DNA of 64,000 bases from Basidiobolus meristosporus CBS 931.73 (GCA_002104905.1 MCFE01000044.1:135527-199526); one strand, 5' to 3'; shown: positions 1 to 64,000, counted from the first letter of the stretch. Numbers and translations: made by a program. Notes: a model not told the origin generated them from the sequence alone.

Positions 1-250
1 CTCACCAAAATTTTTCACCTTCAACAACTTACAGATTTATACATCGATCAATTTGCATTTTCCAATTTTCGGCTATTCACCAAATCCAATTGGACACAAC
101 GGCATTGGTATTATTGACCAGAAAGCACATGTAGTGATTTGCCTCCTATACTTTCAGTGGAGTGACTTGGCGCTTTGGGGTGTCAGTCAGCATGTTTATT
201 TTCAGTATAGGACAATTATATACAACTGAAGTGGAGGAATAGTCCGCATT

Positions 251-1512
251 TCAATGCTTTAACTTTTCGCCTATAGTTTTCTCCAAAGCGCTTAGCATAT
301 GAGGATCCCCTTTTTTCCCGAAAATCTACGAATACACAGTTACTGAGAATCCAGGAGACACAAACGAACACTCAAGCTTAACTAACCTCAGTAATGAAAT
401 TTAGTACATTGATCTCCGTCAGCTCAACTTTTGCCCTGGGTCCCCATCGATACTCATACGAAGGTATCTCGTTACTCTGGCTAGAGAAGTCTACATGATT
501 GACCTGGCTCTTATCCAAATAGCCTTGCTTGATAAACTGTGTAACAAGCTGATCTATATCTCCAAACTCAGCATGTTCTACACCCTCACAAATCGATAGG
601 CGGCGTAGTGAATGTTTTAGCTGATCTGCAAATTCATTCAATGTTACTTGGATGTCTGAACCGATGCATGTCAAGTCTCTTTACCATCCGATAAGACACG
701 ATTGTTCACTAAGATGAGACTAAGTATCACCATTATTAGCCCCATTTGTTTCCGGTCTTTCCCCCAGTTAATAAATCCTTCTTGTACAGGAAGGATATTT
801 CGAAGTATGTATGCTTTTGTCGCTTGCTTGTCTTTCCCTAAGTTGGTGTGTCAGCAAGAGCAGGCTTGGGGATGCATTCTTGAGAGTGTGCATACCTTTT
901 CTACCGCCGTTATTGAATTTTTCCTTGTTCGGGAGTTCCACAAGCTCCATACCAAACGTTTCTCTCAGCTTCTCCTGCGCTTTGTCAAATACCAGATGAA
1001 AAATACGACTATGTTCGTGTAAGACTATAGAAGGAAGGAATGTTTAGCAACATGTCACGATATCTCGCAAGGAGAAATTCTCATTCTACCCCGTCTATTG
1101 ATATCCTCTCTTTTGAGAGGGGCTTTTCGGAATTCTGTACACAAAGCCAAACGAACCACGTCTTTCACTTTGCGTTCCAATTCCTTTAACAGTAAGTATT
1201 AGAAGTCGACAAATCATACAGGATGGAATCTAAAGAGTACAACCTCAGGCGAGAGATTTTGTGCTGCTTTTTCTGCCAAACGATATCTCGAGGGTTCAGC
1301 TTGTGTTTGAGAGCCATAATCTTCCTCATCGTCTAGTGTGTCCTTTCGAAACTGTGAATTCGTGGGAGTGTCATAAGATTGAGAATGGCTACTATAGTCA
1401 TTAATGTCGTCCTCGTCTTCCTAAAATCCAACCTGTTAATTTCTTGATTGGGCAGAAAAATTGCACCAAAAACAATACAATTAAGGGCCTCTTGGCGCGT
1501 CTTTGGCTCTAT
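251..1512 (-). CDS. NSE3: MAGE-domain Smc5/6 complex subunit Nse3, spliced; start codon unresolved
   Basis: Minus-strand exons give ELERKVKDVVRLALCTEFRKAPLKREDINR, MELVELP and YEYRWGPRAKVE (MAGE/Nse3 motifs). The last exon reads IFGKKGDPHMLSALEKTIGEKLKH* with the stop at 251-253. The 5' exon reads SQRRAKRPLI but begins ATAGAGC rather than ATGAGC. Confidence 0.8.
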
Positions 1513-1837
1513 CGGATTTTTGAGAGAAGGGTTAATAGTGGTTATATACATAATCTGTCAATGCAAACACTACCATGTTAAAGAAAAAGATATCCGGGTT
1601 TCTTGCCGAGTCAAAAATGAATAACAGACAAATCCGGCCTAAATTGATTTGTTTTTATTCAAAAGTATGTTTTCATACATAACAAGGCTTGGATTGAAGA
1701 ATGCATATAAATACATCTAGCATTTCATCAGTCGTGATAGGTGGGTGGGACGCAGTACTCTGAGCGATGTATTTCCAATGGTCTTTATTGAGTGCTTATA
1801 AAGCGAGTGAATAAAAACTATGCATCAACACAATAGT

Positions 1838-3196
1838 TTATTTTTTACTGTTGCTCTTTCCTAGCTTGTCGATCTTCTCAACTGATTTAATTACGCCAAG
1901 AGCGACAGTTTGACGCATATCACGAATGGCAAAACGTCCAAGAGGAGGATATTCTGCAAAGGTCTCAACACACAATGGCTTGGTAGGAACCATCTTGATG
2001 ATAGCGGCATCACCGGTTTTGATGAATTTGGGGGAATCTTCTATCTTCTTGCCTGTACGACGATCCAACTTCTCGAGAAGCTCTTGGAATCTGCAAGCAA
2101 CATGGGCCGTATGACAGTCCACAATAGGTGAATATCCTGCACTAATCTCACCAGGATGATTAAGCACGATGACTTGTGCGTTGAAAGAAACCGTTTCTTT
2201 GGCAGGATCGTTGGAAGAATCAGAACAAACTTGTCCACGTCCAATACCCCGGGTGGAGACATCAGCAAGGTTGAAGCCAACAATGTCACCGGGCTTGCCC
2301 TCGGTAAGCTGTTCATTGTGCATTTCAACCGACTTGACGTCGGAGGTAATATTGGAAGGGGCGAATGTGACATTCATTCCAGGCTTAATCACACCAGTCT
2401 CTACGCGGCCAACAGGGACAGCACCAATACCCCCGATTTTATAGACATCTTGTAGTGGAAGTCGAAGTGGCTTATCTTCAGGTCGGGCTGGAGGTTCAAC
2501 AGAATCAATAGCATCCAAAAGAGTCAATCCATTACTAACACCGGCTTTGGTTTCTCTTTGCCAACCCTTATACCAAGACATATTTTCAGAGGGCTCAGTA
2601 ATGTTGTCTCCATAGTAGCCCGAGATGGGAATGAATGGAACAGATTTGGGGTTGTAGCCAACTTTCTTTAGCAACGTACTAAGTTCCTCAACGATCTTAG
2701 TGTAGCGAGCCTCGGACCAATTCTCCTGGTCCATCTTATTGCAAGCAACTATCAACTGCTTAACTCCCAGGGTAAAAGCTAGTAAAGCATGTTCACGAGT
2801 TTGTCCATCTTTGGAAATGCCTTTCTCAAACTCTCCAGTAGTAGAGTCTACAACGAGAACTGCGCAATCGGCTTGGGAGGTACCTGTTAGCATGTTTTTA
2901 ATGAAATCCCGATGTCCAGGGGCATCGATCACCGAAATCTTGTGCTTCTCAGTCTCGAAATTTCCGAGACCAATATCAATAGTGATTCCACGTTCACGTT
3001 CAGACTTTAATTTGTCAAGGACCCAAGCGTATTTGAAGGAGCTTTTGCCTACTTCGGCAGCTTCCTTCTCATATTTTTGGAGAGTTTCCGTATCAACACC
3101 ACCACACTTGTAGATGAGATGGCCAGTGGTGGTAGATTTTCCTGAATCGACGTGGCCAATTATGACAACATTAACATGGCTTTGCTCTTTTCCCAT
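1838..3196 (-). CDS. TEF1: Translation elongation factor EF-1alpha, divergent paralogue with intronless CDS
   Basis: 452-aa ORF with [17 protein letters not shown] and NKMD GTPase motifs, [16 protein letters not shown], and the opisthokont insertion ([16 protein letters not shown]). Confidence 0.97.
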
Positions 3197-3823
3197 TTTG
3201 TTTTAACGAAGACAATTAGCTAAGCTTGACTTATCCTCTATTATAAAAGTAAAAGCAGTATGTAAGTTAAGAGGTGGAAAGATACCAAGATGATGCCACC
3301 ATAGGAGCCCCAACATACCTATGCCTTCAGGGAACTAGAAATATTATATAGACGTCAGTGAAATACACAGAACACTCACCTTTCATAACTATTGAAAAAA
3401 ATACCTGAAAAAAATGCGCACTGCGCTGCACTATTTTTGATCGTCCAGTATCTACCAAACCCAACAATCATGCACAATATCCATGGACTCAAGGTCCCCA
3501 AATTCCGATCGGCTCCGACCAAGACTGTTATTGATAGTTATGTTGGTGTCAAATAAAATTCATGGTAATCTGTATTCATATACTCAAAATTGGGTTTTGG
3601 TATATGATTGCTGAGATAATTCCTATGTTGATTAGCAGGATCCTTTCTGTGTGCAAACTTGTGCTATCTTTTGTCCTTTCGCAGGACAGGCTATTGTTCT
3701 ATTTTGACAGAGTTGATAGGATTCTTCATGTAATTAGATTTCGACCATATTGAGAACCTATTATAAGATAATACCCTTACTGCCGCTGACATTCTCTACT
3801 CGGTCATCAGTAAAACTTTAACC

Positions 3824-5958
3824 ATGTTTGCTGGATCTGGCCACTTTCGTAAGCACCCTTGTCCTTACATTCCCAACTGCCCTAGAAATGAATACTGCGT
3901 ATTCTCACATGTCCTGCCGCCTTCTAGACCACGAAAAAGTAAGTCGATATCTAAGCTAGATATCGTTGTCTTGATATGTCTAGCTAACCTGTGCTTATTT
4001 TCTAGTTCAAAAGATTTCTCCGCCTGTTGCTCAAAACCCCAAGCCAAAAATTGCGAAGGCGTCGACTGAAACGAGTTTAGCGAAACAAATCCCAGGCTCC
4101 GACATAGCCAAGAGACCAAAGCCTAACTCTAGCCTAGCTACAGTGGCTTCGAAACCAGATAACAAGCCTACAAGAGGTATAGAGACTCTATATGCTTACT
4201 CTATGGTGTTTATATGTCGTGTCTAATTTCGATAACTATAGAAAAACCATCAGTCATATTGGTATCTAATATCGATGTTCGAAATGTTGCGGTCAAGGAG
4301 CCTTCTAAGGTACCGCATTCTCTATTCATACAATACAAAAACTACGATTAACATCATACATACGCATTCAGCATTCCCCAATCTTACCCGAGATTCATCT
4401 TACTTCTGGATCTGGTAAGCGTACTGCTCATGCTTCCGAGGTAACGTTAATCCAATTTCAGTATCTTGGAGGTATGCATAACCGGCGGTTTATGAATTAC
4501 ATAGACTCCTCAAACTACGGGCCCACCTGTTCTTCCTATGGATCCTAGGTCACACACAAATCGCACAATGAGACAATCAACAATGACCAAGTTTTACGAG
4601 CAATTTCAAAGAATCTACGCTCCCATCCAAAGTACACATCCCGGTTTACCCTCGGAGCATGCTCTACGCCAAGAGGCAGCTGTACATAGTAAATCTAACA
4701 AAGGATCTTATCGTAATGTCGCAGTTAACGTTTTGATGAGGTTGAAGAAGCGACCTGAAGCAACATCCAGCGAGGATGTAGGTATTGACGGTGAATGGGA
4801 ACCACCAAAAGAATCCGTACCCGTTAAGTATGAAGACGCATTGCAATATATCCTCAGCGAGGAACAACTCGAAAGCATGGGCTATCCGGTACGGATTCCT
4901 GTGGCTGCTCCCGACTTGCAGACGGAGGAAGAAGAGAATAAGAAACAATGTGAAAGATGTAAAGCTACGTTCACAATCAAGGAGACCCTTGAGCCGGCAG
5001 ATATGTCCGCCTGCACCTATCACTTTGGTCGTTTACGCGTGAAGATGTCAAACGGTAATCGTCCCTGTACTTATTTTCATTCCATAGAAGCGTCTAATGC
5101 GTGATATTAGGTGAAAAATTGAGAATTTACACATGTTGTAACGAAACACATGGGCATACAGGGTGTGTTCGTGGGCCACACGTCTTCAAGGATGACGATC
5201 TGGGTGTTTTACACAAGAAGATTCCATTTGTCGAAACTCCCGAAAAAAGCGGAGAGAGCAATGATTATCGCGATATTGTTGCCCTGGATTGTGAAATGGT
5301 GATTAGGGCAATCATTTGTACCATCTGTTTTTATACACACTAACCATCTGAGTACTCAGTGCTATACGACCGGTGGGTTTGAACTTACGAGATTGACAGT
5401 GATTGATGCACAGCTGAAAAGTGTCCTTGATGAATTGGTTATTCCGTACCATTCGATCATTGACTTGAACACCAGATTTAGGTAGGAGCCTTGTGGTACA
5501 TTCCCTCTCCTGAGCAACCGTGCTTATATCTAATCCCAAATAGTGGAATCCATGACCTGTCCACTGCTAAATACGATTTCGAGCAAATACGCAGCCGCCT
5601 GTTTCGTTATCTTCACAAAGATACCATCGTTGTTGGCCAAAGTTTAGAAAACGATTTTAAAGTGATGCGTATCATACATAATAAGGTCGTCGATACGGCA
5701 GCTGTAAGTATTGCTCTGGTTTGTGGTGAGCCCACTCGTGCATGAGCTAACAAAATTTTGATATGGTAGCTGTTTCCGCATCCCAATGGTCTCCCGTATC
5801 GTTATTCACTAAAGCACCTCAGTGCCAAGTATATGAAGGTCTTTATTCAGGACAGTGAAGATGGACATGACTCTTATGAGGATTCCAAAGCATGTATGGA
5901 CCTGCTTGCTTTGAAAATTCAAAAGGGGCCAAAGTTCGGGGTTGCTGGAAATGAGTAA
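3824..5958 (+). CDS. DEDDh RNA exonuclease (REX3/REXO1-like) with N-terminal CCCH finger, multi-exon
   Basis: N-terminal CPYIPNCPRNEYCVFSH. Exons encode CTYHFGR, YTCC...GCVRGPHVF, IVALDCEM, IVVGQSLENDFKVMRIIHNKVVDTA and GHDSYEDSKACMDL. Stop TAA at 5956-5958. Confidence 0.88.
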
Positions 5959-6345
5959 GCTTGATACCTACTAGTCCATCACACTACTCTATGCTTCTCT
6001 GTGAAATAGTCGCATTATAAGCATACTGGCGATGTTGGTCAGAAAAGAAAGTATCGGGTAAAGTGGAATCACTTTCCCTGGCGACTGAATCCTGGGAACT
6101 CGTATCCTATTGTACACCTGGCTCCCAACAACAATAGATAAACCTACTGATTTATAAATTTTGATTGCTTTTGTTACCATGAAATTACTTGAAAATTGGA
6201 CGTTGCTTCAAGCCTAAATAATCCAAATATAGCAGGGAAATCGTCAAAATGGCATATTTTAATTCCCCATGTAATTAATTCAGTAAGAAATAACCACAGC
6301 ACAAGAGCCTGAAGTTGTCTTGCGAGTGCAAAAACCAGTGCACAA

Positions 6346-8660
6346 ATGTCGGTTGGATCTTTGGTGACCAGTTACAATATATTTCACACTCCCGCCTCCG
6401 GTTGTGCCCATCTCGAATTGTGTAAAAATGAAGTGCTCGAAGCCTATAGAATTTTGGTTAGATATGTTTACCGAAGCCGCTATCGTGAAGCACTTTCTTT
6501 AGCTGAGACCGGGAAAAAGCTCCACCTAGAGGTACACTTGATAGCAGTGAATACCCCCGATAACCGACGTCTAGTCAATATTAACTTCTGCAACCACTCG
6601 TTTTCGTTAGCTGCCTGTTCCAATGTGTACAGATTGCCATTTCACGACGGGGCGCGTTCATGGTTGTCTGCATTGCTCGTATCTTGGTTGTTGGAATAGA
6701 AGTCATCTGCAAGTTCATTTGATTGACAAAGATCATATTTTCGGTATTTATCACAGTAAATGGGGAGCTTCCAAGGGCCGAGAGAATAACATAAGCTGTA
6801 GCTATGGATCTAAATAGGTTCACAGTATATTGCAACAACTGTAACGACTACATATATGACTTGGAGTTTGACCGTGTTCACGACGAAGAGAAACTCAGCG
6901 CATATAGAATAGTGGCCAAATATACAGGTATGCGCAGCGTCAAGGCTGAGTGAATACCTCCCTAGCTTTACACCTAGATACCCGCTAACATTTTTCCCAA
7001 TGAAGAGCATCGAGTGGACTGCCCCAGATACACCGAATGGCGCCCAAACGAGCTCGAGATTGCAGCCTTGAGGAATCAAGCTCAGCTGCGGAGATGTGAA
7101 GGTGGGTAGCAGAATTCCGACCCGTAGAGGCCAGTCAGAAGTAACAGTGTTTTCTTGCTAGGCTTGCGTGGTCTCCGTAATTTAGGCAGCACCTGTTTTA
7201 TGAATGTTATCATCCAGGTATTCGTTCACAATCCATTGCTTCGAGCGTACTATCTGTGCGACAAACATGACGTCACGGGATGCCCCAAGAAGCCTTGCCT
7301 TTCATGCGAGATGGACAAGTTGTTCAACGAAGTAAATAGCAACATTGGTGCTTTTGAAGCGTGACCTTGGCTAAAATTTTATCACGGTAGCTTTATTCGG
7401 GTAAGAAAGAACCGTATGGCCCGTGTACGTTTCTGCACTGCATGTGGCTTTCATCTACCGAATTGGCTGGGTACGCCCAGCAGGATGCCCATGAGTTTTT
7501 CATATCTGCTCTGAATGAAATCCACACAAGCGCTGAAGGTAAGCGGATGCTATTTTACAGCCATAAACTAGAGAAGTATTAATGAATAGAGCGCAGGGAG
7601 TAAAAACCACGGCTGCCGCTGTATCATTCACCAAACGTTCGCCGGAATCCTTCAGTCAGATGTAACATGTCAGCGATGTGGAAATGTCACTACGGCATAT
7701 GATCCAGTGCTAGATGTGTCTCTAGATGTAAAAGCCACTGCACGCAAGAAAAAATCATCGAAACGTGATGATGTCTCATATTCCTTGGTTGACTGCCTTA
7801 ATAGATATACTAGCCCTGAAAAGCTAGGCCCAAGAGAATACAGTTGTAGTAAATGTGGCAACACCTTCCAAGTAAGTCATAGCTTGGTATCCAAGCCACA
7901 CACTCTCTCAAACACACCTCACCCTATAGGAAGCTACGAAGCAACTCTCATTTAAAGCACTCCCGCCTGTACTAAGTATTCAGCTGAAGGTACTGCCGTG
8001 TATCACATTGCACTAGGAGCGCCATACTAACCGCCTACTCAACCCTTTCTCAGCGATTTGAACACACCTCTAGCGCTAGTAAAATTGAGAGCTTGATTCG
8101 GATCCCTTATGAATTAGACATGACACCCTTCACTCCAATGGGGCGCAATGCACGCAATGATAGACGTCTCGAGTAAGACAGCCTTTCTAACCTATCTAAT
8201 CCATTGGCTAATCATCCAATTTAGACCCCCTCTTCCAAGCCTAAAGTATAAGTTGTTTGCAGTCGTGAACCACGAAGGAAAGCTCGATACCGGACATTAT
8301 ACCGTTGCGATACGGCATCGTGAGGAGGTACGTGTTCTCAGAAGAGAAGATTCATGCTCGTAGCGTTACTCAAGCAGCCGTTCCTTAGTGGTTCCGATTC
8401 GACGATCATATGGTAAAGCTGGCCCAACCCTCGGATATTGTCAGTAACAAAGCGTATGTGATCAATTTGTCATGCGCCATGCCGCAAATAGTAACCATTT
8501 TCGCAGGTATATGTGTTTTTACATCAAAGATGTGCTAGACTACGAGCCTCCTTATGTCGAACAAGAAGAGGCGGAGAAGGAGGAAGAGGTGGAGCTGAAG
8601 GGGTCCATTGGCTCGGCAATGGTCAACGATGAAACCGACATGGAGCTTGATTTTGTCTGA
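6346..8660 (+). CDS. UBP8: Ubiquitin-specific protease Ubp8/USP22 (SAGA deubiquitinase), multi-exon
   Basis: ZnF-UBP (CTDC...RVHGCLHCSYLGCW..HLQ.H), Cys box GLRGLRNLGSTCFMNVIIQ, QQDAHEF, and His box YKLFAVVNHEGKLDTGHY. Confidence 0.92.
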
Positions 8661-8940
8661 AGAGGAGGCAAGCAAAGCAAGCAAGCAATCCAATGTTGTT
8701 TAGTAACGCACACTTTTAGGCACCAAGATCGACAATCAATAAAATAAACAAGGCTATTCATACCAATGGAGATTAGGGCCCCTCATCGGATTTGGGGAAG
8801 GATTTTTTTTTGATGGAGAAATCATGTATAAAATTTTTTATCGTCATCGGGGGAATTCTCTCTCTTTTAACTTCCTGTTGGATCGTATTTTTTGATCCTT
8901 CCCACTTAATTGAATTCTCAAGGAAGAGAACTAATTCGTA

Positions 8941-9622
8941 ATGAGCACATTCGAAAAGGTTAATTATCGTCAATTAATGGATGCATTTTGTTTGTATTAT
9001 GGATAGACACTCACCCTCCTCTTGCATCTAGGTTGTTGTTATCGACGGTAGAGGCCATCTTCTTGGTCGCCTTGCTTCCATCATCTCCAAGCAAATCCTC
9101 AACGGCCAAAAGGTTGTTGTTGTCCGTTGCGAGGAGTTGAACGTCACCGGTTCTTTCTTCAGAAACAAGATTAAGTACCACGCTTTCCTCCGCAAGCGTT
9201 GTGTTGTCAACCCCTCCAAGGGCCCCTATCACTTCCGTGCTCCTTCCCGTATCCTCTGGCGTACTATCCGTGGTATGATCCCCCACAAGACTGCCCGTGG
9301 TACCGCTGCCATGGAGCGCCTCAAGCTCTTCGAGGGTGTTCCTCCTCCTTATGACACCATGAAGCGCATGGTCGTCCCTGCCGCTCTTCGTGTCCTCCGC
9401 CTCAAGCCCGGACGCAAGTACACCACCATCAGCCGTTTGAGTTCCGAGGTTGGCTGGAAGTACGAGGATGTCGTCAAGAAGCTCGAAGAGAAGCGCAAGG
9501 TCAAGTCCAAGGCCTACTACGAACGCAAGAAGGCTCTCCTCAACTTGAAGACCAAGGCTGCTGCTGCCAAGGCCGAAGAGTTGAAGAGCGTCAACGAATC
9601 CTTGGCTGCCTATGGTTATTAA
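8941..9622 (+). CDS. RPL16: 60S ribosomal protein uL13 (L13a/L16); exons 8941-8958 and 9032-9622
   Basis: MSTFEK|[16 protein letters not shown]...[28 protein letters not shown] intron 8959-9031. Strong C/G-ending codon bias typical of highly expressed genes. Confidence 0.97.
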
Positions 9623-9838
9623 GTTCATGGCGTTTTTCTAGCCCTTTACACTCCAACAATCCCCGTTTGAATAAAAAGATTTCGGTTTACGTTTGGAATA
9701 CAAAAGCTCGGTCTGGCTTGGTTTGATTAGTATTTTATTGATATTCGAGTAGTAGAACTTGAATAGACTAGAGGATACGCAACTAATAATATATACACAA
9801 CCGAATTCAATAGAGAACCTGTGCTTAGTCTACATAAT

Positions 9839-10717
9839 CTATATGAAGTACTCGGGTTTTTTGATGTTGATTCCATACTCAGAGAGGGCAGCGGAGAGGT
9901 CGTCCATGGTGAGCACCGTCTTCTTGTCCTGTATTGGAAAGGGTGCTCAGCGACTACTACACGAGCCTTTCGTGAAAATAGGAATAGTACGTACTTTGGC
10001 GCCTAGCTTCTTCGCAGTATTTCCTTGCTGTACGAATTTTACAATACTGAAATGCGTCCGTGGCTATATCTGCGATGAACTTCTGAGCGGCAAGTGCGAG
10101 TAAACGCTTACTACAATAAAACCAAGGCTCAGCTGCGTGCTGTCAAGTCATAATTAACCTGACTCGTATCTTACACTCGGATGTCGTCGCAGTCAAAGCC
10201 TGTTCTACCAAGGTAGTAATCTGTAACGGCATCAGGGATCTGGGTGAGAGAAGCGAGGTTAGAAAGTTTGCCGGACTGCCTTCTCGGATTCGCGTGGTGT
10301 AGACAACTATCACGATGTAGGTATACTCACAATGGGCGTGTAGTGATCCATAAGTAACAAAAATTCTGCCAGGGTTTTGTTTTTTCTAAGCATTTCTTCA
10401 TCCTTACGGGTCAACGGGGCATCGGGCTTTTCCTCCACGTTATCTTCATTTTTACTGGTTTCTTCTTGATCCTCATCTTCCGCATTCTCCGTGTTCATCG
10501 GTTCTGCCTTAGTAGCTTCTTTTTCCTTCTCTTTTTCTTTCTCTTGAGTACTGATGGGTGTGGAGCGATCAGTTGCTGAATCAATATCCATAGCCACCGT
10601 CTCCTTCTCTTCTCCGGAGGCTACTTCCGAGTTTGAAGCCGAGTTCTCTTGCTGGAGCAGTTCGTTAGAGGAGATTTCAGCATCGTTTTGTTTTAGAGCG
10701 GGTGAATTGGTATCCAT
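9839..10717 (-). CDS. TAF10: TFIID/SAGA subunit Taf10, multi-exon
   Basis: Acidic N-terminus, then KTLAEFLLLMDHYTPI|IPDAVTDYYL..TGFDCDD, LLALAAQKFIADIATDA and VLTMDDLSAALSEYGINIKKPEYFI*. Confidence 0.92.
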
Positions 10718-10827
10718 ATTGACTATTCTAACCACTTTCGAGTCCTCAAGAAATAGCTAGTAGCAGTATGAGCAGATTTGTATATTTTCAGCATCCATGT
10801 AATAGCCTTTCAAAAGTTGATTCCTCA

Positions 10828-10837
10828 ATCACGTGAT
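10828..10837. promoter_or_regulatory. Palindromic E-box ATCACGTGAT in the TAF10/ATG5 divergent promoter
   Basis: A perfect 10-bp palindrome containing the RTCACGTG bHLH (Cbf1-type) site lies in a ~280-bp head-to-head intergenic gap. Confidence 0.35.
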
Positions 10838-10996
10838 ATAGATTCATGTATTCTTGGCCACCATTTATGACCAACTAATCTATTCTTAATTCCGCTTTCA
10901 GGATTACAAGTCAGCATCATACAATACAACGTACGCCTAATATTGCCTTCGCCAAACCTTGCCTATAAAGTCAGCAAAAGATAGATCAAGGGATTA

Positions 10997-12200
10997 ATGA
11001 ATGCGAACCAAGCTAGTTCCGAATTCACACATATCAACAATTCTTTCGTAAAACTAGTATGGGAAGGTGAAATCCCGATAGAATTTACTCTGGACCCTAC
11101 CGATGCCGCTGCACTGAATACGCCTGTCCCTGAGCCACACTACGTTAGTACTCTCCAATATGGAGAACGCGTTCGAAGCCTGGCATTTCCCCTAACACTA
11201 TCTTGCTTTGCAGGCACTGATTCGCCGCTGCTCTTATTTTCCACTAGTCACCGCAACAATTATCCGTCAACTTCTCGCACCCATAAGCGCCTTTGATGGC
11301 AAGGAAACTGACATTTGGTATTCTTGCAATAGAGTACCGTTGAAATGGTAATCACACACAACCTCCTATTTCATCTAATACTTTGCTTACTGTGGAGTTC
11401 AGGAATTATCCAATTGGCCTACTCTACGACCTGGCCACAGCAACGTCCAACTTCAGCTCCGGTGCTCACGACGGTTCATTACCCTGGAAAGTGACAGTAC
11501 ACTGTAAAGAATACCCAGGAGACAAACTTATCCGTTCGCCTTCCTCAAATATGGCCAGGGACTATTTCATGTCGATTATGAAAGAGGTATGGGACGGACA
11601 AGCGAACTGCAGACAGTCTACCAAGTGTATGCTAAACGTCTATATCCATCAGGCAGACTATCTCCGAAACGGCTCGACCAAGAAAGTGATGAATTTATCT
11701 AAACAAGATCAACTACAGCTGTGGGACAGCATAGTTGCAGGTATATCTTTGGATAATCTCAATCACAGCAGCGACCAGGTCCTCACGCTCATTCATAGAT
11801 AGCTTCGAGAATTTCTGGCTAGTCAATACGCAGCTGATCACCAATGATAACCAGCCCCCCAAACACGTTCCACTAAGGATATATTTACCCGCGGATTGCC
11901 CCATCTTGCAAGAGCCCATTACAGTATACAAAGACAGCGGTACGCATAGATTTGGATCTGCATTGGACTTCAACCGTCCATTACTGATGGCACTATAACA
12001 TTTTAGGTGAGGAATACACCATCGGCGAGATATTTATGCTTCTTCTTCCTGACCTATTTGACGGCCCGTCTCTGCCTAAGGCAAGTGCTGTGATACACGG
12101 GATCTCTCTCTCCCTAGATACTCCGTTACCTTGGCTCTATCAAAACTTGTCGTTTCCTGATAATTTTCTTCACATTGTCATTACTCTCAATAATACTTAA
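10997..12200 (+). CDS. ATG5: Autophagy protein Atg5, multi-exon
   Basis: VWEGEIPIEF, RCSYFPL, PLKW|NYPIGLLYDL, LPWKVTVH, KE|ADYLRNGSTKKVMNLSKQDQLQLW, PLRIY and PLDTPLPWLYQNLSFPDNFLHIV. Confidence 0.93.
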
Positions 12201-12493
12201 CCCCGCATTTCATCCATGCATAGTAGTACACTTGATTGGCCTACGAGGTGACCAATCGCAACTCGTAGTATTTTGTATATACGAGACACAAATCTTTAAT
12301 AAATACTGAAACTTTCGCCTACATTTGATCAGTTACGATCGAGTTGGTTTGTTTTGAAATCAACGTCGCAGATAAACAATACACGAAGTTGGCGTTTGAA
12401 TTCATCTCGTTAGCTTTTGTATTGTTTTTCTTATTCATCTTACCACCCCCATCCACACCTAACGAAGACACGTGAAACTTCAGCACAACGAAC

Positions 12494-13415
12494 ATGGCGG
12501 ACGAAATTAAGCAACAGGAAGGTCCTAGAATGACCAAACTCCGCGTTTTGCTTGAGAAAGCACTTTCCAAAACACTGAAAAATTGCAGGTAAGCGCGTAA
12601 TGGAGCCATCTCTACCTCCATCTGTAGTCACTAATACCACACAGTTACGACAAGGTTGCGCAGTGTTTCTCTCAACTAGCACAAGACTCGCCAGAAGCCC
12701 TGCAAAGTGCAGTGGATCAAGTGGTAGATTTCTTAAAAACAAGAATCAACGTAAAAAACGCTACTTCACTCTTCTCACGTATATATCCTCGCGTACTGAA
12801 CCACGATGCATTGTATAGGAGGAGTTTGAAACAATCGTTGAGAAACGTGACTTGATCAACAAGTTGAACTCGTTGGACGAGCTTATTGCCTCTGCCAAAA
12901 AGATGAATCAAAAGGAGGCTGTGTCCTTGCAAAGGTAATATCTTCATCGACATACCTGGCGGAAGCAATATTAAAAATGCTTTCGATTAGACCTGCACCT
13001 GAAATAGCTATACTTTCAAAAACGGTGGTTTCAAAAAGGGAGGAGATGGAGCGTCTCAAGGCCCAACTTCTCGAGGTACGCTTTCTTTTTTTGGCATGAT
13101 CTGGTTTCCTTTCCAACTTTTCAAACTTTAAAACTCTGTCTAGGTTCAACAAGAAAACAGCGGATTAATGGAGGATTTGAAGGCAAAGAACAAGGCTATG
13201 GAGTCCAACAAGAAGGAGGTCATGGGTATGCTACAGGAAATTGATCAGGTACGGTAGCCTCGATGAAAGATCAGCGATTATTGTTCAACAACTCTAATGT
13301 GCGCACTTTTTCTTTGCTTTAGGCCATGAGTCTTGCATCCAACGTCCAGCCTCAGACCCTAAGCAACATGGTCGATGACTTGATGGTGGAAACGAATCCC
13401 AACCTTGTTGTATAG
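12494..13415 (+). CDS. NNF1: Mis12 kinetochore complex subunit Nnf1/PMF1-like, multi-exon
   Basis: MADEIKQQEGPRMTKLRVLLEKALSKTLKNC, EEFETIVEKRDLINKLNSLDELIASAK, and a coiled-coil C-terminus. Matches the Nnf1 family pattern from recall. Confidence 0.7.
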
Positions 13416-13899
13416 TGCGAGAAAAACATGGAGGTGTCGGGATTTCGATGATCCAATCATATCTTTAATTGCTTCGCCTTAATATAGTTTACAGCACTGA
13501 GTCTCAGAGTGAACTCGGGTTAACATCTCTCCTGTAGTCTTTTAGTAAATACTTTTCTTCAACTGCCCCTAGTAAATAAATCACAAGATTCTAGCAAATT
13601 TTCCATTTCGAGAGGCCGTTCTCCATAGTGACCAAGAAATTCACAGCTTGTTGCATTGTGTAACATTGCTGATGGTTAGAGCGAGTTTCTTATTACCAAC
13701 GTCATTACTGCTTTTTCAAAAAAATCTTGATTTTCTCACGAGGCGGCTTCTAAATGGCCAGCCACCTGGAAATTGGATCACGATGATTAGCCTGGGAGCA
13801 TGACATGGTTGTTGGGATAGGGGCCGTTGCCTTATAAGATTATGCAATGCTTCGGTTCCCACTGGAGTTTCTTTCGTTCTCTATTGTAGCTATCTCAAT

Positions 13900-14853
13900 A
13901 TGTCTGCCGCTTCTAATGTCATTATCTATGGTGGCTCTGGCGCACTAGGATCCTCAGTAGTCAAATTCTTCAAGAAAATGAATTGGGTATTTGGCTATTC
14001 TTCCGTGGGTGGCACTTCTGTCGGCTAAAATTTTGATACGCAGTCTGTCATTTCTATCGACCTGGTTCCTAGTGAAAGTGCCGATAAGAACGTTACTCTA
14101 TCCCCAAGCGATTCTTTTGAAGAGCAAGGTTTTAAAGCACTAAGCGAAGTCGAGAAGCAGCTCGCTGGCAACAAAGCTGATGCGGTTCTCTGCGTGGCCG
14201 GTGGCTGGGCAGGCGGGAACGCCTCTAGCAAAGGTAAACCGACCAAAGAGTTCAGCTTGAATTGCAGTCACAGTCTTAACAAAGCAACCCACTCCAGATC
14301 TCTTCGCCAATTCCGAACTCATGTGGAAGCAAAGTGTACAGACCTCTCTGATTGCCGCACATATCGCTTCCCAACACTTAAAAGAGTAAGTAACGTCTTG
14401 ACGGGTGAATTGGACATGCGCGAATTAAACAAATGTCCATGATACGTAGAGGTGGCTTTGTTTCCTTGACCGGTGCCTATCCTGCACAAAAAGGAACACC
14501 AGGTATGATTGGTTACGGATTGGCCAAGGCCGCCGTTCACCAGTTGGTACAAAGTCTGGCTGAAAAGGCCAGCGGTCTACCAAAGGATTCCAAAGTCAAT
14601 GCAATCCTACCGTAAGTGCAAGCGAGTCATTTGATTGCATTTCTCTCCCAGTTCCTAACGTGGCATCTACAGAATCACCCTTGACACACCAATGAACCGC
14701 AAATTCATGGGTGATGGTGCTGACCTCTCATCATGGACACCGTTGGACGCGGTTGCCGAGAAGTTGTTTGAATGGGCCACCAAGCCAGAAACCGTCGAGA
14801 GTGGAAAGCTGGTGGAGATCATCACAAGCGAAGGCAAAACAGTGTTCCACTAA
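13900..14853 (+). CDS. QDPR: Dihydropteridine reductase (quinoid), SDR family, multi-exon
   Basis: VIIYGGSGALG, ADAVLCVAGGWAGGNAS, TPGMIGYGLAKAAVHQL, and P|ITLDTPMNRKFM...SWTPL, all diagnostic QDPR motifs. Confidence 0.93.
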
Positions 14854-15034
14854 GCCAGCTTAGTAGCCAACTGAAAACACCACTTAATAAAGAATACTGC
14901 TTATAGCTCCTTTAATGAAATACCACCAGATTAAGGATATAACAACTACAAAATGGAATCGTTTCTATGGATTGAAGTGTGCGGAGGATAGAATATATAT
15001 ATGGAACAGCCATGCAACGTTGCACCTCTAAGAT

Positions 15035-16078
15035 CTACTTTCTGATCAAACGTAAGAACTCCTCACGTGTCTTGGGATCATTCTTAAACACTCCGAGCAT
15101 CGAGCTGGTCACTGTGGAGCTGGATGGCTTCTGGACTCCACGCATCACCATACACAGATGACTGGTAAACGAGACAAGGTTAGTGGTTGGTGGATGGAAA
15201 CAAACCCGCCAGTTCCCGAGATGAAGCTAACCTGCACTCGATGACCACAGCGACACCTTGGGGTTTCAGAATTTCCTGAAGGCATGTGGCGATTTGTTTG
15301 GTCAAGCGTTCTTGCACTTGAAGACGCCGGCTGAACATTTCTGCGATGCGCGCCAACTTGCTCAAGCCAAGGACTTTGCGGTTAGGAATATATCCGATGT
15401 GCACCTAGAGCGGTGTTGTTAGAGCCGATCGCAGAGGAGAATACGTGGAGGTTTTTGGGAGTACCTTTCCGGTGAAGGGAACCATGTGGTGCTCACACAG
15501 GGAAAATATGTCAATATCACGAACTATAACCATCTCTTCGTGATCTAGAAAACGTTCAAGCAATCAATATCAACCCTGAATCTCTATTGTTCAACACTCC
15601 CGTCGGTACCTTCGTCGAACACTGCTTCGTTAACCAGGTCTACGATGAAAATTTATCAGCTTTCCAACAACCCTCTGTATCAAGTCCAAGCGTATCTTAC
15701 CGCGAATGTTTTGTTCATATCCCTGTGAAAAGAACATAAGGGCTTTCGCATATCGTTCAGGTGTTTTGATAAGACCCTCTCTATCAGCGTCCTCCCCGAT
15801 GCACTCCAAAATGGTCTTTACCGCACCGGCGATTTTCTGGATTCTAGCCTCTTTTTGGTCCTCTGATTCTTCGAGGCGAGCCTTGGTTCCGAGACCTATT
15901 ATTTTGGCGGGTTACTTCGCGGGAGGCGAGCACAAATCTGCACTAAAGTGGACTTACTGGGGTAACTCAAGCCGTCCATGTCGATAGGAGAGTCCACTCT
16001 TTGAATAGGCGAGGAGACTCTGCTTAGCGCAGGCGAAACGGCAGCTCCGTTCAACTTTTTTTCGTTCTGTAAAGACAT
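15035..16078 (-). CDS. GCH1: GTP cyclohydrolase I (Fol2/GCH1), multi-exon
   Basis: [76 protein letters not shown] and [12 protein letters not shown]. Confidence 0.96.
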
Positions 16079-16573
16079 TCGGTTAAAGGGGATACAGGTT
16101 AACTTATATTTGAAAATTTTGGAAACCAAGCATGTGGGTCTCACCTTCATATACTAGGAAAAAAATCATGGTAAATTCTTGCTACCCAACATATTATCAA
16201 TTCCTAAGCGTGGTGTCCCAAGCCAATCACCTCAAGACGAACCAGCCTCGCTCAGAAAGAGTACTGAGCCTGATCGTGAGAATTAATGCCACTCCGACCA
16301 ATCACTCAGTAGTTCACACTACCATTCTGCTGAAACGAATGTATCAAGATCCATTTCATCAGTTTGAATCATTGAGGAATGAAATGATTTCAGAATGGAA
16401 CAAATGTTCGCGAATATCTGGTCCCGGAAATCGGAGGCTCCCATTGAGGATTTATTGGTGGGGTTTATTATGCGCAAAGTGATGGAGCGAGAATCATGAA
16501 AATTTTTATATCGATACTGGTGTGCTCGAGTTGGACTTATAATTTGTAATTGCTACTATTTCAGTGCTTAGCA

Positions 16574-17294
16574 ATGTTGAGCTATACAAGTTCTCAAGTT
16601 TTGACGGTCGTCAGAAGAGCCGCTACTATCAACGCCGCACTTCCGGCTACTAGCATTCGCTCATGTAAATATCCTCTTTTGTGAATCCGTAGGCTGCACA
16701 TATTAATCCACATTTACAGTTGCCACAGCTAAGAAGGAATTGCCATGGAGCCGTGATCCCTCGAAGGAATATCCTCTCAGAAAGAGCTTCTTGCACGCCG
16801 AATATTTGAAGCGTTTGGAGGCACCAGTTATCGTTGTCTTGCAGCACAACAACTTGACCGTGCCTGAATTTATTGAAGCTCGCTCTCAATTGAAGAAGGC
16901 TGGAGTCAAGCTTCAGACCATGAGAACCGGTATTCTTCGTGTTGCTATCAAGAAGACTCGCTACGAGAACCTCACTCCTTTGTTGTACGGACCCGTATGC
17001 TTCGCTTATACCGAGGGAGCCGAGGCACCCAACGCCATCACTGCTATCCTAGAAGTTGCCAATAAGAACAAGAAGTTGAACGTTCTTGGCGGAAAGGTCG
17101 AGAACTCTCTTGCCAACATCGAGGATTTGGCATTGATCTCTAAGCTTCCTTCATTGGATCAATTGCGCTCCGAGTTGCTCGGAACTCTCGATCATCCTGG
17201 TCGCACTATTCATAACATGCTCAATAGACATCCACAATCGCTACTCCAAGCACTTAGCCAACACGAGAAGAACCTTTCAGGAGAGTCTTCTTAG
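16574..17294 (+). CDS. Mitochondrial ribosomal protein uL10m; short presequence exon plus main exon
   Basis: Presequence-like MLSYTSSQVLTVVRRAATINAALPATSIRS, one intron, then an L10 domain (VVLQHNNLTVPEFIEARSQL, LGGKVEN, ISKLPSLDQLRSELLGTL). Confidence 0.82.
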
Positions 17295-17480
17295 GAAGTC
17301 TGCATTATTTATAGTTCCATGTTCTAGCTAACTCATTCCTATCTCTCATCTTTCCATTCCAATAAAATCATCGCATTATATAGAGAGAATCCATGCTCAA
17401 TGAACACGACGTACAATGGGTGGCTGTTTATTACGGTCAATATTTACAGGGCATTCGAAGCCCGCCACAATCCCAAGGAA

Positions 17481-18417
17481 TTAGGGGAGTGTCATGCTAA
17501 AGTTATTTCTACCAGGTCCATCATTGACGAGATTCTTGCGGTGAAATTTCTCCTGGATCGTCTTGGCGGGCTTGCCGAGTCTGAACAAATAGTAGGCCAG
17601 CTTTTTAGCAAAGTGGCAAGACACCTGCTGAAACCCGAGATTCGCCATAAATTCCTGCAAGTACTCGTGGTTCAGATAACGGGAGTTGGTCACGCATGGG
17701 AGTGGCACCACAAAGAAAAGGTACCCGGAGGGTAGGAGGAAGTCTCTGGTTTTGGCGATCATAATACCTGTTTGGATGTAAGCATAGGATATGCAGAAAT
17801 ATTGGAATAGCCGATCGAATCGAGCGACTTATTTACCTCGCTTCAGAGGATCTCCGACAAAGTTGACTACCAATGAGAGACATACTATGTTAAACCGATT
17901 CGAGTCCTTGTTGGGGGCTTCCATCTCAAGAAAATCTTGTTTGATGATGTTAGAGTCTCTAGGGTTCAGGTCTATGGACGTAGTTTTGATCCAGGCTGAC
18001 TGTTTCTTGTAGTTCTCACTAGATAGCGCTCCGATATCAAGTAAGGTGATATTTGTCTAGGGGAAGATTAGCCGCTACTCCTCTACTCAATCCACACATG
18101 TCGCGTACCTTTACTTCGTCTGGAATGCCGATCTTCGCGAGCTCCTGTACTAGCCATTTGCTGGTATCTCCGCCTCTAGTCTTACTAGCTCCCAAAACAG
18201 AGGCTCGTTGGTATAATTCAAGACCACCCAATTTCTCCATCTCATTTTTAAGCTCGGATATTTTGTCAGGATCCGAAGTTTTCTCTACTTCTTTGTTTAG
18301 TACATGATAGCGTCGGATAATTTGTGCCGTCTTTTTCTTGAAGGCGGCTGGCTTAGCCTTAAGTAGGGAAGTGTCCTCGAAAGTAACTGGCTTCTTTCGT
18401 TTAGTAGCACGCGGCAT
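17481..18417 (-). CDS. BMT2: 25S rRNA adenine-N1 methyltransferase Bmt2, multi-exon
   Basis: IIRRYHVLNK, LGGLELYQRAS, RGGDTSKWL, TTSIDLNP..SNIIKQDF, CLSLVVNFVGD, FFVVPLPCVTNSRY and GPGRNNF. Confidence 0.9.
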
Positions 18418-18691
18418 GACAATTACGTGAAAGGGCTAAAACTAGGGATTTCCCGTGGATATTATGGCAAGAAAAAAATCGCTCCTGGAGATTAGAAAAA
18501 AATGATCCAGAGGATCAATGTATGCTCAGGTGATCACTGACTCCTGCGTGACTGTCCTTGTAGTCGAGACAGTCACTCCCCTTGACCTTGGTTAATATCT
18601 GATATATTTGACAAATAATCCTTCCACATTTCCACTGACTCTTTAAAAAGCGCCAACCAGGTTGATATTGTTGAGAGTTTATGCTTCTGAG

Positions 18692-20092
18692 ATGTCTACC
18701 GCTTCATCCACAGCCATTCCTTTCCAAGATCTAACCTCACCCTGTCTTCGAAAGCTGCTCCGCTACGTCGAAAAGGACTTTGGCGTACTATACAACTGCA
18801 CTAAAGTAAACAAGAACTGGTGCACACAGTCAACAGAAGTTTTGTACAGTAATCCGTGGAGCTTTTTTAACAACCTCAAGCTAGGCTCCAAAGAGCAAGT
18901 TAGGGCTATGCAATTACTACGCACTTTAGCCAACAGTTTAGAGCCTTCTACTCTAGAAGCAGAGCTAGCCAACCTAAAAACAGGGGAGAAAACCATGTTC
19001 CGGTACTATGCATTCGTTAGGGCAGTGGATCTTTACCAGCTTCACCTTTGCTTATGGCTGGAGTTTCGGAATAACATTCTGTTCGAGGAAACCGGGAAGA
19101 TTCTATGGCAGACATTTCGCGAAAGCATCAGTCCTAACCTCAAGAAACTCATCTGCGGTGGGGCTGTTCCGTATAATGAGATTTTCCCACAGGGAGTTAC
19201 CTATCCACGCCTTACTCACTTAGAAGTGAAGGTTTTCAACTTTGGAAAGCCGCTGAATTCATCCCATTGTCGCCTCATTGCCGACTGTTGTGGTAACCTC
19301 ACTACTTTCCGATTCTCTCACGGGAACAGGGCCCATGGGATGCCGTTGGAGTTCACAGAATGGGACATCGCCAGTATTATTCGTGCACAGAAACCAAACA
19401 GTTTGAAAACTTTCTGCCTGCAGGGCTTGCGATACATCAGACTTCACCTGATCATCGAGGCATTGATTGAACGTCACAGCGAAAGCTTGACCCATCTCAC
19501 TCTTGATAATTGTATCTCGCTAGGGTCACGAGACTTCCGATCCATAGCTCCTCTGAAGCAGTTACAATCATTGAGCCTGCCCTGGTGTGTTCAAGTAGAC
19601 AATGAGGTGATCATGTATTTAACAGAGGCAATCCCATCGATCACCGAGGTCAACCTCTCCGGAACGCTGGTGACGGATTTGGGAGTCAGCAGCCTGATCG
19701 AAACATTAGGCGAGAGTCTTCATGGGCTGAATGTAAGCTACCTCTATTCGCTGAACGCCGACACGATCTTTCCTGTGTTAGCACGCCACGCTTGTAATCT
19801 AACGCACCTGTCATTGGAGAGCGTTCGATACAGCTATGAGACCATCTGGAAGTTTGTATCCTTCTGTCCTGACCTTGAGTTGCTTATTCTGGGTATCCCA
19901 CAAAGAACGAGCATAGGAGCGCTTGACACTGTCATTAGGTTACTCAACAGCTACCCAAAGCTCCAGTACCTTGACATGGTCAACTCCACTGTGCCACAAC
20001 ATGCGGCCGACTCCTTTGGAGCCTATCCGAATCTGAGGAAGGTGAGGATCTCCATTGACGGGTTTCGTCAAGAGCTGGTCTTACGGGAATGA
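18692..20092 (+). CDS. F-box-like / RNI-type leucine-rich repeat protein, intronless
   Basis: N-terminal F-box-like LTSPCLRKLLRYV...LYNCTKVNKNWC...VLYSNPW, followed by LxxLxL repeats (LTHLTLDNC, LQSLSLPWC, ITEVNLSGT, LHGLNVSYL, LQYLDMVNS). Confidence 0.8.
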   Translation: MSTASSTAIPFQDLTSPCLRKLLRYVEKDFGVLYNCTKVNKNWCTQSTEVLYSNPWSFFNNLKLGSKEQVRAMQLLRTLANSLEPSTLEAELANLKTGEKTMFRYYAFVRAVDLYQLHLCLWLEFRNNILFEETGKILWQTFRESISPNLKKLICGGAVPYNEIFPQGVTYPRLTHLEVKVFNFGKPLNSSHCRLIADCCGNLTTFRFSHGNRAHGMPLEFTEWDIASIIRAQKPNSLKTFCLQGLRYIRLHLIIEALIERHSESLTHLTLDNCISLGSRDFRSIAPLKQLQSLSLPWCVQVDNEVIMYLTEAIPSITEVNLSGTLVTDLGVSSLIETLGESLHGLNVSYLYSLNADTIFPVLARHACNLTHLSLESVRYSYETIWKFVSFCPDLELLILGIPQRTSIGALDTVIRLLNSYPKLQYLDMVNSTVPQHAADSFGAYPNLRKVRISIDGFRQELVLRE

Positions 20093-20216
20093 CTTCCCCT
20101 CGATTTACCCCATCCCACTCCGATGAACCCAATCACCAATAAATATCACGAGGCGCAGAAAGTCTATTTATTAAAGCGGACGGGGAATAACAAGATATAA
20201 GGAGATTGCTAGTCTA

Positions 20217-20501
20217 TCACGTGAATTTAATGGTCCTAACGAACTTGGCTGGATGGAACTCCATGCGTGGGTTCTTAGCATCAATCTTCCCCAATGGCTT
20301 CTTGCATCGCTCATCCGAGAAAATCTCAAATCTGATGTGATCTGGATCGTTAGTGTAAGCAGAGATGATTGGGAAGTCAACTTTGTAGCAGTCTCCGTTT
20401 TTCGCCTCAAAGGTGGCTATGCCGATATTCTCGATGTCAAGCACAGCGTCGCATTGGATGTGTCCAAGTACTGATAGGGTGAAGAGGATCAGGGGAAGCA
20501 T
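20217..20501 (-). CDS. Small secreted protein of unknown function (94 aa, 2 Cys in the mature part)
   Basis: Hydrophobic signal-like N-terminus MLPLILFTLSVLGHIQC, beta-strand-rich mature region, and a TATA-like TATAAAA about 40 nt upstream. Confidence 0.6.
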   Translation of the reverse strand: MLPLILFTLSVLGHIQCDAVLDIENIGIATFEAKNGDCYKVDFPIISAYTNDPDHIRFEIFSDERCKKPLGKIDAKNPRMEFHPAKFVRTIKFT

Positions 20502-21515
20502 TCCGAATATGGTGAGGCTTGTCGTGGCAAGTGCTTGTACTTTATAATGGCCGCACTCGCCGCCAACTCTGGAGCACCCCGCGTTTCAAGCGGTGTTTTT
20601 GCACTGCTGATCAGGTGATGGATGGCAGTGGCCATCTATGGTAGGTGCATCTTTTCAACAACGACTTGAGCTGTGGTGGACGATCTGTGTTTGATTCAGT
20701 GTATGAAATGTCATCAAGTGTCTGTCAAACATGGCCCAATCCCTGATTCGACGTATGGTTGATACCCAAGCCTTGATCTCGTGCGAATCTGTATGACATT
20801 GTAGTCACTCATCAGACTGATTCACCAGAAATTAGCAGGGTTTTGATGTGTGCATTGGGTGTGAGTTGTAGTTGGTTTATTTGGAACCGCAGATTGAGCA
20901 TTCAATTTGAATCAAACATGCTTATTAATGTTCATCCATAGGGAGGCGTCCATTCCTGTTTCTCTGTGGATATTGTGCCAATAAGCAACCCACTATGCCA
21001 TTTCACACATCAGTCCAGCTAGATGCTTAAGTCTGCATTTATACTGATCTGAGAGATCCGCTTCGATCGTATTACCTAATCAGTCCATGTTTAGGCAAGG
21101 GATGGGGTCGCCCCCTGTAGGGCTCCCGATGCGATCCCTATTATCTGCTTCCTCGTGTGGGAGCGATGAGATAAGAACCGGGTATTCTAACGTCACTTAA
21201 AGTGGTTGTAATCCTTACACTTGGTAATTCCTAAACTAAGCCGTTTAATATAGCATATTTGCCCTTCTTTCTCGGTTCTAAAGTGCCCAAGCTTACGATT
21301 TTTCAACAACGATTTTTGTACCCCAAAGTAGTTTCCGAAGTTCCTTTCCACCCTTTTCTTCCGTTTGAAGATCCATTGTCGAGAGAAGAATTCAACCACT
21401 AAACTCGCCCGAAAGACCTCTGGGATCGAAACCATACGGCGGTAACGACCGGGTTATTTTAACCTTCGTCTCCAGCTAATAAATGCTAAATCAAGCGCTC
21501 TGTTGCTTCATAGGA

Positions 21516-23056
21516 ATGTCCACTTCTCAAACTATTTCATACAATAAGCGAGCAAGTTTCGAGTTTCAAGATTCTCCTTTTCCCCAGAAAGGGATCTCGG
21601 GCAAACTTCACTCTTCAGATATGTCCAGGCAAACAGGTTGGTATCTCTGGGCTAGTGTCGGCTGATTTTCTTGTTCACTAAGTGAAAACCTACTTATAGT
21701 ACCCATGGAAAAGAGTTGTAAACCCGACTTTGCTTCACCGTCAATCTTATCGGTATCAAACTTGTTATCTCCCCTCCCAGCTACCAACCAACAATCGCCC
21801 AGCCAATTTGCCAATCCAAGCTCAAAACTCGACCTTGAGCCTAACCCGTTCGAACAAAGCTTCGGTACTGCCACCACAGAAGGGACCGGTGCTACCGACA
21901 CTGGAGCGGTCACACCTAAGAGTATCCTCCCACCTATCTCTAGTATAGATAGCCCACAGCCTCTTCGAGATTCATTCCCCTGGGGCGAACAGTCCCTCCG
22001 ATCAGGGCCTTTGTCGCCTTCAATGCTTGTAAGACCTCAAAACCAAAAAGGACTGTCTCGATCCACCGCCTTTAGTCCTTTCGGTTCACAACCCTCCCCT
22101 ATGACTGCTGCACTGTTAGGAGCCGCAGGCCAGGTCACCACGAACTTTCTCAACAATCTACCAAATCATTCCCTTCAGCTCAAAGTGAGCGACATGAGTC
22201 CTTCGTTGAATCTCAAACGAGCTAGCCAAGCATCTGCCAAACCCAATACCTCATCCAACATACCAACTTCTGGCCAACCCACGCCAGCGTTCCAACCAAC
22301 TAATTCATCCGCCCAAATCAACCTCAGTACTGCTGGCCAGGCTGACCTCAAGGGTCACGAGAACCAAGCAACCGCGCGGCTGACCAAAACTCTTCCACCG
22401 AAATCCCGAAAAAGCAAAACAAAGAGCCCTAGCCCGTCGGATCGGAGAAAGAGTACGGTTAGCTTGGTATCTACCGAAGGAAATGGCGATTCGGATGGGG
22501 AGAAAGAGGAGTTGGAGCACGATGGTAAGCACAAGAAGATCAAGAACGATGATCCAGAAGAGAAGCGCAAGAACTTCTTGGAAAGAAATCGGCAGGGTAG
22601 GTGTTGTGGAAATAGAGTTCTTTAAAAAGTGGGAAAAACTGATGTGTTTACCTGATAGCGGCGTTGAAATGTCGACAGCGCAAGAAGCAGTGGTTGAACA
22701 ATTTGCAAGGACAAGTGGAGTACTATACTCAGGAGAATGAACAGTTACAGAATCAGGCCGCCGCCTTACGCGAGGAAATCATTAACTTGAAAACCCTTCT
22801 GATTGCACACAAGGATTGTCCAGTGGCCCAGAGCAACGGTGTAGGATTGGATCTTGGAGCCTTGACGAGCACAGGACCAGCCGGGAATTCATCCAGGATC
22901 AACCCGGCAATGAGTATCCCACTGATGCAAAGTAATATGAATCAAACGATCGCCCGATCTCTGGGTGGAGCACCGGGGATTTCAAGCATGCACAATCATC
23001 AGATGCATCCCAGCGCCTCCAATCCCAACCTCAACCCAAACATGATGCGGTTTTAG
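21516..23056 (+). CDS. ATF1: Atf1/Sko1-type stress-response bZIP transcription factor, multi-exon
   Basis: KLDLEPNPFEQSF (Aft1 OSA motif), LPPISSIDSP, WGEQSLRSGPLSPSML, and bZIP EEKRKNFLERNRQ|AALKCRQRKKQWLNNLQ. Confidence 0.88.
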
Positions 23057-23348
23057 AAGCGTCTAGGCCACTGGGTAGAAACGAAAACAATAACAATGTT
23101 TGTCGTTGCTGTTGTAGATAATGGTTTCGTGCAAAAACCACCTCGCGTTTGACGCGTGTACTTTTTCCCTTGTGTTCGTTCTTCGATGTATTCATCTTTC
23201 ATTTTTGCTTAGGCACTTTGAAAAGGGATTGATATAAATAAGCATTCCTCCGATGTACGGAGCGTTCGGTTTATTTTAGTTGGTGTACAAGCCGCTAGTG
23301 CCAGTGTGAATAGTTCATTAGCCTGCCGGAACTGGGGGGATGCCGGAT

Positions 23349-24856
23349 TTAGCTGTTGGCCTTGGCGTTCTCCACTAGCCCCTTGAGCTCGGAGGATTCC
23401 GATAGCTTTTTCAATAAATTGTATATCAATGGGATGAAGTTGTGTCTTCTCCTAGCGTTCTCTTTCTGTGGGCATAGAGGTTGAGGATCAGCAGGCGCTT
23501 ACCATGATGGAAGCATGTGGTGCTAATAGATTACCTTCCAGCGATGAAGCTTCTCTTCCTCATATGAGAGCTCATGCTGAAGCATGGCTTTTTGATTTTG
23601 AAGCTCCTGGATGCTTTCCTCGAGCTCCTTGGAGGGCCCCTTGAATCAAAGGTTAATCGCAGGTACGGATTGAGCGTTGGGTTGATGCCATACCTCGGCT
23701 TGCATCTTTTCCATGGCCTCTATCTTCGTGTCGAGCTCGCAGATATCCTGATAGTAGAGATCGACCGGATCCTTGGTAACCGCCATCAAGTTGAATCGAA
23801 TCTCGGAGGAGGCATAGCTGGAGTTGAGTCGGTCATTAGTTTGGAAAATGGCAGCCTCCATGGTCAGTCTTACTTACGTCGCCATGCGATCCTGAATGAT
23901 GGGACGAATCTTTTGCAACCAATCTGCGTCCGTGCATGGGCCTAATCATGCAAAAGTGAGTGATCGTGCAGCTTGTACTATCCAAACTCATGTACGTACC
24001 CAAGTTGATAGGATTAGGCTTTAACCCGTCTAACTCGTAAAGGGTACCATTGATAGGCATGTAAGTGATGAAATGAAATACGTCATCCTTCTCGGTGGCC
24101 GGTAGGGGCGTCTCGTTTTCAAAAGGATCGTATCTAAACTCCATGTTAGGTACTCAACCATGCTACCTCCTATATCGGATCAACCAACTAACCTGGCAAA
24201 GCTATTATGAACCGTACGAATGGTATCACTATTGGAGATGGCTAATCCTCTCATCTAGTAGGGCTCGTTAACAACACTGTAAGTGAAATTGTATCCATAG
24301 GGAAGCAACCTACTTCCGGTGAGAAATCCCCAGCAAAGCTTTTGAAGTTCGTGAGTTCACTGCCCAAGTCAATGTCCTTCGCGTTTAAAAGGATAGAAAG
24401 AATCGCTTGTGTGGCACATGCATTATTGATCACCTAGACAGGCTTGGGTTCAGTATCAATGAGGTTGGTGATGAGGCTCACGAGATATATCGACCTGGTG
24501 CGCAAAAAAAACCCCATCGTCGTTATCGTGGTCGCTGGTGGCGTGCTCCTGAGTAGGGTTGCCTCCACTTTGCCATTTGAAAAGAAAAACTAGTCCATAT
24601 ACATGTCTTAAAAAGCGATTAATATTCTACTTGCAAGGCGGTGTTTTTGTAAGCTATGAGGAATTACTTTAGTTGACTCAAGGTCTCGTCATCCAAACTC
24701 CACACCTCCTCAACGCGAATCCCCTTCGCCCCCATGTTCGAGATAAGCTCTGTGAACACGCCTAGAGTGGAAATGAGTAGGACATCCACAGTGCTACTTA
24801 AAAGTTGGGGTAATACCTGGATCACTCTCTATTAAACACCATGAACCGTCTGCCAT
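23349..24856 (-). CDS. UCH37: Ubiquitin C-terminal hydrolase UCH37/UCHL5, multi-exon
   Basis: [61 protein letters not shown] and [11 protein letters not shown]. Confidence 0.94.
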
Positions 24857-25033
24857 AATGGATATAGGTTTGGAAGATTCAATATATGAAGCCACATAGG
24901 TATCAATTTATTGCTAGTAATTATACTATTTACACATAGGAATGTGACGTAACAATGGTAGGTGGATTCGCTCGCAGCATTCATAAGTTGTGCAAACAGA
25001 AAAAAAAGTTTACCTTGAAAACCATTTCCGCCA

Positions 25034-25045
25034 GGTCATGTGACC
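25034..25045. promoter_or_regulatory. E-box-like GGTCATGTGACC in the UCH37/SF3A1 divergent promoter
   Basis: Near-palindromic 12-mer in a ~260-bp head-to-head gap. Its reverse complement recurs at 28825-28836. Confidence 0.3.
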
Positions 25046-25115
25046 AGACACCAGATTTTTGAAGCAGACAAATACTAGTGACATGAAATCAGTTCGTACT
25101 TCGTACACATACACG

Positions 25116-27842
25116 ATGCTTGCTGTTGCGGATCCTGCGATGACAACCGAGCCTGCAGCAGGGGTGAACGGGATCGAAACAGAAGATTCAAACTCCCAAC
25201 CTGAGGTTGCGGTAATCTACCCCCCTCCCGATGTTCGAAGTATCCTTTTTGTTCAGTCACTTGAGAAAGAGCAGCTTGTTTATGAGTGCTCCGTGCAGAT
25301 TGGATTTTTTGGCGGCAAAAGAAGCCCGTTTTCTGAACTGATTATGGTCAATTCACCCTTCCAGTGGTATCCTTAACCCATCCTTTACTTTGTTTACAGC
25401 CGTCGTCGATAAAGCTGCGTCATTTGTGGCTCGTAATGGTATCCAGTTTGAGGAGCGCATTAGAGAGAGATCAAGGACTGAACCAAAATTTTGTTTCTTA
25501 AATCCCAATGATCCTTATCACGCGTATTATCAACTAAAGATCAAAGAGTTCAAGGAAGGAACAGGTAAGGATTGCTGCTGATCACAGCTTGGTACATTGA
25601 TATACGCCTGTACCTAACCAGCTATAGAACACACGGACTAACCCCTCTTCATAGCTCCCGCGCAACCTGTAGTTAAGGTAGAGCAGGAAACGACTATCGT
25701 CGAGCCAGCTCCCAAGATCGTACCAAAAGAGCCGGCACCATTTGAATTCATTTGTGAGATGCCAGCTATTTCGGCTCAAGATCTGTAAGTTAGCATCTGT
25801 ATACCTAGTCACCGATCCGAAAACTTTGATCCTCATACTCACGTGAATCCGGCTAGGGACATTCTGAAGTTAACCGCGCAGTTTGTCGCACGTAACGGTC
25901 GCCAGTTTATGAATTCATTGGCCCAAAGAGAACAGCGCAATTATCAATTCGATTTCTTGAGGCCAAACCATAGTCTTTTCAATTACTTCACCAAGCTGGT
26001 GGAGCAATACACGAGAGTCTTGCTGCCACCTAAGGACTTGAATAGCAGACTCAAAGAGAACGCCGAGAACAAGTATCAGGTATATTTCAATGTTAAGCCC
26101 GTGGCGCCTATATCGAGTTACTTAGCATCAATCGGATCGATTAGGTCATTGATCGAGTTATGGAGCGCGTGGAGTATGTTACTTACATGGAGGCTGAGAA
26201 GAAAAAGGCGGAAGATGAGGAGGAGCAGGAAAGACGTAAGTATACACAGTAGGGCCAGTTTGTTGAGAAGCGTCTGGAAACTAACAAGGTTGCTGTTTTC
26301 AGTCGCCTACGCTACCATCGATTGGCATGACTTTGTTATTGTGGAGACGGTGGAGTTCTTAGAGGCTGACGAAACCATGGAGCTTCCACCACCCATGAGC
26401 TTGACAGAGCTCGAAAGTATGTCTCTGGCTCAAAAGAAAATGGCATCGATGTTTGGTCCGGAATCGACTGTGGAGGACAAGAGTGGGGATGTGGATATGG
26501 ATGTAAGCGCTGTTGCTTTATTCTGGCGAATGACCTGCACCTGTGCTTAACTATATTAATACTGAATTGTTTAGATGGATGATGATGTCGACATGGAAGA
26601 CGATGATGGGCCAATTGTGGAGGTCAAACCTCCGGATGCCACCGGCCCCATCAAGATTCGTAAAGATTATGTTCCCAAAGCACTTGCCGGCAGAGCACCT
26701 TCATCTTCAGAGCCAACTCAAATCTGTCCACGCTGTAACCAGGCGATCCCTGTGTCAGAGATGGATGAGCACGTTCGTATTGAACTTCTCGATCCTAAGT
26801 GGAAGGAACAAAAAGAGGCCGCAGAGGCTAAGAAGAAGGATAGCAACTTGTTGCAAGAAGGAACCGACGTGGCTAAATACCTTCAGAACTTTGCCGATTT
26901 CCGTTCGGATGTGTTCGGTAGCGAGGAAGTTGGAATCGGCCAGAAGGTTGGTGAGGATGCTGCCAGGCAGAGGCAGGAGGAGAAGAGTAAAGTCATTTGG
27001 GATGGTCATTCTACATCCATCAATATTGCCACACAGCGAGCACAAGCAGGCTCATCCTTCGAGGAACAGATTGCAAATATCCATAGAAGCAAGGGTCTCA
27101 TCGGAGAGACTGAACATGGCTTTGGCCCACAGCACCCCAACCAGCCTGGAGTTGCTCAGCACCCTCCCGTCGCATATCCTTACGGACAACCACCCATGCC
27201 AGCTGCGCCTGGCGGCGTACCACCTGTTCCTGGTGCTCGGCCCATGTATCCTGGATACCCTTATTCTCAGCCTATACCAGGGTATCCTGGTATGCCGCCA
27301 CCAATGGGCATGTATCCTGGACCAGGGTTCCCACCTAATGGCCCCGGAGTCCCACCGCCTCCACCAATGGCCGGTTACGGCCAGCCAGGTGATGAAGAGT
27401 ATGCTGAAGGACCAGATAGCAAGAAGTTCAAGACCGAAACCTCCCTATTTGTATCTGCAGACGAGTGGTTGAGCACACATCCGGTAGAGTATTCAGCGTA
27501 GCAGCTTTACAGCAGCCACTTGACTGACCTCATTTTGTGAATACATAGGGACCTGCCACGCTCTACATTCAAACCCCGGCCGTGCCAGATAAGCCAGAGT
27601 GGAAGCTGAATGGGGAAACGCTCACACTGGAAGGGCTGGAGCTAAGCTCTCTGGTGTCGGAGCTGAAGCAGAGAGTAGCCGATCTTCTTGGAATGCCATC
27701 TGGGCGACAGAAGATCACCACTCCCCCGGGCAAAACGACCAGCAACATCCCAATGAAGAATCAACTTTCCTTAGCTTACTACAATATTCAAAATGGAGAT
27801 ACATTGATATTAGGAATGAAGGAACGAGGTGGAAGGAAGTAG
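25116..27842 (+). CDS. SF3A1: Splicing factor 3A subunit 1 (Prp21), multi-exon
   Basis: Two SURP domains (IYPPPDVR..VDKAASFVARNGIQFE; DILKLTAQFVARNGRQF), PRP21_like_P region (YATIDWHDFVIVETVEF; VRIELLDPKWKEQ) and a C-terminal ubiquitin-like domain ending KERGGRK*. Confidence 0.96.
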
Positions 27843-28093
27843 ATCGTTCAATGGAATCCAAATGAATTTGTCTACTTGTATAAAATAATCAATGATCATA
27901 TTAGTATAAAATTCAATAAAACTCCATGAAAATGGACTCGTTTTCTGATGGTGTGAGCTTACTCACCCATCCCTTTCTGATTGAAACCATGGTTCCCGTT
28001 GCTTCGCGAAGTTTATGGAACGAAAGGGCTGGGGCTTTATTGACTGAGTCAACGACGTGGTGATCAAAATCTGTGCGGGCCGAAGAAGTGTGG

Positions 28094-28744
28094 TTACACC
28101 TCTGGTAAAATCATGGTCACATATACACTTGACTGCTTTAGCTGGCGCTCCCACACCGTTTCCCCCGTTTCGCAGTTCAACCCAAATACCTTGTTCCCGG
28201 CACCCACATACACCAACTGTCTGGCAAGGTCGAACAGCAAAGTGGGCAACCCTCTTCCACCGCCAGAGAGACGATTTTCCCAAACCAACTGGCCACTCTG
28301 CAGGTCCAGGCCGCGGACATTCCCGTGGGAGCCAACGAATACCATGGAGTTGAGAAACTGCCGACTATCTGCAGCGTTTGCAAATAAATCCCCGCTAGAG
28401 GAGTGGCCAGTGTGAGGCGAGTATGGGGGCAGGGTAGGTTTGCTGGTCAGTACAGCGATGGATAGATCTTCATAACCCATCCCAAGGAGCTTGTCCTTCA
28501 ATAACATTGTCCCATCGACGCAGCTGAGGGCGAACAGCTTTCCTTTCACCCCAGCATAGAGTACCTCACACTGCGCTACGTCGCAAAACAGCGAGATTAA
28601 ACTATTCCTAGAGCTGATTCGAGTCTTCCAAACAACGGACCCGGTGTACCGCTCCAAGCCGTACACTCGGCCACCAACCGCACATATTAGAAGGTTGCCT
28701 GGATGGTAAGGGGTGCTTCCCTGGCATTCAGCGATAAGTGTCAT
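28094..28744 (-). CDS. PQQ-like beta-propeller repeat protein with two tandem modules; 3' end uncertain
   Basis: Repeated blade motifs: GRVYGLERYTGSVVW, GKLFALSCVDGTML, GNVRGLDLQSGQLVW and NKVFGLNCETGETVW. Confidence 0.75.
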   Translation of the reverse strand: MTLIAECQGSTPYHPGNLLICAVGGRVYGLERYTGSVVWKTRISSRNSLISLFCDVAQCEVLYAGVKGKLFALSCVDGTMLLKDKLLGMGYEDLSIAVLTSKPTLPPYSPHTGHSSSGDLFANAADSRQFLNSMVFVGSHGNVRGLDLQSGQLVWENRLSGGGRGLPTLLFDLARQLVYVGAGNKVFGLNCETGETVWERQLKQSSVYVTMILPEV

Positions 28745-29447
28745 GGTATTGACTGGTGGTGGAGTTGATTGACATAAATGGGATGATGACCAAATACATG
28801 ACTAATTCCGATGCGAGTTGACCCGGTCACATGACCGGCATTGGGTAAACTGCCTGGTGGACACCCCGACTACTGGAGAGCGGAGATTCTCAGATCAACA
28901 CACTGACGAGAAACCGTCCTCCGTACGAGTCGCCCTTCGCTATCACACACGACAAGTCGAGTCCAACGAGTTTTTAATCAATTGATGGATGATGCTTGAT
29001 TCAATCAATGTGTAGGGCTCAGTTGACTTTGGCGCGAGTGATTGATCTGTAAAGTCGAGCCAGGAGTGGCAAGCATGTACCTTGGTAGTGGTGATGTGAG
29101 GTGGTGCCACAAACTACGAAATAAAAGCTTATTACATTGTTGCCTCGCGCAGCAGATGCCCCCGGGACTTCAGCATGGATAGAGTGAGAAGTAGGAAAAC
29201 GAATGGGAATCAGATACGCGAATTGGTTACTGATCAGCGAGCTGATGCGGCGGGGGAGGTGGTGTTTGAATTGGAGAGAGTGTATATATTATCTAAGACT
29301 ATCTAGCCGTATGTTTAGGGTCGCCTTGGAGTTTGGAATTGAACTCTCTCGAAAACTCTTTAAATATCGGCCAACGCTGTCTCCCAATCCCTTGCCGAGG
29401 GATTTTCTACGCCACGAAGATCTACTCCATTCACGGTTGCCTCCCAG

Positions 29448-30695
29448 ATGCAGCATCTACCCTATTTTAGTGAGCTAGAAACTGAAGCCTGCCCTCCTTC
29501 CACCCAGGTAGACAACCCCGTATTCAATCTATACCCCTCTGAACAAACGTCCAGCGAACCTGAGAGTCCTGAATTCTTCCAGGGGGCCACCCTTCCCAAC
29601 AGCACTCTATTGCTTGAAGATGAGACGCGTCGTGGTTAGTTTGCTCGTCCCTGACTCCCCTTGACATCACTGAGCTCACCATCTCCAGATTATTTAAGCG
29701 CCTTTCAACCCATCCAATTGTCCGGCCCAAGCTACTTCCTTGAAAAGGTATCACCCTATATACCCACCACCACCAACGATCTATACATGCCAAGGTCCCA
29801 GCCAAAGGCGTTGCAGCAGACGCCTGCCGATCTTGCCATGAGCTATGCCATGGGATCGGCCCTGCCCACCTCCAGCCCAGGGCCATCCCGAGATCCTTAC
29901 ATCTTCCTTAACAGCGAGGGGAATGCGACTTTTCCCGAGGGGAATTCTGGTGGGTGCGATGTTGTCCCACCATCGCGAAACAAAGCTAACCGCCGCCTCC
30001 ATATAGACTATCATTATTATCATCCACGCCTTGTTCCCGAACTCGTATCCGACTTCAACTCAGGTAACAAATCAATCGCCCTGCCTTAAAACACATCATA
30101 CTCAGATTCCATGCCAGAGGTGCCACTAAGCCACACCGAGCCGATGTGGAATTTCGGTAGAGCATTGAAGGTTCAGCCGTATCAATCCAATTCATGCTTT
30201 TTTAATCTACCGCATAATCAAACCAACCACGACGACGATCGCCCACCGAAGAAGAAGGCCCGCACCGCCTCTGTGAAGAAGCCGGCGGACAATCGGGAAT
30301 GCTCCAACTGCCACTGCACAAGCAGTCCGAGTTGGCGAAGATGTGAGGCTGGTCAGATGCTGCTTTGCAACGCGTGTGGTTTATAGTACGTCTCCATCCC
30401 ACCCCCATTATCGGCCGTTGATCTCTGGTATTAATGTTCAGATTCCCACCATTTTCCTTACCTGTTTAGCCAGAAGCTTCACCATCGACCAAGGCCATGG
30501 TACGTATCAAGCAACGGTCAGATCAAGGTACTGAGGAGCACCACGAACCATCAAAATTGTGCGAACTGCGGTACACAGGACACCCCGCTGTGGAGGCGTG
30601 GGGAGGACGGACAGGTTTTGTGCAATGCTTGTGGGTTGTTTCTAAAGCAGCATAAAACCCAGCGTCAATTACACAGCCAAGACGCTGTGTGCTGA
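29448..30695 (+). CDS. GATA transcription factor with two zinc fingers, multi-exon
   Basis: CSNC-x18-CNAC ([30 protein letters not shown]) and CANC-x17-CNAC ([27 protein letters not shown]). Stop TGA at 30693-30695. Confidence 0.88.
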
Positions 30696-30872
30696 ATCTC
30701 GGAATGTTTCGAGCGAGGTCAACTTCATGAACAGTCTATCTCTTAAAAATTATCAACCTTATCTTCCCACCAGCTTTTGAAAAAAATAACCCCCTTAACT
30801 TTATCTTCTTTATTTGCCTTTTTTTCAGTGTGAAATAAACCCTTTTGTAGTGTTTTCAAGTATATCTATGCT

Positions 30873-31404
30873 TCATGGCTTCTCTACCACCACCGAAACC
30901 CCCGACTGGCTGGAGTAACCCTGGATTCTGGGCCCTAGTAGGGAGTCGGTTTCCTCTGAGGGACAGTTACTTCGGTCGTAATCGAAGGAACTAATAGAGG
31001 AGTCGAAGAAAGAGTCAGTGCTAGAGCTCATCGTCACAGAAGCGGCGTCTGATACTTCATACTGCTGCATGGAATTCCCCTTGTGCATGGAGTAGGAGGC
31101 GCAGTTCGGGTCTTCCTGTGGGTTAGAAGGGAAATACGCTTTGTACTGGCAGAGAGAAAAGAAAAGATCAATGAACTCTAAGTAAAGAAACGTTTGAAAT
31201 GGACCTCACTATTACTAGAAGCACTCCAATAGCCGCAGCGAAAAGAACGAGTAGCTCGACACGGCCCAAGTAGTAGGTAGAAACGAGCAGACTGCCCATT
31301 AGAAGGATCCCGCCAGAGAGAGTTTTCAGGAGATTTATTGGTTTGGTGTTTTGGCAACGCCTCATCATTAAATACCTCTGGCTGCCTGTTCCATTGTTTA
31401 GCAT
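30873..31404 (-). CDS. Uncharacterised small membrane protein, two exons
   Basis: Hydrophobic exon (GGILLMGSLLVSTYYL..LLVLFAAAIGVLLVI) is joined through a GTGAGG...CCAG intron in frame to YKAYFPSNPQEDPNC...EETDSLLGP. Confidence 0.6.
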
Positions 31405-31615
31405 GATCCTAGGGGAAATTGATGTGCCACCGCTATGAAGGTGTAAGCACTCGGCCAATAAGTTGTCGAAAAAGAACCATGCATTGATGTGAGCCCACGG
31501 CAGCCTCCAAGTGTCCGTTTGATTGGCTTAGACTATTTACGAGAAGAAGCATCAATATCCTCAGGGATGGTAACACAAGGGGATTTTATTCTCGGGTTAG
31601 AATGGTAGCCCTCAG

Positions 31616-32988
31616 CTATGAACTATATCGAGTTCTATCGTACTGTTCTGGGGTGGGGAATACCGGAACATTGTAAGGCTCACGCTCATCCATATACCTT
31701 TCAGGCATCGGCATTCCCATAGTGTCATTAGAATGGTTGTTCGCAGTTGGAAAGGCTGGGAACGGTGTTGGGAACTCCACGTATGGATCTGGCATCGACA
31801 TGTTCATGTGGTTAGTTGAAAGCCCGTGGTCCAGCGCAGGGAATGGAGGTGCTTGCAATCCATTCCAACCTAGGACCTAATATTTGAATTAAGAAACCGA
31901 TCAAGTGAAGATCCAATGTTTCAGGTGCTTACTGGAGGTCCAGAATGTTGTGCTTCGGTTGAGGGTGCATGCTCCTTCCTTTGGGTCGGATTGTGGCCAA
32001 GCGGAAGAGTTGGGGAATCATTTGATTGATTGATTGGAGGCAATGGCTTTTCTGCGAATGAAGGGAAACTCTGGGTAGAGGAAAGTGGCGGAGGTTGCGT
32101 GGGCTTTTCATTGTACGACTGATGTATAGGCTGCTTCCAGTTATCGGAATTGGAAGGTGAAGGCCCAGATGATTTCGTTGGAATAGCCCCAATCCCTTGA
32201 GAACCAGGCTTACCAGAGATATCTGCATTCAAGCTTAATGACGAGGTATTGGATACCAAGTTTTGCAACGCATCCTGCGAAGGGGTGGTGAGAGCTGGGT
32301 TGTTTGATGGCTGGCTTAGTGGCTTAGTGGTAGAGGCCGGACCGGGTTTCATTGTTGCGCTGTGATTGGCTGCAATGGGATTAGTATGGGTTGGCTTCGC
32401 TGCAGCCGCTTGTGGTCTTACAGCCAGATTAACCGGTACTGGAGTAGAAGCTACAGGCTTCTTTCCGTCATCAGTAGGTTTGCGTGAGCCATCCTAGAAA
32501 AGAAAAGATTTCAATGGGAGAGCTTCAACAGAAGCGTAGGATAAAAACTCACTGATGGGTAGTACGTGAATTCCAGATAAATCTCACCCGCTGCAGTACC
32601 CTTATTAGTTATGGGAAACCAGGCTTCCAAAGGATTAGCGAAATTCTACTTGAAGAAATAAGGTGGAGCGGTGAGAATTACCGTCATAGGTGTACTGGGC
32701 GAGGATTTTCTTAAGTTCCAATACACACTCTCCGATAAACGCATGAGTTCTTAGGTTTTCATCATAGCACTGAATTCCCAATCTGTCGCGCCCTTCCACA
32801 ATATTGAAGGTGACAACTTCGTTCCAGGTGGGTTTTTGGCCACCGTTATCGTCGGCCCGTATGCGCTGGGCATTAGCATTGTATTCGAACTGCAAGAAAG
32901 GATCTTGCTTTCCGACCTTTTGAACCACCATCAGGTCACGACCGCCGCAGCATTTTACCTCCAATATTCCCTGTACCTTTGTAGTCAT
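31616..32988 (-). CDS. C2-domain protein with Pro/Ser-rich tail (Fic1/Inn1-like architecture), multi-exon
   Basis: C2 motifs GKQDPF, GGQKPTWNE, CYDEN...FIGEC and WFPITNKGTAAGEIYLEFTYYP, then low-complexity Pro-rich exons. Confidence 0.8.
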
Positions 32989-33368
32989 GAAAGCAGAAAT
33001 GAAGTAACTGTGTTCAAGTTGCGAGAGTCAAATCGTCTCGTATAAATACCCCCCTTGGATGCAGGTCTATACCCCTTCTATCCATGGCCATTATCCTGAG
33101 ACATGTGACGAAAATAGCCTGTGTGACATTGGCTATCTCTGCCACACTGTACCTTTGTGAACCCTTGATCATGTCTTGAAATATAAACACCAGACAGCCA
33201 GTACAGTTTGCCTATTGAGCATAACATAAACACTGGTGGACATTGAGCACCTTGCAAGTCACAATTTATGAAACCCAGTTTGGGTAACACCACCACATCA
33301 CGACAACATGATTATAATTATTGACTGAGCTTACAACGTGTGGGCGAATCTTCCTTCGATGCAATCAT

Positions 33369-36300
33369 TTAGGAGGAAATAGCGAGTGATTTGTGAGGGA
33401 GAGTAAGGGCTTCTTGAAGAATCTGCTTCTGTTCGTCCAAATGCCTCACATAAATCCCATTGGCCGGGGCAGCACACGCAGCCCGGCCAACATACTTGAG
33501 CTTGCAATGGTCCGGGAGAATCTGATTAAACCTCGGCTCCATGAAAGACCATGCACCGCCATTCTGAGTCTCCTCTTGGCACCAAACGAAGTCCGACACC
33601 CCAGAGTATTTCGCAATCTCCGCCTCCAAGTCGTCCTTGGGAAACGGGGTGAGCTCCTCCACTCTTACCAGGGCAATTTGATCGACCAGTGCCCTCTTGG
33701 TCTTTTCTTCTAACAATTCATAATACAATTTCCCCGAGACAAATATCACTCTACGCACCAACAGTCTATTCGCATGGATATCCGGAAGTACCGGCTGGAA
33801 GGAGGTCCCGGGTATGAAATCACTCATCTCTGACACTGCTAGTGGAATGCGAGTTAAGCGCTTAGGTCCGATGACGATAAGGGGCTTGCGGAAATTGCGT
33901 TTCATTTGACGACGCAGAACGTGGAAATATTGAGCAGGTGTAGAGCAGTTGACCACATGCCAGTTTACGTTGTTGCTAATGCTCGGGTTGGTGAGGTCGA
34001 AACGGTCACTAGAGAGCTGCAGGAAGCGTTCGATGCGGCTTGACGTATGCTCGGAACCCGCACCCTCGTACCCATGGGGAAGAATCAGTACTAAGCCAGA
34101 CTGACGTAGCCATTTCTCTTCTCCTCCCGATAGGCAACTGTCGATTACTTCCTGAGCCGAATTACAAAAATCCCCGATCTGGGCCTCCCATATGTTCAGT
34201 CTGTCTGGAGTTTCCAGGGACATCCCGTACTCATAACTCAGCACTGCCAGCTCCCCAAGTGGGCTATCCACTAGTTCGAGTTTCCGTCTATTTCCTGCAA
34301 GTGCATTCAGAGGAGTGTACTTGATATTAGTCTGCTGACAGTTGATCATTGCATGCCTTGCAATAAACACTCCTCGGGCCACATCCTGCCCGCAGAGTCT
34401 CGCATTGTATCCTTCAAGAAGGAGAGACCCTATGGCCATTGCCTCTGCAGTAGCGTATCCTATATTCTTTCCACTTGACATTTGCTCCAAGCGGGGTTCG
34501 ATGTTGAGCTTTCTCATTTTTTCATTGACCTGGATCTCTTCAGTAACTGTTACTGATTGGATCCCGATTTCACGCAGAAGATTCTCTTCCACGCCGGTAT
34601 TCATCTTGCTAACAGTTTCCAGCGGAATAACCATCGACCTCCATTTTCCCTGCATGCAAGATAGCTGGCCTTGAGAATATGGGGCTCTGCGATAGCATCT
34701 CATGATGTGTGCGTCATGCTTCGCCTTCATATCTGCAACAATCGAGGCGGAAGCGATTACCTTTTCTGCAGCGAGCTGTGAAGCGTACAAGTTGATTACG
34801 CTCTTGTGCATCTCGATCTCTTTGTACATCAAAGGTTGGGCACAGAATGGATCCTCAGCCTCGTGGTGTCCATGGCGACGATAAGTCACCATGTCAATGA
34901 TGATGTCCTTCCCAAAGGTCTTGCGGTAGTTGACTGCAATTCTACCTGCGATGGCTGCCAACTCCGGATAGTCACCGTTCACATGAATGACTGGGGTGTC
35001 GACCATTTTGCCTATATCCGACGAATACATCGTAGAGCGGCCGTTGGTGGCATCGGTAGTCACGCTAACCTGATTGTTGAGTATAATATGAATACTACCA
35101 CCAGTGGTAAAGTGTGGAAGGTTGGACAGACCAAATGTTTCAGCGACCACTCCTTGCCCGGTGAAGCCTCCGTCGCCATGGATCTGAACACTCATCACCA
35201 TATCCTCAGCATCTTTTCCATAGTCAGCCTGTTTAGCCCTTACTTTGCCAAGAGCAATAGGGTTCACAAGCTCCAAGTGGCACGGATTAGGAACCACGGA
35301 TATGTGTAGTGGACAAGCGCCACCGAGGTTTAAATCCACCGAGGCGTCGGAATTGTACACCAGATCCCCAATCAAGTGATCAGATGCACCCTCTGGAAAC
35401 TCCGAGAGCCCTTGGAATTTACGGAACAAGACTTCTCTAGGGACGCCAAGGAGCTCCATCATGACCTGCATACGACAGCGATGTGTTAGACACATCACCA
35501 CCTCGACTACTCCCGATCTACTAGCTTGCTCAAGGACCTGCTGAAGAGCCACCAATGCTCCTTCAGAACCTTCCAGGCTGAACTGCTTTTGGTGGCCACA
35601 TTCGCGCTTCATGAAATGATCGAAAGTCTCTGACCTGGCCATCAGCTCCAAAAACCGAATCTTCTCGTCTCTAGAAAATTCGGTGGCGATGCAGGTTTCC
35701 GCTTGACGAGCAAACCATCTCCGAAGATCATTGTCCTATCATTTGTGATCAGCCCGGGTTCTGGTAACTCCGCATCCGACAGGAAGGACCTACCGCAATA
35801 TGCATGAACTCGAACGATATGGGGCCGCAATAAACTTCATCCAAGTGACGAATGATATTCGCGAGAGTTGTGTACCTCTTTCCCTGGATATCCAAGATTC
35901 CTGAAGATCCGATCAATACCACGATCGGCAGCATCATAAAGTGGGCCTTACCCTCCAGTTGGTATTCAGCATTTGGATCGTCCAAACCATACAGCTCGGG
36001 CTCTAATGATGGGTCGCGTCTAGATGAACATACAGTCAGTTGCTACGTTTTCGTGGTGTTTCCCTGAGATCAAGCTTACCCTCGGTGCCACATATTCAAG
36101 GGGTCCAGCGACGCGCATTTATGACCAAAAGTGCGATATGCCTCTACGAGGCGAACAAGATTGCAATTTGTAACTCGATTGGCCTTCTCAGAGGCAGTGT
36201 CTGATGCAAATTCATTAGTATTTGACAAATTGTCAGATCTATTCCAGGCTTACATTCTAGGTTGGGGGCCTTTTTGATGGCTCGAGCTCCGTAAAAGGTA

Positions 36301-36407
36301 GATCTATTCGGAATTGGTATGGGCATAGCGGTGGGCATTTCAACGTGCTTAATTTGGGTGACTATCACACTTATATCCAATCGCCGCTTGAAACTCTTAT
36401 TTCCCAT
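33369..36407 (-). CDS. 2-oxoacid dehydrogenase E1, DHTKD1 (2-oxoadipate) clade, divergent; four 5' introns
   Basis: NRVTNCNLVRLVEAYRTFGHKCASLDPL, YCGPISFEFMH, NPCHLELVNP, HGDGGFTGQG...NNQ, WEAQIGDF and PHGYEGAGSEHTSSRIERFLQ. The exons join in frame into the 760-aa ORF. The start codon is approximate. Confidence 0.88.
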
Positions 36408-36639
36408 GTTGATGCCATTTCAATATCCGTACTCATGCATCGATCGACCACGTTTGAGGTTTATCTACATCGTGGCGGGTGATTTGTCTGTGTTGGGGGA
36501 GGTTTATCAAAGTTTTCATATTCACCTTGCTAGTCCAAACAAGCTCTATCTCAATTCCGCTATACAGCGTCTTTATTTAAATAATTGTATTTCTAATGAT
36601 AATTCAAAATGGTGTTTCCATTGATTCTAATCCAAATTC

Positions 36640-39600
36640 CTATGCCCAATCACATACGATTGATCCCTCAAATGCCCTACAGACTGTACCAGCAGCGCAA
36701 TGGTTTTGGATGAGCTTACCATTGGAGCACACTGTAAACTCCGGAGAAATATCCGAGTTGGCACAGGCGTAGGTTCCGTCTATACATTTAGAATCACCAG
36801 GTTTGGGTGAGGCGCCACCAGTACCAGCGGTAACAGTTGCAGTTACTGTAGCGGTGGTGACAAAGTTCTTAACGATAGTGGCTGTAGCGGGCTTACAATC
36901 ATTAGTTTGAGTAACTGTATGGACAGAGGTTACAGTAACCGAATGTATAACACTAGGCTGCAATGTAGCAGTTACTGTAACGGTGCTGACTTGAATATTA
37001 GTGGGTTGACTTTCAGGTCGGCTTGGCTCATTTGAATGAGAGGGTTTGTGGATTTCCGATTCACGCGAAATGGGGGTTTCCCAGACTCCACTTGGTTATG
37101 ATGCTTATCATTCGATTGCGAGTGGCTTACATCTGTGGCTCTAGATTGAATACCACTAGCAATATTGCCAGACATCGTAGGTGTCACCTTGGACTCGATT
37201 GAACCATGATTAGAAGTAGGTTGAAGACTGTCAGATCCAGTGGCATGATGCTCCTGAGAGTTGTGACCCTCCGACTTGGCAGGAACAGTAGGCTTCTGGG
37301 AGTTGTGACCCTCCGACTTGGCAGGCTCAGTAGGCTTCTGTGAGTTGTGACCCTCCGACTTGGCAGGCTCAGTAGGCTTCTGTGAGTTGTGACCCTCCGA
37401 CTTGGCAGGCTCAGTAGGCTTCTGTGAGTTGTGACCCTCCGACTTGGCAGGCTCAGTAGGCTTCTGTGAGTTGTGACCCTCCGACTTGGCAGGCTCAGTA
37501 GGCTTCTGGGAGCTGTGACCCTCCGACTTGGCAGGAACAGTAGGCTTCTGGGAGTTGTGACCCTCCGAATTGGCAGGCTCAGTAGGCTTCTGGGAGTTGT
37601 GACCCTCCGACTTGGCAGAGTCAGTAGGCTTCTGGGAGTTGTGACCCTCCGACTTGGCAGAGTCAGTAGGCTTCTGGGAGTTGTGACCCTCCGAATTGGC
37701 AGGCTCAGTAGGCTTCTGGGAGTTGTGACCCTCCGACTTGGCAGAGCCAGTAGACTTCGAAGACAAAGTAGAGGTAGCAATGGGACTTCCACTGTTGTTA
37801 TCCACAACAACCTTGGTTACATACTTAGTCTCGGTTCTAGTGGTGTAGCGAGTAGATTCCACAGGGGGGTGAGTCTTCACAGTGTGCTGACTACCAGAGT
37901 GGGTCTCGACCGAAGGCTTAGGAGTGACGGTTTCTACAACAGTACCAGTGACGACGGTAGTAATGGTATCAGTGGTGTAACTGTCGCTGTGGCCATGGGG
38001 AACTACAGATTGAGAACCAGTAGATCCAGTGGCGTGATGATCCTTAGAGTTGTGTCCCTCAGACTTGGCAGACTCGGTAGGCTTCGACGACAAGATCGAG
38101 GTAGCAATGGGACTTCCGCTGTTGTTGTCCACAACAACCTTGGTTACATACTGGGTCTCAGTTCTAGTGCTGTAGTGAGTGGACTCCACAGGAGCGTGAG
38201 TCTTCACGGTGTGATGACTGCCAGAATGAGTTTCAACCGAAGGCTTGGGAGTAATGGTTTCAACAACAGTGTCGGTCACGACAGTGGTGATCGTGTCAGT
38301 GGTGTAACTACCGCTATGGCCATGGGGAACTACAGATTGAGATCCTGCAGATCCAGTGGCGTGGCGCTCCTTAGAGTTGTGTCCCTCAGGCTTGGCAGAC
38401 TCGGTAGGCTTCGACGACAAGATGGAGGTGGCAATGGGGCTTCCGCTGTTGTTATCCACAACTACCTTGGTAACATACTGGGTCTCGGTTCTAGTGCTGT
38501 AGTGAGTGGACTCCACAGGAGCATGAGTCTTCACGGTGTGATGACTGCCAGAATGAGTTTCAACCGAAGGCTTGGGAGTAATGGTTTCAACAACAGTATC
38601 GGTCACCACAGTGGTGATCGTGTCAGTGGTGTAACTATCGCTATGGCCATGGGGAACTACAGATTGCGATCCTGCAGATCCAGTGGTGTGGCGTTCCTTA
38701 GAGTTGTGTCCCTCAGGCTTGGCAGACTCGGTAGGCTTCGACGACAAGATGGAGGTAGCAATGGGACTTCCGCTGTTGTTGTCCACAACTACCTTGGTTA
38801 CATACTGGGTCTCAGTTCTAGTGCTGTAGTGAGTGGACTCCACAGGAGCATGAGTCTTCACGGTGTGATGACTGCCAGAATGAGTTTCAACCGAAGGCTT
38901 GGGAGTAATGGTTTCAACAACAGTGTCGGTAACGACAGTGGTGATCGTGTCAGTGGTGTAACTACCGCTATGGCCATGGGGAACTACAGATTGAGATCCT
39001 GCAGATCCAGTGGCGTGGTGATCCTTAGAGTTGTGTCCCTCAGACTTGGCAGACTCGGTAGGCTTCGACGACAAGATGGAGGTGGCAATGGGGCTTCCGC
39101 TGTTGTTGTCCACAACAACCTTAGTAACATACTGGGTCTCAGTTCTAGTGCTGTAGTGAGTGGACTCCACAGGAGCATGAGTCTTCACGGTGTGATGACT
39201 GCCAGAATGAGTTTCAACCGAAGGCTTGGGAGTAATGGTTTCAACAACAGTATCGGTCACCACAGTGGTGATCGTGTCAGTGGTGTAACTATCGCTGTGG
39301 CCATGGGGAACTACAGATTGAGAACCAGTAGATCCAGTGGCGTGATGATCCTTAGAGTTGTGTCCCTCAGACTTGGCAGACTCGGTAGGCTTCGACGACA
39401 AGATCGAGGTAGCAATGGGACTTCCGCTGTTGTTGTCCACAACAACCTTGGTTACATACTGGGTCTCAGTTCTAGTGCTGTAGTGAGTGGACTCCACAGG
39501 AGCATGAGTCTTCACGGTGTGATGACTGCCAGAATGAGTTTCAACCGAAGGCTTGGGAGTAATGGTTTCAACAACAGTGTCGGTCACGACAGTGGTGATC

Positions 39601-42600
39601 GTATCAGTGGTGTAACTGCCGCTATGGCCATGGGGAACTACAGATTGTGATCCTGCAGATCCAGTGGCGTGGCGTTCCTTAGAGTTGTGTCCCTCAGACT
39701 TGGCAGACTGGGTAGGCTTCGACGACAAGATGGAGGTGGCAATGGGGCTTCCGCTGTTGTTGTCCACAACAACCTTGGTAACATACTGGGTCTCAGTTCT
39801 AGTGCTGTAGTGAGTGGACTCCACAGGAGCATGAGTCTTCACGGTGTGATGACTGCCAGAATGAGTTTCAACCGAAGGCTTGGGAGTAATGGTTTCAACA
39901 ACAGTGTCGGTCACGACAGTGGTGATCGTATCAGTGGTGTAACTGCCGCTATGGCCATGGGGAACTACAGATTGTGATCCTGCAGATCCAGTGGCGTGGC
40001 GTTCCTTAGAGTTGTGTCCCTCAGACTTGGCAGACTGGGTAGGCTTCGACGACAAGATGGAGGTGGCAATGGGGCTTCCGCTGTTGTTGTCCACAACAAC
40101 CTTGGTAACATACTGAGTCTCAGTTCTAGTGCTGTAGTGAGTGGACTCCACAGGAGCATGAGTCTTCACGGTGTGATGACTGCCAGAATGAGTTTCAACC
40201 GAAGGCTTGGGAGTAATGGTTTCAACAACAGTATCGGTCACGACAGTGGTGACCGTGTCAGTGGTGTAACTGCCGCTATGGCCATGGGGAACTACAGATT
40301 GCGATCCTGCAGATCCAGTGGCGTGGCGCTCCTTAGAGTTGTGTCCCTCAGGCTTGGCAGACTCGGTAGGCTTCGACGACAAGATGGAAGTAGCAATGGG
40401 ACTTCCGCTGTTGTTGTCCACAACTACCTTGGTTACATACTGAGTCTCGGTTCTAGTGCTGTAGTGAGTGGACTCCACAGGAGCATGAGTCTTCACGGTG
40501 TGATGACTGCCAGAATGAGTTTCAACCGAAGGCTTGGGAGTAATGGTTTCAACAACAGTGTCGGTCACCATGCTGGTGATCGTGTCAGTGGTGTAACTGC
40601 CGCTATGGCCATGGGGAACTACAGATTGCGATCCTGCAGATCCAGTGGCGTGGCGTTCCTTAGAGTTGTGTCCCTCAGACTTGGCAGACTCGGTAGGCTT
40701 CGACAAGATGGAAGTAGCAATGGGACTTCCGCTGTTGTTATCCACAACTACCTTGGTAACAAACTGAGTCTCGGTTCTAGTGCTGTAGTGAGTGGACTCC
40801 ACAGGAGCATGAGTCTTCACGGTGTGATGACTGCCAGATTGAGTTTCAACCGAAGGCTTGGGAGTAATGGTTTCAACAACAGTATCAGTCACGACAGTGG
40901 TGACCGTGTCAGTGGTGTAACTATCGCTGTGGCCATGGGGAACTACAGATTGAGAACCAGTAGATCCAGTGGCGTGGTGATCCTTAGAGTTGTGTCCCTC
41001 AGACTTGGCAGACTCGGTAGGCTTCGACGACAAGATGGAGGTGGCAATGGGGCTTCCGCTGTTGTTATCCACAACTACCTTGGTTACATACTGGGTCTCA
41101 GTTCTAGTGCTGTAGTGAGTGGACTCCACAGGAGCATGAGTCTTCACGGTGTGATGACTGCCAGATTGAGTTTCAACCGAAGGCTTGGGAGTAATGGTTT
41201 CAACAACAGTATCAGTCACGACAGTGGTGATCGTGTCAGTGGTGTAACTGCCGCTATGGCCATGGGGAACTACAGATTGTGATCCTGCAGATCCAGTGGC
41301 GTGATGATCCTTAGAGTTGTGTCCCTCAGACTTGGCAGACTCGGTAGGCTTCGACGACAAGATGGAGGTGGCAATGGGGCTTCCGCTGTTGTTATCCACA
41401 ACTACCTTGGTTACATACTGGGTCTCAGTTCTAGTGCTGTAGTGAGTGGACTCCACAGGAGCGTGAGTCTTCACGGTGTGATGACTGCCAGAATGAGTTT
41501 CAACCGAAGGCTTGGGAGTAATGGTTTCAACAACAGTATCGGTCACGACAGTGGTGATCGTGTCAGTGGTGTAACTGCCGCTATGGCCATGGGGAACTAC
41601 AGATTGAGATCCTGTAGATCCAGTGGCGTGGTGATCCTTAGAGTTGTGTCCCTCAGACTTGGCAGACTCGGTAGGCTTCGACGACAAGATCGAGGTAGCG
41701 ATGGGACTTCCGCTGTTGTTGTCCACAACTACCTTGGTAACATACTGGGTCTCGGTTCTAGTGCTGTAGTGAGTGGACTCCACAGGAGCATGAGTCTTCA
41801 CGGTGTGATGACTGCCAGAATGAGTTTCAACCGAAGGCTTGGGAGTAATGGTTTCAACAACAGTATCGGTCACGACAGTGGTGATCGTGTCAGTGGTGTA
41901 ACTGCCGCTATGGCCATGGGGAACTACAGATTGAGATCCTGTAGATCCAGTGGCGTGGTGATCCTTAGAGTTGTGTCCCTCAGACTTGGCAGACTCGGTA
42001 GGCTTCGACGACAAGATGGAGGTAGCGATGGGACTTCCGCTGTTGTTGTCCACAACTACCTTGGTTACATACTGGGTCTCAGTTCTAGTGCTGTAGTGAG
42101 TGGACTCCACAGGAGCGTGAGTCTTCACGGTGTGATGACTGCCAGAATGAGTTTCAACCGAAGGCTTGGGAGTAATGGTTTCAACAACAGTGTCGGTCAC
42201 CACGCTGGTGATCGTGTCAGTGGTGTAACTGCCGCTATGGCCATGGGGAACTACAGATTGAGATCCTGCAGATCCAGTGGCGTGGCGCTCCTTGGAGTTG
42301 TGTCCCTCAGGCTTGGCAGACTCGGTAGGCTTCGACGACAAGATGGAGGTGGCAATGGGGCTTCCGCTGTTGTTATCCACAACTACCTTGGTTACATACT
42401 GGGTCTCGGTTCTAGTGCTGTAGTGAGTGGACTCCACAGGAGCATGAGTCTTCACGGTGTGATGACTGCCAGAATGAGTTTCAACCGAAGGCTTGGGAGT
42501 AATGGTTTCAACAACAGTGTCGGTCACCACGCTGGTGATCGTGTCAGTGGTGTAACTGCCGCTATGACCATGAGGGGCTGAAGAGTGGAAGTTTACTGAC

Positions 42601-45600
42601 CCAGAGATATGTGGTTCCTTGGGGTTGTTACCATTTGACTTGCTGGGCTCAGTGGGTTCGCTAGGTAAGACCGAAGTAGCGATGGGGCTACCGCTATTAT
42701 TATCGATCACAACCTTGGTTATGTATTTTGTCTCAGTCCAGATAGTATAGCGAGTAGATTCGACAGGAATATAGGTTCTTGCGGTGTGCTTACTATCCGA
42801 TTGAGTGTCTATTGAGTGTTTAGGAGTAATAGTTTGAACTATTGTGGAGGTATGTGTTGACGTTATTGAACCCAGAGTTATGATGGTTTTATCACCATGA
42901 TTGGAGTGGCTTGCCAAATTTGTATGCGAGAATTTTGACGCGCTGGATGCGTACTCCTTCTTTGAAAGACTGCCTGTAGACTTCGTGGGCTTGTGCTCTT
43001 CGGAAGAGTGGGCAGCCTTTGACTTAGTGGGCTTGTGTTCTTCGCTAGGGTGGGTAGCCTTGGATTCGGTGGGCTTGTGCTCTTCGCTAGAGTGGGGAGC
43101 CTTTGATTCAGTGGGCTTGTGTTCTTGGCTAGAGCGGGGAGCCTTGGACTTAGGCTCTACACTTGAGTGGGCAGTCTTCGATTCCGTGGGCTTGTGCTCT
43201 TCGCTAGAATGGGGAGCCTTTGATTCACTAGGCTTGTGTTCTTCCCTGGAGTGGGCAGCTTTTGATTCTGTGGGCTTATGTTCTTCGCTAGAGTGGAGAG
43301 CCTTTGATTCAGTGGGCTTGTGTTCTTCGCTAGAGCGGGGAGCCTTTGATTCACTGGGCTTATGTTCTTCACTAGAGTGAGGAGCCTTTGATTCGGTGTG
43401 CCTGTGCTCTTCGCTTGAGTGGGTAGCCTTGGATTCAGTGGGCTTGTGTTCTTCGCTAGAGTGGAGAGCCTTTGATTCAGTGGGCTTGTGCTCTTCGCTA
43501 GAGCGGGGAGCCTTGGACTTGGGGGACTTGGGCTCTACACTTGAGTGGGCAGTCTTTGATTCAGTCGGCTTGTGCTCTTCGCTAGAGTGGGCAGCCTTTG
43601 ATTCAGTGGGCTCGTGCTTTTCGCTAGAGTGGGCAGCCTTTGATTCGGTGGGCTTGTGTTCTTCGCTAGAGTGGGGAGCCTTTGATTCAGTGGGCTTATG
43701 TTCTTCACTAGAGTGGGGAGCCTTGGACTTAGGCTCTACACTTGAGTGGGCAGTCTTTGATTCCGTGGGCTTGTGCTCTTCGCTAGAATGGGGAGCCTTT
43801 GATTCACTGGGCTTATGTTCTTCACTAGAGTGGGGAGCCTTTGATCCTGTGGGCTTGTGCTCTTCGCTAGAGTGGAGAGCCTTTGATTCGGTGGGCTTGT
43901 GTTCTTCGCTAGAGTGGAGAGCCTTTGATTCAGTGGGCTGGTGCTTTTCGCTAGAGTGGGGAGCCTCTGATTGGGTGGGCTTGTGCTCTTCGCTAGAGCG
44001 GGGAGCCTTGGACTTGGGGGACTTGGGCTCTACACTTGAGTGGGCAGTCTTTGATTCAGTCGGCTTGTGCTCTTCGCTAGAGTGGGCAGCCTTTGATTCA
44101 GTGGGCTCGTGCTTTTCGCTAGAGTGGGCAGCCTTTGATTCGGTGGGCTTGTGTTCTTCGCTAGAGTGGGGAGCCTTTGATTCACTGGGCTTATGTTCTT
44201 CACTAGAGTGAGGAGCCTTTGATTCGGTGTGCCTGTGCTCTTCGCTAGAGTGGGTAGCCTTTGATTCACTGGACTTGTGTTCTTCACTGGAGTGGGCAGC
44301 CTTTGATTCGGTGGGCTTGTGTTCTTCGCTAGAGTGGAGAGCCTTTGATTCAGTGGGCTTGTGCTCTTCGCTAGAGCGGGGAGCCTTGGACTTGGGGGAC
44401 TTGGGCTCTACACTTGAGTGGGCAGTCTTTGATTCAGTCGGCTTGTGCTTTTCGCTAGAGTGGGCAGCCTTTGATTCAGTGGGCTTGTGTTCTTCGCTAG
44501 AGTGGGGAGCCTTGGACTTAGGCTCTACACTTGAGTGGGCAGTCTTTGATTCCGTGGGCTTGTGCTCTTCGCTAGAATGGGGAGCCTTTGATTCACTGGG
44601 CTTATGTTCTTCACTAGAGTGGGGAGCCTTTGATCCTGAGGGCTTGTGCTCTTCGCTAGAGTGGGGAGCCTTTGATTCGGTGGGCTTGTGTTCTTCGCTA
44701 GAGTGGAGAGCCTTTGATTCAGTGGGCTGGTGCTTTTCGCTAGAGTGGGGAGCCTCTGATTGGGTGGGCTTGTGCTCTTCGCTAGAGCGGGGAGCCTTGG
44801 ACTTGGGGGACTTGGGCTCTACACTTGAGTGGGCAGTCTTTGATTCAGTCGGCTTGTGCTTTTCGCTAGAGTGGGCAGCCTTTGATTCGGTGGGCTTGTG
44901 CTCTTCGCTAGAGTGGGGAGCCTTTGATTCAGTGGGCTTGTGTTCTTGGCTAGAGCGGGGAGCCTTGGACTTAGGCTCTACACTTGAGTGGGCAGTCTTT
45001 GATTCCGTGGGCTTGTGCTCTTCGCTAGAATGGGGAGCCTTTGATTCACTGGGCTTATGTTCTTCACTAGAGTGGGGAGCCTTTGATCCTGTGGGCTTGT
45101 GTTCTTCACTAGAGTGGGGAGCCTTTGATCCTGTGGGCTTGTGTTCTTCGCTAGAGTGGAGAGCTTTTGTTTCAGTAGGCTGGTGCTTTTCACTGGAGTG
45201 GGGAGCCTTTGATTCACTGGGCTTATGTTCTTCACTAGAGTGGGGAGCCTTTGATTCGGTGGGCTTGTGTTCTTCGCTAGAGTGGAGAGCCTTTGATTCA
45301 GTGGGCTTGTGCTCTTCGCCAGAGTGGGGAGCCTTTGATTCAGTGGGCTTGTGCTCTTCGCTAGAGCGGGGAGCCTTGGACTTGGGGGACTTGGGCTCTA
45401 CACTTGAGTGAGACGCCTTCGATTCCGTGGGCTTGTGCTCTTCGCTAGAGTGGCCAGCCTTCGATTCAGTGGGCTCGTGCTTTTCGCTAGAGTGGGCAGC
45501 CTTTGATTCGGTGGGTTTGTGCTCTTCACTAGAGCGGGGAGCCTTGGACTTGGGGGACTTGGGCTCTAGACTTGAGTGAGACGCCTTCGATTCCGTGGGC

Positions 45601-48600
45601 TTGAGTTCAGCGCTAGAGTGGCCAGCCTTTGATCCTGTGGGCTTGTGTTCTTCGCTAGAGTGGGGAGCCTTTGATTCGGTGGGCTGGTGCTCTTCGCTAG
45701 AGCGGGGAGCCTTGGACTTGGGGGACTTGGGCTCTACACTTGAGTGGGCAGTCTTTGATTCAGTCGACTTGTGCTCTTCGCTAGAGTTGCCAGCCTTTGA
45801 TTCGGTGGGCTTGTGCTCTTCGCTAGAGCGGGGAGTCTTGGACTTGGGGGACCTAGTCTCTACGCTAGAGTGGGGAGCCTTTGATTCCGTGGGCTGGTGC
45901 TCTTCGCTAGAGCGGGGAGCCTTGGATTTGGGGGACTTGGGCTCTACACTTGAGTGAGACGCCTTCGATTCCGTGGGCTTGTGTTCTGCGCTAGAGTGGG
46001 CAGCATTTGACTCTGTGGGCTTGTGCTCTTCGCTAGAGTGGGGAGCCTTTGATTCAGTGGGCTGGTGCTTTTCGCTAGAGTGGGCAGCCTTTGATTCGGT
46101 GGGCTTGTGCTCTTCACTAGAGTGGGGAGCCTTTGATTCGGTGGGCTGGTGCTCTTCGCTAGAGCGGGGAGCCTTGGACTTGGGGGACTTGGGCTCTACA
46201 CTTGAGTGAGACGCCTTCGATTCCGTGGGCTTGTGTTCTGCGCTAGAGTGGGCAGCCTTTGACTCAGTGGGCTTGTGCTCTTCGCTAGAGTGGGCAGCCT
46301 TTGATTCGGTTGGCTTGTGTTCTTCGCTTGAGGGGGTAGCCTTAGACTTGGGGGACTTGGGCTCCACACTTGAGTGGGTAGTCTTGGATGCCGTGGGCTT
46401 GGGCTCTTCACTAGAGTGGGGAGTCTTTGATTCGGTGGGCTTATGCTCTTCACTAGAGTGGGGAGCCTTTGATTCAGTGTGCTTGTGCTCTTCGCTAGAG
46501 CGAGGAGCCTTAGACTTGGGAGACTTGGGCGCTACACTAGAATGAGAAGCCTTCGATTCGGTGGGCTTGTGTTCTTCGCTAGAGTGGGGAACCCTTGTTT
46601 CCGAGGACACAACGGCACTACTGCTGCTGCTCAATGTGCTACCTGGAACGGGTGACGTGTTGGTAGATGCCGATGAGACAGTGGTACTGCTACTGCTGCT
46701 GGATGTGCTACTTGGCGAAACAACTGGTGACGAGGTAGTGGTTGTCGATGACACAACGGCACTGCTGCTGCTGCTAGATGTGCTGCTTGGCGAAACAACT
46801 GGTGACGAGGTAGTGGTTGTCGATGACACAACGGCACTGCTGCTGCTGCTAGATGTGCTGCTCGGCGAAACAACTGGTGACGATGTAGAGGCTACCGATG
46901 ACTCGATGGCACTGCTGCTGCTGCTAGATGTGCTGCTCGGCGAAACAACTGGTGACGAGGTAGAGGCTACCGAGGACACGATGGCACTGCTACTGCTGCT
47001 AGATGTGCTGCTTGGCGAAACAACTGGTGACGAGGTAGTGGTTGTCGATGACACAACGGCACTGCTACTGCTGCTGCCAGATGTGCTACTTGGCGAAACA
47101 ACTGGTGACGAGGTAGAGGCTACCGATGACACGATGGCACTGCTGCTGCTGCTAGATGTGCTGCTCGGCGAAACAACTGGTGACGAGGTGGTGGTTGTCG
47201 ATGACACAACGGAACTGCTGCTGCTGCTAGATGTGCTGCTCGGCGAAACAACTGGTGACGAGGTAGAGGCTACCGATGACACGATGGCACTGTTGCTGCT
47301 GCTAGATGTGCTGCTAGGCGAAACAACTGGTGACGAGGTAGAGGCTACCGATGACACGATGGCACTGCTGCTGCTGCTAGATGTGCTGCTTGGCGAAACA
47401 ACTGGTGACGAGGTAGTGGTTGTCGATGACACAACGGCACTGCTGCTACTGCTAGATGTGCTGCTAGGCGAAACAACTGGTGACGAGGTAGAGGCTACCG
47501 ATGACACGATGGCACTGCTGCTGCTGCTAGATGTGCTGCTTGGCGAAACAACTGGTGACGAGGTAGAGGCTACCGATGACACGATGGCACTGCTGCTGCT
47601 GCTAGATGTGCTGCTAGGCGAAACAACTGGTGACGAGGTAGTGGTTGTCGATGACACAACGGCACTGCTGCTGCTGCTAGATGTGCTGTTCGGCGAAACA
47701 ACTGGTGACGAGGTAGAGGCTACCGATGACACGATGGCACTGCTGCTGCTGCTAGATGTGCTGCTCGGCGAAACAACTGGTGACGAAGTAGTGGTTGTCG
47801 ATGACACAACGGCACTGCTGCTGCTGCTGGACGTGCCACTTGGCGAAGAAACGGGTGACGAGTTGGTAGATGTCAATGAGGTAATGGTACTGCTGCTGCT
47901 AGATGTGCTGCTACTGCCAGAAGTAGGTTTAGTGCTTGAGTCAGAGCTGGAGCTGGTGGTCTGTTTAGAACATGGACCTGATACCGGTGTTCCTGGTATA
48001 TTACAGGCGTACTGCACTAGGCCTTGGTAACCACAAACGTCTCCTTGAGCACAACATATAATTTGTGGTCCATTTCCTTGGTTACAGTAGTACATGTGGC
48101 CACTATTTTCGGAGTCGCAATAGTAGTAGTTGCCTGCGGCGGTATTCTTGCATTGGTCAATCACGTTTTGAGGAATTTTCGGGGTGTTAGTCACCGAGCT
48201 AGCGGCACTAGTGCTGGTACCTGATGGAGAACTTGGAGCAGCCTGAGAACTAGAGGCGGAAGCAGTGGAGGTAGATGTGCTACTTTGGGACACAACAGTT
48301 GGTGAGCTTGGGGATGCTAATGCGGAAGTAGTACCGGTGCTACTGCTGGTAATGCTAGTGCTGGTGCTGCTGCTAGATGTGCTGTTACTGCCAGAAGTAG
48401 GTGCGGTGCTTGAGCCAGAGCTGGAGCTGGTGGTCTGTTTAGAACATGGACCAGACACCGGTGTTCCTGGTATATTACAGGCGTACTGCACTAGGCCTTG
48501 GTAGCCACAAACGTCTCCTTGAGCACAACATATAATTTGTGGTCCATTTCCTTGGTTACAGTAGTACATGTGACCACTATTTTCGGAGTCGCAATAGTAG

Positions 48601-51600
48601 TAGTTGCCTGCGGCGGTATTCTTGCATTGGTCAATCACGTTTTGAGGAATGTTCGGGGTGTTAGTCACCGAGCTAGCGGCACTAGTGCTGGTACCTGATG
48701 GAGAACTTGGAGCAGCCTGAGAACTAGAGGCGGAAGCAGTGGAGGTAGATATGCTGCTTGGGGACACAACAGGAGATGAGCTTGTGGATGCCAATGCGGA
48801 AGTAGTCCCGGTGCTGCTGCTGGTGCTGCTGGCGTTACTGCTAGATGTGCTGTTACTGCCAGAAGTAGGTGCAGAGCTTGAGTCAGAGCTGGAGCTGGTG
48901 GTCTGTTTAGAACATGGACCTGATACCGGTGTTCCTGGTATATTACAGGCGTACTGCACTAGGCCTTGGTAACCACAAACGTCTCCTTGAGCACAACATA
49001 TAATTTGTGGTCCATTTCCTTGGTTACAGTAGTACATGTGACCACTATTTTCGGAGTCGCAATAGTAGTAGTTGGCTGCGGCGGTATTCTTGCATTGGTC
49101 AATCACGTTTTGAGGAATCTTCGGGGTGTTGGTTACCGAGCTAGCAGTACTAGTGCTGGTACCTGATGGAGAACTTGGAGCAGCCTGAGAACTAGAGGCG
49201 GAAGCAGTGGAGGTAGATGTACTACTTGGGGACACAACAGTTGGTGAGCTTGGGGATGCTAATGCGGAAGTAGTACCGGTGCTACTGCTGGTAATGCTAG
49301 TGCTGGTGCTGCTGCTAGATGTGCTGTTACTGCCAGAAGTAGGTGCGGTGCTTGAGCCAGAGCTAGAGCTGGTGGTTTGTTTAGAGCATGGACCTGATAC
49401 CGGTGTTCCTGGTATATTACAGGCGTACTGCACTAGGCCTTGGTAACCACAAACGTCTCCTTGAGCACAACATATAATTTGTGGTCCATTTCCTTGGTTA
49501 CAGTAGTACATGTGGCCACTATTTTCTGAGTCGCAATAATAGTAGTTGGCTGCAGCGGTATTCTTGCATTGGTCAATCACGTTTTGGGGAATCTTGGGGG
49601 TGTTGGTCACCGAGCTAGCAGTACTAGTGCTGGTACCAGATGGAGAACTTGGGACAGGCTCAGAACTGGAAACTGAAGCAGTGGAGGTAGATGTGCTGCT
49701 TGGGGGCACAACAGGAGATGAGCTTGTGGATGCTGATGAAATAGTGGTGCTGGTGCCGGTGCTGCTGCTAGATGTGCTGCTACTGCCAGAAGTAGGTGCG
49801 GTGCTGGAGTCAGAGCTGGAGCTGGTGGTTTGCTTAGAACATGGACCTGATACCGGTGTTCCTGGTACATTACACGCGTACTCTACCAGGCCTTGGTAGC
49901 CGCAAACGTCTCCTTGGGCACAACACATAACTTCTGGTCCATTTCCTTGGTTACAGTAGTACATGTGGCCACTATTTTCCGAGTCGCAATAGTAGTAGTT
50001 GCCATAAGCTGTATTCTTGCACTGGTCAATCACGTTTTGAGGAATCTTAGGGGTGTTGGTTACCGAGCTAGCAGTACTAGTGCTGGTACCAGATGGAGAA
50101 CTTGGGACAGGCTCAGAACTGGAAACTGAAGCAGTGGAGGTAGATGTGCTGCTTGGGGGCACAACAGGAGATGAGCTTGTGGATGCTGATGAAATAGTGG
50201 TGCTGGTGCTGGTGCTGCTGCTGCTGCTAGATGTGCTGCTACTGCCAGAAGTAGGTGCGGTGCTGGAGTCAGAGCTGGAGCTGGTGGTTTGCTTAGAACA
50301 TGGACCTGATACCGGTGTTCCTGGTACATTACACGCGTACTCTACCAGGCCTTGGTAGCCGCAAACGTCTCCTTGGGCACAACACATAACTTCTGGTCCA
50401 TTTCCTTGGTTACAGTAGTACATGTGGCCACTATTTTCCGAGTCGCAATAGTAGTAGTTGCCATAAGCTGTATTCTTGCACTGGTCAATCACGTTTTGAG
50501 GAATCTTAGGGGTGTTGGTGACCGAGGTAGCAGTACTAGTGCTAGTACCAGATGGAGAACTTGGCACGGCCTGAGAACTAGAAACCGAAGCAGTGGAGGT
50601 AGATGTGCTGCTTGGGGGCACAACAGGAGATGAGCTTGTGGATGTTGATGAAATAGTGGTGCTGGTGCTGGTGCTGCTGCTAGATGTGCTGCTACTGCCA
50701 GAAGTAGGTGCGGTGCTGGAGTGAGAGCTGGAGCTGGTGGTCTGTTTAGAACATGGACCAGATACCGGTGTTCCTGGTACATTACACGCGTACTCTACCA
50801 GGCCTTGGTAGCCGCAAACGTCTCCTTGGGCACAACACATAACTTCTGGTCCATTTCCTTGGTTACAGTAGTACATGTGACCACTATTTTCTGAGTCGCA
50901 ATAGTAGTAGTTGCCATAAGCTGTATTCTTGCATTGGTCAATCACGTTTTGAGGAATCGTAGGGGTGTTGGTGACCGAGCTAGCAGTACTAGTGCTGGTA
51001 CCTGATGGAGAACTTGGGAGAGGCTCAGAACTGGAAACCGAAGCAGTGGAGGTAGATGTGCTGCTTGGGGGCACAACAGGAGATGAGCTTGTGGATGCTG
51101 ATGAAATAGTGGTGCTGGTGCTGCTGCTAGATGTGTTGCTACTGCCAGAAGTAGGTGCGGTGCTGGAGTCAGAGCTGGAGCTGGTGGTCTGTTTAGAACA
51201 TGGACCAGATACCGGTGTTCCTGGTACATTACACGCGTACTCTACCAGGCCTTGGTAGCCGCAAACGTCTCCTTGGGCACAACACATAACTTCTGGTCCA
51301 TTTCCTTGGTTACAGTAGTACATGTGGCCACTATTTTCCGAGTCGCAATAGTAGTAGTTGCCATAAGCTGTATTCTTGCACTGGTCAATCACGTTTTGAG
51401 GAATCTTAGGGGTGTTGGTGACCGAGCTAGCAGTACTAGTGCTGGTACCAGATGGAGAACTTGGCACGGCCTGAGAACTAGAAACCGAAGCAGTGGAGGT
51501 AGATGTGCTGCTTGGGGGCACAACAGGAGATGAGCTTGTGGATGCTGATGAAATAGTGGTGCTGGTGCTGGTGCTGCTGCTAGATGTGCTGCTACTGCCA

Positions 51601-52613
51601 GAAGTAGGTGCGGTGCTGGAGTCAGAGCTGGAGCTGGTGGTCTGTTTAGAACATGGACCAGATACCGGTGTTCCTGGTACATTACACGCGTACTCTACCA
51701 GGCCTTGGTAGCCGCAAACGTCTCCTTGGGCACAACACATAACTTCTGGTCCATTTCCTTGGTTACAGTAGTACATGTGACCACTATTTTCTGAGTCGCA
51801 ATAGTAATAGTTGCCATAAGCTGTATTCTGGCATATGTCAATCACATCTTGTGGAATCTTGGGGGTGCTTGTCACTGAGCTTGAAGTACTAGTGCTGGTA
51901 CCAGATGGAGAACTTGGGAGAGGCTCAGAACCGGAAACCGAAGCAGTGGAGGTAGATATGCTGCTTGGGGACAGAACAGGAGATGAGCTAGGGGATGTTG
52001 TGGAGACGGTGCTACTGGTGCTGCTGCTAGATGTGCTGCTACTGCCAGATGTAGGTGCGGTGCTGGAGTCAGAGCTGGAGCTGGTGGTCTGTTTAGAACA
52101 TGGACCAGACACCGGTGTTCCTGGTACATTACACGCGTACTCTACCAGGCCTTGGTAGCCGCAAATGTCGCCTTGAGCACAACACATAATTTCTGGTCCA
52201 TATCCCTGGTTACAGTAGTACATGTGGCCACTATTTTCTGAGTCGCAATAGTAGTAGTTGCCATAAGCTGTATTTTGGCATATGTCTATCACGTTTTGAG
52301 GTATCTTGGAGCTATCCATCACATAGCTATCACCACTGGTGCTCGAACTGGCAGCTGAGCTAGAAGGATAGCTGCACACTGGATTAACTCCATTATCATG
52401 GCAAACTTGACCTGCGGGACACGCCTGCGGAGACCATTCTCCATTAGTGCACTCACCGATACTCTGTGAGTCAAGGCATTTGAAGGCTCCTTCAGTGCAC
52501 TCGACGGTGCTCCTAGCCACCAACTGATTGTGGCCTTGAACCGGGGGCTGCGGTAGTGCAACACTCGTTGACGTAAGAGCAATGCCTGCTATTACTGTAG
52601 TAGCAAAACGCAT
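36640..52613 (-). CDS. Giant intronless secreted mucin/adhesin-like repeat protein with CBM19-like and 8-Cys modules (about 5,324 aa if a 1-nt indel near 37077 is repaired)
   Basis: The 5213-aa ORF starts MRFATTVIAGIALTSTSVALP. A second frame continues with the same composition (SEIHKPSHSNEPSRPESQPT) into a terminal 6-Cys domain ending CDWA*. The span is 15,974 nt; adding 1 nt makes it divisible by 3. Confidence 0.85.
37255..37750 (-). repeat. Coding tandem repeat, 42-nt unit (SEGHNSQKPTEPAK), about 12 copies
   Basis: GTTGTGACCCTCCGA (or a 1-nt variant) recurs every 42 nt from about 37260 to 37722. Confidence 0.95.
37760..42900 (-). repeat. Coding tandem repeat, 327-nt (109-aa) unit: 14 near-identical copies plus 2 diverged flanking copies
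   Basis: TETQYVTKVVVDNNSGSPIATS recurs every 327 nt (one unit of 324 nt). The end copies read TETKYITKVVIDNN and TETKYVTKVVVDNN. Confidence 0.95.
42975..46590 (-). repeat. Coding tandem repeat, 42-nt unit (HSSEEHKPTESKAP) interspersed with HSSVEPKSPKSKAPR variants; roughly 85 units by length
   Basis: GGGCTTGTGTTCTTCGCTAGAGTGGGGAGCCTTTGATTCAGT and variants repeat continuously. Confidence 0.95.
46660..47900 (-). repeat. Coding tandem repeat, 75-nt (25-aa) Ser/Thr/Val unit: 15 copies plus 1 degenerate
   Basis: GGCGAAACAACTGG at 46714, 46789, 46864 ... 47767. Two unit types are present (VVSSTTTT and IVSSVAST). Confidence 0.95.
47950..52310 (-). repeat. Ten tandem ~450-470-nt units, each an 8-Cys module plus a Ser/Thr linker
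   Basis: YYYCDSENSGHMYYCNQG occurs 10 times (near 48100, 48570, 49040, 49510, 49965, 50425, 50880, 51325, 51780 and 52230). Confidence 0.95.
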
Positions 52614-53259
52614 TGTTGTTACTCCGAAGTGATTGCACCAGTAGCATTAACAATGCTTTTATATGGAGGTAGTTGAATTAATTGGGAAACCGCAATTTTC
52701 GAAATTCGCCGATGGCTACTAGAACATCGAGATCCGGAGATTCGTGTTGGTTGGTATCTGTTTATCAAGATCTAAAGGAGAATTTTCGGTGAAATGTGAC
52801 GTATTCGCCAGACTCTCTTCTCGTGGTTTCGACTTATTAACGACACTACGAATGAAAATTTCCTATTATTTTGCCACTATCGCCATCGAGAAAATGACCG
52901 TCATATTTACTGTTTCTGATCATGCTTGTCCTGTTTCGTGTTCGTAAAATCATTGGTGGCAGGTTCCTTCCGCTAGAATTCTTATATCATTAATATTTTG
53001 TTACGCTTCAACTACCCTGAGAATATTCGACCAAATTACCCGATTTGTAAATCCACTAAAATTGAACATCCAACGAAACAGCTTGCCCTCTAATCTCTTT
53101 GCGACAATGATAGGTCATTTGTAAAGACAGTCCCTCTGCCTCCCACGTGAAGATAGCGTTACAAAAGAGGATATTTTATTGTACCTTGATTGACTATAAA
53201 GATTTCATACCTGCCTTTTAATCTAGAAAATGATATCCATCGGATGTGATTACCCGGGA

Positions 53260-56150
53260 ATATTTGCTAAGCATTGACCACTTAAAATAGCGCATTGGCC
53301 ACTAGAGAGCTATGACCATTGAAAAAAGGTATCAGCCTCCCCAATCATAGTATACTTGATTCTAGAATGATCCGAGAATCAAGCCAAACAATATTGTGCC
53401 CAATTTTAATATCAAAATCTTGCCTATTTTACGAGTCTACTACAAGGGATACTTGGTCAACTTATAGATGATGACAAAACGCTCTATATGGCTTGGCATC
53501 TCATTGCCTGCTACCATAAGTGGGGACTGATAGAAACACAATTAGGAAGATCTGATATAACCTTTATACCAGTCAGGTCACTTTATCGCTCGGCCTACTG
53601 GATCAGGATATTATTGCATAGTGTGCCTTGAACACACGAAGTGTAGGTGCGCTATTGCTTGGGTGTACTCATTACAATTTCCCAGCCACGTTCGGAGTAA
53701 TATTCATCATCACCTTGGAGGTAGGTTTAGTGTAGTTCATACGTACTTCATTGGCTATTTAAAAATCCTACGGGCTGGATTGAGTTTCCTTAAGAATACG
53801 CATCAGTAATGAAAATCAAAACTTTTGGGGTCCCGCATTCAATCATTTAGAATAAACATCAAAATTAATAATTGCCATATTTAGTATACATTTTCAAGTT
53901 CCACCTTGTTTCGTATTACTATCACTCCGGAGAAACACTCTATCACTTGTGATCACCATAGATAGCATTGTCAAAATGTTGTCTAGATGTTACAACCAGA
54001 ATTGTTGGCTATTTCTATCTTGGAAATTGGATATTTTTGTGCTGCACTCCTTTCTATCATCGTTATTCATGGGGAACAAAGATGCAAACACAGATCAGAA
54101 CCTAGTGGACACAAGCATGTTTCTCACTGTTGATGCTTGCTTGAACAGAACTATTTATGATATTTTATAAGTCAGAGCACAGAAACGGGTTATAAAGCTC
54201 ATGCCGGCTGGTATTACCAGGAGTACATACTAATTGTAGACAACTTAAACTTTGGCCGTTACAGAGTAATGACCGTTGAACGAAGAAATTGACCTCCCAA
54301 ATTATAGGATTTTAATATTGAAAATTTCCCTTTTTTACGGCCATATTGATGCTGGTGATTGGCTGATTTTGGAGGCACTTTGCCAGAGCCAGACAGATTT
54401 GATTGGCTATAATAGATTCCTAAAGACTGGGTCGAATTTCCGTCAAAGGAAGCGCTGAAGATCAAGGCTTGCTCATTTGCTTAAGATAAACATATCAGAT
54501 GGAATCCGTGCTTCGCAATAACCATTTTAGGTGATGGTTTTCGAGTTCACGAACTCCTACTTGGAACCTACTATTTCCACGAAAAGTTGAAGATTGTTGG
54601 TCCACACATGCATACAGCTATACGTACATACAATTCGACATTCTCACTGATCCATATGATCATGAGATATGCAACTTTTATTACTAACTTGTTCATATCT
54701 TATCCATCAGGTGACTGATCCATTTTTATCTAACCAAAAGGTGCCATACATGCCTAACCCGTTTGCATCCACGCATGTAATGAGATATTCCATGTGTTGC
54801 AAATACTCTACTTCCCTGATTTCACGGTGGTGAAAATGGTTACGAATCATATGTAAATGTAGTATTGTTCGGGTGGAGTATCACGTTACTATTGATCTGT
54901 ATGTGCATCGGGGTTCGGATTATACCCTATCCCTTGTTGCCACTAAAGATAGCAATGTGAGAATGATGTCTAGATGTTACGGTGGCACGAAGAGGAATTC
55001 CAGACTTTTTCTATCTTGGGAATTGTGCATATCTTCTGCTGCATTCCCGCCAATCGCCAACTATTCAAACTGTTATTGAACCATCCCTCCCACGTTCTCC
55101 TTTAGCCGATGCTGGTTGTGAGTTCCATGGCTCGAACGTATCTCCCAGTTCAGCTTTGGAGAGTGGCTATAATTGCGAAGAGACTAGAGGGAAGAAGCGA
55201 AGCATGCACAAGTTGAGACCCGGGGTGCGAATAGGCTTATCAATTATTGATGTGTACTTGAATAGAACGATTCTACTGAACATAGAAATCGGTTTTTGGG
55301 GGTCTTCACGATATTTTTAATTGTTATTGATTACCTGGAAAGCATGCTGAGCGTTGACCACTTAAAAAACGCATTGGCCATTTTAAAGCAACAACTGTTG
55401 AAAGAAGGGAATTAGCCTCCCAAATCATGGCAAATTCGATTCTAGAACGATACAAAATTGCGCCATAAAACTATTATGCCTAATTTTTAATATCGAAATC
55501 TTACTTATTTTACTGGCCCTATTACAGGGGATGATTGGCCAGCTTGTGGTTCATGATACAATGCTCTATATGGCTTGACATCTCATTGCCTACTACCGTA
55601 AGGGTGGCTGATAAAAGCACAAGTGGGAAAGGTCTTCGAGTCAGTTGATCACTATACCTACTGCATCAGAGTAGTGTTGGGTTGTGTCACACTAGGCTCA
55701 AGTTATGCTTTAAATATAAGAGAAACTGCTGTGCTATTTCTCCGGGAGATCCATCAAGTTTTCCCTGCCACATTCGGGAGATTACTTGACATTATCTGGG
55801 AGGGAAACATTTCGTTGAAGCCTAGAAGACCTAATTGGCCACTGAGAACTTCCTACAGACTGGATTGAGTTTCCTTAAAAATACGAACCAGTGAAGATTT
55901 TCCACGTTTGACTGTTCCAGTTCTCATTTACTTTAAATAAACATATCAGATGGAATCATTCTATCACCATGCCATATTTGGTATGAGTTCTCGAGTCTAT
56001 GAACTCCCAAGTTAAATATGATCTTTCCACTAAAGGTTGGAGGTATTTGTCTACGCATACACGTACCTATCATTTCTACAGTTCCCTTTGATTGAAATAT
56101 ATGCACCTTGCACTACTAATTCGTACATATCTTATCTAACCAATGAATGC
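53260..56150. repeat. Degenerate head-to-tail triplication of a ~1.0-1.1 kb unit
   Basis: Shared anchors: GACCACTTAAAA..CATTGGCC at ~53275, ~54238 and ~55355; GGATTGAGTTTCCT at ~53776, ~54430 and ~55862; AAACATATCAGATGGAATC at ~54489 and ~55939; GTCTAGATGTTAC at ~53981 and ~54968. Confidence 0.75.
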
Positions 56151-59100
56151 CAAACAAGTATTACCCATTTGTGTCTAGAGATACAAAAGTAACATGTGAG
56201 AAGTGCGATTTACTAGCAAGCATGTTACCCAGACCACTATGTCTACTGTCATGAAGATGGGTACGAATATCATGGAAATCTACTCTGGTTCCAGTGGAGT
56301 TTCGCATTACTGTCCGACCATTTGTGCATTGGGCAGTCGGGAAAACATTACCCCAAGTTGTCACTATACATATCGAGGTTAGCGTGATGCGTAGATGTCA
56401 TAAAAAGAATTCCCAACCAATTGACTATCTCGGGAGTTGATGTGGTTTGCTCTTGCTGCTTCAATCACAATCATCCATCATTTTGCTGGCTATCCGAGTT
56501 GTTAATGAAGCATCATTCCCATTTGTTCTTTCGGTTGTGAAACAAGAACGGTTGGTTTCTTACACTCCACGATCTCATGTGGCTCCAGTGGCTAAACCAG
56601 GGTGACCGGGACCTTCCTTGCTGTTGAAGGATGCTCTCAGATCTGGCGTAGATCGGATGCTCGGGAGATCGTCTCTGGCAGTATTTGGAGTAGTGCGTGG
56701 AAGGCTGAAGGGAATAGTCGGTTATGTAACACGTGAGCATGTACTCGCATTAATTTTGGGTTTCAACTTGACAAGCTAGCAAGTAAATGTCAACGTCATC
56801 TAAACATTACGATACATTTCCTAGCTGTAAATATTTACCTGGTATATAGTTCACAAGATACTGGCGAATTCTGTGGAATTGTGGAGGCCCTGAAGATCAT
56901 CGAAATGCTCTGGTTTGTCGAAATGACCCAAACACAGTAAATAGCTCATGGTTTCCGATTAGAGGTTTCTTGACGGTTTGGTATACTGCGCTTAGGTAGT
57001 GGTACAACGCCGATGAATCTTGCCTATTATGTTTAAGCGCAACTGTTTGTATTCTAGTGTCCCATGAAGAACCAGTCTGCATTGTGCTATTTACATTAAC
57101 CCCATTCCAGTTGGTAAACTCTGCCTCGTGACTGGGACCTGCATGATACCCTACGTAGCAGAGTTCAAATTGACACACTCTCTAGTAACAGTCATTTTCA
57201 TGGAGGAATTGCGGCAAATCACGATTACACACTCTTTTGTGTTCGCGGGAACGTCAAGAGAAACACTTGGAGTGTAGGTATCGTAGCATATTAAGAAAGG
57301 CTCTAGGCAGTTTGTATGATATCGCAGAGTGGAATAACCATTCTGAGACAAAAGGAAGGTAATTTACTTCGAAACCTGGACCTGCTCGATACTTTACGTT
57401 GAATCTTTATTGCGATTGGCATTAGCAATGCTCAGGCTATCACGCTTTTTGTTCATAATTGTGAAAACCTGGCGCAATAATGTAAGTTGGATATTTAACG
57501 TCTTAATGACAGGCAAAACTTGGATATACATGTACCCCCTCCAAGCACACGAGCTGCTGACTGAGTGATGACGATTTGGGGCTATTTACCGCTCAGGCTG
57601 ATAGAAGATTAATCGATAACTCGTGCTTGGTCGAAGCTAGGTCGAGTTGGATAATGCATTGATTTTGCTGGAAGAGTGTCCTTTGATGTTGTACAACGAG
57701 GTATATGATGATTGAAGATAGGGAGCATCGAACCCTTGCAATCCCGAGAATCCGGACTGCTCACCCGAATCACCTTTCCTCTGTTGACAACTGGCACACA
57801 TGACTTGAGGCGGAAGTGTTCTGACAGGCCAATTTTTCAGCACTGTTCGTTTGTGCAAGCCACCCGCAAGTTACCGAATGGGATAGCCGAGATTACTTTC
57901 AAACAAGCAGCGGTGGAAGCTAGCAGGAGGAAAGAAAGCCGCATGACTGGCTGGTGGAGCCTCATGCAAAATTTCCAAATTTATATCGCCTTTTCGATGC
58001 CACGCAATTAGGCCTCGTTCATAGCACTAGCTACATGCAAGCTAGAATAATAGGCATTGAAATACTATTTAGCCTATCTGCCTTACGTATCACAATTTTG
58101 CTTCTTCGTACTTTATACGAACACTATACAGATAAATTTGTTGGGGCTGTTTTAACATTGGGCAGGCCAGAACCCAACCATCGATGAGCAAATTCATACT
58201 GCAAGGATCAACAGTCGATCCAATCTGATATGGAGCATTGATTGCTTGATATTCTCTGGAAGGAATAATACCCTTAGTTTAACCAGAGGGGTTACCTATA
58301 TAAGTATGACGCTCCTTGTTGCACTTTGTATTGTTACTACACTTAGCATCCGCACCAACTACTATAAAATAATTGGTGAAAGGGGCATTAGCCATTTCAT
58401 GGGAGGAATGAAACATAATGGTATTCATTGCTTTGACTTTTATCCAGTGAAGCAGTTTCAAGCTTATGGGCCAATCAATCCAATGCACCATGGTGTGTCG
58501 TCTCTTTTGTCTCATGAATGTTCTCACAATCCATATGAAGTCTTGCCACCAGTGAGGGAAGCTCTCAATGGGCGGTACAGAGTTTGGAAAATCTGTTTGG
58601 TGCTATTCCACTATAGCGTAAAGCTAGTATTTGCAACAGTATTGACGCTCTCAACCATGCTGAAGCTGTACTCTCGCATTGCCGCAGAGAATGGCTATAG
58701 GCGGATCAAAGACATCCATACCAACTCAGCGGTTGAAATTCATGGAATGATGTAGATTTGTGGACCGCTATGGACCCAGTATTGGGTGCCTAGAAGTCGA
58801 ATCTCCTGGCTACCACTGGAAATAATGCCGAGAACCCTGCTCTCTGGGTATCTGGTCGATAAGTCCTAATTCCCAAAAAAAATGTTGCCGTTGATGGTCT
58901 ATTGGCCGAACCTGGGGATGAAATTTGATGTTTCACAAAGATTTCTGGAACAAGCCACCCAATTGCGGGCACTGCACTAACTGATACTCACCATCTCTAT
59001 ATCCCACTGGGTTGTAAGCCATTTGTTTTATTGTTGCTCACGTACACATCAATGAAATTAGGCCAACATGATGAAAAAGTATTATAGTGCATCATACCAA

Positions 59101-59354
59101 GGTTTTCATGCTTTGCGCAGCTCCGGTATGATAATCTGCACTTTTTCCTACTACAAACAAATATTGAGGCCTTGTGCTGGAATAGGGTTTGGGGAAATCG
59201 TTACCAAAAAGTGATCCGTTTTTTTCAAGTCAAAACAAAGAAACAGTAGCCTCCTAACCAAAAAGTCAAGAGAAGGGGCATTGGATGACTAGGTATTCCG
59301 CCCCAACTAAATATTAATTATTGTTATTGAACCAATACAAACAGATTTATACTA

Positions 59355-59695
59355 ACTCTGAAGGTTTACCAAGCGCTGTTTGCTTTTGCATACACTACTT
59401 TCAATCTTTACACATTGGGTGGCCTGGATTGCAATTGCACGAAAACTCAACCTTGGTGCCTGTGACATTAGCAGATCTTGCGTGGTAATCTGCGGGGATC
59501 TTCAATCATCGACAAACAAGTGTGGTTTTAATCACTTCTGAGTTGCCTCTGCCTACTATAGCCATCACCGTGAGTCATAGCACCACCTTCGCCGGCGTAA
59601 TCCTTCGTGTTTTATCCGCGTTCAAGATCGGCTGCACTCACCATGGACATGGCAGAAGCTGCGAGAAGAAGTCTGACTGAAGAGATTTTTGTATT
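59355..59695 (-). pseudogene. Possible relic of a small secreted Cys-rich protein gene
   Basis: TATAAAT at 59732-59738, then a signal-like KISSVRLLLAASAMSMVSAADLERG* lacking an initial ATG. A shifted frame gives FSCNCNPGHPMCKD*K*CMQK with internal stops. Confidence 0.3.
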
Positions 59696-60290
59696 GAGCA
59701 GTTGATTTGCTGCATTCGGATTCAACTCGCCATTTATAGCCTTTCAATGTCTCAAATAGGCATGGTTTCCGTTGATCCCAGGAGCAACATTTAGGGATTG
59801 TGTGTGTTACAAAACTTCCGTGAGTCAGGAACTATAAATACCATCCAAAGAATCATTTACATTATGCACGATCTCGTCGGATCTTCCTTTAGGGTGTAGG
59901 TGCTGTAGCAAAGGTTAGAAATTGATCGTAAATGAGTGCTGCAAATGCAAGATGGGGTACTAATGGATATTCTCATAGCCTCTAAGAGCCACGCTGACTC
60001 ACCAGACTTCCCAAGAAAAAAATTCTTGATTTTTACAATGTTTGGGGCTAAAATGAACAATTCTTAGAGTTATGGTGATATGGAAGTCACTAAAGTAGAC
60101 AAAATATAGAGGAGGGGAGGAAAGTCATCATGACAGTAAAATCTTAACTTTGCTAAGTAGTTACAAAAATCACCAAGGCTAAAAAATATAGAAGCCAGCT
60201 AAGAGTTTCAATTTCCTAAGTAATTAATTATACTTAAACTTGGTTTCTTGGGTAATATTGCACTGAGCTAAATGAAGTACTTCTTGAGAG

Positions 60291-60496
60291 TGTTGTAGAA
60301 TTTGTAATTCCACCTAAATATTCTCCTAACTTAGTCACTTAGATCATTACCTTCAAATCCTAGAGAATACTGACCAAATTTCCTGTCTAGATTTACTTGG
60401 AATATGTACCCAGAACATGAAAATTAGATAATTTGTCCAAACAACCCCAAACTTTGCACACGTGCTCTTGGGACCTTCCTTAGCCTATTCTGCATG
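60291..60496 (+). mobile_element. Truncated Copia-family LTR relic, inverted relative to the LTR at 61990-62286
   Basis: TGTTGTAGAATTTGTAATTCC...CTTCAAATCCTAGAGAATACTGACCAAATT...GGGACCTTCCTTAGCCTATTC aligns with the reverse complement of 62063-62286. It is preceded by GAGAG and a KLGFLGNI-like coding tail. Confidence 0.8.
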
Positions 60497-60523
60497 TTAG
60501 GGTTAGGGGTTGGGGTCAGGGGG
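60496..60523 (+). repeat. Interstitial degenerate telomere-like tract
   Basis: G TTAGGG TTAGGGG TTGGGG TCAGGGGG. Confidence 0.6.
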
Positions 60524-61989
60524 GAGACAGTCACCAACAGGTGAAATCTTTATTTCAGTTGAAACAAAGAAGCCAGCGCTACTGTTGTAGCTTTGATACA
60601 AGAGTGTGTAGCTGAGGGGAATTTGTAGGTAAGTTAATAAGAAGTGATGATAGTTCTTCAGTGCTCAAGACACTGTTCAGTGGGAAGGGGGGTAGCAAGA
60701 GAGGTAAGAATGACTTGTGAACAACATTAGTAAGGGGAATGTGATAAGGATTGATATTCATCATAAAGGGAGTGTGCTGCTGCAGATATTGCTGCCAAAG
60801 GTCTGTCAAGTACTTCAGGTAGGCCAGCTTGGGTTTTTCTGACTGCAGAATATAGTGAGCAAACTTCTTGACTTCAGGATCTCCAAGTATATTTCTCCAG
60901 CAGGAGCCAGGTGTTGTGCGGTGTGTTCTCTTCCAGGCCTTAATCAGTGGGTTGTGCAGTTGTGAAGTCTGAGGTATAATCTGGTTGTAAGGTAGAGAAA
61001 ACTAATCTTATAGGGCATAAACCCAAAAGCACCAAGAATAGCATGTCTGTAGGTTATTCTTCTGCAGATACTGGTGGATGGTCTGGGAGTCTTGTTGCAC
61101 ATTGGAGGAGGATATTCTGATGTCATCAGCAAAGAGAGTAACCAGGCAGTCAGCTGAGAGTCTTGGGAAGTCATTCAGGAAGATGGCAAACAGTATAGGA
61201 CCAAGCACAGAGCCTTGAACCACTCCATTAGGAACTGAGAACACAACTGATTGCTCATTTGGGTGCAGAATTCTTGCTTGTGGATCCAGAAACAGAGACC
61301 TGACAAGAAGGGTGAGAGAGGTACTGGAGAAGCATTGCAACTTGGACCAAAGCAGATTTCTGTCAACTGAATCAAAGGCCTTAGTAATATCAAACAGAAC
61401 AGAGGGATACTTGCACTGGAGAGAGTGATCTTGGCTAAGTATGACTGCATATTCCAAGGAGAGGCCAGGAACAAAGCCAAACTGTGCAGGATAAAACTTG
61501 AGGGAGTCAGAGTAGAGCTCCTGAGCAAGCAGAAGCTCAAACACCTTTCTGCAGGTGGGCAGCAGAGATATTGGCCTGTAGGAGCTAGGATCCAGGTGCT
61601 TTCTTTTACCCTTGTACAGTGGTAGAACATTTGCAAAGGACCATTCCTCAGGAGTAGAAAGCTGGGCTGAGCATTGCTGAAACAGTGGAAGCAGAAGTGC
61701 AGACATGGCCTTGGTACTAGTCTTCAGAAGCTCATAAGAGATTGTGTCCACACCTGGAGCAGTAGAGTTGGGAAGCCTCTTGAGCACATTATGGATTCTC
61801 CCTTGATCAAGTGCAAGTGGGATGGGCAGAGTCTTGAAGTCAGGATGAAAGCCAGGAGTTGAGTACCGCTTTGTAGAGAAGAAGATGTTAGCCAGCTGTT
61901 CTGTTGAAGGTAACTTCCCGGAAGAGGGCCTCATTGCTGTTGTAAGAGTCTTGGAGATATTGGAAGTGATTGGGAGAACAAGTAGATTA
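60524..61989 (-). mobile_element. Non-LTR (LINE-type) retrotransposon fragment with RT domain, frame-broken after the RT core
   Basis: TAPGVDTI, YRPISLLPTCRKVFE, QFGF, FDITKAFDSV, GVVQGSVLGPILF and LFADDI. A candidate AATAAA lies near 60550 on the element strand. Confidence 0.9.
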
Positions 61990-62286
61990 TGTGGTTTTCA
62001 CTTAATGATTTATTGAATGTAAAAGTAGTATTTATACTTTTACCTGGTCTTGGCATTACAAGCACGTAGAATAGGTTAAGGAAGGTCCCAAGAACATGTG
62101 TGCAAAGTTTGGGGCTGTTTGGACAACTTTGAGAATTTTCATGTTCTGGGTACCTGGTATTTTGGGGAAAATATTCTAAGTAAATCCCAACAAGGAATTT
62201 GGTCAGTATTCTCTAGGATTTGAAGGTAATAATCTAAGTGACTAAGTTATATGAATATTCAGATGGAAATACAAATTTTTACAACA
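61990..62286 (-). mobile_element. 3' LTR of a Ty1/Copia element
   Basis: Follows the RNase H stop and the purine tract GAGTGGGAG. Starts TGTTGT, contains TATAAATA and AATAAA, and probably ends ...CCACA at about 61990. Confidence 0.75.
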
Positions 62287-62297
62287 CTCCCACTCAG

Positions 62298-64000
62298 CTA
62301 AATGTTCATACTGACTAGTCCTAATTTTGACCTAAGATATTCAAACTTGTCTCTAGCTAATGGTTTGGTAAATATGTCTGCAATCTTTTCATCTGTAGGA
62401 CAGTAAACTAAGCTAACTAAGTTATTCTCTATAGCTTCACGTATGAAATGATGTCTAATATCTATGTGCTTGGTTCTAGCATGAAAAGTTGGATTTCTAC
62501 CTAATTGTATACATCCTTGATTATCTTGAAATAAAGTAATAGGCGTTTTTTGACATAGGCCTAAATCTGTAAACAGCTTTCTTAACCACATTGCTTCTTT
62601 TATAGCTTCACAGGCTGCCATATATTCTGCCTCTGTGGTGGAAAGTGCTACAGTTGGTTGTTTTCTTGAATTCCATGAAATTGCTCCTTTACAGTAAAGA
62701 ATGGTGTATCCTGTGGTGGATCTTCTGTCTTCCAAATTTCGTCCCCAATCAGCATCAGAGTATCACACAAGATCCTGTTCTGAATCCTTATAAGTGTATC
62801 TTAAGCAGATATCAGCAGTTCCTTTTAGGTATCTGAAAATCCGCTTAACTGCTGCAATATGATCAGATCCATAATTCTGATTATGTTGGCTGACAACTCC
62901 CACTGAATATGAGATATCTGGACATGTTCCAAGCATGATATACATCAGACTGCCGACCATAGATTGATAAGGAAAGTCAGGGCTTTCAGATGGCACCAAG
63001 CTCTCTTGATTTGATTGAGTTTTGACCAAGTTAAGGTTTGTCTCCATTGGGGTAGCTGCCGGTTTACAGTCTTCCATTTGTACTTCTTTAGTATATCTTG
63101 AATAAACTTGGATTGGCTTAGGGTAATAATCTGGGTACTTCTGTCTATGGAGAACTTAATCCCTAAGTAGTAATTAAGTTCTCCTAGATCGGACATCTTG
63201 AACTCCTTAGATAGGCTGGATTTAGTCTCTTCCAATGTTTCTAGGTTATTGGCGGCTATAATAAGATCATCCACATATAGAGCTAATAGAACTGGATTTG
63301 CTCTATCTGGCTTATAGTATATACTATAGTCAGCATTACTCCTTTTGAAACTCAAAGATTCCAAATAAGAATCTATCTTGCAATTCCAGGCTCTTGGTGA
63401 TTGTTTGAGACCATATAGTGACTTTTTAAGCTTGCAGACCAAATGGGGGTTATCTTGGTCAACAAACCCATCAGGCTGGTCCATATACATGTCCTCATCA
63501 AGTTCTCCATTCAGAAATGCAGTTTTTACATCCATTTGATGAATAAAAAACTTATATTTGGCTGCAATAGCCAATATTAGTCTGATGGAATTAAACTTGG
63601 CTACCGGTGCAAAGGTCTCAGTATAGTCAAGTCCTTTTGTTTGAGAGTATCCTTTGGCTACAAGTCTTGCTTTGTATCTTTTAATTGTACCATCAGCCTT
63701 GTATTTTGTCTTGAAGACCCATCTGCATCCAATTGATTTTTGGTTGATTGGTAATTTGACTAAGTCCCAAGTTTGATTTTCCATCAGTGCCTGATATTCC
63801 TCAGTCATTGCAGATCTCCAAAACTTCATCTGAGGGCTATTTAGGGCCTCTTTTACAGTCTGGGGTTCATCAATATGGACTGAAAAGGCATAGGCTAAGT
63901 TTGTACCCTCATTAATATAGTAATTTGGGCTATTTCTTGTCCGATTTGATCTCCGGGCATTTGATACTGGAATGATCACTTCTGGGATATTCCTGGCACT
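62298..64000 (-). mobile_element. Ty1/Copia pol (RT-RNase H), degenerate; continues beyond the window
   Basis: YKARLVAKGYSQ, QMDVKTAFLNG, LKKSLYGLKQSPRAW, YVDDL, YSDADW, ALSTTEAEY and RTKHIDIRHHF. One frameshift near 63075 and an in-frame TGA at 62763 (DLV*YSDADW). Confidence 0.95.

Follow-up and report, generated by a model that had tools for sequence, protein, structure and literature searches.

An unannotated single-exon gene for a secreted repeat protein of about 5,300 residues in Basidiobolus meristosporus

Described systems closest in architecture

Chitin-binding domains are joined with mucin domains in peritrophins and insect intestinal mucins. The protein of Basidiobolus meristosporus CBS 931.73 described here, encoded in a stretch of 64,000 nucleotides of contig MCFE01000044.1 (the window), is like the peritrophins and invertebrate intestinal mucins in that it is predicted to be secreted and anchorless, with small 6-Cys chitin-binding-type domains beside long Ser/Thr-rich O-glycosylated regions. 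The signal peptide, the lack of an anchor, the type of domain and a content of 37% Ser plus Thr constitute a likeness of architecture, not of descent. CBM14 structures were also the best, though not decisive, fold match of the terminal domain. The peritrophins differ in being animal proteins with other Cys spacing and without the His-rich block, the 109-aa block or the 8-Cys module, and the Basidiobolus protein is several times larger than the peritrophins and invertebrate intestinal mucins.

BAD-1 of Blastomyces dermatitidis has a signal peptide, consists to more than 80% of tandem repeats and lacks a GPI anchor; after its release a chitin-binding C-terminal Cys-rich domain keeps it on the wall, and the repeats bind divalent cations (PMC3708853). 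Compared by architecture only, both proteins have a signal peptide, tandem repeats and a Cys-rich C-terminal domain and are free of a GPI anchor, whereas BAD-1, at 120 kDa, has just one kind of repeat (Trp-rich disulfide loops) and carries its EGF-like anchor at only one of its ends. An earlier note on this DNA, made from the sequence alone, had not recognised the architecture from described proteins; peritrophins and insect intestinal mucins, together with BAD-1 (PMC3708853), provide such precedents.

The CBM19 domain of fungal chitinases (yeast Cts1, Rhizopus) is likewise fungal, has six Cys in about 45 residues and was the best Pfam match at both ends of the protein. These enzymes contain a catalytic domain, which is missing from the Basidiobolus protein, and the domains of the latter score below the cutoff. 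Up to 11 tandem chitin-binding modules are present in multi-CBM18 proteins of Batrachochytrium dendrobatidis, and one in Avr4 of Cladosporium fulvum; these proteins are proposed or shown to bind the chitin of their own wall (PMC3569864). They are similarly fungal and secreted and carry chitin-binding modules, with Avr4 among the fold matches, but CBM18 is hevein-type and belongs to another family, and these proteins are small and without giant repeat stalks.

The GPI-anchored yeast adhesins (Als, Flo, Epa) share the signal peptide, the long Ser/Thr-rich tandem repeats and the beta-prone Thr/Val/Ile segments; the Basidiobolus protein is without their GPI signal and without an Ig-like or PA14 ligand-binding head. 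A Pfam search gave no Ig-like or PA14 domain and no Candida_ALS match, the N-terminus being a 6-Cys CBM-type domain. All scores in an ESM Atlas feature search were below 0.9, and the 109-aa repeat was nearest to a Candida ALS repeat cluster (0.82), which is a lead only. No description of giant Basidiobolus genes of this kind was found in the literature searched on Basidiobolus chitin-binding, histidine-rich, adhesin, mucin and CBM19 proteins.

The gene and its reading frame

The coding region occupies 36640-52613 on the minus strand of the window, corresponding to 172166-188139 of the MCFE01000044.1 record, as one exon without introns, and none of the annotated gene models covers it. B. meristosporus is a frog-gut fungus and a member of Zoopagomycota, the type of fungus that the earlier note had suggested. 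From 52613 to 36972 an ORF of 5,213 codons (about 15.5-15.6 kb) was open across five different arrays; a stop at 36972 interrupts it in the window as given, and the terminal 6-Cys domain (36652-36786) lies in another frame than the upstream ORF. Contigs from two public read runs, X2 and X3, have a further G after 37071, so that the G5 homopolymer of 37072-37076 is one nucleotide longer; this brings the terminal domain into frame and joins the ORF. With this G restored, the true product is predicted to have about 5,324 aa and a peptide mass near 548 kDa. A short intron was rejected as an explanation for the shifted frame, since the GT..AG intervals near 37130-37090 were only 27-45 nt and of the wrong length modulo 3, and since the read contigs differ by 1 nt in the homopolymer. 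The gene is, as had been claimed, a single intronless one of about 16 kb for about 5,300 aa, but it is not intact as given, its frame breaking at the 37072-37076 homopolymer with a stop at 36972. Expression support comes from the single X2 contig, whose run type is guessed only as 'DNA?'; the runs listed included none of RNA.

A relative was found in Basidiobolus ranarum (P0016/L003), in which 109-aa repeats, a His-rich stretch, a Thr/Val segment and the terminal domain follow in one frame (E 5e-27). The 109-aa copies of P0016 were 59% identical to those of the B. meristosporus protein, and its end was about 70% identical to the C-terminal domain; its UniRef name, 'Chitin-binding type-2 domain-containing protein', is automatic. 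Downstream of the gene, the B. ranarum contig showed no similarity to the window, so that orthologue and paralogue are not separable for P0016. A search with residues 1-180 as query found no giant annotated relatives. The ORF, the pN/pS values given below, the TATA box and AATAAA signal (Table 1), the frame join by the extra G and the B. ranarum relative establish the locus as a genuine gene: a real, unannotated single-exon gene for a secreted repeat protein of about 5,300 residues.

Table 1. Features of the locus, in the order of transcription (positions in the window)
Feature	Position	Strand	Basis or remark
TATA box, TATAAAAG	52656..52663	-	Read from sequence; 43-50 nt upstream of start codon
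Start codon and signal peptide, about residues 1-21, MRFATTVIAGIALTSTSVALP	52551..52613	-	ORF start; hydrophobicity
N-terminal 6-Cys CBM19/CBM14-type domain (putative), residues 39-80	52374..52499	-	P0001 homology; AF2 pLDDT >90; VIA Z 5.5
Ten copies of 151-aa unit: Tyr-rich 8-Cys module (71 aa) plus Ser/Thr linker	47891..52307	-	TRF 453 nt x 9.6; modules listed
About 16 copies of 25-aa Ser/Val/Thr repeat, 53% Ser	46670..47862	-	TRF 75 nt x 15.9; composition
About 87 copies of 14-aa His/Glu/Lys repeat, consensus HSSEEHKPTESKAP, 12% His	42985..46601	-	TRF 42 nt x 87, 78% matches
About 16 copies of 109-aa Thr/Val/His repeat, first and last degenerate	37720..42965	-	TRF 327 nt x 14.9 (37720-42572)
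12 copies of second 14-aa repeat, SEGHNSQKPTEPAK	37250..37758	-	TRF 42 nt x 12.1
Homopolymer (G5 on + strand), site of frame break	37072..37076	-	X2 and X3 contigs one G longer; frames read
Thr/Val-rich beta-prone segment with lone Cys (codon 36895-36897)	36817..36990	-	Translation; Cys conserved in alignment with B. ranarum P0016
C-terminal 6-Cys CBM19/CBM14-type domain (putative), ending CDWA, and stop codon (36640-36642)	36640..36786	-	Pfam; likeness to P0016
Probable 3' UTR	36566..36639	-	AATAAA at 36572-36577; X2 contig ends at 36566

Domains and repeat blocks of the predicted protein

Repeat arrays were defined by Tandem Repeats Finder (TRF), and copy numbers are those of one assembly. 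By TRF and translation, the signal peptide and first 6-Cys domain are followed by ten 8-Cys modules with Ser/Thr linkers, the 25-aa repeats, the His/Glu/Lys 14-mers, the 109-aa repeats, the second 14-mers, the Thr/Val segment and the terminal 6-Cys domain. This is the order read in the earlier note, which had counted 15 copies of the 25-aa repeat and about 85 of the His/Glu/Lys 14-mer, against about 16 and about 87 here. The signal peptide was the sole Kyte-Doolittle window above 1.4 across the entire protein, and the hydrophobicity scan of the whole protein detected neither a TM segment nor a GPI-type tail (the C-terminus reads ...SIVCDWA), in agreement with the earlier claim of a secretion signal without TM or GPI anchor. 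The total number of Cys residues is 93, which is odd.

The N-terminal domain has the pattern C-x6-C-x8-C-x9-C-x5-C-x8-C. With Pfam CBM_19 (PF03427, gathering cutoff 20.1 bits), the C-terminal domain scored 15.8 bits (E 0.014) and the N-terminal domain 14.3 bits (E 0.04), and with CBM_14 (PF01607, gathering cutoff 22.1 bits) the C-terminal domain scored 14.3 bits (E 0.046), all below cutoff. The nearest homologue, P0001, which matches the N-terminal region at E 4e-15, was above both thresholds (CBM_19, 42.4 bits; CBM_14, 29.3 bits). All six Cys were invariant in an alignment of 29 domains of about 45 residues (A1), for 15 of which CBM_19 was the best family; the Trp of the NGxW motif is absent from the C-terminal domain in this alignment.

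In the VIA fold comparison of the N-terminal domain, the CBM14 domain of CHIT1 led with Z 5.5, EHEP was also among the top rows, and Der p 23 (4.6), a CBM14 NMR structure (4.3) and Avr4 (4.2) followed, with unrelated rows at 2.9 or below; all Z values were below 8 and are not decisive. Every Foldseek match of the terminal-domain fold had an E-value above 0.01, and the Swiss-Prot fold list consisted mostly of peritrophins, obstructor, CPG-2 and Rhizopus chitinases (C-terminal regions of chitinase 1/2). When PDB sequences were searched with the 6-Cys profile, just weak partial matches (eggshell CREMP, CBM1) and no solved CBM19 structure for comparison were obtained. On their sequences and modelled fold, both terminal domains are classed as divergent CBM19/CBM14-type domains, sub-threshold themselves but with a homologue above threshold and a putative CBM14-like fold. 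The likeness to CBM19 suggested earlier for the 6-Cys domains is thus supported by several lines (P0001 at 42.4 bits, the putative CBM14 fold), their own Pfam scores being sub-threshold, and the Cys spacing quoted with it applies to the 6-Cys domains and not to the 8-Cys modules, in which the spacing is different.

All ten 8-Cys modules follow the pattern C-x10-C-x10-C-x9-CC-x5-C-x9-C-x10-C, with pN/pS of 0.16 among them at pS 0.22. Comparison of the module with the 6-Cys family by hhalign gave a probability of 3.5% (E 0.012) with four Cys in register, which is not significant, nor were the 2.6 bits obtained by hmmsearch with the A1 profile; a word search found no homologues. P0002 and P0003, obtained by HMMER from 1.84 billion representatives, were rejected as relatives of the module and taken as compositional matches, being Cys-less with YYVDxQGxGH repeats. 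An AF2 model built without alignment was unusable (pLDDT about 40-58). In these comparisons the module is an orphan, detectable CBM19 homology being absent, and the '11 binding modules at one end' of the earlier note are an assumption, given the hhalign probability of 3.5% and the lack of homologues for the ten 8-Cys modules.

The four kinds of repeat together contain 37% Ser plus Thr and 323 His. In the His/Glu/Lys 14-mer two His lie five residues apart with Glu flanking, and this block makes up about 23% of the protein. The 109-aa repeat has 15 SYTTDT registers and pN/pS of 0.13 overall and 0.05 over the first 70 codons; AF2 without alignment left two such repeats unfolded (pLDDT 38, unusable). 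Across the 8-Cys modules and 109-aa repeats pS was 0.12-0.22, and a search for long identical duplicates, the 14-aa array included, found none. Since the copies have diverged under purifying selection (pN/pS 0.05-0.16), the repeats are not a duplication made by assembly.

Proposed function and alternatives

The best explanation, with a probability of roughly 0.55, is that an anchorless, secreted protein, predicted to be heavily O-glycosylated, is held non-covalently on chitin in the wall or matrix that the fungus itself makes. Once secreted, the Cys-rich domains would bind chitin non-covalently, and the protein would thereby be held on, or would cross-link, the chitin of its own wall or extracellular matrix. 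The stalk of about 3,600 residues may form a hydrated mucin-like coat, to which the His/Glu/Lys block might give responsiveness to pH or metal ions, and in which the Thr/Val-rich repeats could make beta-type contacts. This role is suggested by analogy: peritrophins and insect intestinal mucins act so on chitin fibrils, and BAD-1 is so retained on wall chitin.

A long-range tether or glue that links the wall of the fungus at one end to foreign chitin, such as arthropod cuticle, at the opposite end, for example at the adhesive tip of capilliconidia, is purely conjectural and unlikely. Chitin-binding-type domains do lie at either end of a very long stalk, Basidiobolus makes adhesive capilliconidia that are carried by arthropods, and His-rich repeats are found in metal-cross-linked bioadhesives; however, the outer cuticle of arthropods is a layer of wax and protein that leaves the chitin unexposed, and double-ended binding suits the cross-linking of own chitin equally. 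Insect dispersal of Basidiobolus is mentioned in PMC13370150 and PMC9391592.

By analogy, the modules might instead cover wall chitin while a protease-resistant mucin coat stops the chitinases and proteases in the guts of frogs and reptiles that eat insects. The fold appears to be of the type found in Avr4 and CBM14, multimodularity would raise avidity, Avr4 protects the wall and such protection has been proposed for the Batrachochytrium CBM18 proteins (PMC3569864), and herptile guts are a habitat of Basidiobolus (PMC9391592). Shielding, however, needs neither a stalk of 3,600 residues nor His-rich repeats, and it is a special case of retention on own chitin, not a true alternative; as a separate account it is rather improbable.

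That the protein is a wall-bound reservoir or scavenger of metals (Zn, Cu, Ni, Fe) or a scaffold for mineralisation, its Cys domains serving merely as anchors, would accord with the 323 His, the Glu-flanked His pairs of the 14-mer and the binding of Ca, Zn and Cu by BAD-1 repeats (PMC3708853), but it is quite improbable, as the His-rich block is just about 23% of the protein and other blocks are conserved as strongly or more so. A non-functional locus, either an assembly artefact in which repeats collapsed or expanded, or a gene turned pseudogene by frameshift, to which the frame break at 37072-37076, the absent gene model and copy numbers from one assembly might point, is highly improbable in view of an ORF open for 15.5 kb through five different arrays, copies 12-22% diverged at synonymous sites with low pN/pS, the absence of long identical duplicates, the in-frame homopolymer length in two read sets and a B. 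ranarum relative intact over the same junction.

The widest reading, which is speculative and rather doubtful, would be that the gene belongs to an unannotated family, confined to Basidiobolus, of chitin-binding tethers that are double-ended and half a megadalton in size, in which the Tyr-rich 8-Cys module is a new carbohydrate-binding domain and the His-rich stalk is switched by metal or pH, and that this family serves as the adhesive or fibrillar coat by which spores stick to arthropods and survive insectivore guts. Should the terminal domains bind chitin, as retention on the fungus's own wall supposes, a non-Dikarya fungus would display huge glycoproteins without GPI anchoring, a convergence on the animal peritrophin/mucin design. 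The 8-Cys module is a candidate new carbohydrate-binding domain, and the gene a concrete candidate for the adhesive of Basidiobolus spores.

This 16-kb gene was wholly missed by gene prediction, and surveys of the secretome or cell wall in early-diverging fungi thus overlook what are possibly their largest surface proteins; real genes broken by homopolymer indels in this assembly call for caution. Telomere repeats (TTAGGG x3) were absent from the 64-kb window. The gene sits in a TE-rich region at the contig end, a setting similar to that of yeast adhesin genes, which are subtelomeric.

Reading frame and annotation status

The giant gene, a single-exon gene for a secreted repeat protein, appears to be unannotated. 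In the GenBank annotation, no gene is called over window positions 36408-38744, though the adjacent 2-oxoglutarate dehydrogenase gene does appear there; residues 30-175 gave no self-match by HMMER among 1.84 billion representatives (best match, 38% identical), and no B. meristosporus protein was retrieved by word searches with the N-terminus, the 8-Cys module or the 109-aa repeat. No paper describing such genes was found in the literature on Basidiobolus. A neighbouring gene, matched exactly at the protein level, assigns the window to Basidiobolus meristosporus CBS 931.73. Window positions are converted to positions in the record (MCFE01000044.1, GCA_002104905.1) by adding 135,526. Repeat copy numbers are those of this assembly.

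Features of the giant gene and its flanks (window positions)
Feature	Position	Strand	Description	Source
ORF	52613 to 36972	minus	5,213 codons, ending at stop 36972	
TATAAAAG box	43-50 nt upstream of giant-gene ATG	minus		sequence
Array 1	giant gene		453 nt x 9.6	Tandem Repeats Finder
Array 2	giant gene		75 nt x 15.9	Tandem Repeats Finder
Array 3	giant gene		42 nt x 87	Tandem Repeats Finder
Array 4	giant gene		327 nt x 14.9	Tandem Repeats Finder
Array 5	giant gene		42 nt x 12.1	Tandem Repeats Finder
G5 run	37072-37076		site of frame break	
Lone Cys codon	36895-36897		Thr/Val segment, outside any Cys domain	
Stop codon after second 6-Cys domain	36640-36642	minus		
AATAAA	63 nt past giant-gene stop codon	minus		sequence
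2-Oxoglutarate dehydrogenase E1 gene	33369-36407	minus	938 aa, with introns	GenBank annotation
Region upstream of giant gene	52614-64000		retroelement debris only, without ordinary genes	
LINE-type RT ORF	61008-61934		absent from record as a gene	
Copia-type RT/RNase H ORFs	62298-63979			

An open frame of 15.5 kb that crosses five unrelated arrays and also encodes homologous Cys domains is not a product of chance. The repeat copies are conserved at the protein level; synonymous divergence between copies (pS) was 0.22 among 8-Cys modules and 0.12 among 109-aa repeats. The corresponding pN/pS values were 0.16 and 0.13, with 0.05 over the first 70 codons of a 109-aa unit. No long identical duplicates were found in the His-rich array.

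The Thr/Val segment and the second 6-Cys domain, which ends in CDWA, lie in a frame other than that of the ORF. Logan contigs of three public read runs (X1, X2 and X3) were aligned to window 33300-37250. The X2 and X3 contigs carried one extra G behind 37071, inside the G5 run, which shifts the frame exactly as required to join the terminal domain; apart from this G, the X2 contig matched the window without a difference for 685 nt, and contigs of X1, from the same sample as X3, break at the run. The break is most simply explained by a homopolymer indel of the assembly; it may instead be a polymorphism, and an intron was rejected as its source, no plausible intron being present. With the two frames joined and X written at the break, the product comprises 5,324 residues (~548 kDa before glycosylation).

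A B. ranarum protein, KAK9687806.1, encoded on the 5,080-bp contig JASJQH010008596.1, combines in one frame copies of the 109-aa repeat (59% identity), a stretch rich in His, the Thr/Val segment including its lone Cys, and the terminal domain, and matches the out-of-frame piece of the window with an E-value of 5e-27. This single-frame layout provides independent support for the joined frame. The KAK9687806.1 model begins at an internal Met; the frame (contig positions 2-1330) starts within a 109-aa-type repeat and is open to contig base 2, and the B. ranarum gene is therefore cut off by its assembly and under-annotated. Since no similarity was found downstream of the gene between the B. ranarum contig and the window, the protein is called a relative, not an orthologue.

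Domain architecture

The signal peptide is followed by a 6-Cys domain at residues 39-80, with the spacing C-x6-C-x8-C-x9-C-x5-C-x8-C, and by ten Tyr-rich 8-Cys modules of 71 aa, with the spacing C-x10-C-x10-C-x9-CC-x5-C-x9-C-x10-C. A Ser/Thr linker of ~80 aa follows each module. Next come ~16 Ser/Val/Thr 25-mers (53% Ser), ~87 His/Glu/Lys 14-mers (consensus, HSSEEHKPTESKAP), ~16 Thr/Val/His 109-mers and 12 more 14-mers. Overall, Ser and Thr make up 37% of the protein, and His occurs 323 times. The signal peptide is the sole hydrophobic stretch, so that the protein has neither a TM segment nor a GPI-type tail. The Cys total (93) is odd because of the lone Cys, which is kept in B. ranarum and could be free or intermolecular.

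Both terminal 6-Cys domains scored below Pfam cutoffs (CBM_19 best, 15.8 and 14.3 bits versus 20.1; CBM_14, 14.3 bits). The nearest homologue of the N-terminal region is the database protein P0001 (E 4e-15; 251 aa, four 6-Cys domains), which exceeds the cutoffs (CBM_19, 42.4 bits; CBM_14, 29.3 bits). The six Cys were invariant across 29 aligned 6-Cys domains, for 15 of which CBM_19 was the best family. The AF2 model of the N-terminal domain reached pLDDT >90 even without an alignment, and every one of its best structural matches binds chitin, namely the CHIT1 CBM14 domain (Z 5.5), Aplysia EHEP (5.2), Der p 23 (4.6), a CBM14 NMR structure (4.3) and Avr4 (4.2), with unrelated rows at Z <=2.9. 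The Swiss-Prot fold list, with weak E-values, held mostly CPG-2, obstructor-E, peritrophins, Rhizopus chitinases 1/2, AMCase and chitotriosidase. From these alignments and models, we class the terminal domains as divergent CBM19/CBM14-type domains and putative chitin binders.

The 8-Cys module is apparently a new domain, no true homologue being found in either protein database searched. Four of its Cys lie in the register expected from the 6-Cys family; profile comparison with that family was not significant (probability 3.5%, 2.6 bits), and the AF2 model was poor. Its seven to eight Tyr and strong constraint would fit a putative carbohydrate-binding surface. Two Cys-less database proteins (P0002 and P0003; 840-930 aa, with repeats of the type YYVDxQGxGHxFYP) matched its Tyr-rich part (E 1e-8 to 1e-7), probably as compositional matches. 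For the 109-aa repeat, Pfam gave no match and AF2 no confident fold; the nearest Atlas clusters were Candida ALS repeats, flocculin and other yeast wall repeats (scores <=0.82, leads only). These clusters and the alternating Thr/Val strands suggest a beta-prone glycosylated stalk element.

Proposed binding to the fungal wall

The predicted protein is secreted and anchorless. It has chitin-binding-type domains at both ends and multiple extra Cys modules, is mucin-like in composition and includes a His-rich block. Once secreted, such a protein would bind chitin non-covalently and multivalently, coat or cross-link chitin in the wall or matrix of the fungus itself, and project a hydrated stalk from it. 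Charge and metal binding of the His/Glu/Lys block (pI ~7) would shift between acidic and neutral surroundings and, more speculatively, the lone Cys might pair with another molecule through a disulfide, in the manner of gel-forming mucins. Working precedents are the peritrophins and the intestinal mucins of insects. The Blastomyces repeat adhesin BAD-1 is released and then becomes fixed to chitin of the wall through a C-terminal Cys domain, and its repeats bind Ca, Zn and Cu (PMC3708853); for Batrachochytrium multi-CBM18 proteins and Avr4, protection of wall chitin against chitinases has been proposed or shown (PMC3569864). These serve as further precedents for the proposed mechanism.

An attractive special case of own-wall binding is a shield against chitinases and proteases during passage through the insectivore gut. 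The earlier note, which correctly guessed a Zoopagomycota-type fungus (the host is Basidiobolus meristosporus), proposed a tether between wall and arthropod cuticle or a glue of adhesive spores. The protein may act as such a tether or as a capilliconidial glue, but no result ranks this above attachment to the wall of the fungus itself. The giant gene is best regarded as a fungal version, new and unusual in size, of the design combining chitin-binding modules with mucin; it is of interest to the study of fungal walls and cautions against gaps in annotation.

Possible transcript end, flanks and sequence differences

The X2 contigs (26.7 Mb in total) covered at least the last 750 nt of the giant gene at a word depth of 49. 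One ends at 36566, six bases beyond AATAAA, with nothing across 3.2 kb downstream. This resembles a transcript 3' end and hence expression, and is suggestive only, X2 being labelled 'DNA?' with no RNA runs among the listed public runs. On the same strand, ~160 nt separate the probable poly(A) site from the start of the 2-oxoglutarate dehydrogenase E1 gene downstream. The contig ends with the window, and no TTAGGG x3 array was found in the window up to that end.

In the short spacer between the giant gene and the dehydrogenase gene, the X1 and X3 contigs differ from the assembly at 36410 and 36475 (3 nt missing and one C added), which are further assembly indel errors or polymorphisms. Over 36640-37250, the X1 and X3 contigs differ by ~1% SNPs (1 versus 7 other letters), and their common sample apparently has two haplotypes or nuclear types of the giant gene.
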